A stretch of 64,000 nucleotides of DNA, taken from IMG/VR virus record IMGVR_UViG_3300020576_004326, positions 1 through 64,000 of that record; one strand, 5' to 3'. Positions within the stretch are counted from its first letter, which is position 1, and the number at the start of each line of letters is the position of its first letter. Under the pieces are notes generated by a model, which made no database searches, was not told the DNA's origin, and worked only from the letters and a program-made list of their open reading frames with translations. A program made the translations under genes and the position numbers. This stretch comes from a virus (Duplodnaviria > Caudoviricetes). Of the stretch, positions 1 through 64,000 are shown piece by piece.

Positions 1-32
1 GCACGTCGAGGCTAGTCAAGGAAGAGAACCAG

Positions 33-218
33 ATGGCGAAAGTGAAGAAGGCCACCGTCGCAGAAGACGCTCCCAAGACCAAGAAGTCGGCGGCCAAGGT
101 CGCCAAGAAGGCCACCAAGAAGTCTGCGGTGAAGGCCGAATCCAAGAAGGCGCCGAAGAAGGTCGCCAAGAAGTCGGCCAAGAAGGCCACCAAGAAGTCG
201 AAGGCGAAGGCCAAGTAA
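33..218 (+). CDS. Small Lys/Ala-rich histone H1/HC2-like basic protein
   Basis: 61 aa made almost entirely of KKA/AKK repeats; purine-rich RBS (aaggaagag) upstream. Confidence 0.6.
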   Translation: MAKVKKATVAEDAPKTKKSAAKVAKKATKKSAVKAESKKAPKKVAKKSAKKATKKSKAKAK

Positions 219-447
219 CCTCGGCCGTCGCCAGTCAGCACCAGTGTATGCGTAAGGCCGGAAGGCGCTCCAAACCACGCAGTTTTGGGGCCTCTTCCGG
301 CCGTTCTCCGTCCGTTCTCCTTCGGCGGTAGCTACGCTTTACAAGAGTCTCGCGTTCTGATAGACTAGAGTCGGGGTGAATCGCGCTCCCTCTCTCAAAG
401 CGCGGAACTATGCGCACTTCGAGTGCGCTCTCTGGCAAGAGGTTATC

Positions 448-1167
448 ATGGCTCGCACTGCAGAAGCGTCTGGCACCGTCGTCGTCAGCCGCAGACAACT
501 AGTTACCTTCACGGGTCGCACGCTCGCCTCCGTAGAGCTTACCAAAGACGGACTGGTGGTGACCAAGAAGCGCGAACGCGGAGGTCGCTACGACAGCCAC
601 ACGTTCCCGCTGATCCACGTCGTGGCCTTCGTCGAAGGCGACGGCGGTCGTCGAGAGCCCGCCTACGCTATGGTGATGTCCCACACCGTTCTCAAGCGCG
701 TGTCGGGAGACGTCACCTACGATCAAGGCTGGATCGTTGTGACCGACGACGAAGGGAACGAGCACCGCTTCCGCGCGACGGCGGACACCGAGGTAGTCGT
801 CATCGAAGGCGCGGCTAAGCCTGAGCGCGCGACGCGCACCAAGAAAAAGAAGCCGACTTCGGCGCGACGCCGCAAGGCCGATCCCGACGAAGACGACGAC
901 ACCGAAGACGGTGACGTCGAAGACGGTGACGAAGACGAAGATGCCGACGGCGACGGCGACGACGTTGAAGAGGGCGACGAAGACGACGGCGAAGATCCCG
1001 GCGAAGACGAGGAGGCAGACGTCGACCCCGACGAAGACGACGAGGTCGAAGAGGCTCCTCGCAGGTCCGCCAAGAAGGGCAGCGGCAAGAAGCCGGCGGC
1101 CAAGCCGGCCCGGAAGGTGCCCGCGAAGGCGGCTGGCAAGCCGGGTCGTCGCATCTCCTCATTCTAA
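448..1167 (+). CDS. Hypothetical protein: beta-rich N-terminus, long Asp/Glu tract, Lys-rich tail
   Basis: ATG at 448 follows aagagg RBS; phage-typical codon usage; ORF track start at 376 is probably too long. Confidence 0.6.
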   Translation: MARTAEASGTVVVSRRQLVTFTGRTLASVELTKDGLVVTKKRERGGRYDSHTFPLIHVVAFVEGDGGRREPAYAMVMSHTVLKRVSGDVTYDQGWIVVTDDEGNEHRFRATADTEVVVIEGAAKPERATRTKKKKPTSARRRKADPDEDDDTEDGDVEDGDEDEDADGDGDDVEEGDEDDGEDPGEDEEADVDPDEDDEVEEAPRRSAKKGSGKKPAAKPARKVPAKAAGKPGRRISSF

Positions 1168-1315
1168 TCGCGGTAGCGAGCCGCGAGGGTCCCTACGCCA
1201 GAAGGGGCTCGGGAGGGCGGTCGGGCTGCTGTGCATGCGTACCCGACCGCCCCTTCTCGCTACATGAATCAGGGTCGGAGCTAGTCTCCGACCCTCTACT
1301 CGCATCGAGGTAGCC

Positions 1316-3187
1316 TTGGCAAAGAAAGAACAGAAGTACGACTCTTCCTCGATCGAGGTATTCGAGGGACTAGAGGGCGTTCGCCGTCACCCCGGGATGT
1401 ACCTGGGCGCGCTCGGGACGCAGGGACACCACCAGTGCTTCAAGGAGCTAGCCGACAACGCGAAGGACGAAGTCACCGCCGCTCGTCGAGGAGAGCGTCG
1501 CATCCACGTCTACGTCAACGAGAAGGCTCGTACCGTGATCGTCGCCGACACGGGCCGCGGCATACCCGTAGACGTTCACAAGAAGACGAAGCTGTCCGGC
1601 ATCGAGACGGTAATGACCCGACTGCACGCAGGTGCCAAGTCGGGAAAGTCGTCTGCAGACTCGGCCTACGGCAAGAACAAGGTAGGCGTCCACGGCGTGG
1701 GCGCGTCGGTCGTCAATGCGCTGTCGAACCTCTTCGAGGTCTGGACGCGGCGCGACGGTTCCTGGCACTACATCGCCTTCGAGGGCGGCGTCACCAAGAA
1801 GAAGCTGGTCCGGGTAAAGCGCCTTCCGCACGACGTGCGCCCGCCCGGCAAGTGGCCGAACAAGGGCACGATCGTGCGCTACTCGATTGACGAGAAGCTG
1901 CTGTCGGGTCACCTCGACCCCACCGGCGTAGCAGCCTGGTGCGACCTGACGCGCTACTTCTCGCCCGTCACGATCAGCCTGTCGGTAGACGGCGGGCAGA
2001 AGAAGGTGGCCAAGACCTTCGACCCGAAGACGCCGGTCGACCTGCTGCGCAGGCGCATGAAGCGCCTAGAGCTGACGGCAGACTACGATCCGATCCTCGT
2101 CAAGGCCGACGGCGTTCGCCTCGTCATGACGTGGACGGGAGGCGGAGATAGCACCGTACTCGGCTCGGTGTCGGCGTCGCCTACCAGCGGCGGCACACAC
2201 ATGCGCGGCCTAGAGTTCGCGGTGCGCGAGGCGTTCGCGAAGGCTACCAAGCGCGCGGGCAAGAAGGTTCGCATCGACCCTACGATCGGCATGTTCGCCG
2301 TACTCGACGTGTCGATAGACCAGCCCTCGTTCGAGGGGCAGGACAAAGACCGCCTCGCGTCGAAGGCCGCGTACGGTCTAGTGAGAGACGCGGTGCTGCC
2401 TGCGCTGCGCAAGTGGGTACGCAAGAACAAGGAGGCAGTCAAGAAGATCGTCGAGCACGCACGCGAGATAAATCGCATCGACGTGGAAGCTAGCAACAAG
2501 AAGAAGGCGGCGCGAGAGACGCGCCAGAAGGGTGGCCGCCTGTCGATGCCGCGAGGCTTCAAGGCGGCGTCGTCGTTTCCCGCGGACCGCAGAGAGACGT
2601 ACCTCGTCGAGGGAAACTCTGCGGGGGGCACCGCGAAGATGGCGTGCATGCCCTGGCAAGAGATACTCCCGCTCCGCGGGAAGATCGCCAACGTCATTCG
2701 AGACGGGAGCAAGGCTCTCACGAACGACGTGGTGCAGGGCATCATCACGGTGGCCGGCTACGATCTGCGCAATCCGCAGCGTCGCCTGCGCACGGGAAAG
2801 CTGGTGCTACTCACAGACGCGGACCACGACGGCGACCACATCACCGTCCTGCTCCTCACCGTGATATACAAGGTGATGCCCGAGCTGATAGCGCAGGGCA
2901 GAGTGTTCGTCGTAGACGCGCCCCTGTTCGAGGCACAGTCTGGCGACGAGGTAGTTCTCGGCAACTCGCTCGCGGAGATGCAGAAGCTACACGGCAAGGT
3001 GACTAAGGTCAATCGCATGAAGGGCTGGGGGTCGTGCGACGCTCCGCTCCTCAAGCGCGTGGCCTTCAGTCCAGATACGCGAAGGCTGCTGCGCGTGTCT
3101 GCTCCCACCCCCGCAGAAGGCAAAGAGTTCGAGTTGCTCATGGGGGACAGCAGCGAGGGCAGGAAGAAGCTGCTCAAACTTCAATGA
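1316..3187 (+). CDS. gyrB: Type IIA DNA topoisomerase, ATPase/TOPRIM (GyrB/ParE-like) subunit
   Basis: EGLEGVRRHPGMYLG, ELADNAKDE, DTGRGIP, GVHGVGASVVNALS, EGNSAGG, PLRGK, TDADHDG motifs; TTG start after gagg. Confidence 0.93.
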   Translation: MAKKEQKYDSSSIEVFEGLEGVRRHPGMYLGALGTQGHHQCFKELADNAKDEVTAARRGERRIHVYVNEKARTVIVADTGRGIPVDVHKKTKLSGIETVMTRLHAGAKSGKSSADSAYGKNKVGVHGVGASVVNALSNLFEVWTRRDGSWHYIAFEGGVTKKKLVRVKRLPHDVRPPGKWPNKGTIVRYSIDEKLLSGHLDPTGVAAWCDLTRYFSPVTISLSVDGGQKKVAKTFDPKTPVDLLRRRMKRLELTADYDPILVKADGVRLVMTWTGGGDSTVLGSVSASPTSGGTHMRGLEFAVREAFAKATKRAGKKVRIDPTIGMFAVLDVSIDQPSFEGQDKDRLASKAAYGLVRDAVLPALRKWVRKNKEAVKKIVEHAREINRIDVEASNKKKAARETRQKGGRLSMPRGFKAASSFPADRRETYLVEGNSAGGTAKMACMPWQEILPLRGKIANVIRDGSKALTNDVVQGIITVAGYDLRNPQRRLRTGKLVLLTDADHDGDHITVLLLTVIYKVMPELIAQGRVFVVDAPLFEAQSGDEVVLGNSLAEMQKLHGKVTKVNRMKGWGSCDAPLLKRVAFSPDTRRLLRVSAPTPAEGKEFELLMGDSSEGRKKLLKLQ

Positions 3188-3235
3188 CGGGTTCTCGGTG
3201 AGCCCAGTACTTCTAATCTGGCGAAGAGGTCTAGC

Positions 3236-4093
3236 ATGAATACCGAAAGCAGCGACCAACACAACGCACTCGCTCTCAAGGAGGCTCCCTCGGTGGAGCA
3301 GATAGTTCGATACGTCAAGGAGTCGGAGGGGCTCAGCGTAAAGGATGACGGCGAGGCCATCTTCGATGCGCTAGCCGTGTGCCTCGCGGCGGAGAAGCTC
3401 GATCCCCTCCTCATGCGAGTGCGCGCTCGCGCCAACGTGATGCGTCTGCTGTCTCAGCTCTCGCGCTCTACCTACCTCGTCACTTGGATCGCCGAGACGA
3501 TGGGCATCGAGTTCGACGGGTCGCCCGTTCAGGCCAACGAGCACTTCGGCGAGTGGGACGACACGCGGCTCACCCAGCTGTGCGCGCTCCTCACCGTCGA
3601 GGCCTCGAAGCTGAAGACGAACCACGAAGAGAGCACCGCGCTCCTCCGCTCGGCGGTGCTGAAGTCGGAGGCAGACGCGGCCACGATCAAGAAGCTCACC
3701 GACGACATCAACAAAGAGCGCGTCGAGGCCAAGGCTCGCGAGCAGCTGCACATCGACAACTGCCTCCGCTACACGACGATGCTCTCGTCCTACAAAGACA
3801 CGAATCGATTCGTCGTCTCGCGTATCGACCCCGTCACGAAGAACACGGTGTCGTACCTCAAGCTCGAAGAGGACGGAACGCTGTCGGGCGTCAAGGCGTT
3901 CGGCGCCGCCACGCGCTTCTCCGAGTTCTCGGAAGCCAACGACCTGCGCATCGAGGCCATACGGCTTCGCCGCACGAAGGTGAGCAAGACGCAGCGCAGC
4001 GGCATCGCCGACCAGTACGTCGTGATGCAGCTGGCTCTCCGCGCCGTCGACTTGCAGACGATCATCGACGAGTCTCCCGAGGGTGAAGAGTGA
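3236..4093 (+). CDS. Hypothetical protein with central coiled coil
   Basis: 285 aa ORF, typical codon usage, lies between the topoisomerase genes. Confidence 0.7.
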   Translation: MNTESSDQHNALALKEAPSVEQIVRYVKESEGLSVKDDGEAIFDALAVCLAAEKLDPLLMRVRARANVMRLLSQLSRSTYLVTWIAETMGIEFDGSPVQANEHFGEWDDTRLTQLCALLTVEASKLKTNHEESTALLRSAVLKSEADAATIKKLTDDINKERVEAKAREQLHIDNCLRYTTMLSSYKDTNRFVVSRIDPVTKNTVSYLKLEEDGTLSGVKAFGAATRFSEFSEANDLRIEAIRLRRTKVSKTQRSGIADQYVVMQLALRAVDLQTIIDESPEGEE

Positions 4094-4170
4094 TGGTCAA
4101 GGAGGTCGACTTCTTAAAGACGGCGAAGAAGAAGTATCGCCGCTATCGACGGGACAACCTCTTCACGTAG
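4093..4170 (+). pseudogene. Stranded original 5' end of the topoisomerase A subunit gene
   Basis: MVKEVDFLKTAKKKYRRY matches LKTAKKKYSRY at the start of the 5270 ORF; ATG overlaps the upstream TGA. Confidence 0.8.
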
Positions 4171-5189
4171 TACGCGTAAGGTTTACGGAGGCTGCTCTTC
4201 AGCAGCAGCTTTCCGTCGTTGCCAAACACGGCGCAGCGAAAGTCGTAGCCTGTGCGACGCGCGGCTCTGGCCTTCGCGACGACTCTGTCGAATACTGCCT
4301 CGTCGCGTAGACCGAATGTTCGGGTGCTCTTTACCTCGTACACTACGTTCCCCACTCGCATGTCAGGATAGTATCTGTGACGACTGCCTCCGTAATCGTA
4401 CCAGATCGGCTTGCAGGACCCAAGTCCCGTCCGGATCGCCGAAGAACCGTACTTGCCGGAAAGGTGATAGATCATGAACAGCTCGTAGCCTTGGTAGCTG
4501 AACTTTCGTCCGCAGACTTCTGCGTACTTGGTTCGTTTCATACTCCGCGACGTGCGGTGATATATACTAGGGTCTTGCATGGGGTGATCGAAGCCGTAGC
4601 GTTTGCGCCAGGTTACCCGCGCCGCCTCGCTTCTAGACCGGTGAGACTCTGCCGTGTTTGCGCAATCGACGCAGCAGTACGTCTTGTAGCCCTTAGCCAG
4701 TCCCGAAAACCTAGTGGGGTCTCCGCAGTTCTTACACGCAGGGACATGAGGAGATACGTAGGTGTGATACACTATCTGAGCCGGTGGAACGCCGAACTTC
4801 TCTGCGCGAGAAGTTATCTTGCCCCAATGAACGCTTCTCCGCGCTCTAGCGTACAGACCCTCCAGCGGCATACGCCGAACGAACAGCTTATTCAAGCCGG
4901 CTATCACTCTTCGCTGAGGGCGTCCCGTGTCTGGCTCTCGGTAGAGCACCGAGCATCCCCGACAGCAGAAGGGTGCGTACCCCTTGTAGAAGGAACGCAG
5001 CTTCGTAGGCTTTCCGCATTGCTTACACGAGCCGCCTCCTCCGTGCAGGTGAAGGTACAGCTTCTCTGCAAATCTTCTCTTCGGCAACTTTCGTCCCAGT
5101 TTCGGTTCGCACTCGCGAACGAAGCTGCGCAGTTTGCATCCCGTTGGGTGCACTTTCATTATGGCAGACAGCAGCTCCGCTTTGTCCAT
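4143..5189 (-). mobile_element. Free-standing homing endonuclease, two Zn-finger repeats plus C-terminal PD-(D/E)xK domain
   Basis: Two CxxC...CCxxC repeats; YYPD...YEVKS motif; lower GC than flanks; opposite strand. Confidence 0.75.
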
Positions 5190-5207
5190 CTTACTTCTCC
5201 AAAAATG

Positions 5208-5233
5208 ACGATTTACTAGGGCTAGTAAATCGT
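5208..5233. promoter_or_regulatory. Perfect palindrome placing TAGTAAAT on both strands; candidate divergent promoter
   Basis: acgatttactag-gg-ctagtaaatcgt lies between two divergent starts (5189 on -, 5270 on +). Confidence 0.55.
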
Positions 5234-5269
5234 TATAAATTGGCGAAGCGCATTACGAGGTAAACGTCG

Positions 5270-6742
5270 GTGGAAAAATTTGCATCTGTACACCTGCTGA
5301 AAACGGCGAAGAAGAAATATTCTAGATATGCAAAACATGTCCTTGGCTTCAGACATTTCCCAGAGGGGCGGGACGGGCTCAAGCCCGTCCAGCGCCGTGC
5401 GCTGTGGGCGCTTCACCAGCTGGGAGCCACAGACCGCGCGAAGAAGGTGGCGACGTCGCGCGCGGTCGGCGAGTGCACGGGACGTTTCCACCCGCACGAA
5501 GACGAGACGGTCGTCGCGGCTATGACGAAGATTTCGCAGTCGGAGACGAAATCACCGACGATCATCGGCGTCGGCAACTGGGGTACTTGGGAAGACCCGC
5601 CTGCCGCCAAGCGCTACACGAAGTGCTACCTGTCGCCCTACGCGCTAGAGTTCTTCGACGCCGACGAGCTGTCGCAGGTCCCGCTCGACCCCACCTACGA
5701 CGGTACCGACAAGGAGCCGCGCTTCCTGCCGGCTCCCGTCCCTCACCTGCTGCTGTACGGCTGCAACGGTATCACGCCTGGCGCTCGCGCCAACGTGCCG
5801 CCCCTCCCGGCCGAGTGGGTGCTTCAGGCCATGTCGGACGTGCTCGCGGGCCGCAAGCCGAAGCAGCCCGACGCGTTCGCCTACAGGTACGGTGGCGTCC
5901 TCAAGTCGCTAGAGAAGACGTTCCTCACCGAGGGCAAGGGCTCGGCGACGTTCGCTCCGATCCTCAAGATCGACGAGCAGCGTCGGGCGGTCAAGATGCT
6001 AAGCCTCGCGCCCGGCGTCAATCCGTACGCGCTAGACGAGAAGCTGACGAAGGTGCCAGAGTACGGCGGCATGTCGTCGGAGCCCTCGCCCGACAGCGAG
6101 GTGTGCATATACTACCTCGCGAAGCGCGGCGCAGACTTGAAGGCGTTCCGAGCAGAGGTGGTGAAGCGCACTCGCAGCCGCGACTCGTTCTCGTTCTTGT
6201 ACATCAATCAGGTAACGAGTGAGACAGGAGACGTCGGATACGAACCGCGCACCGGTAGCCCACTAGACTTCCTTCGTCAGTGGGTAGAGTGGCGCCGCAC
6301 GATCGTGTCGGGGGCCGCCAAGAAGCGCATCGAGACGCTGCAGACTGGCATCGCTCGCAACGAGCTTATGATTCGGGTGATCCAGCACCGCTCAGAGATA
6401 CTGAAGATTCTGGAGCGGGGCAAGTCGCGCGACGACATCAAGGCGCGAACGGCCAAGCTGTTGCGCTGCACGGCGGAGGAAGCAGACTACGTGCTGGGAA
6501 CCTCCAGCCTGTACCGCCTCGCTTCCCTCGAAGTTTCGGCGCTGAAGCAGCGAATATCGGATGCACAGAAGCTGGTCCGCGAGAACCAGTCGATAGTAAA
6601 GAGTCCCGACGCTCGACTGCTTCTCGACGCCGAGCGCACGACCAAGTCGCTGGCCGAGACGATGCAGGTCGTAGAAGACATCAGGAGAGGCGAACTCAAG
6701 ACGAAAAAGAAGAAGCGCCATGCCCGAACTGCCCGAAGCTGA
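5270..6742 (+). CDS. gyrA: Type IIA DNA topoisomerase, DNA breakage-reunion (GyrA/ParC-like) subunit, short form without CTD
   Basis: RDGLKPVQRR, HPHED, GNWG...AAKRYT (catalytic Tyr); 490 aa. Confidence 0.92.
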   Translation: MEKFASVHLLKTAKKKYSRYAKHVLGFRHFPEGRDGLKPVQRRALWALHQLGATDRAKKVATSRAVGECTGRFHPHEDETVVAAMTKISQSETKSPTIIGVGNWGTWEDPPAAKRYTKCYLSPYALEFFDADELSQVPLDPTYDGTDKEPRFLPAPVPHLLLYGCNGITPGARANVPPLPAEWVLQAMSDVLAGRKPKQPDAFAYRYGGVLKSLEKTFLTEGKGSATFAPILKIDEQRRAVKMLSLAPGVNPYALDEKLTKVPEYGGMSSEPSPDSEVCIYYLAKRGADLKAFRAEVVKRTRSRDSFSFLYINQVTSETGDVGYEPRTGSPLDFLRQWVEWRRTIVSGAAKKRIETLQTGIARNELMIRVIQHRSEILKILERGKSRDDIKARTAKLLRCTAEEADYVLGTSSLYRLASLEVSALKQRISDAQKLVRENQSIVKSPDARLLLDAERTTKSLAETMQVVEDIRRGELKTKKKKRHARTARS

Positions 6743-7631
6743 AGTGATGTGCCGGCAGCTGCGCAAGCTGCTGGTCGACAAGAAGATCGTCGGAGGGAAG
6801 GTGTTCCACAGATCGTTCGCTACGGTTAGAGGCGGGGGCTGGCTCCCGCCTCTACCTGCGGGAACGGTAGAGCAGGTCTGGCGCCACGGCAAGTGGATCA
6901 TGTTCGAGGTACGAGCTGCCGACAGGGTCGAGGTGGTGCGAGCCAACATGGGCATGAGCGGCAGGTTCTTCGCCTGCCCTCTGGGCAAGCTACCGCCCGT
7001 CGTTAAGAAGCGGCACGTTCGATGGACCGCTCGATACACCGACGGCGAGACGACGATGCGCCTTCTCTACATCGACCCGCGCTGCATGGGCAGGCTGTAC
7101 CGCCTCACGCGCGAGCAGAAGGAGGAGGCGCTCAGCCGAATGCTCGGGTCGGCAGGCGCTCCCAGCATGAAGCTGGGACCCGACGCGCTGTCGCTGCTCT
7201 TCACGAGAGCCCACACGTGGAGAGCACGCGGCGTACTCGCGGAGAGGCTGCGCAAGCCGCGCGGCATCAAGCGCCTGCTGATGGAGCAGAGTCGCGTGGC
7301 AGGCCTCGGCAACATCTACGCGGCCGAGGCGTGCTGGCACATGCAGGTGCACCCCGACTTTCCGGGAGACGCGCTGTCGACGGTGCACCTGAACCGCTAC
7401 CTCAAGCGCGTGCCCGCCATGCTCGCCGCCTCGGTCAAGGCAGGCGGCACCTCGTTCGGTGACGCCAATTCGTATAGAGACGCCCGCGGTGTAGAGGGCG
7501 GGAACAGTTCTAACCTACACGTGTACGGCAGGGAGGGACAGCCCTGCCATCGCTGCAGGACCCCTATTCTAAAAACTAGACGCGGCGGTAGGAGCACCTA
7601 CCACTGCCCGAAGTGCCAGAGGATCACATGA
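6720..7631 (+). CDS. mutM: Formamidopyrimidine-DNA glycosylase (Fpg/Nei family)
   Basis: N-terminal PELPE, RHGK, H2TH motif (AGLGNIYAAE), C-terminal CxxC...CPKCQ zinc finger. Confidence 0.92.
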   Translation: MPELPEAEVMCRQLRKLLVDKKIVGGKVFHRSFATVRGGGWLPPLPAGTVEQVWRHGKWIMFEVRAADRVEVVRANMGMSGRFFACPLGKLPPVVKKRHVRWTARYTDGETTMRLLYIDPRCMGRLYRLTREQKEEALSRMLGSAGAPSMKLGPDALSLLFTRAHTWRARGVLAERLRKPRGIKRLLMEQSRVAGLGNIYAAEACWHMQVHPDFPGDALSTVHLNRYLKRVPAMLAASVKAGGTSFGDANSYRDARGVEGGNSSNLHVYGREGQPCHRCRTPILKTRRGGRSTYHCPKCQRIT

Positions 7632-9310
7632 ACAAGAGAGAACAGCACGCAGTAAAGCTGCTCGCCGCCGCGTCTACGCTCGACCCCGTCGATCTGTCGA
7701 GAGACGCGCACCCGCAGCTCAACCTCACGCAGGCATACGACGCGGGACTTAGCGTCTGGCGCGAGATGTCTTCGTACGGTACCTCCCACGAGCGCGCGGG
7801 CCTGCGCGTCTCGCTGCTCGGCATCAGAGCCATCAACGAGGCGATCAACGAAGGTCGACGCGTACACGCCTCAGACAACGAGAAGCTGCGCGAGGCAGCC
7901 ACCACGATGCGCTCCGTCGCGATGCGCGTGTGGCCTCAGGTGGTACTCGGTAAAGACGACCGCTCCGAGACGAAGCAGGTGAGTCCTCTCGGCCTGCGCA
8001 TGCGCAGCCTGAAGGAGCTGGCCGGCACGCAAGCGTTCGTCGTCTTGCCCTCCGTGCGCGAACCTGCTCCCATCGCTCCTCCCGTCCTCCGCGCCCAGCA
8101 GACGGCTTCAGAAGACGTGGTGCACTCCGACATGCAGAGCATCGAAGCCCTGCAGCGCTTCCGCAGCAAGCTGCCTCGTTCGGTGAAGCCGGGAGACCCG
8201 TTCGTGGCCGTTCGTATGCCCGTCCTCGTCTACACGAAGCGGAGCCTAGACGCGCGGGCACTAAAGCGTGCGGGCATCAAGTTCTTCGAACTGCGCAACT
8301 TCGGTCCGCCGAAGGACACCGCCACCGTCGACAAGAAGCTCTCGCGCGAGAACGGTTCTGGGTACGTGTTCGAGAACCAGCTCGTGATCGGCATGCGGCC
8401 CGACGAGGTACTCGACTCGAAGAAGCGGCCCAAGAGCGCCACGCGCGTCGTAGTGATCCCCGACGCGGGAGAAGACCCCGTGCCTCTCAAGAACCTCGAC
8501 TCGAAGCTGCGGCGAGTGGGCTTCAAGCGCGACGTCGGGTCTGCGGGCGACCTGTCCACCACCGCACGCGGAGCAACCGTCGTTCGCTACAAGGGCGGAG
8601 TCGACGTGCAGTACGTGATCAAGTTCAAGAACGGTACGGCCGTGACGGGTAAGAAGCAGAAGGTGCCCGTCGTCATGTCGGAGGAAGTGACGCAGGTACC
8701 AGGCGCCGCTCGCCGCGCCGTCGACTCGATCACGAAGCAGCTCGGTCCCCACACCAACCCGCTCTCGTCCGACTCTCCCGGCGAGGGCCTGATACGCTCC
8801 CCCGGCAGCCACCTCTCGTTCATGTGGCTCCTGCCCGACCACGAGCTGTCGGTGATCGGCAAGCTCGTTATCTCGGGCGCCGCGTTCCCCTGGCGCCAGC
8901 TAGAGAGCGCGGAGCAGCGCACCGAGCGCCTCGCAGCACTCACGAAGGAGCTCAAGGTGCTGGAGGAGCAGCAGACCATCCTGCTCAAGCACAAGAAGGT
9001 GTTAGAGCCGTCGAAGCTGCAGCGCATCTCCGAGCTGCGCGAGCTGCTCGACCGCAGCAAGGGTGACAAGGCTCCGCTCACGCTCGAGGAGCGCAAGGAG
9101 AAGCTGACGCGGCTCAAGGCCGAGCTAGACGCGGAGGTGAAGCAGAAGAATGCCGACCTGTTCGCCAAGATCGCCGAGCTGAAAGAAGACCTCGACGACG
9201 AAGAAGACCCGCAGGAGAGGAAGGCCCTGCAGAAGTCGATCAACGAGCTGAACAAGCGCATCGAAAGGTCGCGCGAGGTGCTGGCGGTCAAGTATCGCAG
9301 CAGGATGTAA
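7628..9310 (+). CDS. Hypothetical protein with long C-terminal coiled coil
   Basis: About 560 aa, ATG overlaps the fpg stop; heptad-rich C-terminus. Confidence 0.7.
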   Translation: MNKREQHAVKLLAAASTLDPVDLSRDAHPQLNLTQAYDAGLSVWREMSSYGTSHERAGLRVSLLGIRAINEAINEGRRVHASDNEKLREAATTMRSVAMRVWPQVVLGKDDRSETKQVSPLGLRMRSLKELAGTQAFVVLPSVREPAPIAPPVLRAQQTASEDVVHSDMQSIEALQRFRSKLPRSVKPGDPFVAVRMPVLVYTKRSLDARALKRAGIKFFELRNFGPPKDTATVDKKLSRENGSGYVFENQLVIGMRPDEVLDSKKRPKSATRVVVIPDAGEDPVPLKNLDSKLRRVGFKRDVGSAGDLSTTARGATVVRYKGGVDVQYVIKFKNGTAVTGKKQKVPVVMSEEVTQVPGAARRAVDSITKQLGPHTNPLSSDSPGEGLIRSPGSHLSFMWLLPDHELSVIGKLVISGAAFPWRQLESAEQRTERLAALTKELKVLEEQQTILLKHKKVLEPSKLQRISELRELLDRSKGDKAPLTLEERKEKLTRLKAELDAEVKQKNADLFAKIAELKEDLDDEEDPQERKALQKSINELNKRIERSREVLAVKYRSRM

Positions 9311-9311
9311 G

Positions 9312-9458
9312 GTGGCAGAGCTAACCGAGTGCTTCGTGTGCGAGACGGTAACTCCCGTCCTAGACGAGCACCACGTCATCATGCAGTCGCGCGGCGGGTC
9401 TGCCGGACCCACCGTGTACCTGTGCCCGACGATTAGGAGGAAAAGTTGCCTGCTCTAA
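9312..9458 (+). pseudogene. Stranded original 5' end of the 10087 gene
   Basis: CFVCETVTPVLDEHHVIMQSRGGSAGPTVYLC is near-identical in aa to the N-terminus of 10087..10572, in GC-rich codons. Confidence 0.88.
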
Positions 9459-10087
9459 TTCCTGTTTATCCGGGAGATAGATTCGGTAAGCTAATTTTTG
9501 TGCGGGAACTTCCTCGCATAAAATCAACGCGTTGGGCAGAGTTTCGTTGCGACTGCGGTAATTTGAAATCTGTTCAACTTAGAAAGGCCAGAGACGGTAA
9601 AACTACATCTTGCGGATGCGCTCGGGGTAGAGACTTGCAGGGTTGGACTCAACATTCCCTACGCAAAGTACATGCGCATATGATAAGCAGGTGCTATAAT
9701 CCCAAAAGGAAAGGCTATCATAGGTATGGAGGTCGAGGCATTGGTGTATGCAAGTCGTGGCGTAACCCAGACTCTGGACTAATTGTGTTTTGTAAGTGGG
9801 CCCTGTCGGTAGCAGGCTACGAACCTGGACTATGGTTAGATCGTAGAGATAATGACAGTAATTACACTCCTAGTAATTGTAGATTTGTTACGCCTACAGT
9901 AAGCGCCAATAATATGAGCACTAATACTTGGGTACGAGACCCCGTATCCAAGAAGATGCGTAAGTGGCGTCTTGTTCACAGAGAGCGTGCAGAAGACGGC
10001 GTATCTGCCAAAATGTTCTATAGTAGGCTTCAGCGAGGATGGCCAGTTAAAAAAGCCCTGACGCATCCCTATAGTAGGACCTACTGA
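9446..10087 (+). mobile_element. HNH homing endonuclease
   Basis: YGGRGIGVC...LDRRDNDSNYTPSNCRF; AT-rich; TTG start after aggagg. Confidence 0.88.
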
Positions 10088-10572
10088 TGTCCTGCTTCGT
10101 TTGTGAATTAGACACGCCAGTGCTGGATGAGCATCATATTATCATGCAATCTAGAGGAGGTTCGGAAGGTCCTACTGTATATCTGTGCGCTACGTGCCAT
10201 TCACTTACGCACCGCGCATCGCACCGCATGCTGCGCGGCAAGTCTTACGACGATCTGGAGGTACACCTCGACCACGACCAGCGCAGCAGGCTGTCTGTGC
10301 TGGTGCACTCGATCGTGATCGTAGAGGCGAGGTTCGAGGAGACCAAGAACCCGCGGCCGCTACTGGCCGTGAAGCTAGACCAGCCAGAGTACCTGGCGGC
10401 ACTCAACATGCTGCAGCGTGATCGCGGGTTCTCTTCCCGCGACAAGCTCGTGAACGCGATACTGAGGCGAATCGCGATTCAGTACGGGCTCGTTGCAGAC
10501 GACGCCTCCACAAAGAAACCGGAAATACGCAGCATAAAAGACGTAAGAACCGGTCAGCTGCAGCGCAAGTAG
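10087..10572 (+). CDS. HNH/Zn-binding domain protein
   Basis: CxxC...EHHII...SRGG...CxxCH pattern. Confidence 0.7.
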   Translation: MSCFVCELDTPVLDEHHIIMQSRGGSEGPTVYLCATCHSLTHRASHRMLRGKSYDDLEVHLDHDQRSRLSVLVHSIVIVEARFEETKNPRPLLAVKLDQPEYLAALNMLQRDRGFSSRDKLVNAILRRIAIQYGLVADDASTKKPEIRSIKDVRTGQLQRK

Positions 10573-10577
10573 GGGGC

Positions 10578-10606
10578 TTTACAAAGGGCTCCCGAGGTAC
10601 TATATA
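10578..10606 (+). promoter_or_regulatory. sigma70-type promoter
   Basis: TTTACA-N17-TATATA in an intergenic region upstream of 10655; same -35 box as at 29963. Confidence 0.55.
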
Positions 10607-10654
10607 GTGTAAGCGTTCTGCGTAAACTCAACCGTGTAGACCTGGGGATATTTC

Positions 10655-11323
10655 ATGAAAGCGGCATCGGGCTCTCCCGACAACGAAGAACTTCCCGACA
10701 TTCGGAGGAAAGACTTGGTACTCCCGCTCAGCTGCGGGAGCTGTACGTTCTACTCGAGGCTGGCGGTATTCAAGCAGCCCTGTTCCGATCTAGGCACGCC
10801 GGCGTCCGCCAAGACGTGCTTCCGCTTCGTTCCCGATCCCCACCAACTAGACGAGCCCAAGCGGCTGTTCCGCGTGCTCTCGGCTATCGGTAAAGCGAAG
10901 CGTCCTCTCCTCGCGGCGTCCGTAGTTCTCGGCGCCAAGCGCGTAGCCAAGTTCGGGCTGCGCATCGGCCAGATCGTGTACTTCCGACCGGCCGGCGACG
11001 ACTACCTCAACAACTACGCGGCGGCGTCGATAGTCGGCGCCACGAAGGACAGGATCGTACTGGCGGGCGAGCAGGGCTTCACGGCCTTCGTCTACCCCAC
11101 GAGCGTGATGACGAAGGAGGCGTTCGAGACGAAGCGCAAGTCTCTCGTTAAGCGCGATAAGGTAAACGATCCCAGCGGCGGGTTCAAGAAGCTCAAGGTG
11201 GGCAACGTCGAGAAGCTGATGGCGTACCTGCCCGAGCTTGCTCGCGCCTCTACCAAGAAGCGCAGGGGGCGGCCGCCGGGCAAGCGCAAGAAGGGACCGA
11301 TCATCCTCAATCCGGAGGTGTGA
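10655..11323 (+). CDS. Hypothetical protein with Cys cluster
   Basis: 222 aa, CGSC...C...C motif, RBS upstream. Confidence 0.65.
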   Translation: MKAASGSPDNEELPDIRRKDLVLPLSCGSCTFYSRLAVFKQPCSDLGTPASAKTCFRFVPDPHQLDEPKRLFRVLSAIGKAKRPLLAASVVLGAKRVAKFGLRIGQIVYFRPAGDDYLNNYAAASIVGATKDRIVLAGEQGFTAFVYPTSVMTKEAFETKRKSLVKRDKVNDPSGGFKKLKVGNVEKLMAYLPELARASTKKRRGRPPGKRKKGPIILNPEV

Positions 11324-11325
11324 GG

Positions 11326-12345
11326 ATGATCAGATCGTTCCTAGACCGCGGAGACGAACTCCGCGAACTCGACGCGGCTCAGAAGCGCGCCCTCGACGAA
11401 CAGTTCTTGCTGTACTTGGTTCACGGCACGTCGTTTCGAGACGCGCTGCGAGAGTCGGCAGAGCTTCTCACCGAATATCAGTTCTTTCTCAAGGAGGTAA
11501 TAAAGGCGAAGCTCACGACCATGATCGAAGACCCCGTGTGCAACACCCGCATCAAGCCCGCCGTGCTCAGGCTGGCCGCGGGAGACACGACGGGGTTTCG
11601 CGTCATGCAAGAGAACCCCCGTCGCACGCGTCGCATCGTATCCAAGAACGCCAAGACGTTTCGGCGCCTGCTGCGAGAAGTCAAGTTCGACGAGATAGGG
11701 CCGACGAGCATAGCGTCGCTCGAGGAAGAGTACCTCGAGAGCGTTAGGCCCCACGCTCGCAACTTCGTCAACTACCGAGCCGTGTTCCTCACCTCCGCGG
11801 AGCACGGCCTGTCGACCAAAGACATGATCACCGACCTGATGATCATCGCGCTTCGCACGTTTCGGTGGTACTACCCGTATCGAGAAGGGCTGCACATGCT
11901 CAACACGATGCGAGCCGCTATCACCAACCGCGGCAACTCGCTGATCAAGTACAACACCGCAGACGTTCGACGCCGCCTCATAATGCTCGACTCGGGCGAG
12001 ATGTACAACAGAGAGTCGAGCGGCGACTACGAGGCGGCTCTCAACTCTTCGGCGGGCTCGGCCGATCCGACGCGCTGGTCTAACCTGCGCCTAGACATCG
12101 ATCGGCTGCGAGAGTACGGCTACAACCCGTCGGTGATCGAGTTCGTGTCGTCGCCCGAAATGCAAGACAGGTTCGTCGGGTGGGTCGGAGCGAAGTACGG
12201 AGTTCGCCTCTCGTCTATAGAGGACGTGGGTCGGTACCTAAAGAGCAACGGCAAGTCGTATAAGAAGGTCGTGGCGCTGTTCTTGCAGCAGCCCGCAAAG
12301 TCGGTAAATACCGCGTTGAATGCCCTGCGCTCCGTTGCGGCGTAG
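11326..12345 (+). CDS. Hypothetical protein, possibly a divergent phage sigma factor
   Basis: Segment KDMITDLMIIALRTFRWYYP...RAAITNRGNSLIKY loosely resembles sigma region 2; weak. Confidence 0.3.
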   Translation: MIRSFLDRGDELRELDAAQKRALDEQFLLYLVHGTSFRDALRESAELLTEYQFFLKEVIKAKLTTMIEDPVCNTRIKPAVLRLAAGDTTGFRVMQENPRRTRRIVSKNAKTFRRLLREVKFDEIGPTSIASLEEEYLESVRPHARNFVNYRAVFLTSAEHGLSTKDMITDLMIIALRTFRWYYPYREGLHMLNTMRAAITNRGNSLIKYNTADVRRRLIMLDSGEMYNRESSGDYEAALNSSAGSADPTRWSNLRLDIDRLREYGYNPSVIEFVSSPEMQDRFVGWVGAKYGVRLSSIEDVGRYLKSNGKSYKKVVALFLQQPAKSVNTALNALRSVAA

Positions 12346-12375
12346 GTAAAGCACGAAATCGTCCGTGCGGGCGGT

Positions 12376-12387
12376 CGAGTAAATATA
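12376..12387 (+). promoter_or_regulatory. CGAGTAAATATA motif, candidate phage promoter
   Basis: Intergenic; identical 12-mer at 29156-29167. Confidence 0.5.
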
Positions 12388-12439
12388 GAGCGTCCCCGAG
12401 AGCGGGCGCAGTTTCGCATCTAAACAGGAGAGAACCCAA

Positions 12440-13219
12440 ATGTCTGCAATCGTAGTTTTCCGCTCGGGGCACGCAATGCCCGTCGCGAAGATGGGGAACG
12501 TGTCTCCCGTGTTCACGATCCGCAAGTCGGTCGACCTCGTCGTTCGCGGCTGCAGCGCCGCGAAGGGAGGAGACCTCGTCGTCGGTCTCTCGACCCGAAC
12601 GACGGTCGACTCGGAGCACCGCATGGACGTCGAAGGCGCCCCCGTCGGCAAGAAGGGCGAGCGTCCGTTCTCGGTCGTAGGCCGCACGCCCGACGCCTTC
12701 CGCATCTCGGAAGAGTTCGAGGAGCTCGTCAACTCCAAGAAGTTCGCGGCCCTCGAAGCCGACGTGCGCGACGGCGCCATGAAGCTGGTTCGCCTACTCG
12801 CCAAGTGGCACGGCAAGTACGTCGCCGCGATCGCGGGCGCGTCTGAGCCCGTCCCAGCTACGCCCGTCGTCTCGGCCGAAGACTTGCAGGAGCGCGATCC
12901 CACCTACTGCGAGCGCCGCTTCTTGCGCAACGTCACGAAGCTGCACGAGCTGCTCGAGGAGAACGGCGTCGAAGAAGACTCGGTGTCGTCTCCGGCCGAG
13001 GGCATCTTCGCCCTGCTCGCCCTGTGCGCCGAGAAGGACGTCGCCGTCGAAGACGAACACAGCATGCGCGAGGCGCTCCTCGAGCTGCCGATCGAGAATA
13101 TCATCTCGCCGGGCACGTCGCCCCAGCATCTCCCCAACTTCGACGACATGGTTGCGGCGGCTCGCGGCGCCTCGGGCGCAGACGACGAGGACGAGGAAGA
13201 AGGCGACAAAGCCGCCTGA
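12440..13219 (+). CDS. Hypothetical protein with acidic tail
   Basis: 259 aa, aggaga RBS, terminator downstream. Confidence 0.7.
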   Translation: MSAIVVFRSGHAMPVAKMGNVSPVFTIRKSVDLVVRGCSAAKGGDLVVGLSTRTTVDSEHRMDVEGAPVGKKGERPFSVVGRTPDAFRISEEFEELVNSKKFAALEADVRDGAMKLVRLLAKWHGKYVAAIAGASEPVPATPVVSAEDLQERDPTYCERRFLRNVTKLHELLEENGVEEDSVSSPAEGIFALLALCAEKDVAVEDEHSMREALLELPIENIISPGTSPQHLPNFDDMVAAARGASGADDEDEEEGDKAA

Positions 13220-13247
13220 CGACCTGCGCCCCTAGACTACCCAGTAC

Positions 13248-13283
13248 AAGGGCGGAGCCTCCCAGCTTCGCCCTTTTATTTTA
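13248..13283 (+). terminator. Rho-independent terminator
   Basis: aagggcggagc/gcttcgccctt stem followed by ttattttatt. Confidence 0.7.
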
Positions 13284-13295
13284 TTCGAGGCAGCG

Positions 13296-14324
13296 ATGAT
13301 AGACACCAAGGCACTGCTCAAGATCGTAGATCGCCACAAGAAGCTGGTTCAAGACACTCGCGTCTACGTCCGCGTCGTAGACAAGAAGCTGGTGGTGTCG
13401 TCTGGTAACCTGTCGGGCGTCGTGCTGCGCACGCGCACGCGGGCCGACTCGGCCGACTTCAAGGCGCTCGTTTCTGTAGACGCGCTGATGGGCGCGCTTC
13501 GCGCCACCAAGGAAGCAGAGCTGTCGGTGGCCGACGGCCGACTGGTGGTGAAGGGCAAGGGCATGAAGGCCGACATGCCCATCGAGCCCGGCGAGCCTCC
13601 GTCACTACCCAAGACGAACGACGCCGCGGCGCTGCCCAAGAAGGTGGTGGCCGCCCTTCGCGACGCCGTCCCTCGCGTCGATATACCGCGCCTGGCAAAA
13701 TCGGGCCAGCTGTCGATTCGGTGCCGCGACGGCGAGCTGTTCGCCGCCTGCACCGACGACGTGCACGGAGCCGTCTACCGCGGCAAGGGTTCAGGCGACC
13801 TCGAACTCGGCGTGTTCCCCCAAGACTCTGGCCTGCTCACGAACGCCCTGGCGCACGACGACGTAGCCATCGCGTTCATCGAGGGGTCGCTCGTCATCAA
13901 CTCGAAGGGCGACGTCGAGGAGACGGTGGTAATCCCCACCGTCGCGTGCGACTACATACCGCGAGACGACTCGTCGGCGAAGACGGTAGCTCGCATCAAG
14001 ATCACCGATCTTCGCGAGGTGCTGTCGGCCGTGTCGCCCATCACGTCGGCAGACGAGGCGTCTCCCGTCCGCATCGTGCTAGACCCAGCTAAGGGCGCTC
14101 GCGTCGAGGTTGCCTCTACCGTGGGCACTCTCAGCAAGCGCCTCAACGCCAAGGTGCTCAAGGCCACTGCCTTCGGCATCAGCCACGTACTGCTCAACGA
14201 CCTGTCGTCTAAGATGACGGGAACCGTGAGCCTCGGCGTCTTCGTGGAGGAGGGCGAGGTGGCTCGCGTCCAGTTCGAGTGCGAGGGCGTAGTGTACGCC
14301 GCGCTCACGGACGGAGGCAAGTAG
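13296..14324 (+). CDS. DNA polymerase III beta-subunit-like sliding clamp
   Basis: 342 aa with repeated alpha/beta clamp pattern (LVVSSGN, LSIRCRDGELFAACTD, PPSLP linker) in a replication gene block. Confidence 0.55.
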   Translation: MIDTKALLKIVDRHKKLVQDTRVYVRVVDKKLVVSSGNLSGVVLRTRTRADSADFKALVSVDALMGALRATKEAELSVADGRLVVKGKGMKADMPIEPGEPPSLPKTNDAAALPKKVVAALRDAVPRVDIPRLAKSGQLSIRCRDGELFAACTDDVHGAVYRGKGSGDLELGVFPQDSGLLTNALAHDDVAIAFIEGSLVINSKGDVEETVVIPTVACDYIPRDDSSAKTVARIKITDLREVLSAVSPITSADEASPVRIVLDPAKGARVEVASTVGTLSKRLNAKVLKATAFGISHVLLNDLSSKMTGTVSLGVFVEEGEVARVQFECEGVVYAALTDGGK

Positions 14325-14328
14325 CGCG

Positions 14329-14733
14329 ATGCTCTACTTCGAGCCCGGTGACCACCGCAGAGAACTGTTCGACTCTCTGCCGCTCGACCAGTTCCTTCGC
14401 ATCGACGTGCTAGAGTCTCTGGCGCTCACGTCTCCCACCGTGCTGTTCAAGACGCGCACCTCCATACCCACCCTGCAGCTCGCGTCTAGCACGCTGTGCG
14501 AGCTGCCGTTCGGCCGGCTGGAGGCGGTCACGTGCGCCGGGCTAGTCGTGGGGTACCAGATCGTGTCGCCGAAGTGCTCCGTCAACGTGCGGTACAACTA
14601 CGCTGCGCTGTGGCGCCGTGCGTCTCCTAGCTCCGACAGCTCGGTGTACTTCGTCGACAAGCGCATATCTGTGATGGGCAACCCCGAAGCTCTGCTGGCA
14701 ATCAGCTCTCACGTCAGGTGGACATCCCGATGA
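14329..14733 (+). CDS. Hypothetical protein
   Basis: 134 aa, tightly packed with neighbours. Confidence 0.55.
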   Translation: MLYFEPGDHRRELFDSLPLDQFLRIDVLESLALTSPTVLFKTRTSIPTLQLASSTLCELPFGRLEAVTCAGLVVGYQIVSPKCSVNVRYNYAALWRRASPSSDSSVYFVDKRISVMGNPEALLAISSHVRWTSR

Positions 14734-15203
14734 TCAAGACCGACCCCAAGCTGGTCGAGGTGCTCGAAGCCATAAAGAAGCGCCCGCGTATACCGTACTC
14801 GCAGTACATCAGGACCGTGATGGAGCTGCACACTAAGCTGCCCGACGTGCGCCCGCGCGGGGCGGAGATGGCCCGCGCTCGACTGCGCATCTCTACAGAC
14901 CGATCCCAGATCGTGGGCATCAAGCTCGTCTGCCTCAAAGAGATAGCCGAGGTGCGCAGGGTAGAGACTCGGATGCGCGACTTCTTATACGCCAAGTACG
15001 CCACGTACTTGGCGCAGCACCGAAACAAGCGAGCGCGCGACGCCATCGTGTCCGACGCGCTGTCGCCCCTCACGAAGCGTATACAGCCCATAGCCGACGT
15101 GCTCCAGATCATCGACACGGCGCTGGCCGACTTCGACAGCAAGGGGTACGCCATCCGCGACTCTGCCGATTCGATGCGGCTGGCAGAGCGCGAGATTCAG
15201 TAG
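14730..15203 (+). CDS. UvsY-like recombination mediator
   Basis: Helical protein ending ALADFDSKGYAIRD, like the T4 UvsY C-terminus (ALDAIKSRGFAIK); near a UvsW-like helicase. Confidence 0.5.
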   Translation: MIKTDPKLVEVLEAIKKRPRIPYSQYIRTVMELHTKLPDVRPRGAEMARARLRISTDRSQIVGIKLVCLKEIAEVRRVETRMRDFLYAKYATYLAQHRNKRARDAIVSDALSPLTKRIQPIADVLQIIDTALADFDSKGYAIRDSADSMRLAEREIQ

Positions 15204-15212
15204 GAGGTGACC

Positions 15213-15617
15213 ATGAACGACTGGACGCAAGAAGATCGCGCGGAGCAGGGCCTGCAGCGCAACCGAACACCCGACGGCACGTGCAAGTACGCGCTGATCC
15301 GCCTCGACAAGCTCCGCGACGACGCCGCCCTGCCGGGAAACGAAGTGGCTCAGAACGTACTGCACGACCTCGTTGCGGGCAAGCGAGGCGCTTCTCCCAA
15401 GTGGGTTAGCGTGATAGACCTTCTTCCCTACGTCGAACTGGGAGGAGTCGACAACCGCGAAGAGTGCTTCGTCGTCAAGCTCAAAGACGAGCACGCCCCC
15501 TCCACTCTCGACCAGTACGCCAACTCGGCACGCGCACGCGGGCTCACCGCTATTGCAGACGACGTGCAGGCGCTGGCCGAACGCTCTCGCGCCATGCAGA
15601 CGAAGCGTCCCGACTGA
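15213..15617 (+). CDS. Conserved-looking phage hypothetical protein
   Basis: ggagg RBS; FVVKLKDEHA...LDQYA pattern. Confidence 0.6.
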   Translation: MNDWTQEDRAEQGLQRNRTPDGTCKYALIRLDKLRDDAALPGNEVAQNVLHDLVAGKRGASPKWVSVIDLLPYVELGGVDNREECFVVKLKDEHAPSTLDQYANSARARGLTAIADDVQALAERSRAMQTKRPD

Positions 15618-15667
15618 CGACTGGCGAGTAAAGAAGCCGCGAACACTAGTCGCAGACGAACGGGCGC

Positions 15668-17857
15668 ATGAAAACTCGCATCCTACTAAAAGACAGGTAC
15701 TACGTTCCCCTCTCGATTGTAGATCGCGAGGCGATGAAGCGCGAGTTCGAAGTTGCGGTCGAGACTAAGAAGTTCTGCCGCCCCGAGTGCCCGCTCTCTG
15801 CGAAGCGTGGAAGGTACTGCTCCACTTGCCCCTCGAAAGAGGCCAAGATCAAGATGTGGGAGCTCATCAAGACGCCCGGCGGCAAGAAGCTGATCGCTCT
15901 GCCGTCGGGCGACCGAACCAAGGTGCAGGCGGTACTCACGACTCGCAAGTACGAGATCGTAGACAAGCGACCGCGGCCGCGCATGAAGTCGGGCCTCCAG
16001 TGGAGAGGCAAGCTGCGTCGCAAGGGCGACGTAGACGACTCTGGCCGCCCGTACGCCGACCAGCGCGGCATGGTCCGAGCGTGGCGCGACCACGTAGACT
16101 CGGGCGAGACTGGCGGCACCATCATCTCTCCTCCCCGAAGCGGCAAGTGCGTGTACGGCGACACTCTGGTGCGCACGTACGACGGCATCGTGCGCATCGA
16201 CTCGCTGTTCGCTAGATACCCCGTCGGCATAGAGCGCGTGGGCCGCTTCGGTCACGTGTACACCCCGTTCGGCGTGCACGAGATTCGCGGCCTCTACTCG
16301 AAGACGGTGGACCAGACCGTAGAGGTGCTGTTCCAGAGCGGCCTGCGGCTCGGAGGTACGCCTAACCACCCTCTCATGATCCTCGACGGCAACTCGACGA
16401 AGTGGGTACAGCTGGGTCAGCTGCGCGGCGACGAGCAGGCCATAATCCCCACCTGCATACCCACCGAAGTCACGGGCCGCGGGCTGACCGTAGACGAGGC
16501 GGTGATCGTCGGTGCGGTGGCGACGCGCTCTAGCAAGACCCGCCTAGCCTCCGGCGTAGTAGACGTCGTGCTCGACGGTCTCCGCTTCCCCGACGCCGTG
16601 CGCAGCGCATTCTATCGCAGGCACCGCGTCATCCCCAACTCGGTAGGTCGCCTCACGGCGCAGCTCTCTACGCTCGCGTATTCTGTCCCCGCGTCGCCCG
16701 ACCTCCCCTGGCTCCCCCGCTCCGTGTTTCGCGCCGGCCCCCGATCCACGCGTGCCCTGCTGCGCACCGTGCTAGACGGAGCCGCCCTCGTAGGTAGCCA
16801 CCGCGTAGCCGTGCTGCCCCGACTGCTGGCGGAGCTGGTCCACGTCACGCTGCTGGGCTACGGCGTATGGGCCACCGTAGAGCACCACCCCGACGGCTCG
16901 CACGTGGCCGTGGCGTGCGACCAAGACCTGGAGGCGGCGTTCCGTCGCGCGGCCGAGTCGGCCGTACACAACGAGCACCTCCACAGCAAGCAGGGCGTCG
17001 TGCACGGCCTAGTAGACACGGTGCTGTCGGTGCGCTTCGTGAACGAGCCCCGCGTCGTGTACGACTTGGCGGTGCCGGCCGTGAAGTCGTTCGTGAGCAA
17101 CGCACTCGCCTCCCACAACACCGTCATCGGCGTTAAGTGCGCCCTGCTTCACGGCGAGCGCTCCTTCTTCACAGCCAGCCAGATCGACTTCTTGCGCCAG
17201 TTCGGCATGCGCTTCGGCGAGAACTCGAACGCGATAGAGCTGTATCGCAAGGGCAAGCGGCCCGTCGTGATCGTCGACAAGAAGGGCTGGAAAGACGCTC
17301 CCAAGTACGGCGTCCACGTCGTGAAGAAGTGGGGCAAGGAGACGGACGAGGCCGACGTCGTGCTCGCTCCCTACCAGCAATTCGTGCACCCCGAGCGCGG
17401 CTACGAGCGCCTCAAGCGCCACGTCTCGGGCAAGTTCGGCACGGCGGGCGTAGACGAGCAGCACCAGGCAAACGCCGCCGCGTTCTCTCGCGTGCTCAAT
17501 CGCATCAACGTTCGGCGCAAGCTGGGACTCACCGCGACGGTTCACCGCAAAGACTGCTGCCATCCAGACTCTATAGTTATGACGCCTAAGGGAGCTAAGA
17601 AGCTCTCGAACGTTAGGGTAGGCGATAGAGTTCTATGTTACGGCTCGGACGAGATGCCCCAATACAGAGAGGTGCTTCTCAAGCACGAGCGTAAAGTAGG
17701 ACCCATGCTAGAGATTTGTTACGAAGGCGGGTCGGTTAGATTAACGCCGGACCACAGACTATGGTCAGTGACTAGAAGAACGTATGTCGCTGCTAGAGAT
17801 GTGTCTGTCGGCGAGGAGCTTCTTCCCTATCGCCCATTTGCGAAAGTCTCTAAATGA
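15668..17857 (+). CDS. SF2 (UvsW-like) helicase, N-terminal part, with one intein and the N-half of a split intein
   Basis: Walker A SPPRSGK|T interrupted by an intein; motif II VDEQH; motif III LGLTAT. Confidence 0.85.
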   Translation: MKTRILLKDRYYVPLSIVDREAMKREFEVAVETKKFCRPECPLSAKRGRYCSTCPSKEAKIKMWELIKTPGGKKLIALPSGDRTKVQAVLTTRKYEIVDKRPRPRMKSGLQWRGKLRRKGDVDDSGRPYADQRGMVRAWRDHVDSGETGGTIISPPRSGKCVYGDTLVRTYDGIVRIDSLFARYPVGIERVGRFGHVYTPFGVHEIRGLYSKTVDQTVEVLFQSGLRLGGTPNHPLMILDGNSTKWVQLGQLRGDEQAIIPTCIPTEVTGRGLTVDEAVIVGAVATRSSKTRLASGVVDVVLDGLRFPDAVRSAFYRRHRVIPNSVGRLTAQLSTLAYSVPASPDLPWLPRSVFRAGPRSTRALLRTVLDGAALVGSHRVAVLPRLLAELVHVTLLGYGVWATVEHHPDGSHVAVACDQDLEAAFRRAAESAVHNEHLHSKQGVVHGLVDTVLSVRFVNEPRVVYDLAVPAVKSFVSNALASHNTVIGVKCALLHGERSFFTASQIDFLRQFGMRFGENSNAIELYRKGKRPVVIVDKKGWKDAPKYGVHVVKKWGKETDEADVVLAPYQQFVHPERGYERLKRHVSGKFGTAGVDEQHQANAAAFSRVLNRINVRRKLGLTATVHRKDCCHPDSIVMTPKGAKKLSNVRVGDRVLCYGSDEMPQYREVLLKHERKVGPMLEICYEGGSVRLTPDHRLWSVTRRTYVAARDVSVGEELLPYRPFAKVSK
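16148..17119 (+). mobile_element. Contiguous intein (324 aa) in helicase Walker A, degenerate endonuclease region
   Basis: Starts CVYGDTLV, has block B GTPNHP, ends LASHN followed by Thr. Confidence 0.92.
17555..17857 (+). mobile_element. Split intein N-half (100 aa) of the helicase
   Basis: Starts CCHPDSIV, has block B LTPDHRL, then a stop with no C-terminal HN. Confidence 0.88.
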
Positions 17858-18862
17858 CATGCTCTCCCACTCCTCTGGAAGTTTTATGCGCCTAGTCGGC
17901 ATCATCAGTAGTACCGCGTATCGGTACCCCGCTCTCTTGGCAGCTAGAGACTTTAGCTGGAGGGTCTTGAAAGCCCTAGAGTCTTGCCTTACGAGACCGA
18001 TAGTCCAGGTACTCTTAACCTCTAGGATCAAGTTTCGTCTCTTGATGTACATGTCTGGGTAGTGTCGGTGAGTCTGGCCGTCCACGCCTCTATACCTTAT
18101 TACAGGCACAGTCTTCTCGCTCGCTACGGTTATCAAGTTTGGTCTAACTCTCCTAGTTAACCACCTTAAGGCGTGGTGCTCCCACCCCATGACCTTTACC
18201 CTTCGTTTACCGAGAGCTACCCACTTGGTAGTTACCGTGTTCTTTGTAAGTGCTGCCGCGCAGTGTGGGCATCCATAACCCTTAATTATTGAGTACGGAA
18301 ATGTCTTCCACGTATTTTTGCATACACGGCACCTGAATTTGCACTTTGCAGTTCTCATTTTGTAGCCAGAAACGTAGTCTATGTTCCTACCCTCAAGAGA
18401 TTCGATGACGGCGTCGATAGACTTCCTAGTCTTTAATCCTCCCTTTCGCTTTCCGCAAATCTCACAGCCGGAGGCAGTGCCTAGTACGAACTTCGGTCCT
18501 CTCAGTATGTCGTGTCCTTCGTCACACACGAACCTAGTGGGAGTCAGCGCGTCTATGTAAGGACCTACCCTTCTTATTCTTCCGCCGAACTTAGCAGCTA
18601 TCTTTGCATCTATTTTCTGCTGCCCTTTTATCCGTAGCGTTCTTGCAATCCTGCGTGCCCTGCACGTAGGACACGCTCCCTTGGTCCTGTACATTAAAAG
18701 ACGCGGCGTCGCCTTCCATCGTGTTCCGTCTACTTTACACCTAACTTCTACGGGCTTGCGGTAAGACTTGTAGCGTGACGTCACTTCTATGTTAGGCTTA
18801 AGCTCACCCAGGTCACGAATAAAGTCTTCGTGCGTTCTACCGCTTCTTCCGTACTTGCCCAT
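17765..18862 (-). mobile_element. Free-standing homing endonuclease, three Zn-ribbon repeats plus PD-(D/E)xK domain
   Basis: Three C..W/H..P..C..C repeats; HYPD...LEVKS; low GC; lies between the split intein halves. Confidence 0.78.
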
Positions 18863-18912
18863 GACTGCTACCCTTCATAGTAAAGACCGATTACTCTAAT
18901 ACAAATAGGCAG

Positions 18913-19044
18913 ATGCTAATGACCGTAAGAGTGACAGGCATTCGTCAGATAGAGCCCTCCATCAGCATAGACTTGACGGTGAGAGAAAACTCAAACTACT
19001 TTGTTGCCGACGAGGGCAGTTCTTCTCTCGTGCTAACGCACAAC
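18913..19044 (+). mobile_element. Split intein C-half (about 42-44 aa) of the helicase
   Basis: IDLTVRENSNYFV...LVLTHN followed by Cys. Confidence 0.88.
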
Positions 19045-19917
19045 TGCCTGGAGGCCGTCACCGCGACCATCGTCGGCAAGATCGTCGCCAAGGGCAAGAG
19101 CGTGTCGACGCTCCCTCGCCTAGAGCTGTTCGAGACGGGCGTGCACGCTCCTCGCAACTACAAGTCGTGGAACGGCATCGTCTCCTTCCTGTCGAACTCG
19201 CCCGAGCGCAACAAGATTCTGATGCGCCAGATTTTCAGAGACCTGCGCTCCGACGACAAGGCGTGCGTCGTGGTTCCCGTCGTGCGAGTGTCGCAGGTGC
19301 ACGAACTCGTCAAGATGGTGAACCAGCAGGCCGAGTACTGCCGCCAGCACAAGAACGAGAGCTGGCCCCGCGACATGGCCGTGGCCTACTACGGCAAGAC
19401 GGACACGGGAGCCGTACTCAGCCAGATACGCGCGGGCAAGGCTCGCGTCGTGATCGCAAACGTTCGCATGGTCCAGCACGGCCTCGACGTCGCTCGCTGG
19501 ACGCACGTCTACGTCGGTGTCATCCCCACCTCGAACGCGATGCTCACGTGGCAGCTGATCAACCGCGTGTGCACGCCGTACGACGCGAAGCTCAAGGCGC
19601 GCATCGGCGACAAGCCGCAGCCCGTGGCGCGCCTCGTAATAGACTCGGTGTCGGCCAGCGTCTACTGCTTCGCCGCCGTGTTCAAGGAGAAGCTGTACGG
19701 CTACCGAGCGGGCCTCGACGGGTCGAACTTCATCGAGAACCGAACGTACACCGCGTCTCGCCAGCAGCTAGAGCGCATGCAGTACATAGCGACGCACCCC
19801 AAGCTGTACGACGAGAAAGACGCGGGGGTCAAGGCGGCGTTCGGCCGCAACAAATACGGCAAAGAGAAGAAGCGTACGGTGTGGAGTCCGGGCACCAAGG
19901 GCATCCAGCGATTCTAA
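18913..19917 (+). CDS. SF2 helicase, C-terminal part, preceded by the split intein C-half
   Basis: First 44 aa are the intein C-half; then helicase C domain (VQHGLDVARW, QLINRVCTP). Confidence 0.85.
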   Translation: MLMTVRVTGIRQIEPSISIDLTVRENSNYFVADEGSSSLVLTHNCLEAVTATIVGKIVAKGKSVSTLPRLELFETGVHAPRNYKSWNGIVSFLSNSPERNKILMRQIFRDLRSDDKACVVVPVVRVSQVHELVKMVNQQAEYCRQHKNESWPRDMAVAYYGKTDTGAVLSQIRAGKARVVIANVRMVQHGLDVARWTHVYVGVIPTSNAMLTWQLINRVCTPYDAKLKARIGDKPQPVARLVIDSVSASVYCFAAVFKEKLYGYRAGLDGSNFIENRTYTASRQQLERMQYIATHPKLYDEKDAGVKAAFGRNKYGKEKKRTVWSPGTKGIQRF

Positions 19918-19926
19918 GGAGACACC

Positions 19927-20331
19927 ATGACCACCTTCATTCAAAGGGATGCCGCAGTAGACGCCGTTCGCGTCAAGGCTACAGACTTTAACGGTAAGTC
20001 GTTCGACGGCGTACCTTTCAGCGACTGCCCGCAGTGGCTATCCAACTTGATCATCAAAGGCAGCGTAGCGATAGCTGCAGAACGCGGACGCGACTACGCT
20101 GTATGGGACGTGTCTGTTCACGGCGGTATACTTCGTGCGGAACCAGGCGACTGGATAGTTCGCGACTCGAAAGGAGTACTCCACGTATACAGGGACGACT
20201 GCTTCGCGGCCGCGTTCACGACGCGCAGCTCTTCGCTGGATATGACTGCCGACGACCGCGAGCGATATCTGTCGAAGCTGCTTTCTCTATCCGACATCGA
20301 CTCGTCGTTACCCGTGCAGCCAAGAGAGTAA
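19927..20331 (+). CDS. Phage hypothetical protein (PGDWIV motif family)
   Basis: AEPGDWIVRD...Y..DCF; aggaga RBS. Confidence 0.6.
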   Translation: MTTFIQRDAAVDAVRVKATDFNGKSFDGVPFSDCPQWLSNLIIKGSVAIAAERGRDYAVWDVSVHGGILRAEPGDWIVRDSKGVLHVYRDDCFAAAFTTRSSSLDMTADDRERYLSKLLSLSDIDSSLPVQPRE

Positions 20332-20356
20332 AGACTCTTCCGGAGGCTAAGCTCGC

Positions 20357-20962
20357 ATGAACAGGGAACAGAAGATCAACCTCGGCAAGCCGCTCGAGCT
20401 GCTCGGCCTGATGACGGCGCGCGGTGCCCCGCGCTACCTCATGAGAAACCGGATGGTGATCAGCGAGAGCGACTTGTCGTCGGCTAACGCCGAGGGCTAC
20501 AAGCCTATTATGCCTAGGATGCAGCTCGCGTACCTGCGCAAGTCTATCGAGCGTCCCGGCTACGGATCGTGGCTCATGGTGATCGGCTCGGCGGGAGAAG
20601 ACGCGCGGGCTCGCATCGCGGCTCTGGCGGTGATGCAGTCCGCCATGCTCGCCTCCCTCTCGGGCTCAGACCGACCGCTGTGGTGGCCCGTGTACGGAGG
20701 GCGCTGGGACAAGCTCCGCGACGACGAGCCCTGGCGCACCAGCCTGGGCCGTGTTGGGCTGCTCGTCATATCGAACGTCGCCGAGAACTCGACGCCCGAC
20801 AAGATCGAGAAGGTGGTAGACCTGCTCCACATGTACTCGAACATCCCCCGCGTGCTCATCGTCGACGGCGTCGATCCGCTAGAGTTCGCCGCCAGCAGGT
20901 TGTACCGCCGACCCAGCCGCGTAGTGTACGTGCGCCGCCGCGCTCGTTCGCAGCAGGTATGA
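20357..20962 (+). CDS. Hypothetical protein, possibly a degenerate DnaC/IstB-like helicase loader
   Basis: Alpha/beta pattern (LLVISNV...DLLHMYSN.P.VL) upstream of dnaB; no intact Walker A. Confidence 0.3.
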   Translation: MNREQKINLGKPLELLGLMTARGAPRYLMRNRMVISESDLSSANAEGYKPIMPRMQLAYLRKSIERPGYGSWLMVIGSAGEDARARIAALAVMQSAMLASLSGSDRPLWWPVYGGRWDKLRDDEPWRTSLGRVGLLVISNVAENSTPDKIEKVVDLLHMYSNIPRVLIVDGVDPLEFAASRLYRRPSRVVYVRRRARSQQV

Positions 20963-20984
20963 ACCTGACAGAAAGAGGATCGCA

Positions 20985-21032
20985 GTGAGGCTGTATTCTA
21001 CAAACGGGGCTGCTACATGCGCGTACAGGTGA
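20985..21032 (+). pseudogene. Stranded original 5' end of dnaB
   Basis: GTG after agagga RBS, encodes VRLYSTN versus MRLYSVN at 21697; short match. Confidence 0.6.
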
Positions 21033-21700
21033 GCCGCGGTGATAGGTACGGGAGACTTACTGTACTGAGAGAGGTAGAATCTCCTTCTTATATTCGTAAG
21101 TTCGAATGTAGATGCGACTGCGGCAACAAGAGCGTTGTTTGGATGACGGGCCTACGATCCGGAAGGAGCTCTTCTTGCGGATGCCTCGCCACAGAGATAC
21201 GCAAGTCTCTTAAGTGCAACCTGAGACACGGTTTCCTCAGCGATCGAAAGACGGCTCCTCTATATCACGTGCACTACGACATGATGAAAAGGTGCTACGA
21301 TACCTCCAACTCTAACTACGGCAACTATGGAGGTAGGGGAATAACGGTATGCAAGAAGTGGCACGATCTTTCGTCCTTCGTAGACTGGAACGTCGGGCTT
21401 CCACCACGGAGTAGGTTCAGCAGAGGCAAGACGATAGAGCGCATAGACAACGATAAGGGGTACTGCCCAAGCAATTGCTGCTGGACTACCCGCACGCGTC
21501 AGAATCGAAATCAGCGCACTACAGTTCGTGTCAAATACAAGGGCAGGAACTGGGTTCTAGTAGACCTGTACGAGCATCTATTCGAATCGAGAGAGATTCC
21601 AGAGGGTGTCACGGCTCGCATAGTATATTGTCGTCTCAGAAAAGGCTCGTCCCTTAAGGCAGCTCTTTTCCAACCTTACCGTAGCCGGAGTTATCAATGA
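21017..21700 (+). mobile_element. HNH homing endonuclease
   Basis: YGGRGITVC...IERIDNDKGYCPSNCCW; low GC. Confidence 0.88.
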
Positions 21701-23079
21701 GGTTGTATTCGGTCAACTTGGAGTCCTTGGCCCTCAAGAGCATCACGACGGGCGACTCGCGCATCGCCAGCTGGATTCTGCCGCGCCTGACGCCCGACCA
21801 CTTCTCGCTCGACTCTACGAACGAGGCGTTTCGGCGAATGCAGACGAGGCTGCGCAAGTCGGGCAGCATACCCGAGTGGTCCGACCTCCTCGAAGATATG
21901 GCCATATCGCAAGACTCGCGCGACGAGCTGCGCGAGTTCGACGTGGACGCGGTAGCTAACAAGAAGGTGGCGCGCCGCCTAGTCGAGAAGCTAGACGACT
22001 ACCGCCGCGCTCGCGTGCTGTTCGGCGCCTCTACCCACATCGCCAAGGTTCTCAAGGGAGAGCGCGTCGACCTCGAAGAACTCACCGAGCGCGTGGCCGA
22101 TTTCTTGACCAAGTCGCGCGCTTCGTCCGACATGACGGAGCAGATGGTACACGTCGGCGACGACAAGTTCGACAAGGGATTCATCCAGAAGCTGCTCGTG
22201 GGCAAAGACTTCGAGTTCATACCCACGGGCATCCGCGCTTTCGACTCTCGCAATCAAGGCCTGCCGAGAGGCTCGGCGTTCATCGTGGCCGCCAACACCG
22301 GCGGCGGCAAGAGTCTCTTAGCCAACACGCTGGCGATCAACCAGTCTCGCATCGGAGCCAAGTGCGCAGTCGTCTCGCTAGAGATGTCTCGCGAGCACGT
22401 CGTTCGCCGCATGCTCGCCGCCCTGACCGAGATGCCGCTGTCGAAGATCAACCACGCGAAGCAGCTGTCGAACTCGGAGAAGAAGTCGATCCTGCAGACG
22501 TGGCTCGACTTCCACAAGAAGGTGCGCCGCAACGGCGGGCGCCTCACCGTACTGTCGCCCGAAGACGACGTGTCGATGGAAGACATCCTCACGCTGCTCA
22601 AGCCGTACGGGTACGACAACACCACCATCGACTACATCGGACTGCTCAAGAACATGGACGGCGAGGACCAGTGGCGCAAGCTGGGAGCTGCCGTGCGCTA
22701 CGCGGCGCGCTACGCGAGCGCTAACGACAACGTCGTCACCATCCTCGCGCAGCTATCGAGCGACGGCATCATCAAGTACTCGCGCGCGATGCAGGAGCAC
22801 GCCGCGCTCATGTGGCAGTGGATCACGACGCAAGAGTCGCGTGAGAGCGGCATCGCCACTATCTCGCAGCCGAAGGCTCGACAGCTGGAGGCTTTCGACT
22901 TCCCGCTGCAGGTAGACTTCTCGCGCATGAAGATGGGCGACCTGCCGGCAGAACTCATGGCGATGGCTACGGCCAAGAAGGGAGGCAAGGGTGAAGCCAC
23001 CAAGAAGGGCGACAAGGGCAGCGGCGGCAAGAGCCGCCCGCCGCGCGGACGCGACGCCGACGCCTCGTTCCAGATGTAA
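21697..23079 (+). CDS. dnaB: Replicative DnaB-like helicase
   Basis: Walker A AANTGGGKS, SLEMS, TIDYIGLL, LAQL, KARQ. Confidence 0.88.
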   Translation: MRLYSVNLESLALKSITTGDSRIASWILPRLTPDHFSLDSTNEAFRRMQTRLRKSGSIPEWSDLLEDMAISQDSRDELREFDVDAVANKKVARRLVEKLDDYRRARVLFGASTHIAKVLKGERVDLEELTERVADFLTKSRASSDMTEQMVHVGDDKFDKGFIQKLLVGKDFEFIPTGIRAFDSRNQGLPRGSAFIVAANTGGGKSLLANTLAINQSRIGAKCAVVSLEMSREHVVRRMLAALTEMPLSKINHAKQLSNSEKKSILQTWLDFHKKVRRNGGRLTVLSPEDDVSMEDILTLLKPYGYDNTTIDYIGLLKNMDGEDQWRKLGAAVRYAARYASANDNVVTILAQLSSDGIIKYSRAMQEHAALMWQWITTQESRESGIATISQPKARQLEAFDFPLQVDFSRMKMGDLPAELMAMATAKKGGKGEATKKGDKGSGGKSRPPRGRDADASFQM

Positions 23080-23083
23080 GTCT

Positions 23084-23659
23084 GTGGCGAAGCGCATACG
23101 ACTTGGTCCCAAGGACCAACTGAAGCTGCAAGAGCTGGCCCTGCGCTCACGCCGGGGCCGGGTTCTGCTGCGTGAGAAGCCCGCAGCGGTAGACGCTCGC
23201 ACCGCTCTCCGCAACAAGAAAGCCCTCGCGAAGTACGAGAAGCACGTCGAGCACGTATACCAAGACGTGCTAGAGTCGGTGCTTCGCGCCGTCGCAACCG
23301 CACAGGCCGTGAGCGACGTTAACGCCGCCCTAGAGAACGCGTTCGGCATGTCTGGAGTGTCGGTCGACGCCGGCCGCGTACAGGCCTCCGCACTCGAGGT
23401 ACTGCAGGTAGAAATCGCCGAGTCGCTCACTCGCAGGTCGACGGCCAGCGCGAAGTCTCGTCGCGAGCTAGTGTCGCGCATCGTCGCCCGCCTCGTACCC
23501 ACGCGCGACGGCGCTCCCTCTCCCACCTCGCACCCCGTGAAGGTCCCCACACGCGACGACCGCGTGGCAGACCTAGAGCGCGTCATATCGCGTGAGGTGA
23601 AGAGGTCTTTCCCGCCGCCGAAGCGCGTAACCGAAACTAGGGTCCGCATCGATGAGTAG
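23084..23659 (+). CDS. Hypothetical helical protein (possible terminase small subunit by position)
   Basis: GTG start just after dnaB; two genes upstream of TerL; positional guess only. Confidence 0.4.
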   Translation: MAKRIRLGPKDQLKLQELALRSRRGRVLLREKPAAVDARTALRNKKALAKYEKHVEHVYQDVLESVLRAVATAQAVSDVNAALENAFGMSGVSVDAGRVQASALEVLQVEIAESLTRRSTASAKSRRELVSRIVARLVPTRDGAPSPTSHPVKVPTRDDRVADLERVISREVKRSFPPPKRVTETRVRIDE

Positions 23660-23957
23660 AGTTCTTCCTCCGATTCCGTCGGCGCTGCTGATTAGCTGCA
23701 AGCGTCCCTACCGCGGCCCGATCGTGCCCGGCAGCATCTTCGCGTGGGAGCCCGACCTCCTGCACGCCCGTACGCTCTGCCTCGTCACCGACGTTCGCGA
23801 CGGGCTAGTCTACAGCACCGACCTCGACTACTCGAAGGAGGTGCACAACGACGAGTCTCGTTTCAGGGAAGCGTGCGTCCCCACGCTGTTCCAGCCGTGG
23901 CCTACCGAGAAGCCCGCGGTGGGGTCTATCCCCGACTTCGCTAGGGATTTCGCATGA
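23652..23957 (+). CDS. Hypothetical protein
   Basis: 101 aa, overlaps both neighbours at start and stop. Confidence 0.5.
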   Translation: MSRVLPPIPSALLISCKRPYRGPIVPGSIFAWEPDLLHARTLCLVTDVRDGLVYSTDLDYSKEVHNDESRFREACVPTLFQPWPTEKPAVGSIPDFARDFA

Positions 23958-26900
23958 GCAATCACGAAGGCAGGGGGTCGCCCGTAGACGCGACGGCCGA
24001 GACTAACTGCGGCAAGTGCGAGCTGCGCGACAAGTGCAGAGACTCGCGCAAGAGCAAGCGCTTCGCATGCACGTTCTTCGTGTTCGAAGAAGACTCGAAG
24101 AAGCTAGACGCCTCGAGCCGCGCCTTCCGCAAGATGATGCGCGAGCTAGTATCGTCGGAGACGGTGCTGTCGGACACGTACAACATCGACGACCGCGACC
24201 TCCCGCTCGCTCCGAACTACTACCAGTGGTGCGTCGGCGAGAAGTACCTCGCCGCCAGCCCGCCGCCCTACCCGTGGCAGCTGGAGGTGGGCCTCCACCT
24301 CTTCAACGACGTGTGCCCTAACCCGAAGTGCACCGACAAGCGGTGGTACACCGAGATACCGCACGATTGCGACGTGCGCGAGATACCCGAGCGCATGTCT
24401 CTGCGCCGTCGCGGCGTCTGTCCGAAGTGCAAGAAGACGCGCCTCGACTACATAAACGAGGGCGTCGAGAAAGATTACAACTCGTATGTGGGTACCGTGG
24501 GCCAGCGGTGCGTGACGGGAGACACGCTGGTAACCACCACGCGCGGCATCACTCGCATATCCGACTGGGCTCGCGGACTTGCTCCGGGGTGGCACGAGGG
24601 GCCCTTTTTCCGTCGCGGTAGGAAGCATTCGCTGTCTGTTATCGGCGAGAACGGCAATACCCTTAGGGTATCGCGCATCTGGGTTTCTAAGCCAGAGCGC
24701 GTTCACCGCGTCACCGTACGCGGCGGACTAGAGATAACGGGAACGGGCGACCACCCTATCATGATGCACTCCGGCTGGAAGAAGCTGAGAGACGTTCGTG
24801 CGGGAGACGTCGTTCCCGTATACTACGGCCAACGCGTGTGGGGGTCGGATAGGAAGCTGACGCCTGATCGCGCCCGGTTCTTGGGCTTCTGGGTGTCGGA
24901 AGGGTCTGGTAGCAAGAAGTCTGTACACGTCACCAACTACGACGACGAAGTGCGTGCGCTCTGTCGCGCCGAGATGGTCAGCCTGTCTCCGGGTGCAGAG
25001 ATCGTCGAGCGCGCACGAGGAGGCGTCGATCCCTCTCTTGGCCTCAAGCGCTGCGTAGGCTCGAAGGACAAGCTGCTCTACGCTAGAGTCGACAAGCTAG
25101 TGGACGGGCTGTGGCGCAAGAGTGCCGACAAGGTTATACCGCGCTCCGTACTAGAGAGCCCGGAGCACGTAGTCGCGGCGTTTCTGCAGGCGCTGTTCGA
25201 GGGAGACGGCTACGCGGGTAAGCGCGGCGTAGGATATGCCTCACTCAGCAAGAAGCTAGTGATGCAGATCAAGGTGGTGCTCGCCAACATGGGCATCGTC
25301 ACGAACATTCGCAAGCGCATGTCGTGGGCCACCAACGGCACGCCCGCTCAAGTCTCCAAGCCCTACTGGTCGCTCGGTATCAGCGGACCCGCACTAGTCG
25401 CGTTCGAGGAGAGGGTAGGTTTCTTCTCGGAGCGCAAACGGGCGGCGCTGCGTCGCGCCGTCGAGCGCTTCGTCAGTCGCGAGAGTGACGTGCCCTACTG
25501 GTACGATCGGTACCCGGAGGAGATAAAGCGCGCGTACCTCGAACTGGTAGCCCGCATAGATGCAGAGTGGTCGAAGTACGAGTCTGTAGGAACCCGCGGC
25601 TACACGAACGGCTGGGTGAGGTTCCGCTACGAGGTAGCAGACTGGCGTCGCCTCGAGTCGGAAAACGTATGCCTGTCCCGCAGCCGTCTACGACGCTACT
25701 GGAATAAGCTGCGCGCGTCTTCTCGCTGGTACGACTTGTCGCCTCCTCTCCGGGCAGACCTGCTAGCGTTCCACGACGTGTACCTGCAGAGCAACTGCTA
25801 CTGGACGGTAGTTAAGAAGACTGCCGTCAGCAAGAAGGCACGCAAGACCTACGACTTCTGCGTGCCCGAGCACCACAAGTTCATGGCCAACGGCCTGCTC
25901 AATCACAACAGCGGCAAGTGCATGTCGGGCTCCACGCTCGTCGCCACCGAGCGCGGCCTCGTACCCATACGCGAGGTAGAGGCCGGCGACTTCGTAGTGG
26001 TCGAGGGACGCGCGCACCGCGTGCTCGGTAAGGTGGCGTCGGGCACCAAGCCCGTGATCGAACTACGCACCAAGCGCGGCATCGTGCTCAAGCTGACTCC
26101 CGACCACAAGGTACTGGGGCCCGGAGGGTGGGTCGAGGCGAGAAACGCTAGGTCGGTGATGATCTGCGCGTCTTCTCTGCCCTGGGGCATCGAGACGTCT
26201 CTCCCTCCTGTAGACCGCAAAGAGAAGACGCTGGCCTGTGCGCTCACGCGCCTCACGCAGGAGGCGGCGCGATCCACCGTCCAGTCGATGGTCACCGAGT
26301 ACTCGGTGTCGGGCACAGACCTAGTGCTCAAGACGCGAGACTACCGCGTCGCGTCCGCCCTGCAGCAGTTCCTGCTTACGAAGAACGTGATCGTGCGCCG
26401 CGCCGTAGACCGCCTCGTGCTGTCGTCGCCGTGGGCGGCGCGCTACGCGGACCAGTTCGGCATCCCCGACCCTCGCGTCGAGTACGTGATCCGCAACGCC
26501 CCGTCCGACTACGAGTCGGTGCTGAGCAGGGCCACGTGCGAGTCGCTGTATAACACGCTGCAGACGGTCGAGGTAGTAGACCAGTGGCACGACCCCAGCA
26601 CGCTGCGCACCGCCTCCGAGTATCGCAACATCTGCATGGCCGGAGAGCTCACGCGCTCGGACGCAGACGCGTGCGCCGACGCCTACGAGAAGCTGCAGCC
26701 GAAGGATGCCTTCCTACGCTTCTTGGCCGTGCAGCGCCTGCGCGCCTGCGCTCGCGCCGAAGTAGACTACGACGAGGTCGTATCTAAGGCGCCCGCCGGG
26801 CGTGAGCAGGTGTACGACATAGAGGTCGAAGACGTGCATCGCTTCGTCGCTAACGGCGCGGTCGTGCACAACTCGTCGGGCCTGGGGTTCATCTGGTCGT

Positions 26901-27364
26901 ACCACACGCACACCCTGATCAAGCTCAAGAACCCCAGCGCGTTCTACGGAATCAAGGCGGGCACGATCCTGCACATGAACATGATCGGCCTCACCTACAC
27001 GGGCGTCAAGCAGGCCGTGTGGGACCCGTTCATGACGACGATGTCGGAGGCCCCCTGGTTCAAGTGTATAGCAGAAGGTGAACAAGTTCGCATGGCCGAC
27101 GGCTCCTTGCGATCTATACAGAACGTCCGATGCGGCGAGCGCGTTCGCACACTTGAGGGAGATTCGACAGTGGACGGTGTATTCGATAACGGTCTCAGAC
27201 GTATAGTGGAGATGGAGCTGTCTAGCGGACATAAGTTGCGATTAACTGAGGATCATAAAGTTCGCTGTGTAGTTGGAGGCGAGCTTGTATGGCTACCAAT
27301 TTCTAGTGTAAATGAAGATATGATGGTAGTCATCGAAAATGAAACTGACACCGACTCACCGTAG
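23954..27364 (+). CDS. terL: Terminase large subunit, N-terminal part, with two inteins and a split intein N-half
   Basis: After intein removal the Walker A reads VGQR-SGK-SS; continues in the 27525 ORF. Confidence 0.85.
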   Translation: MSNHEGRGSPVDATAETNCGKCELRDKCRDSRKSKRFACTFFVFEEDSKKLDASSRAFRKMMRELVSSETVLSDTYNIDDRDLPLAPNYYQWCVGEKYLAASPPPYPWQLEVGLHLFNDVCPNPKCTDKRWYTEIPHDCDVREIPERMSLRRRGVCPKCKKTRLDYINEGVEKDYNSYVGTVGQRCVTGDTLVTTTRGITRISDWARGLAPGWHEGPFFRRGRKHSLSVIGENGNTLRVSRIWVSKPERVHRVTVRGGLEITGTGDHPIMMHSGWKKLRDVRAGDVVPVYYGQRVWGSDRKLTPDRARFLGFWVSEGSGSKKSVHVTNYDDEVRALCRAEMVSLSPGAEIVERARGGVDPSLGLKRCVGSKDKLLYARVDKLVDGLWRKSADKVIPRSVLESPEHVVAAFLQALFEGDGYAGKRGVGYASLSKKLVMQIKVVLANMGIVTNIRKRMSWATNGTPAQVSKPYWSLGISGPALVAFEERVGFFSERKRAALRRAVERFVSRESDVPYWYDRYPEEIKRAYLELVARIDAEWSKYESVGTRGYTNGWVRFRYEVADWRRLESENVCLSRSRLRRYWNKLRASSRWYDLSPPLRADLLAFHDVYLQSNCYWTVVKKTAVSKKARKTYDFCVPEHHKFMANGLLNHNSGKCMSGSTLVATERGLVPIREVEAGDFVVVEGRAHRVLGKVASGTKPVIELRTKRGIVLKLTPDHKVLGPGGWVEARNARSVMICASSLPWGIETSLPPVDRKEKTLACALTRLTQEAARSTVQSMVTEYSVSGTDLVLKTRDYRVASALQQFLLTKNVIVRRAVDRLVLSSPWAARYADQFGIPDPRVEYVIRNAPSDYESVLSRATCESLYNTLQTVEVVDQWHDPSTLRTASEYRNICMAGELTRSDADACADAYEKLQPKDAFLRFLAVQRLRACARAEVDYDEVVSKAPAGREQVYDIEVEDVHRFVANGAVVHNSSGLGFIWSYHTHTLIKLKNPSAFYGIKAGTILHMNMIGLTYTGVKQAVWDPFMTTMSEAPWFKCIAEGEQVRMADGSLRSIQNVRCGERVRTLEGDSTVDGVFDNGLRRIVEMELSSGHKLRLTEDHKVRCVVGGELVWLPISSVNEDMMVVIENETDTDSP
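24509..25909 (+). mobile_element. Intein 1 of TerL (467 aa) with LAGLIDADG endonuclease
   Basis: CVTGDTLV ... NGLLNHN|S; FLGFWVSEGS and FLQALFEGDG blocks. Confidence 0.93.
25919..26872 (+). mobile_element. Intein 2 of TerL (318 aa), degenerate endonuclease
   Basis: CMSGSTLV, LTPDHKV ... NGAVVHN|S. Confidence 0.92.
27065..27364 (+). mobile_element. Split intein N-half (99 aa) of TerL
   Basis: CIAEGEQV, LTEDHKV, then TAG; AT-rich. Confidence 0.88.
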
Positions 27365-27628
27365 GCAGCGGATACTAGAAACCTTGCGATTAGCCAAAAA
27401 ACACGGCTGCTAATCGAAGTCAAGAGTTGGTACACGTACAAGTGTTCCTACGAGCTTAATAGAACAAAGCGGCGCGCGGCAAAGCGCGCCGGTTTTCGCT
27501 TCATGTTTCTAGTCATGAACAGAGATGGAACGCGCAGAGATGTCTCTAGTAAAATTGAAGGACGGAAGCAGCGTATCCGTCGCCCGTCTATCGAGAAAGA
27601 CTCTCGTAGGAGAAGCGCGAGTTTTTGA
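27339..27628 (+). pseudogene. Internally deleted PD-(D/E)xK homing endonuclease relic between the split intein halves
   Basis: ATG-led MKLTPTHRRQRILETLRLAKK (27339-27413); in another frame LLIEVKSWYTY...KRRAAKRAGFRF, matching the C-termini of the two intact PD-(D/E)xK ORFs. Confidence 0.75.
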
Positions 27629-27683
27629 TATAGAGGTTCGAGATCACCATAACTTTTATGCGGGTGGTATCAACGTACACAAC
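27525..27683 (+). mobile_element. Split intein C-half (48-53 aa) of TerL
   Basis: VFDIEVRDHHNFYAGGINVHN followed by Cys. Confidence 0.9.
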
Positions 27684-29075
27684 TGCTACCACTCGATCCT
27701 AGACGACGCCGCTCGGCGCCTGGGCGAAGATGAGCTGTACCGCATCAAAGACGGCTTCGTCTTCTACAAGCCCCCGGCCCTGTGGCTCTCGCCGTCGTCT
27801 CCCTCTCGCCGTAACCTCCGCGGCCGAACTCGCGTGTTCGCGGGCGTAGACGAAATGGGCCACTTCTCCGAGAGCACCGACAAGGTGAACATATCGGGCC
27901 TCGAGGTTTGGCGTGCTCTCACCCGCTCGCTGTCGACCGTGCGACCCGCCGTGCGCCGCCTGCGCAAGAAGGGCGTCGTCAACGTGCCGCCCGCCATCGC
28001 CGTGTCGATCTCGTCCCCCTGGGAGGTGAGCGATCCGCAGATGCAGCTCTACAACGCCGCGGAGCGCCAGGGCAGCACCTACGCCATGATGCGCCCGACC
28101 TGGGAAGCCAACCCCGACATCACGTTCGAAGACTTGGCCGACGAGTTCGCGCTCGATCCGGCTACCGCCTGGCGCGACTACGGCTGCCGCCCGCCCTACT
28201 CCGCCGCGTCGTTCGTCAACGGCCTAGACCCGTTCAAGCGGTGCATCGATCGCACGCTGCGCAACGCCGTCGCCCAGCGTACCGTAGTCGTTCGACCCAA
28301 GTCGAAGAAGGAGGCCAAGAAGCTGCGCGGCATCTCGGTGTCGGCGAAGCTCAAGTTCAGGTGGGAAGACGACTCGGTCCCGAAGATCATGGCGCTCGAC
28401 GCCGGCAAGCACAAGAACGCCTTCGCGGTGTGCGTCGCGCACATCGACTCGGAGGGGCGCCTGGCCTACGACGCCTTCGTGGAGGTGCGCCCGCGGCACA
28501 ACAAGCCCGTGTCGTTCACCCGCGTGTACGAGAAGGTGCTGCTGCCGCTAGCCAAGCGCATGAACGTAGTCGTCACGATCTCGGATCGGTGGCAGCAGGA
28601 GACTATCGTAGAGAAGCTGTCGGAGGACGCCGACACGGAGCACTTCAACCATCGCCTGACGTACGGAGAGTTTCAGGCGTGGCGCGACGACCTGATCCAC
28701 GAGCAGCTCGTGCTCCCGAAGCCCGAGAAGAAGGTGAAAGAGATTCTGCACGTCGAGGGTCCCGAAGAGTCGGCGTTCGACGACTGCCCCGTGTCTCAGT
28801 TCATTCGCCAGAGCATACGCGTCGTAGACGTTCCCGGCAAGACGGTAGACAAGCCGGCGGTAGGCAACGACGACGTGTTCCGCACGGGCGTGCTGGCTCA
28901 CGCCGGTGCCCAGCTCCCCGAGATAATCGAGCTACTCACGCAGGGTGAGGTGGGCCGTAAGGCCGTCGGGGGCATCGGCGCGGTGGCCACCGTAACAGGC
29001 GGCGGCAGCTCGCTCACCGTCGCGAAGGGCATCGGGGTGGCGGCCAAGGGCTCGGTGGGCGCCGTGGCGCGCTGA
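27525..29075 (+). CDS. terL: Terminase large subunit, C-terminal part, preceded by the split intein C-half
   Basis: Walker B FAGVDEMGH; RNase H-like nuclease MALDAGK, DDVFR. Confidence 0.85.
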   Translation: MERAEMSLVKLKDGSSVSVARLSRKTLVGEARVFDIEVRDHHNFYAGGINVHNCYHSILDDAARRLGEDELYRIKDGFVFYKPPALWLSPSSPSRRNLRGRTRVFAGVDEMGHFSESTDKVNISGLEVWRALTRSLSTVRPAVRRLRKKGVVNVPPAIAVSISSPWEVSDPQMQLYNAAERQGSTYAMMRPTWEANPDITFEDLADEFALDPATAWRDYGCRPPYSAASFVNGLDPFKRCIDRTLRNAVAQRTVVVRPKSKKEAKKLRGISVSAKLKFRWEDDSVPKIMALDAGKHKNAFAVCVAHIDSEGRLAYDAFVEVRPRHNKPVSFTRVYEKVLLPLAKRMNVVVTISDRWQQETIVEKLSEDADTEHFNHRLTYGEFQAWRDDLIHEQLVLPKPEKKVKEILHVEGPEESAFDDCPVSQFIRQSIRVVDVPGKTVDKPAVGNDDVFRTGVLAHAGAQLPEIIELLTQGEVGRKAVGGIGAVATVTGGGSSLTVAKGIGVAAKGSVGAVAR

Positions 29076-29111
29076 GGCGCTTCACCCTCGCGGCTATCGC
29101 AGAAGACGTCG

Positions 29112-29140
29112 TGCTCGGGGCGCTCAACCCCGAGCATTTT
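29112..29140 (+). terminator. Rho-independent terminator after terL
   Basis: tgctcgggg/ccccgagca 9-bp stem plus tttt. Confidence 0.65.
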
Positions 29141-29155
29141 CGCGTCTTCTTAGGA

Positions 29156-29167
29156 CGAGTAAATATA
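29156..29167 (+). promoter_or_regulatory. CGAGTAAATATA motif, candidate phage promoter for the HNH gene
   Basis: Follows a terminator, about 30 nt before the ATG; identical to 12376-12387. Confidence 0.5.
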
Positions 29168-29195
29168 TTTCGTTCTCTAGCAAGGGCGGTGTCAT

Positions 29196-29936
29196 ATGCG
29201 CTTCGAAGTTCAACCCGGGGATCGCTTTGGTGATATTATAGTCTTGCAAGAACTTTCACACTACGTTTCTCCAAAGGGGTCGATCAAGCGAAGGTTCCGT
29301 TGCCGATGTCGATGTGGGTTTACTGACGAGTACCTTCTACCTCATATAAGAAAAGGAAAAATGCGTGCCCATGCTTGTAGGATCACCGGATCTGACCGAG
29401 CGTATAACCGACACGGACTGAGTAAGCACCGCCTGTACACCGTATGGAAAGATATGATCCGGCGATGCTATAATGATAAGCATCCTCGGTACGCAGATTA
29501 CGGCGGCCGCGGAATTAGGGTCTGCAAGTCGTGGCGAAGATCGGTTGCAGAGTTTATAAACTGGGAAGAATCGCTTCCTCAAAAGACGCGCTGGTCTGCA
29601 GGCAAGAGCTTGGATCGTATCGACAACGATGGCGACTACTCTCCGAATAATTGTCGGTGGGCTACTGCTCTGGAGCAAGCTAATAACCAGCGACCGAAGC
29701 GACCAAGAGATCCTAAATCTTTCTCTGGAGGTCGTAGTCCTTATCTCTTGGTTACTTATAAAGGCCGACGCCTGTTGGCCACAGATTTGTACGAGATGTA
29801 CGAATCTTCGGGTGCTCTGGGTATGGGAGTTACCTACGACACCTTCCTTCGCCGCATACGGGAAGGCCTCAAGCCCAGAGTTGCGCTTACCCGGCCCAGA
29901 TACGCTAGAAATACTACAAAAACGGGGCATTCTTAG
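29196..29936 (+). mobile_element. HNH homing endonuclease
   Basis: YGGRGIRVC...LDRIDNDGDYSPNNCRW; low GC. Confidence 0.88.
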
Positions 29937-29962
29937 CCGTTCGCCTTTCGTTCTCCCTCGCC

Positions 29963-29991
29963 TTTACAGGGGGCTAGAACGGTGCTATACT
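29963..29991 (+). promoter_or_regulatory. Strong sigma70-type (early) promoter
   Basis: TTTACA-N17-TATACT with extended TGn; 8-bp palindrome gcgagcga-t-tcgctcgc at 29998-30014. Confidence 0.8.
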
Positions 29992-30066
29992 AGAGACGCG
30001 AGCGATTCGCTCGCCGGGGGCGATTCGTCGTCACCGCATTTCGACGGACTTTCAAGGAGCATTTCG

Positions 30067-30282
30067 ATGATCGAAGCGATGAGCAAGACGCAAGTCGGCG
30101 TGTGGGACTACGCTCGGCAGAAGTTTATCGAGTTCGTGCCCTGCCCGGGCGAGAAGCGCGTGCGTATCGACGTGTACGACTCGCTCGACAACTACGGAGT
30201 CTTCGCGGGCACCTACCAGGGCCGCACGTTCGTGCCCACCGACGGCAAGCAGCTGTCCGACTGGCAGATCGACCTCACCTGA
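30067..30282 (+). CDS. Small early-type hypothetical protein
   Basis: aggag RBS, first ORF after the promoter. Confidence 0.6.
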   Translation: MIEAMSKTQVGVWDYARQKFIEFVPCPGEKRVRIDVYDSLDNYGVFAGTYQGRTFVPTDGKQLSDWQIDLT

Positions 30283-30293
30283 AGGAGAACGAC

Positions 30294-30557
30294 GTGCGCC
30301 AGAAGCAGTACCGCGGCAGGCAGCAGGCCGGCCGCATCGTGGTGGTCCAGATATCTAGAGAGGTCCACGAGCGCATACGCGAACTCGCGGCCCAGCGGCA
30401 AGAGCGCATAGGGGTGCTGTCTACGCGCCTGATGGACTTCGCCCTCGACAACTACCCCGCCGCCGACCTCGCGGCGAAGGAGAAATCGGGTTCGCAGTTC
30501 GACGAACTCGAACGGCGGGTCGCCGCCCTCGAAGCTCGCTTCGCCGAGCAGCGCTGA
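30294..30557 (+). CDS. Small protein, possible ribbon-helix-helix DNA-binding domain
   Basis: IVVVQISREVHERIRELA strand-helix pattern; GTG start after aaggag. Confidence 0.45.
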   Translation: MRQKQYRGRQQAGRIVVVQISREVHERIRELAAQRQERIGVLSTRLMDFALDNYPAADLAAKEKSGSQFDELERRVAALEARFAEQR

Positions 30558-30634
30558 CTACCAGAGGGCGCACGCGCCCTCTGCATTTCGATCTTTTCAC
30601 CCGATCGCAGAGCGATCACATTCGGAGAAGTACC

Positions 30635-31339
30635 ATGTTCACTTTCGGAAAAGAAGCCGACCTCCACTTCGCTGCCGCCGACGGCTCGCAGCTCGTCGCC
30701 GTCACCGAGAACGGCCACCTGCGCCTCTGCGTCGGCGACGCCCGCGGAAACTACGCAGAGTTCGTGCTCGCGCCGTCGCGCGAGAAGGCAGACGCGACGG
30801 TGGGCACGTCGAACGACCCGCAGTTCACTCTCCTCCAGTGCCTGTCGGCCGCGGTCGAGCACGCCGCCGCAACCGCTCGCCGTCTGCGGGCCGGCGAGGT
30901 CGAGGGCGTTCTCAAGTTCTCGCCGCCCGCGGCGCCAGGCCTTGACCACATCCGCGAAGATCGGCCGCGCCGGCAGGTCAGCGCGCAGGCATTCGAGATG
31001 CAGGCCGCACGCGCGGTGCGCTACCAGCGCGACAAGCGCATTCGCGAGGGCGGCAAGTTCGTGCTGTTCGCCGACGAGAACGACACGAGCGCTACGGCGG
31101 ACAGCCTCCGCAGCGACTTCACGATCCCGATCGCGATGAGCGAGCGCGGCGCTCTGGTGACGGCGGTGCGACGCGCCAATCTCAATCGCGGCAGCCGGCC
31201 GAACGAACTCTGGTCGAACCGCCCCGACGGCGCGTGGCTGACCGAAGACTTCACCGTCACGGTGAACGAAGCCGGCCACTACGTCGTCGCGGTCGACCCC
31301 AATCGTGCGCGTGAGACTTCGATGGCTCGCAGCGCCTGA
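30635..31339 (+). CDS. Hypothetical protein
   Basis: ggag RBS, 234 aa. Confidence 0.6.
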   Translation: MFTFGKEADLHFAAADGSQLVAVTENGHLRLCVGDARGNYAEFVLAPSREKADATVGTSNDPQFTLLQCLSAAVEHAAATARRLRAGEVEGVLKFSPPAAPGLDHIREDRPRRQVSAQAFEMQAARAVRYQRDKRIREGGKFVLFADENDTSATADSLRSDFTIPIAMSERGALVTAVRRANLNRGSRPNELWSNRPDGAWLTEDFTVTVNEAGHYVVAVDPNRARETSMARSA

Positions 31340-31348
31340 CGCCAACCT

Positions 31349-31377
31349 GCGGTGGCGGGGAGACTCTCCGCCACCGC
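31349..31377 (+). terminator. Intergenic stem-loop
   Basis: gcggtggcgg/ccgccaccgc perfect 10-bp stem; weak U-tract. Confidence 0.45.
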
Positions 31378-31398
31378 TCTCTACAGAGAGGTACTTCG

Positions 31399-32064
31399 AT
31401 GCCCTACACGAACCACACGCTGCTTCTCCGCGACTGCACCACCCGCACTTCGGGTAACGGTATGTGGAGCAACCACGCGCGACCCGTAACGATCACCAAG
31501 CTCGAACTCGAAGGAGACTTCGAGGCGGGGTTCGATCCGAACTTCGGCCTGTCGGCCGTGTTCCCCCGTCGACAGTGGGACGTCGACAAGCACGGCCTGA
31601 TCTACGCCGACGTCGCCTGGCTCGCGCAGTTCCGCGAGCGCCTCGTCGAGGCGGGCTTCTCGGCTGATGCCGTCGCCAGCCTGCAGTTCACGGAACACGG
31701 CATGCAGGGACGAGACTACGTGTCCCTCGAATGCGGCGAGCAGTTCGCCGTCGAGTTCTACGCCTCTCGCGAGTGCTACGCCAAGCGCGGACGCGGCGAG
31801 CTGCCGTTCTTCCTCAAGGAGAAGATCGCGAAGCTGCGCGCTAACGACGTGACGTTCTCGCCTGCATTCGCGGGCTGGATAAACAACCTCTCCCAGTCGG
31901 TCGCGACCGACATGGTTGAGGGCCGCGACGACGCCGACTGCGTCGCGGAGCAGGTGCTCACCTGCATCGACAAGAGGTTCGCGCGCGAGCACGCGGCTCT
32001 CAAGCGCAAGCACGGGTACATGGCGGTGAACGCAGCCGCCGCCCGCATCGTAGCCACCTACTGA
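31399..32064 (+). CDS. Hypothetical protein
   Basis: gagg RBS, 221 aa. Confidence 0.65.
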   Translation: MPYTNHTLLLRDCTTRTSGNGMWSNHARPVTITKLELEGDFEAGFDPNFGLSAVFPRRQWDVDKHGLIYADVAWLAQFRERLVEAGFSADAVASLQFTEHGMQGRDYVSLECGEQFAVEFYASRECYAKRGRGELPFFLKEKIAKLRANDVTFSPAFAGWINNLSQSVATDMVEGRDDADCVAEQVLTCIDKRFAREHAALKRKHGYMAVNAAAARIVATY

Positions 32065-32075
32065 GGAATACTTCG

Positions 32076-32339
32076 ATGACCCAACTCGGAAAAGCAATCT
32101 CGATACTCGTGAGCGCCGAGCGCATCGAGCGCGACATGCACGACGACGTAGACGCGTGGGGCGCGCCCGGCGAGTGCCACGACCTCGTCGCTCGCGGCGA
32201 AGGGAAGCGCCTGCGCCACGCCCGCCGTCGGGCACTCCACGCCGCCGGCGTGAACAGCATGCGGGTTCTGAGAGCCCGTGTCCGTCGCGTCTGCACCGAC
32301 GCGTACTTCTACAAGCGTTACGGCTACGTGCCCTACTGA
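32076..32339 (+). CDS. Hypothetical protein
   Basis: gagga RBS. Confidence 0.55.
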   Translation: MTQLGKAISILVSAERIERDMHDDVDAWGAPGECHDLVARGEGKRLRHARRRALHAAGVNSMRVLRARVRRVCTDAYFYKRYGYVPY

Positions 32340-32351
32340 GGAGAGAAGACT

Positions 32352-32825
32352 ATGGCTACCAAGAGCAAGCAGAAACTTCCGTCGCGCATCCCCGTCGACC
32401 CCGTCCGTTCGCTAGACGGGTTCTCTCTGGGCGACCGGGTCGCCTATCGCGAGGAGAGCGTCTTCCGATTCTCGCAAGAAGACGTCGACACGAAAGCGTG
32501 CCCGCCGAACGACTTCGTGATTCGGTCGTTCGTGTCTCGGGACGGGCAGAGCTCCGCGTACCTCATCGACGCCGACGGCAACAACGCCGGCTGCGAAGAG
32601 ACGCACAACCTCGACAAGCTGTCGGGCAAGTTCCGGCTATTCTCGATCCTCGACGACGCCTGCGACGCGAACACATTCGCGGGCCCCGTCAGCGTGTCCG
32701 TCTTGCACGACTACGTGCGCGCCAACCACGGCGAGCGGGACGCGATCTCGCTCGTCAAGTTCGACAGCAGGCAGCTCGACAGGCTGCTCGCCGTCTACGT
32801 GTCTTCTCGAATCGAAGGAGCCTAG
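32352..32825 (+). CDS. Hypothetical protein
   Basis: gaggag RBS. Confidence 0.6.
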   Translation: MATKSKQKLPSRIPVDPVRSLDGFSLGDRVAYREESVFRFSQEDVDTKACPPNDFVIRSFVSRDGQSSAYLIDADGNNAGCEETHNLDKLSGKFRLFSILDDACDANTFAGPVSVSVLHDYVRANHGERDAISLVKFDSRQLDRLLAVYVSSRIEGA

Positions 32826-32827
32826 CC

Positions 32828-33196
32828 GTGGCCGACATTTCCGAATACCAGATCGTGCAGGTCTCGTCTCGTGACGGCATCACCCCGCGCGAGTATCTCA
32901 TCCACCGCGACGAGGTCGACCGCTTCGTCGCGGCTACGGTGCAGCTCCACGGACCAGGGTGCGTAAATCCCTATAGCGGCAACGCGACGACTCCCGTCGA
33001 CCTCATCGCCGTCGGCGACGTCGTGCCCGCAGGGCCCTACTGGTGGACCACCCCGGGTCTGCTTAACAACTACGACCCCACCGGCGCCCGCATCTTCCGC
33101 GCCGAGGTCTTCAAGCAGATCTGGATAAGCCCCGCGTACAAGGCGCGGCTAGAAGCCCATCGCCAGTCCGAACTCGATGCGGAGGCGAGTCCATGA
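32828..33196 (+). CDS. Hypothetical protein
   Basis: GTG start after aaggag. Confidence 0.55.
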   Translation: MADISEYQIVQVSSRDGITPREYLIHRDEVDRFVAATVQLHGPGCVNPYSGNATTPVDLIAVGDVVPAGPYWWTTPGLLNNYDPTGARIFRAEVFKQIWISPAYKARLEAHRQSELDAEASP

Positions 33197-33468
33197 CGCC
33201 CCTGCAGGAGGCCGCGCTGCGCATCTCCGAACTCAAGGCGGCTGTAGACGACGAACAGCGTTTCGAGGAGGAGACGAGCCAGCGCTCGGAGAACCTGGCC
33301 CTGCTCAAGGAGCTGCTCCGCGTAGACCGCGCGCTGTTCGTGCAGGGCACCACGTCGGAGGAGCGCATCGCCGCGATGAAGTGGGTGTCGTCGTACCTCG
33401 ACGCCGAGCACTCGTCGAGCGTGCCCGCCGACCGCATCCTCTTCCAGCTGATGAGGAGGTCGAAGTGA
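33193..33468 (+). CDS. Hypothetical protein
   Basis: ATGA overlap with the upstream stop. Confidence 0.55.
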   Translation: MTPLQEAALRISELKAAVDDEQRFEEETSQRSENLALLKELLRVDRALFVQGTTSEERIAAMKWVSSYLDAEHSSSVPADRILFQLMRRSK

Positions 33469-33674
33469 CCAACCACCGCGGGCCAGAAAGCGTGGCGCCC
33501 GGCGACGCTCGGTGCGAAGCCCTCGTGAAGGGAAAGCCATACTACGTGTTCGAGTGGATGAAAGTAGACCACCGCTGCCCCAAGCGAGCGTGCCAGATGC
33601 GCGGGCCTATAGCCGTGTGCCACCTGCACGCTCGGTCGAAGGCGGTCGAGAAGTTTGAGGGAGTAGCGAGGTGA
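33465..33674 (+). CDS. Small Cys/His-containing hypothetical protein
   Basis: gaggagg RBS, C...C..H pattern. Confidence 0.5.
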   Translation: MTNHRGPESVAPGDARCEALVKGKPYYVFEWMKVDHRCPKRACQMRGPIAVCHLHARSKAVEKFEGVAR

Positions 33675-33952
33675 AGCAGTCGATCAAGTTGGGTCGGGTA
33701 GCGACCGACAGGCACGAAGTGGGAGACCTCGTCGTGTGGCGAGACGACAATTTTGCAACGATCACGGGCGGTCGCCGTCGCTACGGCGACGGGCCTTTCC
33801 GCGTTCTCGAAGTGCGCGACGCGCCGCTGTACGTCACCGGGGCGGGGTGGTCGAACCACAAGAGCATGGGACACACGCAGCACGTCACGGTGCGCATGTC
33901 TACGAGCGAGAAAGAGGTGTTCTCGGGAGCCTTCTTTCGCAAATCTTCGTAA
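33671..33952 (+). CDS. Hypothetical protein
   Basis: GTGA overlap with the upstream stop. Confidence 0.55.
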   Translation: MKQSIKLGRVATDRHEVGDLVVWRDDNFATITGGRRRYGDGPFRVLEVRDAPLYVTGAGWSNHKSMGHTQHVTVRMSTSEKEVFSGAFFRKSS

Positions 33953-34158
33953 GAGGAGGTACTTCGATGCTAGAAGTGTACGAGGTCACGACCGCCAACG
34001 GAGGCAACGTCCGCGTGCTCGTCGACCCAAAGGACGTTGCGATAAGCGGCGACGCGCGGAGCCTGCAGCGGCGACCTCGCCGAGCGCCAGCAGTACGAGA
34101 AGGCCGAGAGCAAGCTTCGCGCCGAGATCGTGCTCCGCATGGGCAAGGAGAAGTCGTG

Positions 34159-34539
34159 ATGCGCGAGCAGCTAGACTGCCAGTCATGCGGCGCCTGCTGC
34201 GTAGAGGCGGGCCCCGTCTCGGTTAACGTGTACGACTCGACGCCGCGGTGGCGCACGCGCTCTATCCGCTACTCGATGCCGTACACGGAGCAAGACGTGC
34301 GGGACGGCGTGCGCCAGATGGACAAGTACCTGGGCGGCCGATGCAAGGCGCTCGCCGGCGTCGTATGCAAGTCGGTGTCGTGCAGGATATACGACACTCG
34401 CCCCGCAGTGTGTCGCACGTTCGAGCCGGGTAGCGCGGGGTGCCTAGAGAGCCGCGCTACCGCGCTCCGCAAGGCTGCTGCGCCAGAAGACGACGGGTAT
34501 CGAGGCTACGGAACCAACTGGAAACGGACGGTTACCTAG
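34159..34539 (+). CDS. YkgJ-family (CxxCxxCC) Zn/Fe-chelating protein
   Basis: CQSCGACC...CKAL...CRIYDTRPAVCRTF. Confidence 0.8.
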   Translation: MREQLDCQSCGACCVEAGPVSVNVYDSTPRWRTRSIRYSMPYTEQDVRDGVRQMDKYLGGRCKALAGVVCKSVSCRIYDTRPAVCRTFEPGSAGCLESRATALRKAAAPEDDGYRGYGTNWKRTVT

Positions 34540-34674
34540 CGCATCGCATGCGTGCGGCGGGCAATACGACGCTCCGCCGCACGAGTAAAGGTGAGAAGAC
34601 GAAGGTTGTTCAGCGAGCTGCGACCGTAGTTGGTCGAAGCTCGGTGCGCATCCCGCGCCAAGAGGAGAGAACCT

Positions 34675-35016
34675 ATGAAAGCCGCAAAGAAGTACCGCGA
34701 GGCGATGAACCTGCTCAACCACTTCCAGGCGCCGTTCCGCGAGCTGATCCCCACCCTCGGCCGCGACCAGCTGGCCTCGATCATCGCCGCCGCGAAGGCA
34801 CGCGACCGCATCCTCGCCAAGGCCGAGAAGAAGCAGGCCGACGCGATCACCAAGGCCGGGAGCATGGGCGCTCGCGCCCACAAGTTCTTGACGAAGCATC
34901 GGGTGGACACCGAACTCGTCATGGGGTCGAAGCCCGTCGCCAAGGCCGCCAAGGCGTTCGGCAAGAAGGCGAGCAAGTCGGAGACGTCGCCCTTCCCCGT
35001 CCGCCAGGCGAGCTGA
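34675..35016 (+). CDS. Basic helical hypothetical protein
   Basis: gaggag RBS; hairpin ggggcgga/tccgcccc follows. Confidence 0.6.
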   Translation: MKAAKKYREAMNLLNHFQAPFRELIPTLGRDQLASIIAAAKARDRILAKAEKKQADAITKAGSMGARAHKFLTKHRVDTELVMGSKPVAKAAKAFGKKASKSETSPFPVRQAS

Positions 35017-35071
35017 TCCGCACCGGGGCGGAGAAGTTATCCGCCCCGCCCTCTAAGCCAAGGAGACTTCG

Positions 35072-35362
35072 GTGGCTACCAACCCGTACGCGAAGGTACC
35101 GCGCCTGCCGTTCTCGCGTCACGACGAGCAGACGGTAGAGGTGGTGGGCTACGTTCCCGACCACGACGTGAAGCCTACGCACCTAGACGTGAAGAACGAC
35201 GCCGGCGAGGTGTATCGCCTGCCCGTTACCCACGCGCTGCTCTACAAGCTAGTCGAGCTGATCTGCACCTACAACCGCGAAGACCCGATCGGCGCGCGTA
35301 TCGTCGTATCTTCGTCGGCCAACAAGAACGCCTACCTCGTCTGCAAGGGAGCAGACTGGTAG
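35072..35362 (+). CDS. Hypothetical protein
   Basis: aggag RBS. Confidence 0.55.
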   Translation: MATNPYAKVPRLPFSRHDEQTVEVVGYVPDHDVKPTHLDVKNDAGEVYRLPVTHALLYKLVELICTYNREDPIGARIVVSSSANKNAYLVCKGADW

Positions 35363-35403
35363 GACGAGTTACTTCGATCACACTTCGACAGGAGAACACT
35401 GCG

Positions 35404-35745
35404 ATGGTAAAGAAAAAGCGCAAGACGGTGCAGGAGGAGGTAGACGAGAGTCCGCGGCGCGTAGCCAAGAAGGCGCTGCGCGCGTCTGCCGACGCGGGCA
35501 CCAAGAGCCGCCCTGAGGGGCTCCTCGTGCTGAAGCTGAGCGACGTGCAGCACCTGCGCGCCGAGATTTCCGACTTCACTGGCACTGAGCAGTTCGTGCT
35601 GCAGCGGTGGATGAAGACGAAGAAGGTCGGGTGGGTGCGGACGAAGGCCCGTCTCGGATTCGACCTGAAGGTCGCACGCGACCTGCCCGAAGCCGTCGGC
35701 GCCGCGATCGCGGAGCTCCTTCCCAGAAAAAAGAAGAAGACGTAG
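35404..35745 (+). CDS. Basic hypothetical protein
   Basis: aggag RBS. Confidence 0.55.
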   Translation: MVKKKRKTVQEEVDESPRRVAKKALRASADAGTKSRPEGLLVLKLSDVQHLRAEISDFTGTEQFVLQRWMKTKKVGWVRTKARLGFDLKVARDLPEAVGAAIAELLPRKKKKT

Positions 35746-35748
35746 GCC

Positions 35749-36216
35749 ATGCACATCCACCTCACCGAGAAGCGTAAGTTCCTTATCGTCCCCAGATTTC
35801 CGGAGGGTGTAGCCAAAGACTGGCGCATCCCGCTGGGAGACCTGAATCTCGAGGTTACGACCGACTTGGTCGTGCGTAAGCTGCAGTCGGCGTCTCGCGG
35901 CAGATTTAGCAATCTCAACCTGTCGTGGCACGAAGCCATTCTGCTGCCGTACGGCTTCTACGACAACTGCCGAATCAGCAACGCGATTCTGGTCGGAGGA
36001 GAGTACTCTAAGTGCAACATGAAATATACGAGGCTGGTAGTAGAAGGCCGCCGAGAATCGCGAAAAGCGCCAGCGCCTGCTCAAGGAGCTGGAGGCCCGC
36101 CGCGACGCCAAGATCGGCACGATGTCGGAAGAAGACATCCTCAAGGAACTGGAGGGCCTCGACGGCCCGTCGCTCGCCGCGGCCGAGTAAAGATCGGCGA
36201 CGCTTCGGCCCCGTAG
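35749..36216 (+). CDS. Hypothetical protein, 3' end uncertain
   Basis: Lower-GC 5' part; 3' part overlaps an orphan coding fragment in another frame and the tRNA. Confidence 0.35.
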   Translation: MHIHLTEKRKFLIVPRFPEGVAKDWRIPLGDLNLEVTTDLVVRKLQSASRGRFSNLNLSWHEAILLPYGFYDNCRISNAILVGGEYSKCNMKYTRLVVEGRRESRKAPAPAQGAGGPPRRQDRHDVGRRHPQGTGGPRRPVARRGRVKIGDASAP

Positions 36217-36282
36217 CTCAGCGGTACGAGCGGCTCGTTTACACCGAGAAGGTCGCAGGTTCGATTCCTGCCGGGGCCACCA
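36207..36282 (+). tRNA. trnV: tRNA-Val (anticodon TAC)
   Basis: Acceptor stem ggccccg/cggggcc, D-arm gctc/gagc, loop ttTACac, GGTTCGATTCC T-loop, encoded CCA; 76 nt. Confidence 0.95.
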
Positions 36283-36287
36283 ACAAC

Positions 36288-36325
36288 TTGGGGAGGAGAG
36301 CCGTTCGCGCGACTCTCCTCCCCAA
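36288..36325 (+). terminator. 13-bp hairpin after the tRNA
   Basis: ttggggaggagag/ctctcctccccaa perfect inverted repeat. Confidence 0.55.
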
Positions 36326-36481
36326 CTCGCATGCTAGAGACGGAGCGACGCAGTGAACTACGAACTCTTGATGCTGAACGACGCGGTCGTGATGGTAGAA
36401 CGGGGCTGGACACAGCAGATACTCGCCCGCGGCACCGCGGGCGCCACGTCTCTATCTCCCAAAGCCGAAGGAGGGTAGCCC

Positions 36482-36868
36482 ATGAAGTGCTGCTTCTGCC
36501 CCGAGTCCGTTGAGCACGCGCGGGAGCGTGCCGGCCTCTCATGCTGCAAGGCGTGCGGAGACGCGGCCGCGAAGTTCGACCTGGCTTACAAGCACTCGCA
36601 GGTAGGTCCCGCGTACAACAAGGGCTCGCTCCAGTTTCTAGGCGGCGACAAGTTCCGCAGCAACGCACTAGACGCCGGGCGCAAGACGAGCGCGGTGGTG
36701 CCCGACGCTATACCCGACGCCGCTCCCGCGAAGCGCACCGCGCCCAGCGCACGACGCCGGCGAGTGGGCACGATGTGGACCGCAGACGGCGACTGCTTCG
36801 TGCTGTACGCCGGTGACGACCCCAAGAAGCGCGGTGCGGTGCGCTTCGTCTTCTCTCAGGAGAACTAA
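36482..36868 (+). CDS. Zn-finger hypothetical protein with PAYNKG motif
   Basis: CCFC...CCKAC; ggagg RBS. Confidence 0.55.
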   Translation: MKCCFCPESVEHARERAGLSCCKACGDAAAKFDLAYKHSQVGPAYNKGSLQFLGGDKFRSNALDAGRKTSAVVPDAIPDAAPAKRTAPSARRRRVGTMWTADGDCFVLYAGDDPKKRGAVRFVFSQEN

Positions 36869-36869
36869 G

Positions 36870-37235
36870 ATGGCTAAGCACAGCTGGACGAAATCTACAC
36901 TGGGTCACGGGGAGCAGATGTGCTCCAAGTGCGGAATCACGAACAGGGAAGCGTCGATCTTGGGCAAGCTAGAGTCGTGCAGCGTCGCCGACCCTCCTGC
37001 CGTGTACGCTGCCCCGTCGGAGGAAGGATACTACTGGGCGAAGCTGGTGACGCCCTCCGAGATGCCGGCCACCGAAGACTGGGTATCTGAGCAGTGGGAG
37101 ATCGTCGAGGTATTCGACAACAACGGCGAAGGCGACGAGAGTCTCGGCGTGGCGGTTCCTGGCGTTCCTCCCACGCAGTGGGTAAAGAACTTCACCTGGG
37201 GTCCTCGCATAGAGAAGCCCGACAACTTAGAGTAA
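36870..37235 (+). CDS. Hypothetical protein
   Basis: aggaga RBS; CSKC motif. Confidence 0.55.
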   Translation: MAKHSWTKSTLGHGEQMCSKCGITNREASILGKLESCSVADPPAVYAAPSEEGYYWAKLVTPSEMPATEDWVSEQWEIVEVFDNNGEGDESLGVAVPGVPPTQWVKNFTWGPRIEKPDNLE

Positions 37236-37248
37236 AGGAAGAGAAGCA

Positions 37249-37629
37249 ATGAGCATCGGTATATACTGCATCACCGAAGAGGCGTTAGAGATAATTCGCG
37301 CCTCCCTCAGAGTAGCAGCCGTGCGCGGCGGGGTGGTAACCGAAGCGGGCCGCACGATATCCGACGCAGAGTTCTCGCACGTACTGAGCGACGTGCTCCG
37401 GGCCGCGCCGCCGTCTAGGTGGGCCGCGAGGAACGAACCCGACCCCCACGACTCTCGCTACGACTGCGAGAGGAGCGAGCTGATCGGCGGCAACCTGTCC
37501 GACGACGAGGTCGCCAACGCAGTGTTCATGGCTCCAGACATACACACAACCACAATCGCCAAGGATCGCATCAGATGGCTATCGAGGAAGCTGGCCGAGA
37601 AGCAGAAGACTTCGCCCGCCAGCTCCTAG
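37249..37629 (+). CDS. Hypothetical protein
   Basis: aaggaag RBS. Confidence 0.5.
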
Positions 37630-38096
37630 CGCAGCGCAAGTTTCTGAAGCGCCTCGCGATCAAGCTGTCTGGCGGACGCGACGCGGAGGACCTGGTTCAA
37701 GAGACGCTGCTCAAGGCGCTTACGAAGCGGCACCTGTTCGACGGCACCAACTTGCCGGCGTGGCTCTCTACGGTGCTGCGCAACACTTTCCTGTCGCGGT
37801 ATCGCAAGTACCACCGCGAGATAGAAGACGTAGACGAGGCGGCCGCCCTGTCGCTCGTGCAGCACCCCAGCCAGCACCACACGGCCGAGCTGTCGGAGCT
37901 GTACGACGCACTTGCGCAGCTACCCTACGACCATCGCGAGACGCTGCTGATGATCGCCGTAGATCGTCTCAGCTACGCGGAGGTATCCGAACTGGCCGGC
38001 GTACCCGAAGGAACGGTAAAGAGCCGCGTATTTCGGGCGCGCGAGGCACTGGCACGCATACTGGGGGTGGAGCCGCCCCCGCGCGAAGATGAGTAA
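37575..38096 (+). CDS. ECF sigma factor, EcfG/RpoE2/SigT-like (general stress response)
   Basis: [49 protein letters not shown]...[11 protein letters not shown]. Confidence 0.88.
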
Positions 38097-38150
38097 AATC
38101 ACAGCAGAGGCTGCTACCGCACCTCTGCTTTTTTCTGGCGGAGAAACCCG

Positions 38151-39290
38151 ATGAATAACGACGGTACGCGAATCGAGGCTCCCTACTGCCTGTTCCTGGC
38201 AGACGCCACCGACCCCAAGGCGATCAAGACGGCGTCGGGCCTCGTAGAGTGGGCTCCGGATCGCGTGGCGTGCGAGTACGGCCTGCCGGGCTGCACCGTG
38301 TCCGCGGGAGTCCCGCGCGCCGAGACGCTCAACGAGGCGGTCGAGAAGTACGGCGCCAAGACACTCGTGGTCGGCGTCGTCACCAACACGGGAGACACGC
38401 TGCCCGCTCCCTGGAAGAAGGCCTTCCGCCTGGCCATGACCGCCGGCCTCGACGTCGCGAGCGGGATGCACGACAGGCTGTCCGACGACGCCACCCTCGT
38501 CCACTATTCGATGAACACGGGCACCCAGCTTCACGACTTTAGGTACACGCCCAAAGAGTACAAGATCGGCAAGGGCGTCCCGCGCCCCGGCATCCGCGTC
38601 ATGGTCGTCGGCCAAGACTGCAACATCGGCAAGAAGTACACGTCCGTCGCGCTCACTCGCGCGCTCGTCAACGCCGGCGTAGACGCCTCGTTCCGGCCCA
38701 CCGGCCAGACTGGCGCGCTTATCGCGGAGGGCGAGCGCAGCGTCGTGGTGGACACCGTCGTGTCCGACTTTCTGACGGGAGCCGTCGAGTGGCTGTGCCC
38801 GGCCGCGGCGCCCGACCACGTCGACGTGGTGGAAGGGCAGGGCTGCCTGTGGAGTCCCGGCAGTGGGCAGCTAGTCGTCTCGCTCATCTACGGCAGCCAG
38901 CCCGATTTCTTGGTGATGTGCGTCGATCCCCCGCGCACGAAGCTGCGCGGCCTCGACTACGAGGTTGTCGACCCCGTGTTCGATATAGAGTCGAATCTGC
39001 AGTTCGCGCGGCGCGTCAACCCGCACGCGAGGCTCCTCGGCATTTCGGTGAACCTCTCCCACGTTCCGCTCCACGAGACTGCCGCCGTCATGGCAAAGTA
39101 CGACGTCGTAGCCGGCTGCTTTCGCGGAAGCATCGGCAGTAAAGATTTCGTGCCGCGAGCGTTCGACCCCAACGACGCCGTCTCTATGTCGCGCGCCGTG
39201 TCGGCCGTGAAGCTGCTGGCGGAGCAGAACGCCGCGGGCAACCACCGCAACGTCTCCGACACGAAGTTCATGTCGGCGAAGACTTTCTGA
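38151..39290 (+). CDS. DUF1611 / DgcN-like protein, paralogue 1
   Basis: PYCLFLAD...KTASG, ASGMH, VGQDCNIGKKYT, FRPTGQTG, EGQG, GSQPD. Confidence 0.85.
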   Translation: MNNDGTRIEAPYCLFLADATDPKAIKTASGLVEWAPDRVACEYGLPGCTVSAGVPRAETLNEAVEKYGAKTLVVGVVTNTGDTLPAPWKKAFRLAMTAGLDVASGMHDRLSDDATLVHYSMNTGTQLHDFRYTPKEYKIGKGVPRPGIRVMVVGQDCNIGKKYTSVALTRALVNAGVDASFRPTGQTGALIAEGERSVVVDTVVSDFLTGAVEWLCPAAAPDHVDVVEGQGCLWSPGSGQLVVSLIYGSQPDFLVMCVDPPRTKLRGLDYEVVDPVFDIESNLQFARRVNPHARLLGISVNLSHVPLHETAAVMAKYDVVAGCFRGSIGSKDFVPRAFDPNDAVSMSRAVSAVKLLAEQNAAGNHRNVSDTKFMSAKTF

Positions 39291-39302
39291 GAGGACGATA
39301 CT

Positions 39303-40403
39303 ATGATGCTCCCGCACGAGTGCACCCCTCCCTACATCCTGTACCTGGGAGACTCGACCACGCTCGACGAGATAAAGACGGCGACCGGCCTGCTCAAGTG
39401 GCGCCCCGAGTGGTGCACGGGGTTCTACGCGGAACCCGAGTGCACCGTGACGCACGCGATGGGCAACCTCCCCCGCATATCTACCGTGCAGGAAGGCGTC
39501 ATACTGGGAGCCAAGACGTTCGTGATCTGCTGCGTCGCGCGCGGCAGCAAGCTATCGCCGGCGTGGTACGAGACGGTGGCCAACTGGATCAGTTCGGGCA
39601 GCGGCATCGACGTAGCCACCGGAACGCACGAGCGCATCAAGTCTCACCCCCAGTACGCCAAGCTGGCGGAGGCATCGGGCTGTCGCCTCGTAGACTATCG
39701 CCACCACGACACGCAGTACCCCCTGTGTCGCGGCGAGAAGCGCTCGGGTCTGCGCCTGCTCACTATCGGTCACGACGGCTGCGTCGGTAAGAAGTACACG
39801 TCGCTCGCCCTGTGTGCCGAGCTAAAGCGGCGCGGCATCGCTCACAAGTTCGCACCCACCGGACAGACGGGCGCGCTTATCGCAGGCGCCGAAGACAGGT
39901 CGATCGTGATCGACTCTACCGAGGCCGACTTCGCCTCGGGCGCCGCGGCGTGGCTCACGCCTCCCGCCGAAGACGCGGGCTTCTGGTACGTGATCGAGGG
40001 GCAGGCCAGCCTCTTCCACCCCGGCTGGGCTCCCCCGAGCCTCGCTCTACTCTACGGCAGCCAGCCCGACGCCCTCGTGTACTGCATCGACCCGACCCGT
40101 CGGCTGCAGCTAGGCACCGCCCTCCGAGTCGTCCCGATGGCTGCAGAGATCGACCTGAACCTGCAGCTGGCGCGGCGCGTCAATCGCGGCGTCGCTCCCT
40201 ACGCCGTGAGCGTGAACATGGCGAACGTGCCTCCCGAAGACTACGACCTCGTCATGGCCGGGGTGCGCGACGAGGTATCGCAGCTCAGCTACGACGTGTC
40301 GGTGATCGACCCCAATCGACCCGACACGTTCTACCACCTCATCGAGCGCATGGTGAGCCGCTCGGTAGAGGTGCGAACGCGCGCGGCGGAGGTGCCCGAA
40401 TAA
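39303..40403 (+). CDS. DUF1611 / DgcN-like protein, paralogue 2
   Basis: PYILYLGD...KTATG, ATGTH, IGHDGCVGKKYT, FAPTGQTG, EGQAS, GSQPD. Confidence 0.85.
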   Translation: MMLPHECTPPYILYLGDSTTLDEIKTATGLLKWRPEWCTGFYAEPECTVTHAMGNLPRISTVQEGVILGAKTFVICCVARGSKLSPAWYETVANWISSGSGIDVATGTHERIKSHPQYAKLAEASGCRLVDYRHHDTQYPLCRGEKRSGLRLLTIGHDGCVGKKYTSLALCAELKRRGIAHKFAPTGQTGALIAGAEDRSIVIDSTEADFASGAAAWLTPPAEDAGFWYVIEGQASLFHPGWAPPSLALLYGSQPDALVYCIDPTRRLQLGTALRVVPMAAEIDLNLQLARRVNRGVAPYAVSVNMANVPPEDYDLVMAGVRDEVSQLSYDVSVIDPNRPDTFYHLIERMVSRSVEVRTRAAEVPE

Positions 40404-41374
40404 TGGCGTCGATGGACCTCAAGCTGTGCAAGTCTTCGCTCTCTGTCGGAGCCAAGATACGCGACCTGTTCGAGCGCCACATGCGCGAGAAGCTGGGCAA
40501 GAAGAGCAAGCGCGTCGCTCTCTTGCTGTCGGGGGGCATCGACTCGGCGCTGGCGGGCATAGCGGCCACGCGCGCGGGTCACGAGGTGCACGCGTACACC
40601 TTCCGAATGGCAGGGCAGCCCGGCTTCGACGACAAGTGGGCCGAGCACACCGCCAAGGTGATGGGGTGGAAGTGGGAGCTGATAGAGCTTCCCACCGACC
40701 TCTACGCCGTGGCGGGCCTCGTGCCGATGATGCACGACGAGTTCGCCTGTCGCCTCAAGCGCAACTACGAGTGCCTCTGGCCTCTCCTGTTCTCCTACGC
40801 GAGCATCGAAGAGAAGTTCGTCGTGTCGGGCCTCGCGGCAGACAACCACTACATGCCGAACCGCAAAGCCCAGAAGCTGGGGGCGCGCGACGACAAGGGC
40901 GTATTCGACGAGCTCCGATCGGGGTCGTTCGCCAAGCTGCACGAGGGCGGCATAGACGCGCTGTCGCGAGACTACAACCCCGCTAACCTGTGGATGAACC
41001 TGCAGGCCGAGCGGCACTTCGGGAAGGTAGGAGTAAATCCCTACCTAGAGCGCGAGCTGTACGACCTGCTCCTCCCGTTCGACTGGAACCAGCTGCACAA
41101 GCCTCGGCAGAAGCACCACCTCGTGGGTGCGTACCCCGAGGTGATGAAGTACGTGGGGCACCGTAATCATCGTAACTACCAAAACGCCGGGATAGACACG
41201 CACTTCGAGAAGCTCCTCGAGACGCCTCTCAACATCAAGAACTCGCGCCGCGCGCTAGACATGTACGCGTCGTGGCGACACCACCCCAAAGATTTCGCGA
41301 AGGCGCTGTCTAAGGTGCGCGACAAGTACGCGGCGAAGGCCGAGAAGCTGCTTACGCGCAAGAGCAAGAGGTAG
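40403..41374 (+). CDS. Asparagine-synthetase-like ATP-dependent amide ligase (synthetase domain only)
   Basis: PP-loop LLSGGIDS, VVSGLAAD, NPYL; no Ntn glutaminase domain; TAATG coupling to paralogue 2. Confidence 0.75.
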   Translation: MASMDLKLCKSSLSVGAKIRDLFERHMREKLGKKSKRVALLLSGGIDSALAGIAATRAGHEVHAYTFRMAGQPGFDDKWAEHTAKVMGWKWELIELPTDLYAVAGLVPMMHDEFACRLKRNYECLWPLLFSYASIEEKFVVSGLAADNHYMPNRKAQKLGARDDKGVFDELRSGSFAKLHEGGIDALSRDYNPANLWMNLQAERHFGKVGVNPYLERELYDLLLPFDWNQLHKPRQKHHLVGAYPEVMKYVGHRNHRNYQNAGIDTHFEKLLETPLNIKNSRRALDMYASWRHHPKDFAKALSKVRDKYAAKAEKLLTRKSKR

Positions 41375-41378
41375 CAAA

Positions 41379-42470
41379 GTGAAAGCGATAGACTGGAGAG
41401 ACTCTGCGTCGCACAAGCTGGTTCGCTTCGTGTGCGAGCGCTACGGCGCAGTGGCCGCCGAGCTTGCGTTCGGGCTCACGCGCGGTACCGTTCGCGGCTT
41501 CGTGCACAGAGAGCGCGTAGTGATCGTTCCTTCTAGCCACGCCGACCAGTTCTCGGCTCACGCACTGGTAGAGTTCTGCATCAAGGAGGGCATCACGCAC
41601 GGCGGACTGCCCGCCACCGAAGGCGGGCACTTCGGGAACCCCGTCCTCGAAGAAGTCGCCGCCGTAGACTGCTCTAAGGTGCAGACGCGGTACCTCGCTC
41701 GTCTCACCGAGAAGACGCTGTACGCTACGTCTCCGCGTCCTAGAGCCGCTCCGAATCCTCCCGCTCCGAAGAAGGTCGCGGTGAAGCCGAAGGCGCTTCC
41801 AGTTCCCGCACCATCTACTGAACCCGTTGCGGAGAAAGAACCCGAGCCGAAGCCTGCGGTGGTTGAAGCGTCTGAGCCCGTCGAGGTCAAGGCGCCCGAG
41901 CCCGTAGCGAAAGCACCGGAGAATGCCGAGGCCTCCGCGCCCTCGGTTCCTAAGCACTCTTCTGCGCCTCATCCTCTTGCCCCCGCTCGCAGCGTAAGCG
42001 CGGCCTCGGCTCGGGTAGACGCACACCGCCCCGTTCGAGATCGCGTCCCTTCCGCAGCGGAGGTGCGCGCCCTAGAGTTCGACTCGACCGAAGACGTAGA
42101 GTACTTGGTCGAGGTTCCCGGAGAAGACGCGGCGCGACTCGCTCGTCTCCGCAAGAAGTTCCCGAACGCCGTCAACTTCTTCAAGGCCAAGGCGATAATG
42201 CAGGCGGGGGTGCGCACGAACGTGTGCCGTACCCCGCTGTGGGACCTCGACCCCGAGTGCCTGTCTACCGAGTCGCCGTATCGCGTCAAGTACAGCAACT
42301 ATCTCCGAGATCGCTCGCGCTACGTCTGCGGCAACCCGACAGAATCTACCGACTCGTTCACGTGCCGAGCCTGCGCCCGCGCACTGGGTGATCCCGTTCG
42401 CGGCAAGAGCTACGTGCGGTTTACAGGCAAGGGCGACGGGTCTGCGTCGCGCTTCGTTAAGAGGAGCTGA
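41379..42470 (+). CDS. GcrA-like transcriptional regulator (divergent)
   Basis: N-terminal W.D...GLTRGTVRGFVHR; Pro/Ala/Glu linker; C-terminal CRTPLWD...CG...C..C. Confidence 0.5.
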   Translation: MKAIDWRDSASHKLVRFVCERYGAVAAELAFGLTRGTVRGFVHRERVVIVPSSHADQFSAHALVEFCIKEGITHGGLPATEGGHFGNPVLEEVAAVDCSKVQTRYLARLTEKTLYATSPRPRAAPNPPAPKKVAVKPKALPVPAPSTEPVAEKEPEPKPAVVEASEPVEVKAPEPVAKAPENAEASAPSVPKHSSAPHPLAPARSVSAASARVDAHRPVRDRVPSAAEVRALEFDSTEDVEYLVEVPGEDAARLARLRKKFPNAVNFFKAKAIMQAGVRTNVCRTPLWDLDPECLSTESPYRVKYSNYLRDRSRYVCGNPTESTDSFTCRACARALGDPVRGKSYVRFTGKGDGSASRFVKRS

Positions 42471-42473
42471 CTC

Positions 42474-43037
42474 GTGCTGCTATCCGACGTAGACTTGTGC
42501 CGACTAGGCGAGTCGTTCATATCTCCCTTCACCCCGGAGCAGGTAAAGGTCTGCGACGCCGAGAGGCTCGTGTCCTACGGCGCCTCCAGCTACGGATACG
42601 ACGCGCGGCTGGCTCGCGAGTTCAAGGTGTTCACCGACCTCAAGTGCGCGGTCATGGACCCGAAGAACCCGCCCGACGACGCGTTCGTCTCGATGGAGGC
42701 TACGGCAGGTAAGCCGTTCGTGATCCCGCCGCGCGGTTACGTGCTCGGGCGCACCGTGGAGCACTTCTCGATGCCGCCCGACGTGCTCGGGCTCTGCGTC
42801 GGCAAGTCTACCTACGCGCGCTCGGGGCTCATCGTCAACGTGACGCCGCTAGAGCCTGCGTGGCGCGACTTCGTCACGCTAGAGTTTACGAACGCGCTGC
42901 CGATCCCCATGCTCGTCTACCCTGACGAGGGCATCTGTCAGTTCCTCTTCTTCCGCGGACCGCCCTGCCGCACGAACTACGCCGACCGCGGAGGTAAGTA
43001 TCAGGACCAGGTGGGCGTCGTTCTTCCCAAGATGTAG
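42474..43037 (+). CDS. dcd: dCTP deaminase
   Basis: SYGASSYGYD, GKSTYARSG, PLEPAW, YPDEGICQ, KYQDQ. Confidence 0.93.
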   Translation: MLLSDVDLCRLGESFISPFTPEQVKVCDAERLVSYGASSYGYDARLAREFKVFTDLKCAVMDPKNPPDDAFVSMEATAGKPFVIPPRGYVLGRTVEHFSMPPDVLGLCVGKSTYARSGLIVNVTPLEPAWRDFVTLEFTNALPIPMLVYPDEGICQFLFFRGPPCRTNYADRGGKYQDQVGVVLPKM

Positions 43038-43045
43038 GAGCAGCC

Positions 43046-43321
43046 GTGCTTAGGAACCTGAGAAGGACGCTACGCCTAGCGAAGAAGCTGCGCGACCCGC
43101 ACTTCTGCAGCAAGGCGGATCAGTGGCAGGGATCGTCGTGGGCACGCGAGCAGATATTCGCTGGCCGCGTGCACCACGTCGAGTTCGTGCTCGACGCTTC
43201 TGCCTACGACCGCGACGCGCACGACGATAATTTCTTGCGCGGCGCCCGTGACACTCTAATCTCGATGCTGATGGAGCCCGAGGTGGCTGCATACGTCATC
43301 GCCAACACCAGGAGAGACTGA
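43046..43321 (+). CDS. Hypothetical protein
   Basis: Fills the gap between dcd and the kinase. Confidence 0.45.
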   Translation: MLRNLRRTLRLAKKLRDPHFCSKADQWQGSSWAREQIFAGRVHHVEFVLDASAYDRDAHDDNFLRGARDTLISMLMEPEVAAYVIANTRRD

Positions 43322-44493
43322 TGGCGAAATATCGCGGGGTAGCGTTCGCGGGGTTCGGCGGCGTAGGCAAGAGCGAGGCTACGTCTTACGCCTGCGCTCT
43401 GCTCGACGCTCAGCGCGTGCACGTCAAAGACGTGCTGGGGGAGTGCATCGCACCCATGCTGCTGCGGCTGGGCGTGTCGGTACCCGAGCTGCACGACTAC
43501 GTGTACGGGGCGAAGAAAGACGCTCCGTTGCCTCTCGCGCCAGAGCTATCTGCGGTCAAGCTACTGCAGGCGCAAGGCAACGGATTCCTCCTAGACTGCG
43601 GAGACCCCATGCTCGCGCAGCGCCTCGTTCTCGATAAGTTCCCCGAGACGATACCCGTCGTAAACGAGAGCCTGCGCTACCCGCGCGAAGCCGCCTACCT
43701 CAAGAGTCGCGGCCTGTTCATCGTTCGCATCACGCGTCCAGGCTACGACGGAAAGCGCACCCTAGACGGCGCCCTGCACGAGAGCGAGCGCGGGGCGCTA
43801 GAGATCGACGCCGACGCCGAGATACTTAACGACGGCGACCTGTCGAAGCTGTTCGCAGGAGTGCGCGAGGTTCTAGACTACGCAGGTTTCTACATCACGC
43901 GCGAGCAGCGAACTGTAGGCCACGTAGTCGTGGTGAACGGCAAGCCGCGCGCCGGCAAAGACGAGTTCTGCGCGCTCGTCGCCAAGTACTGCGAGGCGCG
44001 GTGGATGATCCCTGTGGGCACGTTCTCCACCATCGACCCCGTGCGCGAGCTGCTCGCGCACGTAGACGTAGACGTTACGCAGAAGCGCCCGGAGGATCGG
44101 CGCCTCCTGTCGGTGCTCGGAGAGGAGCTGGAGCGTCACTCCGACTTCAAGACGAAGACGACGCTGCGGCGCACGGGGGATCACGCTACTCGCGGCATCG
44201 CCTTCGTGCACGCTCGCGAGGGGCACACCATCGAGAAGCTGCGCTCGCAGGTCGAGTGTATGCTCCCGCGTTCGACGTTCTCTACGCTGTGGCTGTCTCG
44301 CCCCGGCTACGACCACCCCGAGCCGTCGAACGACTCGGATCGCATCGACGGCTCCGAAGTCTGCTACGACTGGAGCGTCGCTAACTCGGGGTCGCTGCTA
44401 GACTTAGAGTTCGCCGCGGCGCGCTTCGCCGACCTGCTGCTGTCGGGCGCCGCGACGGCTCACGTAAACGCCCTGGGCATGTCTGCCCGATAG
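43321..44493 (+). CDS. Two-domain deoxynucleoside monophosphate kinase-like protein
   Basis: Two P-loops (GFGGVGKS; NGKPRAGKD); SLRYPRE...ITRPG...HESE...NDG; second domain HARE...SRPG...SND...NSGS. Confidence 0.7.
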   Translation: MAKYRGVAFAGFGGVGKSEATSYACALLDAQRVHVKDVLGECIAPMLLRLGVSVPELHDYVYGAKKDAPLPLAPELSAVKLLQAQGNGFLLDCGDPMLAQRLVLDKFPETIPVVNESLRYPREAAYLKSRGLFIVRITRPGYDGKRTLDGALHESERGALEIDADAEILNDGDLSKLFAGVREVLDYAGFYITREQRTVGHVVVVNGKPRAGKDEFCALVAKYCEARWMIPVGTFSTIDPVRELLAHVDVDVTQKRPEDRRLLSVLGEELERHSDFKTKTTLRRTGDHATRGIAFVHAREGHTIEKLRSQVECMLPRSTFSTLWLSRPGYDHPEPSNDSDRIDGSEVCYDWSVANSGSLLDLEFAAARFADLLLSGAATAHVNALGMSAR

Positions 44494-44504
44494 GAGAGAG
44501 AACC

Positions 44505-45197
44505 ATGACCAACATCAAGATCACGGTAGAGAGCTCCGACGACAAACTGCGTGCGACTACTCTCGCCTTCGTCTCGCAGCAGCTTCACTTCGTCGGGGTA
44601 AAATTCACCGCTCCCGCTGGATCGAGCAGCTCTACATCCGTAGCCGACATGAACGTGTTCCGCAACAGCTTCGTAACGCTCGCAGAAGAGAAGACGCTGC
44701 CCCAGCGAGGTGTCCGGCAGCATCCGTCCACCGCGCCGATCTCGGCGCACCCGAAGTTCGTAGACATGATTCGAGCGCGCGAATACGCCGCAGACATTGC
44801 GCGCCTCGTGAAGCCGCGGTTGGCTCATAACGTGGTCCTGTACTACACGGTATTCGTCGACTGCGCCAGTCACCGAGACGAGCTGGTCGCCTATTTCCTG
44901 AACAATCCCAAGACCAGTATAAAGGATCAAGTGCTAGTCGCCGCTTCGAGCTCCGAGCTACGCGGGTTCACCCGCATCGGCTACTTCGTGTTCGGCAAGC
45001 AGCCTCCGCTGCACGCTAGGGAGGCGCTGCGGCGCTCCACTTCGACCGTACTCGGCATCGTCAACAAGGCCGTGATGCCCTACTCCGAGAGCGACCCCGA
45101 CGAAGATGACGCCGACTTCGACCTCGACGACGATGACGACGATGACGACGTGCCGAGGAAAAAGTCTAAGGTTAAGAAGTCGTCGGTAGAAGACTGA
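44505..45197 (+). CDS. Hypothetical protein with acidic/basic tail
   Basis: aggaga RBS, 230 aa. Confidence 0.6.
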   Translation: MTNIKITVESSDDKLRATTLAFVSQQLHFVGVKFTAPAGSSSSTSVADMNVFRNSFVTLAEEKTLPQRGVRQHPSTAPISAHPKFVDMIRAREYAADIARLVKPRLAHNVVLYYTVFVDCASHRDELVAYFLNNPKTSIKDQVLVAASSSELRGFTRIGYFVFGKQPPLHAREALRRSTSTVLGIVNKAVMPYSESDPDEDDADFDLDDDDDDDDVPRKKSKVKKSSVED

Positions 45198-45209
45198 GGA
45201 GGACGCGTC

Positions 45210-45890
45210 ATGGCAAACGGATACGAGCAGCAGTACCTCGATCTCCTCGAGACGATCATGACGAAGGGAGTTCGCAAGCGCGACCGGACGGGAGTCGGAA
45301 CGACGTCTCTGTTCGGCGCCCAGCTTCGGTTCGACGTCGGCAGAGAGTTCCCTCTCCTGACGACGAAGAAGCTGTTCACGCACGCCATCATGGTGGAGCT
45401 TGAGTGGATGCTTCGCGGCCACACGAACGTCCAGTACCTGCAAGAGCGCAGATGCACCATCTGGGACGAGTGGGCAGACGAGAAGGGCGATCTGGGTCCC
45501 GTCTACGGCAAGCAGTGGCGTGAGTGGGCGCACGAAGTATGTGAAGAAGACCCACGCGGTGTCGTTAGTTCAATTTGCAGGGATGAACCCATCGACCAGA
45601 TCGCGCTGGCGCTCGACCTCCTCAAGAACGACCCCTACTCTCGTCGCAACGTCGTCACGGCGTGGAACCCCGCCGACAACCCAAAGATGGCGCTGACGCC
45701 CTGCCACTGCCTGTTTCAGTTTAACTGCAGGCCTCTTTCGGTACAAGAGAAGATAACCTTACTACGCGCTCGGGGTCGAGTCTTACCCGACGCGGGCGAC
45801 GCGGTATCGGGGCCGCAGTCGTCTACGGAATACCCGGCTGACCTAGGAGATGCTCCGCAGTTCTACATCGATCTGCATCTCTACCAGCGT
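45210..45890 (+). CDS. thyA: Thymidylate synthase, exon 1
   Basis: [36 protein letters not shown]. Confidence 0.92.
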
Positions 45891-47004
45891 TCGAATAATG
45901 AGCGCCTCCACTGAGTAATCGGTGAAGCAAACTCTGCTAAACGGGGAACGGTCACCGACCCAATCCCGTGCTAAACTTCGTCCAGACGTGCTTTTAGGAT
46001 TCGCGTTCAAAGTAAACTTCTCCTATAGGGGAGAAGCACGATGGCCGTGACTTACATAATAGAACACGTCGGTAGTGGCAAATTCTACGTCGGCAGCACA
46101 GGTAAACCGCATCTTAGGTTTGACCGTCATTGGCGAGCACTTAGAAGTGGTGCACACCACTGCATACGCCTTCAACGTCTGTGGAATAGATGCGCTGGTG
46201 AAGGGTTCAAGATAAAAGTCTTGCGCCGTGATTCGCTAGAACGCTGTCGTGCGTTAGAGGGGCGATACCTTTCATCGTCGAAAATACGCAATAGGTTGCT
46301 TAACAGCAGCTTATCAATCGCGTACGGAGACACGACGGGTAATCATCCCGAGAAGCAGAAAATCATCGCGAAGCGCAGCGCTGCTGCTCGCGCCGTTAAC
46401 GCCAAACTTTCACCAGAAGAGCGTGCAGCAATGCATAGACGTCCTGGTGCACAGAACGGAATGTACGGCAAGAAGCACTCTCGTAAATCTCTTGCGATGA
46501 TGAGTAGAGCAAACAAAGGTAACTCGTATGCTGCGGGATCGGTACGGTCTGCAGAAACTCGCGCCAGACTATCTAAGGTCGCGCAAGAGCGAGTCGGGAA
46601 ACTAAACGGGTTCTTCGGTAAGCATCATAGTGCAGAAACCAAAGAGCGCATACGTCAGAAGAAAATTGGGCACCGCCCCACCAATCTTCGTCCCGTCAAA
46701 GTAGGTAAGCAGCGCTTTGATAGCGTCGCCGATGCCGCTAGATACCTCAATGTTGTCTCCGCCACGGTACTTTACCGTATAAAGGCGCGTAGCGCCAAGT
46801 ATGCTTCTTACCGCTATCTGGACGAATAAATGCCTAACGACTATCGAAACCGTTCCTATCAGGAACAGGGAGTAGAGTAGGGCCAAGCGGCTCGAAATGC
46901 AGAGGGTCCCTTCGGGATCGTGATATAGTCTGATCTGTGCGGCAACGTACAGCAGTTCTCGAAAGAGAACGGAGACGGCTTAGCGAACCGTCTTGAACAT
47001 ATTG
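45891..47004 (+). ncRNA. Group I intron in thyA
   Basis: Exon ends in U and intron ends in G; P4 aacggggaa/aatcccgtg; P3 ctctgc/gcagag; P7 gacta/tagtc (GATATAGTC S element); splicing restores YQR|SADVFLGVPFN. Confidence 0.9.
46041..46829 (+). mobile_element. Intron-encoded GIY-YIG endonuclease with NUMOD3 repeats
   Basis: VTYII...FYVGS; G.KHS repeats; enclosed by the 10-bp stem ttcgtccaga/tctggacgaa. Confidence 0.9.
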
Positions 47005-47310
47005 TCAGCCGACGTGTTCCTGGGCGTCCCCTTCAACATCGCCAGCTACGCCATGCTACTGATGATAATGGCGCGGTGCGCGGGGCCGAAGTACGCCGTG
47101 GGCGAGTTCGTGCACTCTTTCGGAGACGTGCACGTGTACACGAATCACGAAGAGCAGGTGCGAACCCAGCTCTCGCGCGCGCCCCGGCGCGGCCCTCGCG
47201 TGTCGCTGGCGCTCTCGGAGAACGCCAAGCCCTGGGACTTCACGCACGAGAAGGTACTAGTCGCAGACTACGCTCCGTGGCCCACTATTGCTGCACCCGT
47301 AGCAATTTAG
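47005..47310 (+). CDS. thyA: Thymidylate synthase, exon 2
   Basis: SADVFLGVPFNIASY, GDVHVYTNH. Confidence 0.92.
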   Translation, partial: SADVFLGVPFNIASYAMLLMIMARCAGPKYAVGEFVHSFGDVHVYTNHEEQVRTQLSRAPRRGPRVSLALSENAKPWDFTHEKVLVADYAPWPTIAAPVAI

Positions 47311-47488
47311 CTACCTCTCGTCGATCTTTAGTATACCAACGACTAGGGAGACGGTATCTCACGCCTTGTGCGTTGAACACCAAGGTAAGCAGTCGGTAAC
47401 CTGCATGCTTAACAGCTTTAGCCTTTGCTGACGTTCTAGCATAAATCGCATCGTCCGTCAACCCCAAAAACTCGTCCGTGGCCGGCGA
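47285..47488 (-). pseudogene. C-terminal relic of a PD-(D/E)xK homing endonuclease
   Basis: FLGLTDDAIYARTSAKAKAVKHAGYRLL resembles the tails of 4143..5189 and 17765..18862; AT-rich; in-frame stop upstream. Confidence 0.65.
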
Positions 47489-47511
47489 TCAAGGCGGACG
47501 TTGCGGTATGA
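47476..47511 (+). pseudogene. Stranded original 3' end of thyA
   Basis: PWPAIKADVAV* versus the functional end PWPTIAAPVAI*. Confidence 0.75.
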
Positions 47512-47530
47512 CTTACAGGGGAGAAGAAGC

Positions 47531-47842
47531 ATGAAGTGCCCGAAGTGCGGCGCAGACGTCTCCGAGTCGCTGGAGGAAGACGACCCTTCCTGCGGCATCG
47601 TCGGCGGATACTACTGCGACGCTTGCGACCTGCCGATACCCTACGAGTACGAGCCGCACGACGACGACGTAGACGTGTTCTTCGTCGACAGGGAGTGGCG
47701 GGATAAGATCGCGACCGACCCCGACGCCGCCTACGCACGCGACCGCCCGCTCGGGACGCCTATCTCCGAGATTTCTACGCGGCCCGGTGAACCGGGCTAC
47801 GAGGAGTGGATTCGCATATCCAAGTCGTGGGGTTACGACTAG
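47531..47842 (+). CDS. Zn-ribbon hypothetical protein
   Basis: CPKC...CDAC; ggag RBS. Confidence 0.6.
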   Translation: MKCPKCGADVSESLEEDDPSCGIVGGYYCDACDLPIPYEYEPHDDDVDVFFVDREWRDKIATDPDAAYARDRPLGTPISEISTRPGEPGYEEWIRISKSWGYD

Positions 47843-47858
47843 AAGAAACGAGAGGCAC

Positions 47859-48263
47859 ATGATCATCAGCCTGATAGCCGCCGTGGGCAAGCACGGACAG
47901 ATAGGCCTGAAAGGCGAGTTGCCCTGGCGCGACGAGGCCGACATGGAGTGGTTCTCGAACTGCACCGAGAACGGCCTCGTAGTCGTCGGTAAGCGCACGG
48001 CTCCCTCGATGGGCAGAGTTCACGGCTCTCGCGGCAGGTTCCTCTACGTGCCGACGCGCGACGACACCCGCACCTCGCTTATCGCCCTCGCCGAGAGCGT
48101 CTACTGCAAGTCGGTATGGATCGCTGGCGGGGCGATGCTGTACGACTCGTGGATGCACCGCGTCGACCGCGTGCTCGTGTCGCGCGTGAACTACGACGGA
48201 CCTGCAGACGCCTGGATGCCCGACCTGTCGTGGTCCCCGTTCGCCGTGGCACGAGGAACTTGA
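47859..48263 (+). CDS. folA: Dihydrofolate reductase
   Basis: LIAAVG..GQIG..GELPW..EADM, VVVGKRT, WIAGGAMLY. Confidence 0.88.
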   Translation: MIISLIAAVGKHGQIGLKGELPWRDEADMEWFSNCTENGLVVVGKRTAPSMGRVHGSRGRFLYVPTRDDTRTSLIALAESVYCKSVWIAGGAMLYDSWMHRVDRVLVSRVNYDGPADAWMPDLSWSPFAVARGT

Positions 48264-48316
48264 CCAATTATGTCGCAGTCGCCCGCTGAGGCGTCAGAGT
48301 AAAAGAGAGAACGACG

Positions 48317-48541
48317 ATGAACGACGTAAAGTTCGCCGACATGTCTGTAGGCGACGCGGTGATCTTCCAGAAGCCCCCGATGCGCGGAGCCCCCGTATCG
48401 GGGCGCGTCACCGAGCTAACCCGCATGCAGGTTACGTATCGCGACGACTGGGGTACTACTACGACGCTCCGCCGCGCCAGCCTCGTGTGCGACTCGCGAG
48501 TGCGCATCGAGGGCGGCAAGTGGAGCTGGACCTTCGTTTAA
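48317..48541 (+). CDS. Small hypothetical protein
   Basis: 74 aa, purine-rich RBS. Confidence 0.5.
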   Translation: MNDVKFADMSVGDAVIFQKPPMRGAPVSGRVTELTRMQVTYRDDWGTTTTLRRASLVCDSRVRIEGGKWSWTFV

Positions 48542-48552
48542 GGAGAGAGAGC

Positions 48553-48849
48553 ATGGACGTAGCAGCGAAGAGCAAGCGGGTAGAACTCGGCGACGAGGTG
48601 CGCGACACGATCTCTGGTTTCAGAGGAGTGTGCTCGGGCATGTTCCGGTACATCAACGGCTGCACCCGCTGCATGGTCGAGCCTCGCAAGCTGCACGACG
48701 GAAAGGTGATCGACGCGGTCACGTTCGACGTCTCTCAGCTAGTCGTCGTGAAGAAGGCCGTCGTGCCCGTCTTCTCGGGAGCGGAGCAGGGACCCGGCGG
48801 ACCGCGCGCCAACCCGCCGACGCGCGCCACGCCGAGCCGCAGCCGCTGA
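48553..48849 (+). CDS. Conserved-looking phage hypothetical protein
   Basis: LGDEVRDTISGFRG...YINGC pattern; aggag RBS. Confidence 0.6.
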   Translation: MDVAAKSKRVELGDEVRDTISGFRGVCSGMFRYINGCTRCMVEPRKLHDGKVIDAVTFDVSQLVVVKKAVVPVFSGAEQGPGGPRANPPTRATPSRSR

Positions 48850-48973
48850 TGGAGACGGCCTGCAGCGAACTGCCTGCAGCGGTGCGCATCGTCATGAGAA
48901 GCACCGCCGTTACGTCGGTGCATTTCTACGATACGCACCCCGAGCCGCACAAAGCGTCGCACCGTCGCTCGAC

Positions 48974-49480
48974 GTGGCGACCGTGGCCGCTAGACTGCAC
49001 GAAGCGGCAGGCTCGGAGGCGAGGGCTGCTTCGGTGCCCGTAGCCTTCGTCGGCGAAGCACCCGGCCCGCGCGACACGACGTCAAGGACCCCGCTATGGA
49101 GCCTCAGGAAGAGCTCGGCGGGGTATCGTCTGAGAGCCATGACGGGGCTAGACCGCGCGTCGTGGATACGCCGCGTGCCCAAGTTCAACCTCGTGCCCTA
49201 CCGCGTTACGCGCTGGCCGCGAGAGTTCGCGGAGCAGCAGGCTCAGAACCTCTGCTCGTCGCTGCTTCGCGACTACGACTTGATCCTCTGCGGGCGCAAG
49301 GTAGCGCGGGCGTTCGGCGTACCCGCGAAGCAGCCGTGGCTTACGTGGACGAAGTCGCCCTGGGGACCGCACGTAGTCGTGATACCTCACCCCTCCGGCC
49401 TGTGCCGCGAGTACAACGACCCCGCGTTCGTCAGGCGCGCGTCTCGCTTCTTAAAGCGGGTCCTGAGAGAATACAGGTAA
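48974..49480 (+). CDS. Uracil-DNA glycosylase superfamily protein
   Basis: FVGEAPG, ILCGRKV..AF, VIPHPSG motifs; start uncertain. Confidence 0.75.
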   Translation: MATVAARLHEAAGSEARAASVPVAFVGEAPGPRDTTSRTPLWSLRKSSAGYRLRAMTGLDRASWIRRVPKFNLVPYRVTRWPREFAEQQAQNLCSSLLRDYDLILCGRKVARAFGVPAKQPWLTWTKSPWGPHVVVIPHPSGLCREYNDPAFVRRASRFLKRVLREYR

Positions 49481-49491
49481 GGGCAGCTCCT

Positions 49492-50322
49492 ATGAGTAAG
49501 AAGATAGCAGGAGTTTACCTTATCAAGTGGGCCCAAAGCGATAGTTTCTACATAGGGTCTTCAATTAACGTCGTCCGTAGAATAAGCGAACACTTTCACG
49601 CGCTGCGCCGAGGAAAGCACTATAATATCGCGCTAACTGCCGCCTACAGAAAGTATGGCGACACCATGACGTACTACGTCTTACAGACTATAACCAGCAG
49701 AAGGGCTTACCATAAGCCGTACGTTCTGCACGATCTAGAACAAGATTGGATAGACGACCTCGATCCAAAATACAATAGAACTAATGAAGTTAGAGCCCCA
49801 TCCAGAGACCCTAGAGTTGCGCTGCGAATCTCTAGATCGCTTAAGGGTCGCCCGCTATCTACCGAAGCGCGAGAGAACTTGAGCAGAGCCTTAGTAGGGC
49901 GTAAATTATCTGCAGATCACAAGAGAGCCATATCTAGAGGTCTTATCGGAAGAGAAATGTCTGCAGATACTCGCAGATCTATAGGAAATGCCAATAGAGG
50001 AAGAACAGTATTTCCAGAGCACCGCGATAAGATTAGAGCAGCGCTTACTGGCTACAAGCATACGCCAGAAGCGCGAGCAAATATGAGCTCGGGCCAACGC
50101 GGTAAAGTGCTGTCCCCGGAGCACGTAGAGAAGATACGCAAACGAAATACAGGATCTTACAAACTGTCTTCAGATCAATTGGTCAAGGCACGATCTCTAT
50201 TCGCAAGATTGAGAGGGTCTGAGCGCAGCAGACTTTTACGGATAGCAGACGACTTCGGCGTTTCTTTTTCTACCGCAAGAAACGTAGTTCGCATGGTAGG
50301 ACCATACAGGAGAATAAAATGA
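49492..50322 (+). mobile_element. Free-standing GIY-YIG homing endonuclease with about six NUMOD3-like repeats
   Basis: GVYLI...FYIGSS...RRISEH; repeated G..LS.E.R..IS units; AT-rich. Confidence 0.88.
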
Positions 50323-51137
50323 AAATTAAAATAAGCCCTAAGACCATGGCGGACTTGAAAGCCGCGAGTTACAACCCTAGGTCGATAACGGATCGACAGC
50401 TAGACGCTATGGTCAAGTCGTACATGAAGTTCGGCGATCTTTCCGGTATTACGATGAACGTCCGTACCGGGAATCTAGTCGGCGGGCACCAGCGCACGAC
50501 GATCTTCAAGAAGCACGGCAAGAAGTCGAGCATCGTCAAGAAGCCCTACTCCGACAAGTACGGCACCGTCAGCGTCGGCTACGTAGACGTGGTCGTGAAG
50601 AGAGACGGCAACTCGTCGGTGATCCGCATCCCCTACCGCGAGGTGAAGTGGGACGCAGACACGGAGAAGGCGGCGAACATCGCGGCCAACGCGGCGGGCG
50701 GCGACTTCGACCTCGTCAAGCTCGGCAAGGTGCTCAAGGAGCTGGAGGACCGCAAGTTCTCTATCGAAGACGTCCCGATCGACCCGTGGATGCACCGCAA
50801 GTCTATCGCCATGTTCGAGTCGAACAATCGCCGCGCCGCCGAGGGCGTAGACCAGGACGGCGAGTTCGCCGTAATTAGCCCTGACGCCGTCGAGGCGAGC
50901 CTGGAGCACTGCTGCCCCAAGTGCGGGCACCGCTGGTCGGGCTCTACGAAGGTGTCGAAGGCGTCGGCGGGCAGCGGCCGCACGCGCGCCAAGGGGCCCG
51001 CGAAGCGCGTCTCGGTCGACAAAGACGCGAAGGTCGTCGGCAAGAAGGGCAAGGTCAGCAAGACGAAGTCGCAGGCCAAGCCCGACCCGAAGCGCAAGCC
51101 GAAGGCTGCGACCAAGGGTAAGAAGGGCAAGAAGTGA
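50319..51137 (+). CDS. ParB/Srx-like domain protein with Zn ribbon and Lys-rich tail
   Basis: LK.ASYNPR.I, NLVGGHQR, NIAAN...GDFD, CPKCGHRW. Confidence 0.78.
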   Translation: MKIKISPKTMADLKAASYNPRSITDRQLDAMVKSYMKFGDLSGITMNVRTGNLVGGHQRTTIFKKHGKKSSIVKKPYSDKYGTVSVGYVDVVVKRDGNSSVIRIPYREVKWDADTEKAANIAANAAGGDFDLVKLGKVLKELEDRKFSIEDVPIDPWMHRKSIAMFESNNRRAAEGVDQDGEFAVISPDAVEASLEHCCPKCGHRWSGSTKVSKASAGSGRTRAKGPAKRVSVDKDAKVVGKKGKVSKTKSQAKPDPKRKPKAATKGKKGKK

Positions 51138-51164
51138 CCACCACCTAACTCGCGGGGTTTCGAC

Positions 51165-51872
51165 GTGGACGACTCTGAAATCGACTTCTCTAGCATCGAG
51201 TGGGGCGACGAGCTAGAGCGCGCCGTCCGCTCCGCGTCCAGGGCAGACGTGTCTGCCGCGCGGTCGCTGTGGGGGCGCACGGGCGGCAACAGCCCCCGCG
51301 TCCGCACCAGCGTCGTGTTCCGCAACGACTTCGCCCGGTGGCTCATCGAGCGCGGTCCTCGCTACTCGGTCAACCTCGATCCCACCGGGCTGCACATGCG
51401 CGTGACGCCCAACAACGAGGGCGGCAAGTTCGAGGTCACCGAGTTCAAGTCGGTAGCCATACTGCGCCTGGGGTTCATCGAGCGCCTTCCCAACACGACG
51501 TTCGAGTCGGCCGACTTCTCGGTGCGCGTTGTGGAGAGCGACTCTCCGTTCCTCGTCGTGTCGTTCGACAAGGAGTGGCTCAACGGCAAGCAGCTGCTGC
51601 TCCCGCCGCCGAAGCGCGAGACGAAGGTCGAGGACGGCATACCCGCGGGCATTCGCAAGGTGCTCAACGTGCTCACCACCAACGACTCGATCTCTCACGG
51701 CTACCTCCCCACTCTGCTAGAGATGCAGCGCGAAGACGTGCGCAAGTGGGTAGACGCTACGGAGCAGTGGCTCGCTGGCCTCAAGCCGCCGATCAAGCTC
51801 AACAACCAGAAGTACTCGTACTTCTTAGCGCGCGGGGACGCCGAGCGCGTGCGCAAGTTGCTGGAGGGCTGA
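51165..51872 (+). CDS. Hypothetical protein
   Basis: 235 aa, typical codon usage. Confidence 0.6.
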   Translation: MDDSEIDFSSIEWGDELERAVRSASRADVSAARSLWGRTGGNSPRVRTSVVFRNDFARWLIERGPRYSVNLDPTGLHMRVTPNNEGGKFEVTEFKSVAILRLGFIERLPNTTFESADFSVRVVESDSPFLVVSFDKEWLNGKQLLLPPPKRETKVEDGIPAGIRKVLNVLTTNDSISHGYLPTLLEMQREDVRKWVDATEQWLAGLKPPIKLNNQKYSYFLARGDAERVRKLLEG

Positions 51873-51875
51873 GCG

Positions 51876-52106
51876 ATGGCGAGAGACGACTTGTACGAGG
51901 CCCGGTATGGGGTTCGCCGCTGCTGGTGCGGGAGGAAAGATTGCTCCCGCTGGTGCGTAGGTGACTTCGTGCAGGGCACCATCGAGGCCTCGCTTACCGA
52001 GCGCCAGGCCAGAGCCGTCTCCTTCGTTCTCAACGCCATGTCGGGCGACGACCCCTGCGCGCTCACCGTCACCACCGCAGGCACCACCAAGACCACCACC
52101 CTGTAG
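51876..52106 (+). CDS. Small hypothetical protein
   Basis: ggagg RBS; CWC...C..WC. Confidence 0.45.
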   Translation: MARDDLYEARYGVRRCWCGRKDCSRWCVGDFVQGTIEASLTERQARAVSFVLNAMSGDDPCALTVTTAGTTKTTTL

Positions 52107-52119
52107 GAGAGAGCGAGCG

Positions 52120-52608
52120 ATGTACAAGCCCAAGGCGATATTCACCGTCGGCGCCCCGCGTAGCGGAAAGACTACGTGGGCCAGGCTGTACCAGCAGACT
52201 CACGAGCGCACCGCCCTCCTGTCGCTCGACGATCTGCGTGTAACGCTCTGCGGCTCCAAGCGCGCCTACCACGACGAAGTGGGCGACGATCCCGGACACC
52301 CGCTGCGGACTGCACTCAACGAGCTGCACGATCACGCGCTATCGTACCTCCTCGCGCGCTGCATGACCGTAGTCGTGCACAACACGCACCTCACGCGCTG
52401 GAACATAGATCGGAGCCTGTGCACGAGCTACGTGCTGCGCGCGGAGACCGAGTTCGTAGTGTTCGACAGGACGATAGAAGAACTTCGCAGTCGCAACGCG
52501 TCTTGCCCTCCAGAAGACGCCGTACCCGACGGTGTGCTGATGAGAATGCACGACCAGATGCAGAGCGCCGACGCGTGGTGGAGGAGCGTTACTCACCGCA
52601 CAGCGTAG
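52120..52608 (+). CDS. Polynucleotide-kinase-like P-loop protein (AAA_33)
   Basis: VGAPRSGKTTWAR, SLDDLR, VHNTHL, RNA.....VP..V...M. Confidence 0.78.
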   Translation: MYKPKAIFTVGAPRSGKTTWARLYQQTHERTALLSLDDLRVTLCGSKRAYHDEVGDDPGHPLRTALNELHDHALSYLLARCMTVVVHNTHLTRWNIDRSLCTSYVLRAETEFVVFDRTIEELRSRNASCPPEDAVPDGVLMRMHDQMQSADAWWRSVTHRTA

Positions 52609-52633
52609 CGCAGCAGACAGAGAGGCGAGAGCC

Positions 52634-53047
52634 GTGCGCTACCGAGAAGATACGAACCGCGTTCAGAAGCGCCTCGCCGCTGGCCAGAAGTGCCCGTACT
52701 GCAAGCGTGAGATGCGGCTAGAGCCCGACCCTGCGTGCGAGCTGTCGCCTACGATCGACCACGTCGTGACGCAGGGCCGCGGAGGAAAGAGCAACCCCGA
52801 GAACCTGCTGTGGTCGTGCAGGCGCTGCAACAACCTTCGCGGTTCTGTTCCCTACGATGTGTTCGTCGCGTTCTCGCGCTACGTGCTGATACAGTTCCCC
52901 AACCACCCCGCCGCCTTCCTCCGAAACGCCCTCCGAGAGTTCGTCTACTGGCTGGCGTTCGCCGCGCTGGGAAAGAAGGACGGCGTGAACCACGCGGTGC
53001 GCATGAGCCTGCTGCAGCTGGCCGGAGACATGGAGAACGCGAAGTGA
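52634..53047 (+). CDS. HNH endonuclease domain protein
   Basis: CPYC...TIDHVV..GRGG.S...NL..SCRRCNN.RG; genome-typical GC. Confidence 0.82.
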   Translation: MRYREDTNRVQKRLAAGQKCPYCKREMRLEPDPACELSPTIDHVVTQGRGGKSNPENLLWSCRRCNNLRGSVPYDVFVAFSRYVLIQFPNHPAAFLRNALREFVYWLAFAALGKKDGVNHAVRMSLLQLAGDMENAK

Positions 53048-53049
53048 GT

Positions 53050-53367
53050 ATGCAGACGACGCTCGACACCACACCTGAGATAGAGAGGCTGTTCGCCGAC
53101 TGGCGGAGAGCAGTCGAGAGAGTGACAGAGAACGTATCGGCGCAGAACGTCACTCTTCTGTGCATTCCTCCCAAGTACGCGAAGCACAGTCGCGGGTGGA
53201 GGATACACGGTATGACGAAGCGCCAGTGGCGCCGCGTCCGACACCTCGCTACTATGCATACGTTCGACGACGTGTACCTCGAGAGGTGTCCCGAGTTCAC
53301 AGAGTCGGGTATGGTAAACGTCGAGTTCTCCTGCGAGAATATGACGTCACGGCGTGTGCGGCCGTGA
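53050..53367 (+). CDS. Hypothetical protein
   Basis: 105 aa, packed. Confidence 0.45.
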   Translation: MQTTLDTTPEIERLFADWRRAVERVTENVSAQNVTLLCIPPKYAKHSRGWRIHGMTKRQWRRVRHLATMHTFDDVYLERCPEFTESGMVNVEFSCENMTSRRVRP

Positions 53368-54005
53368 AGAACACCGCCGTACTTGCGGGACTAGACATAG
53401 ACTTCGCTGCGGTAGAGCGCGTCGCACAATCTTGGAGAACCGCTATGTGGTTGACGATCGGTGAACTGGTAACGAAATTCGAGAAGGCAGCGGAGCCCGA
53501 CCGAGAGCTAGACGTGCTGGCACACGTCGCGCTGTTCGGCGGGTTCGACTTCAACCTGGGTCAGGCCAGCGGCAACGTGGGAGGTATCAAATACTCGACG
53601 CGCGGCCTGAACCTCAAGCAGTTCGTAGAGAAGCACCCCAAGCTGTTTATCGAGGGAGCCATCTTCTACAACGTACCCCAGCTGTCGTCTTCGCTAGAGG
53701 CGTGCCACAAGCTACAGACGGCTATGTTCCCCTCGTGCATGGTGAGCGGACACTTCGCTCCGACGGGCGGAATATCCCGAGCGCAGCTGGTTCACGTTCG
53801 CGGCGTAGCGATCGGTCGAGAGTGCGCCGCAAGATCGCCCACTCTCGCGTGGGCAGCAGCTATCCTAGCGGCGGCCTCGATAGACGAGAAGGCTGCCCAC
53901 GACAGGTTCAAGGAGAAGATCGATGAAGCGGAGAACGCCCTCAAGGCTCACGGTGGATCGCAGGTCGTTCTTGGCGGGAACCGAGGCGTCGACCCTACTG
54001 TCTAG
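53364..54005 (+). CDS. Hypothetical protein
   Basis: GTGA overlap with the upstream stop. Confidence 0.5.
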   Translation: MKNTAVLAGLDIDFAAVERVAQSWRTAMWLTIGELVTKFEKAAEPDRELDVLAHVALFGGFDFNLGQASGNVGGIKYSTRGLNLKQFVEKHPKLFIEGAIFYNVPQLSSSLEACHKLQTAMFPSCMVSGHFAPTGGISRAQLVHVRGVAIGRECAARSPTLAWAAAILAAASIDEKAAHDRFKEKIDEAENALKAHGGSQVVLGGNRGVDPTV

Positions 54006-54207
54006 CGTAGCTCTTCCCGCTACAGCTATACGGCCCGGCCCCCTCAGCGTAACGCTGCCGTCATCAGCTGCAGTACCGCTGGGTACGTCGTTCACGATCA
54101 AGTCGCTGGCGGACTCTACGTTCGTGCTATACGCAGGAGACAGAAAGATCGAGCTGGGCAAGGCTCAGGCGATCACCGTCCAGAACAGAGAAGGAAACTG
54201 GAGATGA
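53923..54207 (+). CDS. Hypothetical protein
   Basis: 94 aa; overlaps upstream ORF, start uncertain. Confidence 0.35.
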   Translation: MKRRTPSRLTVDRRSFLAGTEASTLLSSVALPATAIRPGPLSVTLPSSAAVPLGTSFTIKSLADSTFVLYAGDRKIELGKAQAITVQNREGNWR

Positions 54208-55070
54208 CCGAAGACGCTAAGGGCCTGAGCTGCGCGGCTCGTGCCGAACTCCTTAGAGAGACTGTCGATGCCTACCTCGACGCCCACGATCTAGGCACCA
54301 GCCTCTCACTGAGAATAGACGAATGCTCTTTCGGTCGAGAGGCACTTGCCGCGTGCCTCGAAGAGGCCAAGAGTGCGGGAGACCTCTTCGGCGTCGCCAT
54401 CGCGACCGAGCTGCTTTCCCTCCCCGACGATGTTCTGACGGTGGCCTCCGACTGCGGCCTCAGCGCTGCACTTGATCGCTGGGTGGAGGCTACGGAGCCG
54501 CAATCTGCGTCGCCGAGTTTCTCTCTACCGCCGACTAACGGTCTCACGTGGCTTCCGCCCATCCTGCGCTATCACGAGATAGTAGACTCGTTCGAGAGGG
54601 AACCCCTTTTCGTAGGCGACGAGCTGATAGTAGGCAAGGGGCTGGAGGTAAGCGAGATAATACACCCCGCCGACGACCAGCGCCACCCTGCGTTTGCAAT
54701 CATAGATTGGTTCGCAGTCGGTCTGTCGAAGTTCGCAGTTCTCCGTCAGCCTGTCGGCATCGTGCTCCCCTTGCCGAGGAACCATCCCGGAGTAGCCGTC
54801 CAAGAATTCTGCGCGACGATTCGATACGAGTCGAACCCTATGCTCGGAAAATATCGTCATAAGTTTGCGGCCGTGTACGGGATACTACAGGAGGCTGTTC
54901 TACCCTCGAAGTCTACGGTGGCGACCAAGCCCGTGGCTTTCCTGACTCACCTCGGGTGGTACGACGGCTACGTGCAGTCGATAGGCTGGGACGGAGAGAC
55001 TAACACGTTCACCGTCATCGGCGGAGTACGCAAGCGCGCCAAGACAGAACAGCTGGAGACCGCGCGGTGA
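54204..55070 (+). CDS. Hypothetical protein
   Basis: 288 aa, ATGA overlap. Confidence 0.55.
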   Translation: MTEDAKGLSCAARAELLRETVDAYLDAHDLGTSLSLRIDECSFGREALAACLEEAKSAGDLFGVAIATELLSLPDDVLTVASDCGLSAALDRWVEATEPQSASPSFSLPPTNGLTWLPPILRYHEIVDSFEREPLFVGDELIVGKGLEVSEIIHPADDQRHPAFAIIDWFAVGLSKFAVLRQPVGIVLPLPRNHPGVAVQEFCATIRYESNPMLGKYRHKFAAVYGILQEAVLPSKSTVATKPVAFLTHLGWYDGYVQSIGWDGETNTFTVIGGVRKRAKTEQLETAR

Positions 55071-57295
55071 AGCGATATACTGCACTAACGATACCCTCGA
55101 TACGCAAGATCAACAAGCTCCCGAAGGCGCTGGTCGGAGCCAGCCTCTTCGCCGGCGGGGGAGGCGCGTCTACGGGAATGAAGCTGGCTGGCATCGACGT
55201 GCGCTACGCCAACGAATTTATCCCCGGCGCCATCGCAACTTACCGCGCCAACGCCAGCAAGTCGACGTTCGTAGACGAGCGCGACATACGCACCGTGCAG
55301 CCGTCCGAGATACTGAAGCACTGCCGCGTGGCGAAGGGCGAACTCGACTACCTCGACGCTTCACCCCCCTGCTTCCCGGCAGGAACTCTCGTTCGCACCA
55401 ACACGGGGCTAAAGCCTATACAGCTTGTGGAGTGCGGAGACTTAGTTCTTACCCACAAGGCGAGGTTTCGCCGTGTAAATAATACTATGTCTCGGCTATA
55501 CGCCGGCGACATGGTAAAGATTGCCTGCGTAGGAACTCAAGATACATCTTCGACTCCTGAGCACCCCTTCTTCGTGAAGAAGCGATTGTCACCTACGGCA
55601 CTGGCAGACCCCGCGTGGATAGAAGCTAAGGATGTCTGCAAAGGAGACTACGTCGGCATCGTAGTCGATAAGAAGGCAGAGGTACCCGCATACGACGGAT
55701 ACGTCGAACGATCTGGCTTTGATCGTGTCACTCGGCAGTTTACGACTGCGACGACTATAAATACTCTGCCTCTGTCAAACCCTAATTTTTGGTACCTCAT
55801 AGGGAGGTGGCTAGGTGATGGTTGGCTTCGATACACCGAAGACTACGCTTCCAAGTTCATAAATCAAGAACTGAAACGCCGAAAGAACCGTTATGGGTTC
55901 ATAATTTGCTGCAAGGACCCAAGCCTAGACGGCGGTATTGAGCTGAAGCAGATCACCAAAAGATTCGATGCTCTAGGGTGGAACTACGGCGTTAAGCGTT
56001 ACGGTAGCGTAGTTCGCGTAGTTCTTAAGGGACAAGGCGCAGGTGCGCAGAGCGCGGCTTCTGGAATTACTTCTCCTAAAGAGTTGGTTCTGTGGTGTCT
56101 CCGATTTGGCAGAGGAGCTGCAAACAAGCGTCTTACGGGAGACATTCTTAATCTACCGATACCCCTGTTGAAGGAGGTGGTACGCGGCTACCTTGCCGCT
56201 GACGGGCGCAAAAGGGGCAAAGGGATTTGGGGCTTTAGAGGAACAAGTAACCAACTCATACAGGGGATAGCGTTCGCTGTTGCCAAGATAAGGAAAGTTC
56301 CTACCAACAGAGTCGCGCGTGTTAGGCCTACGAGAAGACCTTCGGTAATAGAAGGTCGGGTAGTATCGTCTAATCCTCAGTGGTACACTGTAACCTGCCC
56401 CAAGATTTCTCGTATGAAAGCATTCGAGTACGACTCGAAATCTCGCATATTATGGGTCCGCGTTCGTGCCGTTTCCTCATCGCCCGTTGCAACTACGGTG
56501 TATAACATATCTGTAGGCGGAGACGATACTTACACCGCAAACACTCTAGCTGTTCACAACTGCAAGATGTATAGTGGAGCCGCGAAGTTCTCGCGCGTAG
56601 GTAAGCGTGCAGACGCACCGGTGCTGTACAGCGAGAACGTGAAGCAGCGCGTAGACGACCTGTTCGACGAGTTTCTGCGCATCCTCAAGGGCGTGAGGCC
56701 CAAGGTATTCGCCACCGAGAACGTGACGGGCCTCGCCGAGGGAGTGAGCAAGGGCTTCTTCCTCGAGATACTGCAGAAGATGAAAGACTGCGGCTACGCA
56801 GTCGAGGCGCGCATGGTGGACGCCTCGAAGCTCGGCGTACCCCAGCGGCGCATACGCATCGTGTTCGTAGGCGTCCGCACCGACGTGTCTAAGGCAGTCT
56901 GCGGGCCCGTGTTCCCCAAGCCGGGCAAGAAGGTGCTGGCGCTGCGCGACGTGATCCCCGACGCCGCGTTCGTGCAGGAGGGAGCGCGCGGGTGGGGCGA
57001 CGCGCGGCGCCCCGCGCCCACCATCGTCGCGGGCGGGCACTCGTTCAACGAGTACTCGCAGCTCTCGGCGGGCGGCTACTACAAAGACGACTCGGGAGAC
57101 GTGATCAAGTTCACCATCCCGCAGCTGATCAAGATATTCGGGTACCCCGAAGACTACGTGCTCACGGGCGACTTCAAGATGCAGTGGGAACGGCTCGGTC
57201 GATCGCACGTCCCGCTGGCCGTCTACGCCATCGCGTCTACCATCAAGGACGAGGTGCTCGACCCCTATAATCGAATGAAGAGGAAGAAGAAATGA
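55067..57295 (+). CDS. C5-cytosine methyltransferase-fold enzyme with intein; predicted carboxymethyltransferase
   Basis: Motif I SLFAGGGG, IV SPP|C, VI ENV, VIII QRRIR; motif X is LGRS instead of GNS. Confidence 0.85.
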   Translation: MKRYTALTIPSIRKINKLPKALVGASLFAGGGGASTGMKLAGIDVRYANEFIPGAIATYRANASKSTFVDERDIRTVQPSEILKHCRVAKGELDYLDASPPCFPAGTLVRTNTGLKPIQLVECGDLVLTHKARFRRVNNTMSRLYAGDMVKIACVGTQDTSSTPEHPFFVKKRLSPTALADPAWIEAKDVCKGDYVGIVVDKKAEVPAYDGYVERSGFDRVTRQFTTATTINTLPLSNPNFWYLIGRWLGDGWLRYTEDYASKFINQELKRRKNRYGFIICCKDPSLDGGIELKQITKRFDALGWNYGVKRYGSVVRVVLKGQGAGAQSAASGITSPKELVLWCLRFGRGAANKRLTGDILNLPIPLLKEVVRGYLAADGRKRGKGIWGFRGTSNQLIQGIAFAVAKIRKVPTNRVARVRPTRRPSVIEGRVVSSNPQWYTVTCPKISRMKAFEYDSKSRILWVRVRAVSSSPVATTVYNISVGGDDTYTANTLAVHNCKMYSGAAKFSRVGKRADAPVLYSENVKQRVDDLFDEFLRILKGVRPKVFATENVTGLAEGVSKGFFLEILQKMKDCGYAVEARMVDASKLGVPQRRIRIVFVGVRTDVSKAVCGPVFPKPGKKVLALRDVIPDAAFVQEGARGWGDARRPAPTIVAGGHSFNEYSQLSAGGYYKDDSGDVIKFTIPQLIKIFGYPEDYVLTGDFKMQWERLGRSHVPLAVYAIASTIKDEVLDPYNRMKRKKK
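55370..56560 (+). mobile_element. Intein (397 aa) with LAGLIDADG endonuclease, inserted before the catalytic Cys
   Basis: CFPAGTLV, STPEHPF, IGRWLGDG, VRGYLAADG, LAVHN|C; lower GC. Confidence 0.93.
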
Positions 57296-57477
57296 TCGTC
57301 GTCAGACTACTGATCATCTGGGTGATCGTCGGCGTCGTCGTAGTCGCCGGCATCAGCGCCACGCATCCCACCCTGCAGTTCAACGGCCCCGGTCAGGCAG
57401 CCAAGGCTGTGATGTTCTGGCCCATTACGGTGTACGCCGTAATCGCGGGCGACTTAGTCCGCAACCCCGTAGACTGA
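57292..57477 (+). CDS. Small membrane protein
   Basis: Two hydrophobic segments; ATGA overlap. Confidence 0.55.
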   Translation: MIVVRLLIIWVIVGVVVVAGISATHPTLQFNGPGQAAKAVMFWPITVYAVIAGDLVRNPVD

Positions 57478-57487
57478 GAGGTGCACC

Positions 57488-57862
57488 GTGAAGTTCTTAT
57501 CGTGCGCGCTTCCTCCCGTTCGCATCAAGGCCGACTGGACGTACCAGAACGAGCCCGTCGCCGTGAGCGTAGTGCAGGGGCTAAGGCGCTCTCGCGTCAA
57601 CCACTACTTCGATGAGGAGGGGTATCCCGCAATAGAGTTCGTGGGGACTGGGGCGAAGTGGGTGTTCGCCGACCTGGCCCAGCGCGAAGCGGCGCTACTC
57701 CTACTCATGCGCGGCTCGGAGCAGCTAACCTCCGAAGACGTCACCTCCGAGGCCACGAAGTGGTCTAAGTTAAACCTAGTAGCTCCTGCGTGCAGTAGCT
57801 CTAGCAAGATGCGCGACTACCGCGCTTCTCCCGTTCCTCTTACTTCGAGGCCAACATGGTAA
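57488..57862 (+). CDS. Hypothetical protein
   Basis: GTG start after gagagg. Confidence 0.5.
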   Translation: MKFLSCALPPVRIKADWTYQNEPVAVSVVQGLRRSRVNHYFDEEGYPAIEFVGTGAKWVFADLAQREAALLLLMRGSEQLTSEDVTSEATKWSKLNLVAPACSSSSKMRDYRASPVPLTSRPTW

Positions 57863-58287
57863 ACACGTGCCCTGCGTGCGGCAAGCAACTCGTGGTGAAC
57901 TCGCAGGCTGGCATCGCGCTGTGCCCCGACTGGCATCACTGGACCAGCAAGCCCACTGCGAAAATCGACGCAGGCGACGACTTGATGATGGCGGAAGCCG
58001 GCACGCTCAGCGCGCGGCTAGCGCTGGAGGCCGACCGCAGCTTCGCGTTCATGCGAGACGCCTGCGCGTTCGCGGGCAAGCCCCCGCAGTCTCTGTTCGC
58101 CGCCATCGCCCTAGCGTTCATCGACTCGCTGGTGCAGCAGTACGAGGGTCGAATGGCCGGCGCGGTACCCGAGGCGGAGAGGCGCGCGTGGATCATGCAG
58201 CAGATCGTTTCTACCACGACTATGGTGGTCGACATGCGCGTAGGCAAGCTCGAAGAGTCTGGTCTACCCAAGGCCACCGTCAACTAG
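57856..58287 (+). CDS. Zn-ribbon hypothetical protein
   Basis: CPAC...CPDWH; gagg RBS. Confidence 0.55.
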   Translation: MVNTCPACGKQLVVNSQAGIALCPDWHHWTSKPTAKIDAGDDLMMAEAGTLSARLALEADRSFAFMRDACAFAGKPPQSLFAAIALAFIDSLVQQYEGRMAGAVPEAERRAWIMQQIVSTTTMVVDMRVGKLEESGLPKATVN

Positions 58288-58297
58288 GAGAAGCGTC

Positions 58298-58633
58298 ATG
58301 GCAGATCGCGTCGCATACGAGTTCGACCGCTACCTCTACGGATCGAAGGTGGCGGAGGGCGTCACGGTGCACCGGGCCGACTCTTTCGAGGAGGCCACCG
58401 TCGTAGCTGCCCGCCTGTGCGGAGGCCAGCGCGGTACCGTACTCGTCCCCCGCTTCGACACGCTGATGCTCCTGTTCACTAAGCGCGTCGGTCCGTACGC
58501 CGCGGTGAAGCCCAAGAAGGGCGACCAGTGGATGCACCCGATCACGGGGACCGTCTACGTGTTCGACGGCGAGAACTACGTGAGTACGAGCGAGAAGCCT
58601 TACGGCACCGACCCCATGGGCGTGCTGAGCTGA
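58298..58633 (+). CDS. Hypothetical protein
   Basis: aggag RBS. Confidence 0.55.
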   Translation: MADRVAYEFDRYLYGSKVAEGVTVHRADSFEEATVVAARLCGGQRGTVLVPRFDTLMLLFTKRVGPYAAVKPKKGDQWMHPITGTVYVFDGENYVSTSEKPYGTDPMGVLS

Positions 58634-59244
58634 TGAGCAAGCGCGCCCTGAACAAGTCGTGGGCCAAGCGGACGGTGGGGTCGGGTCGCAGCAAGCAGTC
58701 TCGCGCCAAGATACTCGACGGCTACGGGTCTCCTCGCGAGTCGTTCGACGCCCTGGTGCGCGACGGCAGAGAAGAGTTCCCGCTACGCATATGGGAGCCG
58801 GCCGCGGGCCGTCACCACATGGTGCGCGCGATGGAGCGCCACGGGCACCGCGTGTACACCAGCGACGTGTACCGCTGGAGCAAGCGCACGCGCACGATCA
58901 TCGACTTCTTCGCGGCGAAGCGCGTACCCAAGAGGCACAGGTGCATCGTCACCAACCCACCTTTCTACCTCGCCCAGCAGTTCGCCCAGCACGCAATGAC
59001 GCTGCTCCCTCCTGGAGGCCGCCTCTACCTGCTGCTGCGCGTTCAGTGGCTAGAGGGAGTAAAGAGGAAGCGAGAGCTGTTCGACGGGTGCCCGCCCAAG
59101 TACGTGTACGTGTTCTCGTATCGCCTTCCCATGATGCACGCGTTCGACCACGCGGGCAAGAAGATGAAGGGCGGCATGATGGCGATGGCGTGGTTCGTGT
59201 TTGTGAAAAATTTTAAGGGGGAGCCCACGATAAGATGGCTCTGA
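58633..59244 (+). CDS. Amino (N6-adenine/N4-cytosine) DNA methyltransferase
   Basis: WEPAAG motif I, IVTNPPF motif IV, AWFVF tail. Confidence 0.82.
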   Translation: MSKRALNKSWAKRTVGSGRSKQSRAKILDGYGSPRESFDALVRDGREEFPLRIWEPAAGRHHMVRAMERHGHRVYTSDVYRWSKRTRTIIDFFAAKRVPKRHRCIVTNPPFYLAQQFAQHAMTLLPPGGRLYLLLRVQWLEGVKRKRELFDGCPPKYVYVFSYRLPMMHAFDHAGKKMKGGMMAMAWFVFVKNFKGEPTIRWL

Positions 59245-59930
59245 AACTAGAAGTAAACACGGGTGCTCGTTTTGGCAGATTGCGAGTAGTGCAAGAGATT
59301 TCCCGGTCTTCCCCTGGTCGCCACTTCCTTTGTCGATGTGACTGTGGCAATAAAACGGTTACAACTCTAGCCCGAATGCGGTCAGGCAAGACTCGGTCTT
59401 GCGGATGCATTCGCTTAGAGACTACACGAGCCTTGGGTAAAAAATATGGAGGCAGTGCTCAAAAGCACGGTCTTGCAGGTACTGCTTTATATACGTGTCA
59501 CAGGTTGATGATGAAACGTTGCTACGATGTAAGTTATCTTCGGTACGATTCTTGGGGAGGACGCGGCATTCGCGTATGCAGAAAGTGGCACGATCTTCGC
59601 GCGTTCGTAGACTGGAATAATTCTCTTCCTAAAGAAGAACGATACCGAACCGGCCTCACCATAGAGAGAAGGGACAACGCGAGAGGATATTCTCCGAATA
59701 ATTGCTATTGGGCAACAAGACGACAGCAGCAACGAAATCGGAGAGGAAATGTTAGGATAATGTACAGAGGGAAGTTGAGCAGCTTTATGTACGTGTACGA
59801 GGACTTGATAGAGCGTAAGCTGGTTCCTAAAAAGTCGGCGGAGAAGATACGGCGTAGGTTGCGCCAGGGATATAAATTATCCGATATAGTCAAGGGGTTC
59901 ACCGGCGAGCCGAAGATTCGGTGGCTGTAG
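59235..59930 (+). mobile_element. HNH homing endonuclease ending in the old 3' end of the upstream MTase
   Basis: WGGRGIRVC...IERRDNARGYSPNNCYW; ends VKGFTGEPKIRWL. Confidence 0.88.
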
Positions 59931-59939
59931 GAGATCGCG

Positions 59940-60146
59940 ATGAAGCACGATGAAGAGCTGCGCGCACGCGTGCGCGCCAAGATCGTAGAGTCTCTGCAGA
60001 AGATGAGAGACGACACGGGCCTATACGTCGGCGGCCCCGCGTCGGGCGAAGTTCGGCCCGACGACGACGAGGTAGTGGTCGACGGCCTAGTCGACCTTCA
60101 AGAACTCGTGAGCGCCGTGATCTCGGCGGTGACCGATAAAGACTAG
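59940..60146 (+). CDS. Small hypothetical protein
   Basis: aggag RBS. Confidence 0.5.
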   Translation: MKHDEELRARVRAKIVESLQKMRDDTGLYVGGPASGEVRPDDDEVVVDGLVDLQELVSAVISAVTDKD

Positions 60147-60153
60147 GTGATCC

Positions 60154-60393
60154 GTGAGCGGGGCGACGTTCATCACGGTACGGCGCAGGGTGGCAGACGT
60201 CAGGTTCTTCGAGAACGACGTGCTCGTTGCCGTGCTGGGCAGAGACAGGCGCGGCCTGCACCGCCTGCACCACACGCGGGAGTCGTGCCCCGACCTCATC
60301 GCTCAGGTAGAGAAGTTCGTCAAAGACTACACCGACTCTGCCGGTTTCTTTACGGCCCGCGAGGGCGTCCACGTGATTAGGATGAGAGAATGA
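60154..60393 (+). CDS. Small hypothetical protein
   Basis: 79 aa, stop overlaps the next ATG. Confidence 0.5.
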   Translation: MSGATFITVRRRVADVRFFENDVLVAVLGRDRRGLHRLHHTRESCPDLIAQVEKFVKDYTDSAGFFTAREGVHVIRMRE

Positions 60394-60539
60394 AGCTCTA
60401 CACCGCGCTAGACATACCGACGATGGCCGAGATAAACGCGAAGCGCAAGAAGTTCGTCGGCGCCAGCCTGTTCTCGGGCTGCGGAGGAGCCTCGGTCGGC
60501 ATGAAGCTGGCCGGCATCGACGTGAGGTGCGTCGGATGA
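60390..60539 (+). pseudogene. Stranded original 5' end of the second C5-MTase-fold gene
   Basis: MKLYTALDIPTMAEINAKRKKFVGASLFSGCGGASVGMKLAGIDVR versus MKLYTALDIPTMREINALPKTFVAASLFSGCGGSSVGIKLAGGDVR at 60995. Confidence 0.9.
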
Positions 60540-60994
60540 TCTATAGATTACCTGAGATACGAAACAAAGGCGATCATCCATTATATCGCACATGGTACGG
60601 AATGCTGCGACGGTGCAGAGATCACCCTCGCTACATGGGTAGAGTAAGCGTGTGCAAATCCTGGGCCCACCCCGAGAAGGGTTTCTCTGCCTTTGTTACA
60701 TGGGCTCGAAAGGGTTATCGCCCGGGGTTAGAGCTGGATCGTAGGAATAACGACGGCGACTACTCTCCCGATAATTGTCGGTGGGTTACGCACAAGATTA
60801 ACGCCCAAAACAGAGGTGATATAATTTGGGTAGAAGTCGGCGGAAGTCGACAAGAGCTGTTTCGTCTATGGGAAAACAGCTCACGCGTAGTATCCTACAA
60901 CACAGTAAAACTGCGCTATTACAGGGGCTGGGATGTAAAGCGTGCTCTGTCCACTCCCGCAAAACACCCAGGTGCTCCTAAGAGGGTTTCGAAC
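60536..60994 (+). mobile_element. HNH homing endonuclease, in frame (no stop) with the downstream MTase-fold gene
   Basis: LYRTWYGM..RC...LDRRNNDGDYSPDNCRW; ATG overlaps the relic's TGA. Confidence 0.85.
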
Positions 60995-62008
60995 ATGAAG
61001 CTATACACGGCTCTCGATATTCCTACAATGCGCGAGATAAATGCGTTACCTAAAACCTTCGTTGCAGCGAGTTTGTTCTCTGGATGTGGAGGCTCATCCG
61101 TTGGTATTAAATTAGCTGGCGGAGACGTGCGCTACGCGTCAGAGTTCGTGCCCATCGCGGCCGACACGTACGCGGCGAACGCACCCGGCACGTACGTAGA
61201 CCGCAGAGACATTCGCGAAGTGAAGCCCGAGTTCGTACTCAAGAAGTGCCGCGTGGCGAAGGGCGAACTCGACTACCTAGACGGCTCCCCGCCGTGCAAG
61301 ATTTTCTCGAAGGCTTCGCTGCACACGAAGGGCAAGCGAGACGAGACGAACGTCGTGCTGTACTCGGAGGGCATCAAGCAGCGCGTAGACGACCTGTTCT
61401 TCCAGTTCGCCCGCCTGCTCAAGGGCACGCAGCCCAAAGTCTTCGTCGCCGAGAACGTCGAGGGCCTGACGGCTCAGGCCAACCGCCCCTACCTCAACGA
61501 GATATTCTCGTCGCTCCGTAAGTGCGGGTACGAGGTCGAGGCGCGCGTGCTCGACGCCTCCAAGCTGGGCGTGCCGCAGGCTCGCAAGCGCCTCATCTTC
61601 GTGGGCGTCCGCAGAGACTTGGTGAAGCGCGGGTTCAAGCCCGCGTTCCCGAAGCCCCTCAACCGCTACATCACCGTGCAAGACGTCGTGCCCCACGCCG
61701 TTAAGATGAAGTTCGGCGGCGGTCGCGGCTACATGTCTGCGGCTCAGCCCAGCCAGACGATCACGGCGTCCGACGCCACGACCTACGAGACTGCCGACTT
61801 CTCGTGCGGAGCGTACATCGAGCTGCCCGACGGGACGCGCCGCAAGTACAAGATCAGCGAGGCGAAGCGCGTCTTCGGCATGCCAGAAGACTTCAAGCTG
61901 CTGGGCGACTACGAGCAGCGCTTCGAGCGCCTCGGTCGCATACACGTGCCCCTATCCGTCTACTACGTCGCCAGCGCCCTGCGCGAGAACGTGCTGAGCA
62001 AGCTGTGA
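60995..62008 (+). CDS. C5-cytosine methyltransferase-fold enzyme; predicted carboxymethyltransferase
   Basis: SLFSGCGG, SPPC, ENV, QARKR; motif X is LGRI; own RBS aagaggg. Confidence 0.85.
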   Translation: MKLYTALDIPTMREINALPKTFVAASLFSGCGGSSVGIKLAGGDVRYASEFVPIAADTYAANAPGTYVDRRDIREVKPEFVLKKCRVAKGELDYLDGSPPCKIFSKASLHTKGKRDETNVVLYSEGIKQRVDDLFFQFARLLKGTQPKVFVAENVEGLTAQANRPYLNEIFSSLRKCGYEVEARVLDASKLGVPQARKRLIFVGVRRDLVKRGFKPAFPKPLNRYITVQDVVPHAVKMKFGGGRGYMSAAQPSQTITASDATTYETADFSCGAYIELPDGTRRKYKISEAKRVFGMPEDFKLLGDYEQRFERLGRIHVPLSVYYVASALRENVLSKL

Positions 62009-62175
62009 AGAAGGCGAGCAAGACGTTCTACGCCTACTCCGAATACGGAAGATGGGTCGTGTCGGTGTACCACGACGGCGCGCTGTACATGCGCTGCGAC
62101 CACTCTAGTCGGCAGCTGTGGGAGAAGCAGGTGCTAGAGCTGCTGGCGGCTGGCTACGAGGAGGAAGAGCGATGA
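62005..62175 (+). CDS. Small hypothetical protein
   Basis: GTGA overlap. Confidence 0.45.
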   Translation: MKKASKTFYAYSEYGRWVVSVYHDGALYMRCDHSSRQLWEKQVLELLAAGYEEEER

Positions 62176-62639
62176 CGCTGTACCAGCGATGCATCTCGGG
62201 TGAGTGGTACGACGGGCCGAGCCTACTCGCTTCTATGCTGGCCTTCGTAGACGCGTACGGCATACGCGTAACGGGGTTTCGCGGAACCACGATGACGATC
62301 GGGATACCGATCCCGCGACTAGTAAGCAGTAAAGTATCCATAGACCTATTCGTTCCTCAACGGCTGCTCGAAGACTTCTACTACGCCAACGGGAGCGCAG
62401 TTCTAGGCAGGCGCCCTGACATAGAAGAGCTGTCGAAGTTCGTGTCGTTCGCCAACGACGCCTTCACCGCCAATCTCGTCAACGACCACCTACGACAGCG
62501 GGAGCAGACGCGTGTGATGAACGGTGGACCGTCTCTGCGCAGCTCTCTGCTATTCGCTTACACTGGAGCCTACTCAGAAGTGCTGAGCGAACCCATGTTC
62601 GAACTGCACGAACTCGAACTGGCGGAGCTTACGCGATGA
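62172..62639 (+). CDS. Hypothetical protein
   Basis: gagga RBS; lies between the MTase-fold gene and cmoA. Confidence 0.55.
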   Translation: MTLYQRCISGEWYDGPSLLASMLAFVDAYGIRVTGFRGTTMTIGIPIPRLVSSKVSIDLFVPQRLLEDFYYANGSAVLGRRPDIEELSKFVSFANDAFTANLVNDHLRQREQTRVMNGGPSLRSSLLFAYTGAYSEVLSEPMFELHELELAELTR

Positions 62640-62731
62640 ACAGGAGGTCGCCCTTGAAAATTTTTCTGGCGGAGGTGCCGTAGTAAATTCATAGTAGTCT
62701 CCAGCATAGAATCGAAAAAGGAGTAGCTATC

Positions 62732-63532
62732 ATGAGCAAATTGGTACAAGACGAAAAGCCGCAGAATACGAACGGCGATAGCCACATAGCAGATCCTAAC
62801 AGAAAATGGGAGTTCGATAAAGACGTCACAGACGCATTTTCCATGATGATATCCTCGTCAATACCCGACTGCCGGAACATGCGCAAGTGGGTGCAGTCGC
62901 TGGCCTCGAATCACCTGCGCACCCGGGTAGACCCAGAACACATGCGCGGCGTCACCTACGCGCGCACTGGGAGCGCGCTAGACATCGGCGCCAGCCGCGG
63001 AGACGCCGTTGCCGACCTCGTCGCCGACTACCCGATGTGCCGGTTCCACCTCGTCGAGATAAGCAAGCCGATGGTGACCGTGCTGCACCAGCGCTTCGCC
63101 GACTCGAACAACGTGAGGGTCGTTGAGGGCGACATGTCGGAGGAACCCACGCTCGTCAACTCGTCGCGCCGAGGGCACGACCTGGCGATGTCGATCCTGA
63201 CGCTCATGTTCGTCCCGATCGAGTGCCGCCAGCGCGTGGTCCAGGCCGTGTACGACTCGCTGCTGCCGGGTGGCATGTTCATCGTGGTGGAGAAGACTAT
63301 GGGCGAGACTGTCGTGGGGCAGGAGCTCCTCGTCGCCCAGTACCACGCGTTCAAGATGGCCTCGGGATACACGGCAGAGAACGTCGAGCGCAAGCGCCTC
63401 TCGCTCAAGGGGTCGCTCGTTCCTACGAAGCCTTCGTGGGTGGAAGAGATGCTGCGAGACGCGGGCTTCGTTCACGTAACGCGCTTCTGGCAGGCCCTGC
63501 AGTTCGTAGGGTGGGTTGCTTTCAAGCAGTAA
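62732..63532 (+). CDS. cmoA: CmoA-like carboxy-S-adenosylmethionine synthase
   Basis: WEFDKDV...F..MI..SIP, LDIGASRG, ILTLMF, LLPGG.FIVVEK, FK..SGY...V..KR.SL, AGF: the CmoA pattern along the whole length. Confidence 0.85.
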   Translation: MSKLVQDEKPQNTNGDSHIADPNRKWEFDKDVTDAFSMMISSSIPDCRNMRKWVQSLASNHLRTRVDPEHMRGVTYARTGSALDIGASRGDAVADLVADYPMCRFHLVEISKPMVTVLHQRFADSNNVRVVEGDMSEEPTLVNSSRRGHDLAMSILTLMFVPIECRQRVVQAVYDSLLPGGMFIVVEKTMGETVVGQELLVAQYHAFKMASGYTAENVERKRLSLKGSLVPTKPSWVEEMLRDAGFVHVTRFWQALQFVGWVAFKQ

Positions 63533-63543
63533 GGAGAAACGAC

Positions 63544-63831
63544 ATGAACTTCGGACAAGCTCAAGAGGTACTAGAGAGTGGCGGCCGCGTCGCTCGCGCC
63601 GGCTGGAACGGCAAGGGCATGTGGCTCTCTCGCGTAAGCGAGAACTGGAGCGGGTCGCTGAGGTGCAGAGAGAATCTGCCGCCCAACTTCGCGGGGTACC
63701 TCCCGTTCTACGTGATGTACACGGCCGACGGCAAGCTCGTGCCGTGGCTCGCCAGCCAGACCGACCTGGCCGCCACCGACTGGGTGGTGCTAGTCGACGG
63801 AACAGTCGCGCACGAGGCAGTCTCGTCATGA
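63544..63831 (+). CDS. DUF2829 protein (Tad2-like)
   Basis: MNFGQA...GGRVARAGWNGKGMWL...MYTADGKLVPWLASQTDL.A.DW. Confidence 0.8.
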   Translation: MNFGQAQEVLESGGRVARAGWNGKGMWLSRVSENWSGSLRCRENLPPNFAGYLPFYVMYTADGKLVPWLASQTDLAATDWVVLVDGTVAHEAVSS

Positions 63832-64000
63832 GTGCCGCCGCAGAAACGGCGCAGCCGTCCCTCGACGATACCCACCTCGTAACGAAGCTCAGCGAGGCGG
63901 CTCTGCTGATGAAACCCGTGGTAGAAGCGGCCGGCGTAGCCGAGACGCCGCTGTTCTCTCCGTGGAGCCGGATGGTGCACGGCACGTCGCCGCTAGTAAC
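63828..64000 (+). CDS. Partial ORF running off the window
   Basis: ATGA overlap, gagg RBS, open to the end of the window. Confidence 0.45.
   Translation, partial: MSAAAETAQPSLDDTHLVTKLSEAALLMKPVVEAAGVAETPLFSPWSRMVHGTSPLV

Follow-up and report, generated by a model that had tools for sequence, protein, structure and literature searches.

What might two proteins of the DUF1611 family, encoded immediately in front of an amide ligase, be doing in a jumbo phage, and on which substrate would they act? The phage in question stems from wastewater and freshwater and is represented by a record of 86,918 bp (an 87-kb fragment), corresponding to about one third of the genome; the window referred to below is the whole stretch of 64,000 nucleotides of this record that was analysed.

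A frame of reference is offered by the CmoA/CmoX/CmoY system of Synechococcus phage S-B43, which makes 5-carboxymethylcytosine (5cxmC) and 5-glycylcarboxymethylcytosine (Yang et al., Nat Commun 2025, PMC12783734). This pathway was published in December 2025, and the range of amide modifications is, according to the authors, unknown (PMC12783734). Its nucleosides correspond to ions of m/z 286.1 (5cxmdC) and 343.1 (glycine amide) (PMC12783734). The S-B43 ligase (SpCmoY) has been shown biochemically to ligate glycine to 5cxmC, without the need for a partner, and couples the amino acid via its alpha-amine (PMC12783734). An earlier, sequence-only reading of the locus had described CmoY as amidating 5cxmC; amide formation is correct, with the reaction being specifically a glycine ligation (PMC12783734). 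The same reading knew of no described role of DUF1611 in phage DNA modification, and none was found in the literature searched: the term DUF1611 is absent from the main text and supplements of PMC12783734, and the sole paper in which both DUF1611 and phage occur is a genome description.

As detailed below, the module is most likely a tailoring branch of CmoA/CmoX/CmoY cytosine hypermodification, with the chemistry of the DUF1611 proteins being inferred, since no chemistry has been measured. What is new here is the tandem, anciently duplicated DUF1611 pair and its separation from cmoA and cmoX.

Organization of the module

The module and the element preceding it comprise the following features:

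38104..38134, plus strand: terminator-like hairpin, GCAGAGG ... CCTCTGC followed by T6, read directly
38151..39290, plus strand: DUF1611 paralogue A, 379 aa, DgcN-like, with a Rossmann-like N-domain and a P-loop C-domain
39303..40403, plus strand: DUF1611 paralogue B, 366 aa, with a stop codon overlapping the ligase start
40403..41374, plus strand: CmoY-like ATP-dependent (AMP-forming, PP-loop) amide ligase, gene 3, 323 aa

The three genes are present as open reading frames where they had initially been placed, and direct reading reveals a Shine-Dalgarno-like GGAG/GAGG upstream of each. Of the spacing given at that time, the TAATG overlap between the TAA of paralogue B (40401-40403) and the ATG of the ligase (40403-40405) holds, but the gap between the stop codon of paralogue A (39288-39290) and the ATG of paralogue B (39303) amounts to 12 rather than 13 nt. 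The overlap recurs in other phages, which suggests joint production of paralogue B and the ligase. The hairpin separates a sigma-factor-like gene (37419-38096) from paralogue A and suggests that the module opens its own transcription unit; a consensus terminator scan listed only the minus-strand mirror at this position, because the loop of the plus-strand hairpin is longer than the 8-nt rule of the scan permits.

Given a GC3 of 0.86-0.88 and a dN/dS of 0.14-0.28 against a relative that is 73-84% identical (0.28 for paralogue A, 0.14 for paralogue B), the three genes are real and under purifying selection; their synteny is shared with relatives that are 73% and 56% identical. Metatranscriptome contigs spanning the module were not accepted as evidence of transcription, considering that only contigs are available, that the thyA intron is retained, and that DNA carry-over is possible. 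Likewise, a "skip" joint at 38965-42765 (run X4), supported by a single contig with only 24 letters on one side, was disregarded.

The ligase and its relation to CmoY

Gene 3 encodes a stand-alone Asn-synthase domain with the conserved PP-loop motif SGGIDS; the Pfam match to Asn_synthase (E 1e-9) is confined to residues 18-154, the protein also matches phrog_26038 (E 3e-22), and no glutaminase domain was found by Pfam, in keeping with its first description as a PP-loop AsnB-type domain lacking glutaminase. The comparison with CmoY that had been proposed for this gene identifies it as an SpCmoY homologue (30% identity, E 1e-35, covering residues 19-261 of 271), and it is the only gene with an Asn_synthase domain in the 87-kb record. 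In a CmoY tree, gene 3 falls into a clade (support 100/99) with the CmoY proteins of the Alexandravirus phages and of one metagenome lineage (L032), whose genes immediately follow DUF1611 within cmoA-containing clusters. Ligases linked to DUF1611 occur in at least two clades of this tree, implying that the association was formed or lost more than once.

The cmoA and cmoX genes of the same phage

Homologues of the two upstream enzymes are encoded 14-22 kb from the triad on the same record, as the sequence-only reading had stated in naming CmoA and two CmoX-like enzymes:

55067..57295, plus strand: CmoX-like cytosine C5 carboxymethyltransferase, candidate 1, with an intein at the catalytic SPP/C
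60527..62008, plus strand: CmoX-like cytosine C5 carboxymethyltransferase, candidate 2, intein-free, with SpCmoX homology
62732..63532, plus strand: CmoA-like carboxy-SAM synthase candidate, with TIGR00740 as best NCBIfam match

Both CmoX homologues meet the published signature, namely SPPC together with an Arg replacing the motif-X Asn (R350 in SpCmoX), the criteria being taken from PMC12783734. Candidate 1 combines a DNA_methylase domain (E 4e-33) with Intein_splicing and displays SPPC and "ERLGR" (the R350 equivalent) in comparison with SpCmoX; candidate 2 is 35% identical to SpCmoX (E 6e-52), contains GSPPC and "ERLGR", and has 8yf3 as its best PDB match (E 9e-47). Part of the N-terminal region of candidate 2 is similar to HNH-endonuclease-like paralogues. 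The CmoA-like protein scores 83 bits with TIGR00740, which is below the curated cut-off of 193 bits, matches phrog_4752 (E 6e-53), and is 29% identical to SpCmoA (E 1e-21).

Thus, homologues of all three S-B43 enzymes are present (CmoA 29%, CmoX 35% and 31-43% with SPPC and the Arg, CmoY 30% over its full length with the PP-loop motif kept), and the same post-replicative logic of modification is expected. The arrangement differs, however: S-B43 has one operon, while here 14-22 kb separate the ligase gene from cmoX and cmoA, two DUF1611 genes directly precede it, there are two CmoX paralogues of which one is intein-split, and the amine substrate is unknown.

The DUF1611 pair in comparison with bacterial DgcN

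Both proteins contain the Pfam domains DUF1611_N and DUF1611 (E 2e-44 for DUF1611 and 3e-17 for DUF1611_N in paralogue A; 2.5e-40 and 9e-11 in paralogue B) and are 38% identical to each other over 337 residues (E 1e-70), so that they are indeed the two diverged, full-length members of the family as which they had been recognised. They share the two-domain architecture with bacterial DgcN, a D-glutamate N-acetyltransferase (EC 2.3.1.312; NF041892; PDB 7xrj by sequence, matched by paralogue A with E 3e-69). To our knowledge, an acetyl-CoA-dependent N-acetyltransferase is the sole characterised member of the DUF1611 family, and we know of no ligase activity in it.

The phage proteins are approximately 40-46% identical to bacterial DgcN and keep the P-loop, TGQTG, EGQ, and several invariant Arg, Asp and His residues, but they fall outside the bacterial group, many conserved positions are changed, and with 312 bits (paralogue A) and 274 bits (paralogue B) both remain below the 480-bit equivalog cut-off of NF041892. 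In an unrooted tree, for which the top matches to paralogue A served as bacterial sample, 45 bacterial sequences are split from 14 phage sequences by a branch with 98% SH-aLRT, and the clades of paralogues A and B are supported by 99 and 100, respectively. About 29 of 100 positions conserved in DgcN are kept in all phage copies, among the kept motifs being GxDxxxGK (as a GxDxxxGKK[YF]T loop), TGQTG and EGQ; about two thirds differ in at least one phage copy. Throughout the clade of paralogue B, an Ala is found at a position where DgcN has an invariant Glu.

The genomic partner differs as well. In the single bacterial locus examined, from Pseudoalteromonas, the gene after DgcN encodes an MR_MLE racemase, whereas the phage partner is the CmoY-like ligase and the DgcA racemase is missing. 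Its absence from the window, noted at the outset, extends to the whole 86,918-bp record (about one third of the genome), in which neither MR_MLE (DgcA-type) nor alanine-racemase domains were detected.

Association of DUF1611 with cmo genes

A DUF1611 homologue was found in 34 phage records of a 50,697-record collection, all of which (34/34) also contain a CmoY-like gene; in the phage records with coordinates that were compared, this gene lies within about 1-2 kb of DUF1611 and on the same strand. Wherever the downstream neighbour of a phage-type DUF1611 gene is readable, it is a CmoY-like gene directly following, usually within a cmoX/cmoA cluster. In IMG/VR, CmoY adjoins DUF1611 in 11/11 loci, which come from an alignment-based scan (a single-protein scan gave none), and the association is also present in six metagenome lineages. 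The gene order varies: CmoX-DUF1611-CmoY-CmoA is found in L118 and, contiguously, in L015, CmoX...CmoA-DUF1611-CmoY in L020, CmoX-x-CmoA-DUF1611-CmoY in L032, and DUF1611-ligase-DCD-kinase on the contig P0144, while in L117 a 300-aa product, weakly D-cysteine-desulfhydrase-like, is encoded between two DUF1611 genes (DUF1611-300aa-DUF1611-CmoY). As a bacterial control, 80 DgcN loci were inspected, and at none of them (0/80) was a CmoY, CmoA or CmoX homologue present within 6 kb.

The co-occurrence of DUF1611 with cmoA/cmoX in phages, which had been named as a check on the idea, is strongly positive. The phage lineages concerned are, however, not fully independent samples, because they share sigma-like genes and inteins as jumbo-phage features. 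The cassette also exists without DUF1611: in the sister jumbo phages Y3 and SNUABM5, CmoA and CmoY are adjacent at the same genome position, and phage PaBG has a ParB-CmoX-CmoA-150aa-CmoY cluster, from which it follows that DUF1611 fills a variable tailoring slot. A structure search with the conserved 150-aa cassette protein gave Pur-alpha as best match, with a Z of 6.2 that is below a trustworthy level.

Proposed role of the module

Taken together, DUF1611-cmo co-occurrence and SpCmoY homology support the interpretation of the module advanced from the sequence, though not its chemistry, which is inference only. Based on homology and motifs, the CmoA homologue would form carboxy-SAM from SAM and prephenate, and the two CmoX-type homologues would write 5cxmC into DNA after replication. 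The CmoY-type ligase is expected, by homology, to adenylate the 5cxmC carboxylate and to couple it to an amine. The DUF1611 pair, derived from DgcN with the P-loop/TGQTG/EGQ core kept and pocket residues altered, is inferred to act on this same side chain, most likely as acyl-CoA-dependent N-acyltransferases capping a free amino group of the ligase-attached acid, possibly a D- or diamino acid, perhaps jointly as a hetero-oligomer or one after the other. An undescribed N-acyl-aminoacyl-carboxymethylcytosine would result. Since coupling of the SpCmoY type leaves no amine to acylate, N-acylation presupposes that the substrate is a diamine or a diamino acid, and nothing in the window points to such a compound. 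In its full form, i.e., an amide-forming and tailoring branch with DUF1611 acting on the side chain used by the ligase, we consider this proposal somewhat better than an even bet.

A phage-specific, conserved DgcN-family offshoot beside an amide ligase in several jumbo-phage lineages thus leads us to expect an additional level of chemistry on 5cxmC, and with it a new natural DNA base and a second, quite different biological role for DUF1611. If true, DUF1611 would be the first example of a P-loop DgcN-type enzyme with a known tailoring function on a DNA base, and the two specialised paralogues of the window lineage would point to a doubly tailored product. For work on restriction evasion and enzymatic DNA labelling, additional enzymes that tailor a carboxyl handle of DNA would be of interest.

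Alternative explanations

DUF1611 might belong to the 5cxmC pathway without ever touching DNA, by preparing or delivering the amine for the ligase, for instance by acylating a free diamino or D-amino acid at one of its amino groups and leaving the other for coupling, or as a partner that furnishes the nucleophile to a ligase without a glutaminase domain of its own. Its constant position immediately ahead of the ligase gene, frequently with a stop/start overlap, is compatible with such a role, as is the addition of small-molecule amino-acid enzymes to some cassettes (the alanine-racemase-like protein in pEa_SNUABM_1 and the weakly D-cysteine-desulfhydrase-like one in L117). Nevertheless, a mono-amino acid would lose its nucleophile on N-acetylation, SpCmoY works without a partner (PMC12783734), and DUF1611, being gained and lost against the background of the ligase clades, looks more like a dispensable extra than a required subunit. 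We regard amine supply as unlikely, yet deserving of some weight.

A different chemistry on the DNA itself is conceivable: each DUF1611 protein could be an ATP-dependent (ADP-forming) ligase that lengthens the amino acid set in place by the CmoY-like enzyme from its free carboxylate(s), with one paralogue per carboxylate or per added residue, yielding a short peptide-like chain on cytosine. The DUF1611 P-loop may resemble that of dethiobiotin-synthetase-type ATP-dependent ligases; the one characterised family member, being an acetyl-CoA-dependent N-acetyltransferase without known ligase relatives in DUF1611, argues against the idea. What keeps it from being dropped is that the invariant GxDxxxGKK[YF]T loop, together with TGQTG, has the appearance of a P-loop for nucleotide binding, that two paralogues fit two extension steps, and that only carboxylates are left after CmoY-type ligation (PMC12783734). 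On balance, peptide-like extension appears improbable.

The immediate neighbours of the triad are dCTP-deaminase-like, dNMP-kinase-like and thyA genes, and this local context on its own would suggest nucleotide metabolism. That the triad has nothing to do with DNA modification and serves an auxiliary metabolism of free D-amino acids, cell-wall precursors or nucleotides is, despite this synteny and the distance of 14-22 kb to cmoA and cmoX, very improbable, given that gene 3 groups with CmoY proteins encoded directly after DUF1611 in cmoA clusters, that phage-type DUF1611 occurs only beside CmoY-like genes (in most lineages inside cmoX/cmoA clusters), that the bacterial DgcN partners are absent, and that thyA, DCD and kinase are ordinary phage nucleotide genes.

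The thymidylate-synthase homologue was also considered as a dCMP/dUMP-hydroxymethylase and rejected, since it matches E. coli-type ThyA best and the Asn that specifies dUMP is retained in exon 2. As an ordinary dUMP-specific thymidylate synthase, it gives no hint of a cytosine C5 occupied before replication. The 363-aa gene that follows the ligase (41379-42470) belongs to no Pfam, NCBIfam or PHROG family and has no usable Atlas match; the AlphaFold2 prediction reached a pLDDT of 47 and contained only a helical N-domain, and Foldseek returned nothing at E <= 0.001. A GcrA-like N-terminus suspected in this product found no support, PF07750 having no match anywhere in the record.

Cassettes in cultured phages

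Turning back to tailoring of 5cxmC on DNA, cultured phages of Erwinia and Dickeya carry the cassette, and close relatives without DUF1611 provide natural controls. For virion DNA of the present phage and of the cultured Alexandravirus phages, an undescribed cytosine is predicted, in which 5cxmC is amide-linked to an amino acid, possibly a D- or diamino acid, that DUF1611 then N-acylates or extends on DNA; this specific prediction is tentative and, in our estimation, falls a little short of an even chance. In the Alexandravirus cassettes (Dickeya AD1, Erwinia Alexandra and pEa_SNUABM_1), DUF1611 is located directly upstream of a ligase of the same clade (100/99), as in the module described here, and, likewise in both lineages, a CmoX homologue with an insertion is encoded elsewhere in the genome. 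These phages have only one DUF1611 gene, which adjoins cmoA (CmoA-DUF1611-CmoY in AD1); in the window lineage, by contrast, there are two paralogues from an ancient duplication, and cmoA is not adjacent. Some of their cassettes add an unknown 420-aa protein, with only glycosyltransferase matches at E 0.13, and an alanine-racemase-like protein of 314 aa, the latter in pEa_SNUABM_1.

Probable assignment of the module to the Cmo pathway

The sequence-only reading had proposed that two DUF1611 paralogues and an AsnB-type ligase act within the CmoA/CmoX/CmoY (Cmo) pathway known from Synechococcus phage S-B43. We consider this likely to be correct at the level of membership only; the chemistry is still open. 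In the literature searched, no paper was found that ties DUF1611 to phage DNA modification. The lineage of the window contributes a tandem, anciently duplicated DUF1611 pair that is uncoupled from cmoA/cmoX, together with two CmoX paralogues, and the analysis contributes a control of bacterial DgcN loci as well as DUF1611 and CmoY trees.

The open reading frames and Pfam matches bear out the three packed genes described from the sequence:

38104-38134: terminator-like hairpin between the upstream sigma-70-like gene and the module
38151-39290, + strand: DUF1611 paralogue A (gene 1; Pfam DUF1611_N and DUF1611)
39303-40403, + strand: DUF1611 paralogue B (gene 2; Pfam DUF1611_N and DUF1611)
40403-41374, + strand: CmoY-like ligase (gene 3; PP-loop part of Asn_synthase)

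Paralogues A and B are 38% identical (E 1e-70) and lie 12 nt apart, not 13 nt as first read, while the TAATG stop/start overlap of paralogue B with gene 3 stands. A GGAG-type ribosome-binding motif lies upstream of each of the three genes. The Asn_synthase match of gene 3, the sole gene with this domain in the 86,918-bp record, is confined to residues 18-154 (the PP-loop part) and includes SGGIDS; a domain search found no glutaminase domain in the protein. The GC3 of the module is 0.86-0.88, and dN/dS against a relative at 73-84% identity amounts to 0.28, 0.14 and 0.15 for genes 1, 2 and 3, respectively; these values mark all three as real genes under purifying selection.

Cmo homologues in the record

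In S-B43, carboxy-SAM is made by CmoA, 5-carboxymethylcytosine (5cxmC) is written by CmoX, a C5-methylase homologue with SPPC and Arg350 as recognition marks, and glycine is joined to 5cxmC with ATP by CmoY, an asparagine-synthetase homologue (PMC12783734). With the S-B43 operon proteins as reference, gene 3 matches SpCmoY over its full length (30% identity, E 1e-35), and the gene at 62732-63532 matches SpCmoA (29% identity, E 1e-21), the CmoA family being its best NCBIfam match, yet under the cut-off. Both C5-methylase homologues (55067-57295 and 60527-62008) carry SPPC together with 'ERLGR' where SpCmoX has R350, and the nearest solved structure to the latter is 8yf3 (E 9e-47). Given these homologies, the premises of the proposal, namely a CmoA, two CmoX-like enzymes and a ligase homologous to CmoY, hold.

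The CmoX-like gene at 55067-57295 contains an intein starting exactly at the catalytic SPP/C motif, and CmoX homologues of Alexandravirus (jumbo phages such as Dickeya AD1) have a roughly 1-kb insertion in a similar place. Inteins are also present in the window genes at 15668-17857 and 23954-27364.

Co-occurrence of DUF1611 and cmo genes

In a phage collection of 50,697 records, a DUF1611 homologue occurs in 34, all Erwinia or Dickeya jumbo phages, and every one of these also has a CmoY-like gene (34/34), which lies no more than about 1-2 kb away on the same strand in the records with coordinates compared. Dickeya phage AD1 shows the order CmoA-like (TIGR00740, 145 bits), DUF1611, CmoY-like, with a CmoX homologue bearing a roughly 1-kb insertion about 17 kb off. 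In an alignment-based scan of IMG/VR, CmoY adjoins DUF1611 at 11 of 11 loci, including two new lineages with a contiguous CmoX-DUF1611-CmoY-CmoA block (L015) and with CmoX...CmoA-DUF1611-CmoY (L020). Metagenomic loci read CmoX-x-CmoA-DUF1611-CmoY (L032/L033), CmoX-DUF1611-CmoY-CmoA (L118), DUF1611-300aa-DUF1611-CmoY (L117) and DUF1611-ligase-DCD-kinase (P0144 contig); L116 ends before the gene downstream of DUF1611.

Viral DUF1611 loci are accompanied by CmoY in 14/14 cases and by CmoA in 12/14, whereas in the same comparison no homologue of CmoY, CmoA or CmoX lay within 6 kb of any of 80 bacterial DgcN loci; the gene after DgcN in Pseudoalteromonas encodes an MR_MLE racemase, the expected DgcA. 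The suggested test of co-occurrence in phages is thereby passed, and genomic context ties DUF1611 to the Cmo system. In the sister jumbo phages Y3 and pEa_SNUABM_5, CmoA and CmoY are neighbours at the same position in the genome and DUF1611 is missing, and phage PaBG has the order ParB-CmoX-CmoA-150aa-CmoY; DUF1611 therefore occupies a variable place ahead of the ligase.

An approximately 150-aa protein (phrog_23597), encoded just outside the window at 64640-65092 of the whole record (= L035:2640-3092), is conserved in almost all cmo cassettes that were examined, whether they contain DUF1611 or not, and may be an undescribed core part of the Cmo system; no match was found in S-B43. Its AlphaFold2 model (pLDDT 85) has Pur-alpha as best fold match (Z 6.2), which is weak and not trustworthy. 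Homologues are:

PaBG_179 (phage PaBG)
AD1_021 (Dickeya phage AD1)
L015:12606-13049 and L020:11921-12361 (IMG/VR)
L032:8882-9343 and L118:8573-9004 (metagenomes)

Evolution

In the DUF1611 tree, a branch with 98% support separates the sampled bacterial DgcN from all phage copies, among which paralogues A and B form separate clades (support 99 and 100). As each clade includes both the window and its relatives at 73% and 56% identity, the duplication is old; the more distant L117 lineage has one A-like and one B-like copy. In the CmoY tree, the ligases of the window, Alexandravirus and L032 form one clade (100/99), while those of L015 and L020 cluster with DUF1611-less ones (Y3, PaBG, SNUABM5); the association was therefore gained or lost more than once. 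A profile search over 1.84 billion representatives suggested roughly a dozen or more phage-type DUF1611 clusters at 50% identity.

Possible chemistry of DUF1611

DgcN is an N-acetyltransferase acting on D-glutamate (EC 2.3.1.312; PMC11747546; PMC12363236). Across 116 bacterial DgcN sequences, 100 positions are conserved in 93% or more; every phage copy retains about 29 of them (GxDxxxGK, TGQTG, EGQ and His/Arg/Asp/Cys residues). The others vary in at least some phage copies, including DgcN-invariant Gln, His and Glu, and in the B clade Ala replaces a DgcN-invariant Glu. From these residues, the phage proteins are read as a putative DgcN cofactor/catalytic core with an altered substrate pocket.

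Computation does not decide the chemistry. Preferably, DUF1611 would N-acylate an amino group of the appended residue after ligation; the main difficulty is that CmoY-type coupling via the alpha-amine leaves no amine, so that a diamino substrate would be needed. Alternatively, DUF1611 might prepare or deliver the amine donor, or extend remaining carboxylates in an ATP-dependent manner.

The Erwinia phage pEa_SNUABM_1 cassette (L008) comprises CmoA, a 420-aa protein, DUF1611, an alanine-racemase-like 314-aa protein and CmoY:

L008:2759-4021: 420-aa protein, glycosyltransferase matches only (E 0.13)
L008:5049-5993: 314-aa protein, Ala_racemase_N match (E 6e-11)

In L117, a 300-aa gene (L117:1283-2185) separates the A-like from the B-like DUF1611 gene. 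It has D-cysteine desulfhydrase as its only PDB match (weak, E 0.13), with GGSKYR aligned over GGNKLR and QSNQVRQ over QSNHVRQ, and may encode a PLP enzyme of a D-amino-acid family. Judged by homology alone, the racemase-like and desulfhydrase-like genes hint at a D-amino-acid theme.

Genome and surroundings

With a CheckV completeness of 33%, the 86,918-bp record is a jumbo-phage fragment. Among its products are topoisomerase II subunits, Fpg, DnaB and a sigma factor, besides several inteins and many homing endonucleases. The phage is widespread: about ten studies of wastewater, activated sludge, rivers and freshwater have runs with contigs 99% identical to window positions 37000-48000, and two of the libraries are metatranscriptomic.

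Directly 3' of the ligase, with synteny kept in the relatives L003 and L006, a 363-aa gene (41379-42470) encodes what looks like a helical domain at the N-terminus, then a disordered linker rich in Pro, and a conserved C-domain rich in Cys (CRTPLW...CGNPT...C..C); searches returned no family or fold match, and the product resembles a DNA-binding or regulatory protein rather than an enzyme. Further 3' of the module lie dCTP-deaminase-like, dNMP-kinase-like and thyA genes. The last (45210-47310) is split, exon 1 stopping after 'HLYQRS' (about 45890) and exon 2 beginning around 47000 with 'ADVFLGVPFNIASY', with a GIY-YIG/NUMOD3 homing endonuclease at 46041-46829 in between. This arrangement, which resembles that of the td intron, is also found in L003, and the insert is kept in RNA-library contigs. 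As VPFNIASY is retained in exon 2 and the PDB search matches E. coli-type ThyA best, the product is predicted to be an ordinary dUMP-specific enzyme. Nothing in these neighbours suggests pre-replicative cytosine replacement, a process at odds with CmoX.

The end of cmoA overlaps with a 369-aa ORF (window 63516 to position 64625 of the whole record) whose PHROG match is phrog_19425 ('phosphohydrolase', E 4e-18) and which has no Pfam family. HNH-type homing-endonuclease paralogues, mutually 30-44% identical, lie at 9446-10087, 21017-21700, 29196-29936 and 59235-59930 and in part of the N-terminal region of 60527-62008; the two scanned matched phrog_374, and one copy appears to be joined to the second CmoX-like gene, either as a fusion or by read-through.

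Follow-up and report, generated by a model that had tools for sequence, protein, structure and literature searches.

The phage from which the window derives is predicted, with a probability of about 0.75, to encode a full but scattered CmoA-CmoX-CmoY pathway of DNA hypermodification; the window is the whole stretch of DNA that was analysed, 64,000 nucleotides in length. Its predicted cytosine-carboxymethylating enzyme set is a further member of a system already published in December 2025, in which CmoA, CmoX and CmoY of cyanophage S-B43 were shown by experiment to give 5-carboxymethylcytosine (5cxmC) and its glycine amide (Yang et al., Nat Commun, Dec 2025, PMC12783734). A preliminary description of this DNA had mentioned an S-B43 CmoA/CmoX pair with a key Arg, and this was correct (PMC12783734). 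Unusually, the window has the transferase in duplicate, and selfish genetic elements have entered both copies. The analysis established homology, residue conservation, the predicted fold, the gene content and the synteny with relatives; Table 1 lists the features concerned.

Table 1. Positions in the window of the genes, codons and inserted elements described in this study.
Feature	Position	Strand	Evidence
Two DgcN-like (DUF1611) paralogues	38151-39290 and 39303-40403	+	PF07755, PF17396; directly upstream of CmoY-like gene
CmoY-like PP-loop amide ligase, 323 aa, without glutaminase domain	40403..41374	+	PF00733; SpCmoY homology
ParB-like gene homologue	50319..51137	+	43% identity to PaBG_00176; in PaBG, L016 and Erwinia jumbo phages its counterpart lies immediately before CmoX
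CmoX1 precursor gene, 742 aa (C5-methyltransferase-fold cytosine carboxymethyltransferase homologue)	55067..57295	+	PF00145 in two stretches, Intein_splicing, Hint_2
Class-1 intein, 397 aa, with LAGLIDADG endonuclease domain	55370..56560	+	Immediately 5' of catalytic Cys of SPPC; Cys is the +1 residue
CmoX1 Arg codon CGA at motif-X Asn / SpCmoX R350 position	57200..57202	+	Reads ERLGRSH
Small N6-adenine-type DNA methyltransferase	58633..59244	+	phrog_799 DNA methyltransferase, E 6.7e-49; EPAAG and TNPPF motifs
Orphan CmoX 5' fragment, 49 codons	60390..60539	+	tblastn; GC3 0.89, as in resident genes
HNH homing-endonuclease gene	60536..60994	+	phrog_3377 HNH endonuclease, E 5e-34; GC3 0.50
CmoX2 transferase proper, 337 aa	60995..62008	+	Own ribosome-binding site; 8YF3 best sequence and fold match
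CmoX2 Arg codon CGC at motif-X Asn / SpCmoX R350 position	61937..61939	+	Reads ERLGRIH
CmoA-like carboxy-SAM synthase homologue, 266 aa	62732..63532	+	TIGR00740, CmoA PDB matches, Arg199 equivalent

Characterization of the two predicted CmoX transferases

Wild-type SpCmoX accepts Cx-SAM as its sole cofactor and its R350N variant is dead; R350 occupies the position of M.HhaI Asn304 and binds the Cx-SAM carboxylate, and the published sequence criteria for a CmoX, of which 5,615 candidates were listed by Yang et al., are the SPPC motif and an Arg equivalent to R350 (PMC12783734). In profile searches, the CmoX1 precursor matched PF00145 in two stretches (E 3.8e-33) and ORF 60527-62008 (493 aa), which contains CmoX2, matched the same family (E 1e-45). 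The preliminary description had reported that both genes have Arg in place of the motif-X Asn, and the HMMER and MAFFT alignments agreed with it: HMMER pairs the CmoX2 Arg with R350 in SpCmoX (8YF3) and with the Asn of motif X in M.HaeIII, and MAFFT puts residue 315, an Arg in spliced CmoX1 as well as in CmoX2, in the SpCmoX R350 column.

The SpCmoX residues F25, E47, F48, D69, S95-P-P-C98 and R350, the Glu of ENV and the Args of QxRxR are identical in CmoX1 and CmoX2. The SPPC motif of both falls in the S95-C98 columns, in CmoX1 being intact only once the intein is removed. The top PDB sequence match of CmoX2 was 8YF3 (E 9.3e-47, versus 4.6e-17 for M.HaeIII), which was also the top fold match (E 3e-25, TM 0.75) of its AlphaFold model (pLDDT 90.1). 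Identity to SpCmoX was 39% for CmoX2 and 36% for CmoX1. Judged by sequence, CmoX1 and CmoX2 both carry the SPPC motif and the Arg by which a CmoX is recognized.

In the engineered carboxymethyltransferase M.MpeI N374K, too, replacing the motif-X Asn by a basic residue enables a C5-methyltransferase fold to use Cx-SAM (Wang and Kohli 2021, as cited in PMC12783734). There the residue is an introduced Lys and the enzyme acts at CpG, whereas the Arg of the window is natural and the phage clade in which it occurs has a CmoA of its own. A gene for a small N6-adenine-type methyltransferase sits between CmoX1 and CmoX2.

Selfish elements and divergence of the paralogues

The gene models of the preliminary description were incomplete because the intein of CmoX1 and the HNH invasion of CmoX2 had been overlooked. 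The intein alone accounts for the length of the CmoX1 ORF, and the spliced product would have 345 aa. It starts with CFPAGT (Cys1), has TPEH as block B and LAGLIDADG-like LGDGW and LAADGR motifs, and ends with VHN followed by C; TIGR01443 (intein C-terminal region) scored 20.1 bits versus a cut-off of 15.6. The N- and C-exteins align without gaps to intein-less homologues, the junction DASPP-CKMYSG corresponding to DGSPPCKIFS of CmoX2, and GC3 is 0.51 in the intein versus 0.78-0.86 in the exteins. Related inteins occur in cytosine methyltransferase genes of many phages. CmoX1 is predicted to be active only after the intein splices out, which would restore the SPPC catalytic motif.

Over its first 46 codons, the orphan CmoX fragment matches the beginning of CmoX2 with 83% protein identity, and the TGA that ends it overlaps the start codon (ATG) of the HNH gene. 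The latter has no stop codon and reads in frame into CmoX2, open to 62008, so that residues 1-156 of ORF 60527-62008 are the HNH endonuclease and the transferase begins at ATG 60995. The sequence AGAGGG, 8 nt upstream of this ATG, is the CmoX2 ribosome-binding site. Codons 1-46 of CmoX2 are recoded and AT-rich (GC3 0.44 versus 0.89 for the remainder). Translation of CmoX2 probably relies on its own ribosome-binding site, with an HNH fusion as a possible additional product.

CmoX1 and CmoX2 are sister paralogues whose recognition regions have diverged, with 35% identity in the variable region versus 58.5% in the catalytic part. For the earlier proposal that the two paralogues stand for two sequence contexts, this divergence gives only indirect support. 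Of the positions invariant in 32 relatives, 51 of 55 are kept by each paralogue; near-invariant positions are kept at 26 of 46 in CmoX1 and 36 of 46 in CmoX2, and the branch of CmoX1 is the longer one (1.44 versus 0.87). These additional losses and the long branch of CmoX1, the low-GC3 mobile elements in both genes and the finding of a second CmoX copy in no other sampled relative would fit a phage with one working transferase only, in which CmoX1 is decaying behind its intein or the HNH fusion impairs CmoX2, and the duplication is a by-product of homing-element traffic and has brought no second specificity. This is considered unlikely, as both proteins keep all the catalytic and cofactor residues besides the invariant positions, Cys1, TxxH, HN and the +1 Cys of the intein are intact, and CmoX2 has a ribosome-binding site of its own.

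CmoA-like gene

The full-length CmoA-like gene reported in the preliminary description at about 0.7 kb past the second transferase was confirmed. Its ORF begins 724 nt past the CmoX2 stop, and its two best families were the CmoA equivalogs, TIGR00740 (E 2.3e-23, 83 bits versus a cut-off of 193) and NF011995 (62 bits versus 285), with a full-length match. Since the assayed SpCmoA is also below the NCBIfam cut-off (115.6 bits), as is the PaBG homologue (130.5 bits), the sub-threshold score of the window CmoA is no counter-evidence. The best PDB matches were the CmoA structures 4GEK, 1IM8 and 4IWN, and identity to SpCmoA was 29%.

Arg199 of E. coli CmoA is salt-bridged to the carboxymethyl carboxylate of the cofactor (PMC3663124); its equivalent is kept in the window (ERKRLSL pairs with SQKRSML). 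Of the other cofactor contacts (Tyr39, Asp62, Gly64, Ser66, Asp89, Asp117 and Asn132, E. coli numbering), D62, G64 and S66 are kept, D89 is replaced by Glu as in other phage CmoAs, and Asn132 is absent from all compared phage CmoAs, the assayed SpCmoA included. Tyr39 is replaced by Cys in the window alone, PaBG and S-B43 retaining Tyr. By its score and this replacement, the predicted CmoA of the window is divergent.

Upstream genes and comparison with related phages

The CmoY homologue, the two DgcN-like genes and the ParB-like gene, which had been missed previously, lie 4-17 kb upstream; in relatives they are found in or beside the Cmo cluster. Residues 38-291 of the CmoY-like protein aligned with residues 19-261 of the 271 of SpCmoY (30% identity, E 1e-35), and in the PP-loop (SGGxDS) its LLSGGIDS pairs with LLSGGVDS of SpCmoY. 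Identity was 35% (E 1e-52) to gp020 of Erwinia phage pEa_SNUABM_1. The DgcN-like proteins scored 312 and 274 bits against NF041892 (DgcN), under its cut-off of 480, and Pfam PF02195 was not detected in the ParB-like gene.

The window and S-B43 share the three enzyme families, with SPPC, the R350-equivalent Arg and all named cofactor and cytosine contacts kept. S-B43 differs in having one CmoX, versus two in the window (one split at its catalytic Cys by an intein, the other with an in-frame HNH gene), and its Cmo genes are side by side, whereas those of the window are scattered over about 25 kb. The variable region of the window CmoX is shorter than that of SpCmoX. Two DgcN-like genes stand beside the ligase in the window; the DgcN family is not mentioned in the S-B43 paper (PMC12783734).

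The window phage is a PaBG/Alexandravirus-like jumbo phage. The window is a fragment of its giant genome, of which the contig represents about 33%. PaBG and Yoloswag are the closest cultured relatives. CmoX2 is 49.5% identical to PaBG_00177, with the variable region equally conserved (51%). Homologues of the window ParB-like protein (43%), CmoA (37%, tblastn) and ligase (28%, an Asn-synthase homologue) are all present in PaBG, in the order ParB-CmoX-CmoA-hyp-Asn-synthase (PaBG_00176 to 00180). In contrast to the window, the compact cluster of PaBG contains just one CmoX, which is uninterrupted, and PaBG is without a DUF1611 gene; the cluster is annotated only, and no study of it as a Cmo system was found in the searchable literature.

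On the 216-kb contig of L016, the order is ParB-CmoX-DUF1611-CmoY-CmoA. In Alexandravirus (Erwinia/Dickeya jumbo phages, e.g. pEa_SNUABM_1 and AD1) and in Yoloswag, CmoX bears an intein at the identical site, before the SPPC Cys. The Alexandravirus genes are scattered, as in the window, with CmoA-x-DUF1611-x-CmoY and, about 15 kb away, a ParB-CmoX pair, in pEa_SNUABM_1 with the intein. These phages differ from the window in having one CmoX and one DUF1611 gene, and their inteins are just about 23-30% identical to that of the window; the endonuclease motifs of the Yoloswag intein look degenerate.

Proposed pathway and final base

All enzymatic activities are predictions, as are the target sequences, the splicing of the intein and the nature of the final base. 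CmoA would convert SAM and host prephenate to carboxy-SAM. CmoX1 and CmoX2 would place the carboxymethyl group on C5 of cytosines in the phage DNA; they would use the usual Cys-addition mechanism, and their motif-X Arg would bind the carboxylate of the cofactor. The CmoY homologue would then adenylate the 5cxmC carboxylate and couple it to an amine, and the two DgcN-like enzymes may tailor the amine or the adduct. The earlier proposal that this phage writes 5cxmC agrees with the CmoX residues and the presence of CmoA, but needs to be amended as to the end product: because the genome also has a full-length CmoY homologue, with two DgcN-like genes beside it, the modification probably ends in an amide of 5cxmC rather than in 5cxmC itself.

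The CmoY-like gene does not adjoin CmoX/CmoA in the window; it is 14 kb upstream of CmoX1 and its neighbours are dCTP-deaminase-like (DCD-like), dNMP-kinase-like and thymidylate-synthase-like genes, and it may thus belong to some other nucleotide pathway. With the ligase module 14-22 kb from CmoX/CmoA, and no ligase in the fetched flanks of many CmoX/CmoA loci, the end product might be plain 5cxmC, the CmoY-like and DgcN-like enzymes acting in a separate (nucleotide-level or thymidine hypermodification) pathway. We regard this as rather improbable: the ligase shows full-length homology to SpCmoY, which was assayed; in L016, PaBG, Alexandravirus and Dickeya phage AD1 a homologue lies in or adjoins the cluster of CmoA or CmoX; and when AD1 and Y3 are compared with JA11, the methyltransferase, the Asn synthase and the cytosine methyltransferase occur or are missing as a set.

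As to the nature of the amide, a DgcN-like gene is found within Cmo clusters in three phage lineages, i.e. the window genome, L016 and Alexandravirus. It is tentatively suggested, as a possibility that we doubt more than we favour, that the DgcN-like and CmoY-like enzymes build or acylate a side chain beyond the glycine amide, giving an undescribed cytosine base written by two CmoX in two contexts.

Distribution of the motif-X Arg and CmoA

The motif-X residue is Arg in 64 of 68 distinct viral relatives, the other four having Asn (three) or Leu (one). A CmoA homologue was present in the fetched loci of 61 of the 64 Arg-type relatives and in 0 of the 4 loci of relatives without this Arg. Given this co-occurrence across the 68 viral relatives, the pairing of Arg and CmoA in the window is not due to chance. 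That the two transferases are common 5-methylcytosine methyltransferases, with the CmoA-like protein as an unrelated SAM-dependent methyltransferase, as might be read from the Pfam/NCBIfam label of just DNA_methylase/dcm and the CmoA match under the curated cut-off, is very improbable, as the motif-X Asn is changed to Arg in both, SpCmoX with the same Arg refuses SAM (PMC12783734), Asn-bearing relatives are without CmoA, and the CmoA Arg199 equivalent is retained.

Identification of the transferases as CmoX homologues

Two ORFs of the window, CmoX1 (742 aa) and CmoX2 (493 aa), matched the C5 DNA methylase family, with the motif-X strings ERLGRSH and ERLGRIH, respectively. The preliminary description had reported an Arg in motif X of both genes and a CmoA-like gene about 0.7 kb past CmoX2; the Arg codons (CGA and CGC) were found at the places it gave, and a 266-aa ORF starts 724 nt downstream of CmoX2. 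It had also pointed, correctly, to a natural CmoA/CmoX pair with a key Arg in Synechococcus phage S-B43 (Yang et al., Nat Commun, December 2025, PMC12783734). In that phage CmoA produces carboxy-SAM (Cx-SAM), CmoX, a C5-methyltransferase homologue, writes 5-carboxymethylcytosine (5cxmC) at GC sites, and CmoY, an asparagine-synthetase-like ligase, converts 5cxmC into the glycine amide present in virion DNA (PMC12783734). In the CmoX structure 8YF3, Arg350 takes the place of Asn304 of M.HhaI and touches the cofactor carboxylate. Cx-SAM is the only cofactor that works with the wild type, and the R350N variant is dead (PMC12783734).

The best solved relative of CmoX2 by sequence was 8YF3 (E 9.3e-47), followed by M.HaeIII (4.6e-17), and HMMER aligned its Arg to R350 in the former and to the motif-X Asn in the latter. 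S-B43 CmoX (SpCmoX, taken from the phage record) was aligned with both window proteins, PaBG_00177 and Yoloswag gp43; F25, E47, F48, D69, S95-P-P-C98, R350, the Glu of ENV and the Args of QxRxR of SpCmoX were identical in both window proteins. The AlphaFold model of the CmoX2 transferase domain (pLDDT 90.1) had 8YF3 as its top fold match (E 3e-25, TM 0.75), above M.HhaI. Both enzymes are most likely carboxymethyltransferases and not 'dcm' methylases, and this annotation is the chief value of the case: the system is published and 5,615 candidate CmoX proteins, selected by SPPC and R350, have been listed from IMG/VR and other sources (PMC12783734), so the kind is already known and the window is a further case of the CmoA-CmoX-CmoY system.

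Motif X was readable in 68 distinct transferases from the 80 related viral loci fetched, and held Arg in 64, Asn in three and Leu in one. A CmoA homologue lay within the fetched locus for 61 of the 64 Arg-type enzymes and for none of the four others (one-sided exact probability about 4e-5 by hand calculation, not a clean test because the loci are interrelated). The four loci L080, L085, L090 and L044, placed inside the same CmoX clade, carry an ordinary GN motif X in three cases and GL in one, with no CmoA in any of them; they are natural Arg/Asn switches, usable as comparison enzymes.

Coordinates of the features (positions in the window unless stated otherwise)
Feature	Position	Remarks
tRNA-Val (anticodon TAC)	36207-36282	Sole tRNA detected in the window
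DUF1611 (DgcN-like) pair	38151-39290; 39303-40403	
CmoY homologue	40403-41374	+ strand
dCTP-deaminase-like gene and 390-aa protein	42474-44493	PF22769; weak dNMP-kinase/AAA_18 matches
Thymidylate-synthase-like region	45210-47399	
I-TevI-like GIY-YIG endonuclease	46041-46829	
Second GIY-YIG/NUMOD3 endonuclease	49096-50322	
ParB-like gene	50319-51137	
CmoX1 precursor	55067-57295	Exteins, GC3 0.78-0.86
CmoX1 intein (low-GC3 selfish element)	55370-56560	Residues 102-498; GC3 0.51
CmoX1 motif-X Arg codon	57200-57202	CGA
CmoX1, residues up to the His after Arg	57203-57208	
Small N6-adenine-type methyltransferase	58633-59244	GEPxIRWL tail, 59199-59244
Second HNH gene (low-GC3 selfish element)	59235-59930	phrog_374; GEPxIRWL tail, 59885-59930
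Orphan CmoX 5' copy	60390-60539	GC3 0.89
CmoX2 ORF	60527-62008	Residues 1-156, HNH (phrog_3377, E 5e-34; GC3 0.50)
Low-GC3 selfish element at CmoX2	60536-61132	
CmoX2 transferase proper	60995-62008	Codons 1-46, GC3 0.44
CmoX2 motif-X Arg codon	61937-61939	CGC
CmoX2, residues up to the His after Arg	61940-61945	
CmoA homologue	62732-63532	+ strand
369-aa ORF	63516-64625 (L002 516-1625)	Record coordinates, past the window end

Comparison of the two paralogues

CmoX1 and CmoX2 share 52% identity and appeared as sisters (SH-aLRT 98), each on a long branch, inside the clade of PaBG, the 216-kb contig L016 and Yoloswag; this relation rests on a maximum-likelihood tree built quickly from 74 sequences. 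Two CmoX copies occurred in no other sampled locus. Both paralogues read GR-x-His-Val-Pro at motif X, with His two residues past the Arg; all 32 relatives aligned have Val at the His position, mostly followed by Pro (usual string GR-A-V-P-P), and on this alignment the window paralogues share this His, next but one to the Arg that binds the carboxylate, as a derived feature.

The variable region is the least alike between the two proteins (35% identity, against 46% in the C-terminal part and 58.5% over motifs I-VIII); compared with that of PaBG, it is 51% identical in CmoX2 and 31% in CmoX1. These figures would agree with a shifted target specificity of CmoX1, of which they are no proof. CmoX1 may also be a partly redundant or decaying copy. 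Each paralogue retains 51 of the 55 positions invariant in relatives, and CmoX1 has lost more of the near-invariant ones, mostly through conservative changes. The two enzymes might write in separate sequence contexts; as a natural pair of diverged paralogues, they offer a handle for mapping the determinants of target specificity.

CmoA, CmoY and associated genes

The two best NCBIfam families of the CmoA homologue were CmoA equivalogs, matched over the full length (E 2.3e-23) with 83 bits against a curated cut-off of 193. The assayed S-B43 protein (SpCmoA) and the PaBG homologue are likewise under the cut-off, so the low score need not speak against a CmoA function. The protein retains the equivalent of Arg199, which pairs with the carboxylate of the cofactor in a salt bridge, as well as D62, G64 and S66; Tyr39 is replaced by Cys, being Tyr in the PaBG and S-B43 proteins, and Asn132 is lost in every phage CmoA compared, SpCmoA included. 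Among these three proteins that of the window is the most divergent. The 369-aa ORF overlapping the CmoA stop matched only PHROG 19425 'phosphohydrolase', with no Pfam, NCBIfam or solved relative. Neither a chorismate mutase (PF01817) nor a SAM synthetase (PF02773) for substrate supply was found in the 87-kb record, about one third of the genome.

Asn_synthase was matched by a single gene in the whole record; it lacks a glutaminase domain, aligned with S-B43 CmoY over nearly the full length (30% identity, E 1e-35) and carries the PP-loop LLSGGIDS. The supplement of PMC12783734 contains no list of CmoY glycine-pocket residues. Directly upstream of the CmoY homologue lie two DUF1611 proteins, whose sole NCBIfam match, below cut-off, was the N-acetyltransferase DgcN. 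The phage would most likely make Cx-SAM and carboxymethylate its cytosines through one or two CmoX enzymes, and the CmoY homologue would probably then turn the carboxylate into an amide. The recurrence of DgcN-like genes beside the ligase, a further handle for experiments, indicates an amide chemistry that goes further than the glycine adduct published so far; these enzymes might yield an undescribed adduct.

The ParB-like gene, whose counterpart precedes CmoX in PaBG, was found solely through its PaBG homologue and was not detected with Pfam ParB_N (PF02195). A 288-aa ORF directly upstream of CmoX1 was considered as a second ParB-like gene and rejected, showing no similarity to anything compared and no Pfam, PHROG or NCBIfam match. 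Just downstream of the CmoY homologue, the dCTP-deaminase-like gene and the 390-aa protein with dNMP-kinase-like matches could be signs of another modification route, acting on nucleotides.

Relatives and gene order

The IMG/VR record is 86.9 kb long, with a CheckV completeness of 33%, and the window makes up its first 64 kb. Megablast of positions 52000-64000 against cultured phages gave no close DNA relative, and relatives were reached via protein-level searches; the closest cultured relatives of the transferase genes were jumbo phages of about 260 kb, namely Pseudomonas phage PaBG, Erwinia phage Yoloswag and Alexandravirus (Erwinia/Dickeya). In PaBG the ParB-like, CmoX, CmoA, hypothetical and Asn synthase genes are consecutive. 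The CmoX nearest to CmoX2 (56% identity) is that of L016, where ParB-like, CmoX, DUF1611, CmoY-like and CmoA-like genes form a tight cluster. Erwinia phage pEa_SNUABM_1 has the order CmoA, gp017, DUF1611, gp019, CmoY, with the ParB-like gene and an intein-bearing CmoX about 15 kb beyond, and genes 016, 017 and 018 of Dickeya phage AD1 are a methyltransferase, a DUF1611 and an Asn-synthase gene, a set missing from the related phage JA11. By this gene order, the Cmo parts scattered in the window belong together.

By tblastn against cultured phages, DUF1611 was present in 34 records, exclusively of Erwinia/Dickeya phages, those looked at (pEa_SNUABM_1 and AD1) being Alexandravirus; it was absent from PaBG and Yoloswag, and in IMG/VR a pattern-based scan picked up the L016 contig alone. 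PMC12783734 makes no mention of DUF1611, inteins or PaBG, and the papers searched for DNA modification in PaBG gave nothing specific. The DNA of this phage group, with PaBG, Yoloswag and the Alexandravirus Erwinia/Dickeya phages as cultured members, is probably hypermodified, which would bear on restriction resistance, sequencing and cloning of their DNA.

Homing elements and intein

Homing elements abound throughout the modification region, and the preliminary gene models of both transferases proved incomplete. The first residues of the CmoX2 ORF are an HNH endonuclease without a stop codon, reading in frame into the transferase, which starts at its own ATG with an AGAGGG site 8 nt upstream. 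The orphan CmoX fragment encodes the first 46 codons (83% protein identity to CmoX2), is resident-like in GC3, and its TGA stop overlaps the HNH ATG; the same codons of the working gene are AT-rich. In our reading, the HNH element was inserted past codon 46 of CmoX2, carrying along a recoded 5' end. With a GC3 of 0.44-0.51, against 0.78-0.89 in resident genes, the intein, both HNH genes and the recoded CmoX2 codons stand out as recent imports.

The second HNH gene and the 3' end of the small N6-adenine-type methyltransferase gene overlap; the two C-termini read GEPxIRWL, and the methyltransferase copy is the AT-richer, so that this HNH seems to have been inserted near the 3' end and to have supplied a recoded tail, seemingly mirroring the 5' case at CmoX2. 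The second GIY-YIG/NUMOD3 endonuclease gene is the immediate upstream neighbour of the ParB-like one. At the gathering threshold, Rfam detected no group I intron in 36-64 kb, and the HNH and GIY-YIG genes therefore appear free-standing. The thymidylate-synthase-like gene matches profile positions 1-154 of 266 only and is followed by the I-TevI-like endonuclease; it may be a split gene, have an undetected intron or be truncated.

The CmoX1 insertion was matched by Pfam and NCBIfam intein models, with a CFPAGT start, TPEH block B, two LAGLIDADG-like motifs and a VHN end followed by Cys. It lies directly before the Cys of SPPC, and the splicing +1 nucleophile is therefore the catalytic nucleophile of the transferase; this dual use of one residue is an experimental handle. 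After removal of the intein, the junction DASPP + CKMYSG aligned without gaps to DGSPPCKIFS of CmoX2. The low GC3 of the intein compared with the exteins suggests a recent arrival. An intein occupies the identical CmoX site in Yoloswag gp43 and in Alexandravirus CmoX, and sequence matches place related inteins in annotated cytosine methyltransferase genes of E. coli jumbo phages, a Mannheimia phage and Pseudomonas phage Lana. The papers searched for inteins in cytosine methyltransferases contained no specific description. On L016, an ORF of 491 aa (14046-15521) that contains an intein splicing domain lies just downstream of the Cmo cluster, preceded by a 147-aa ORF and followed by a sigma-70-like gene.
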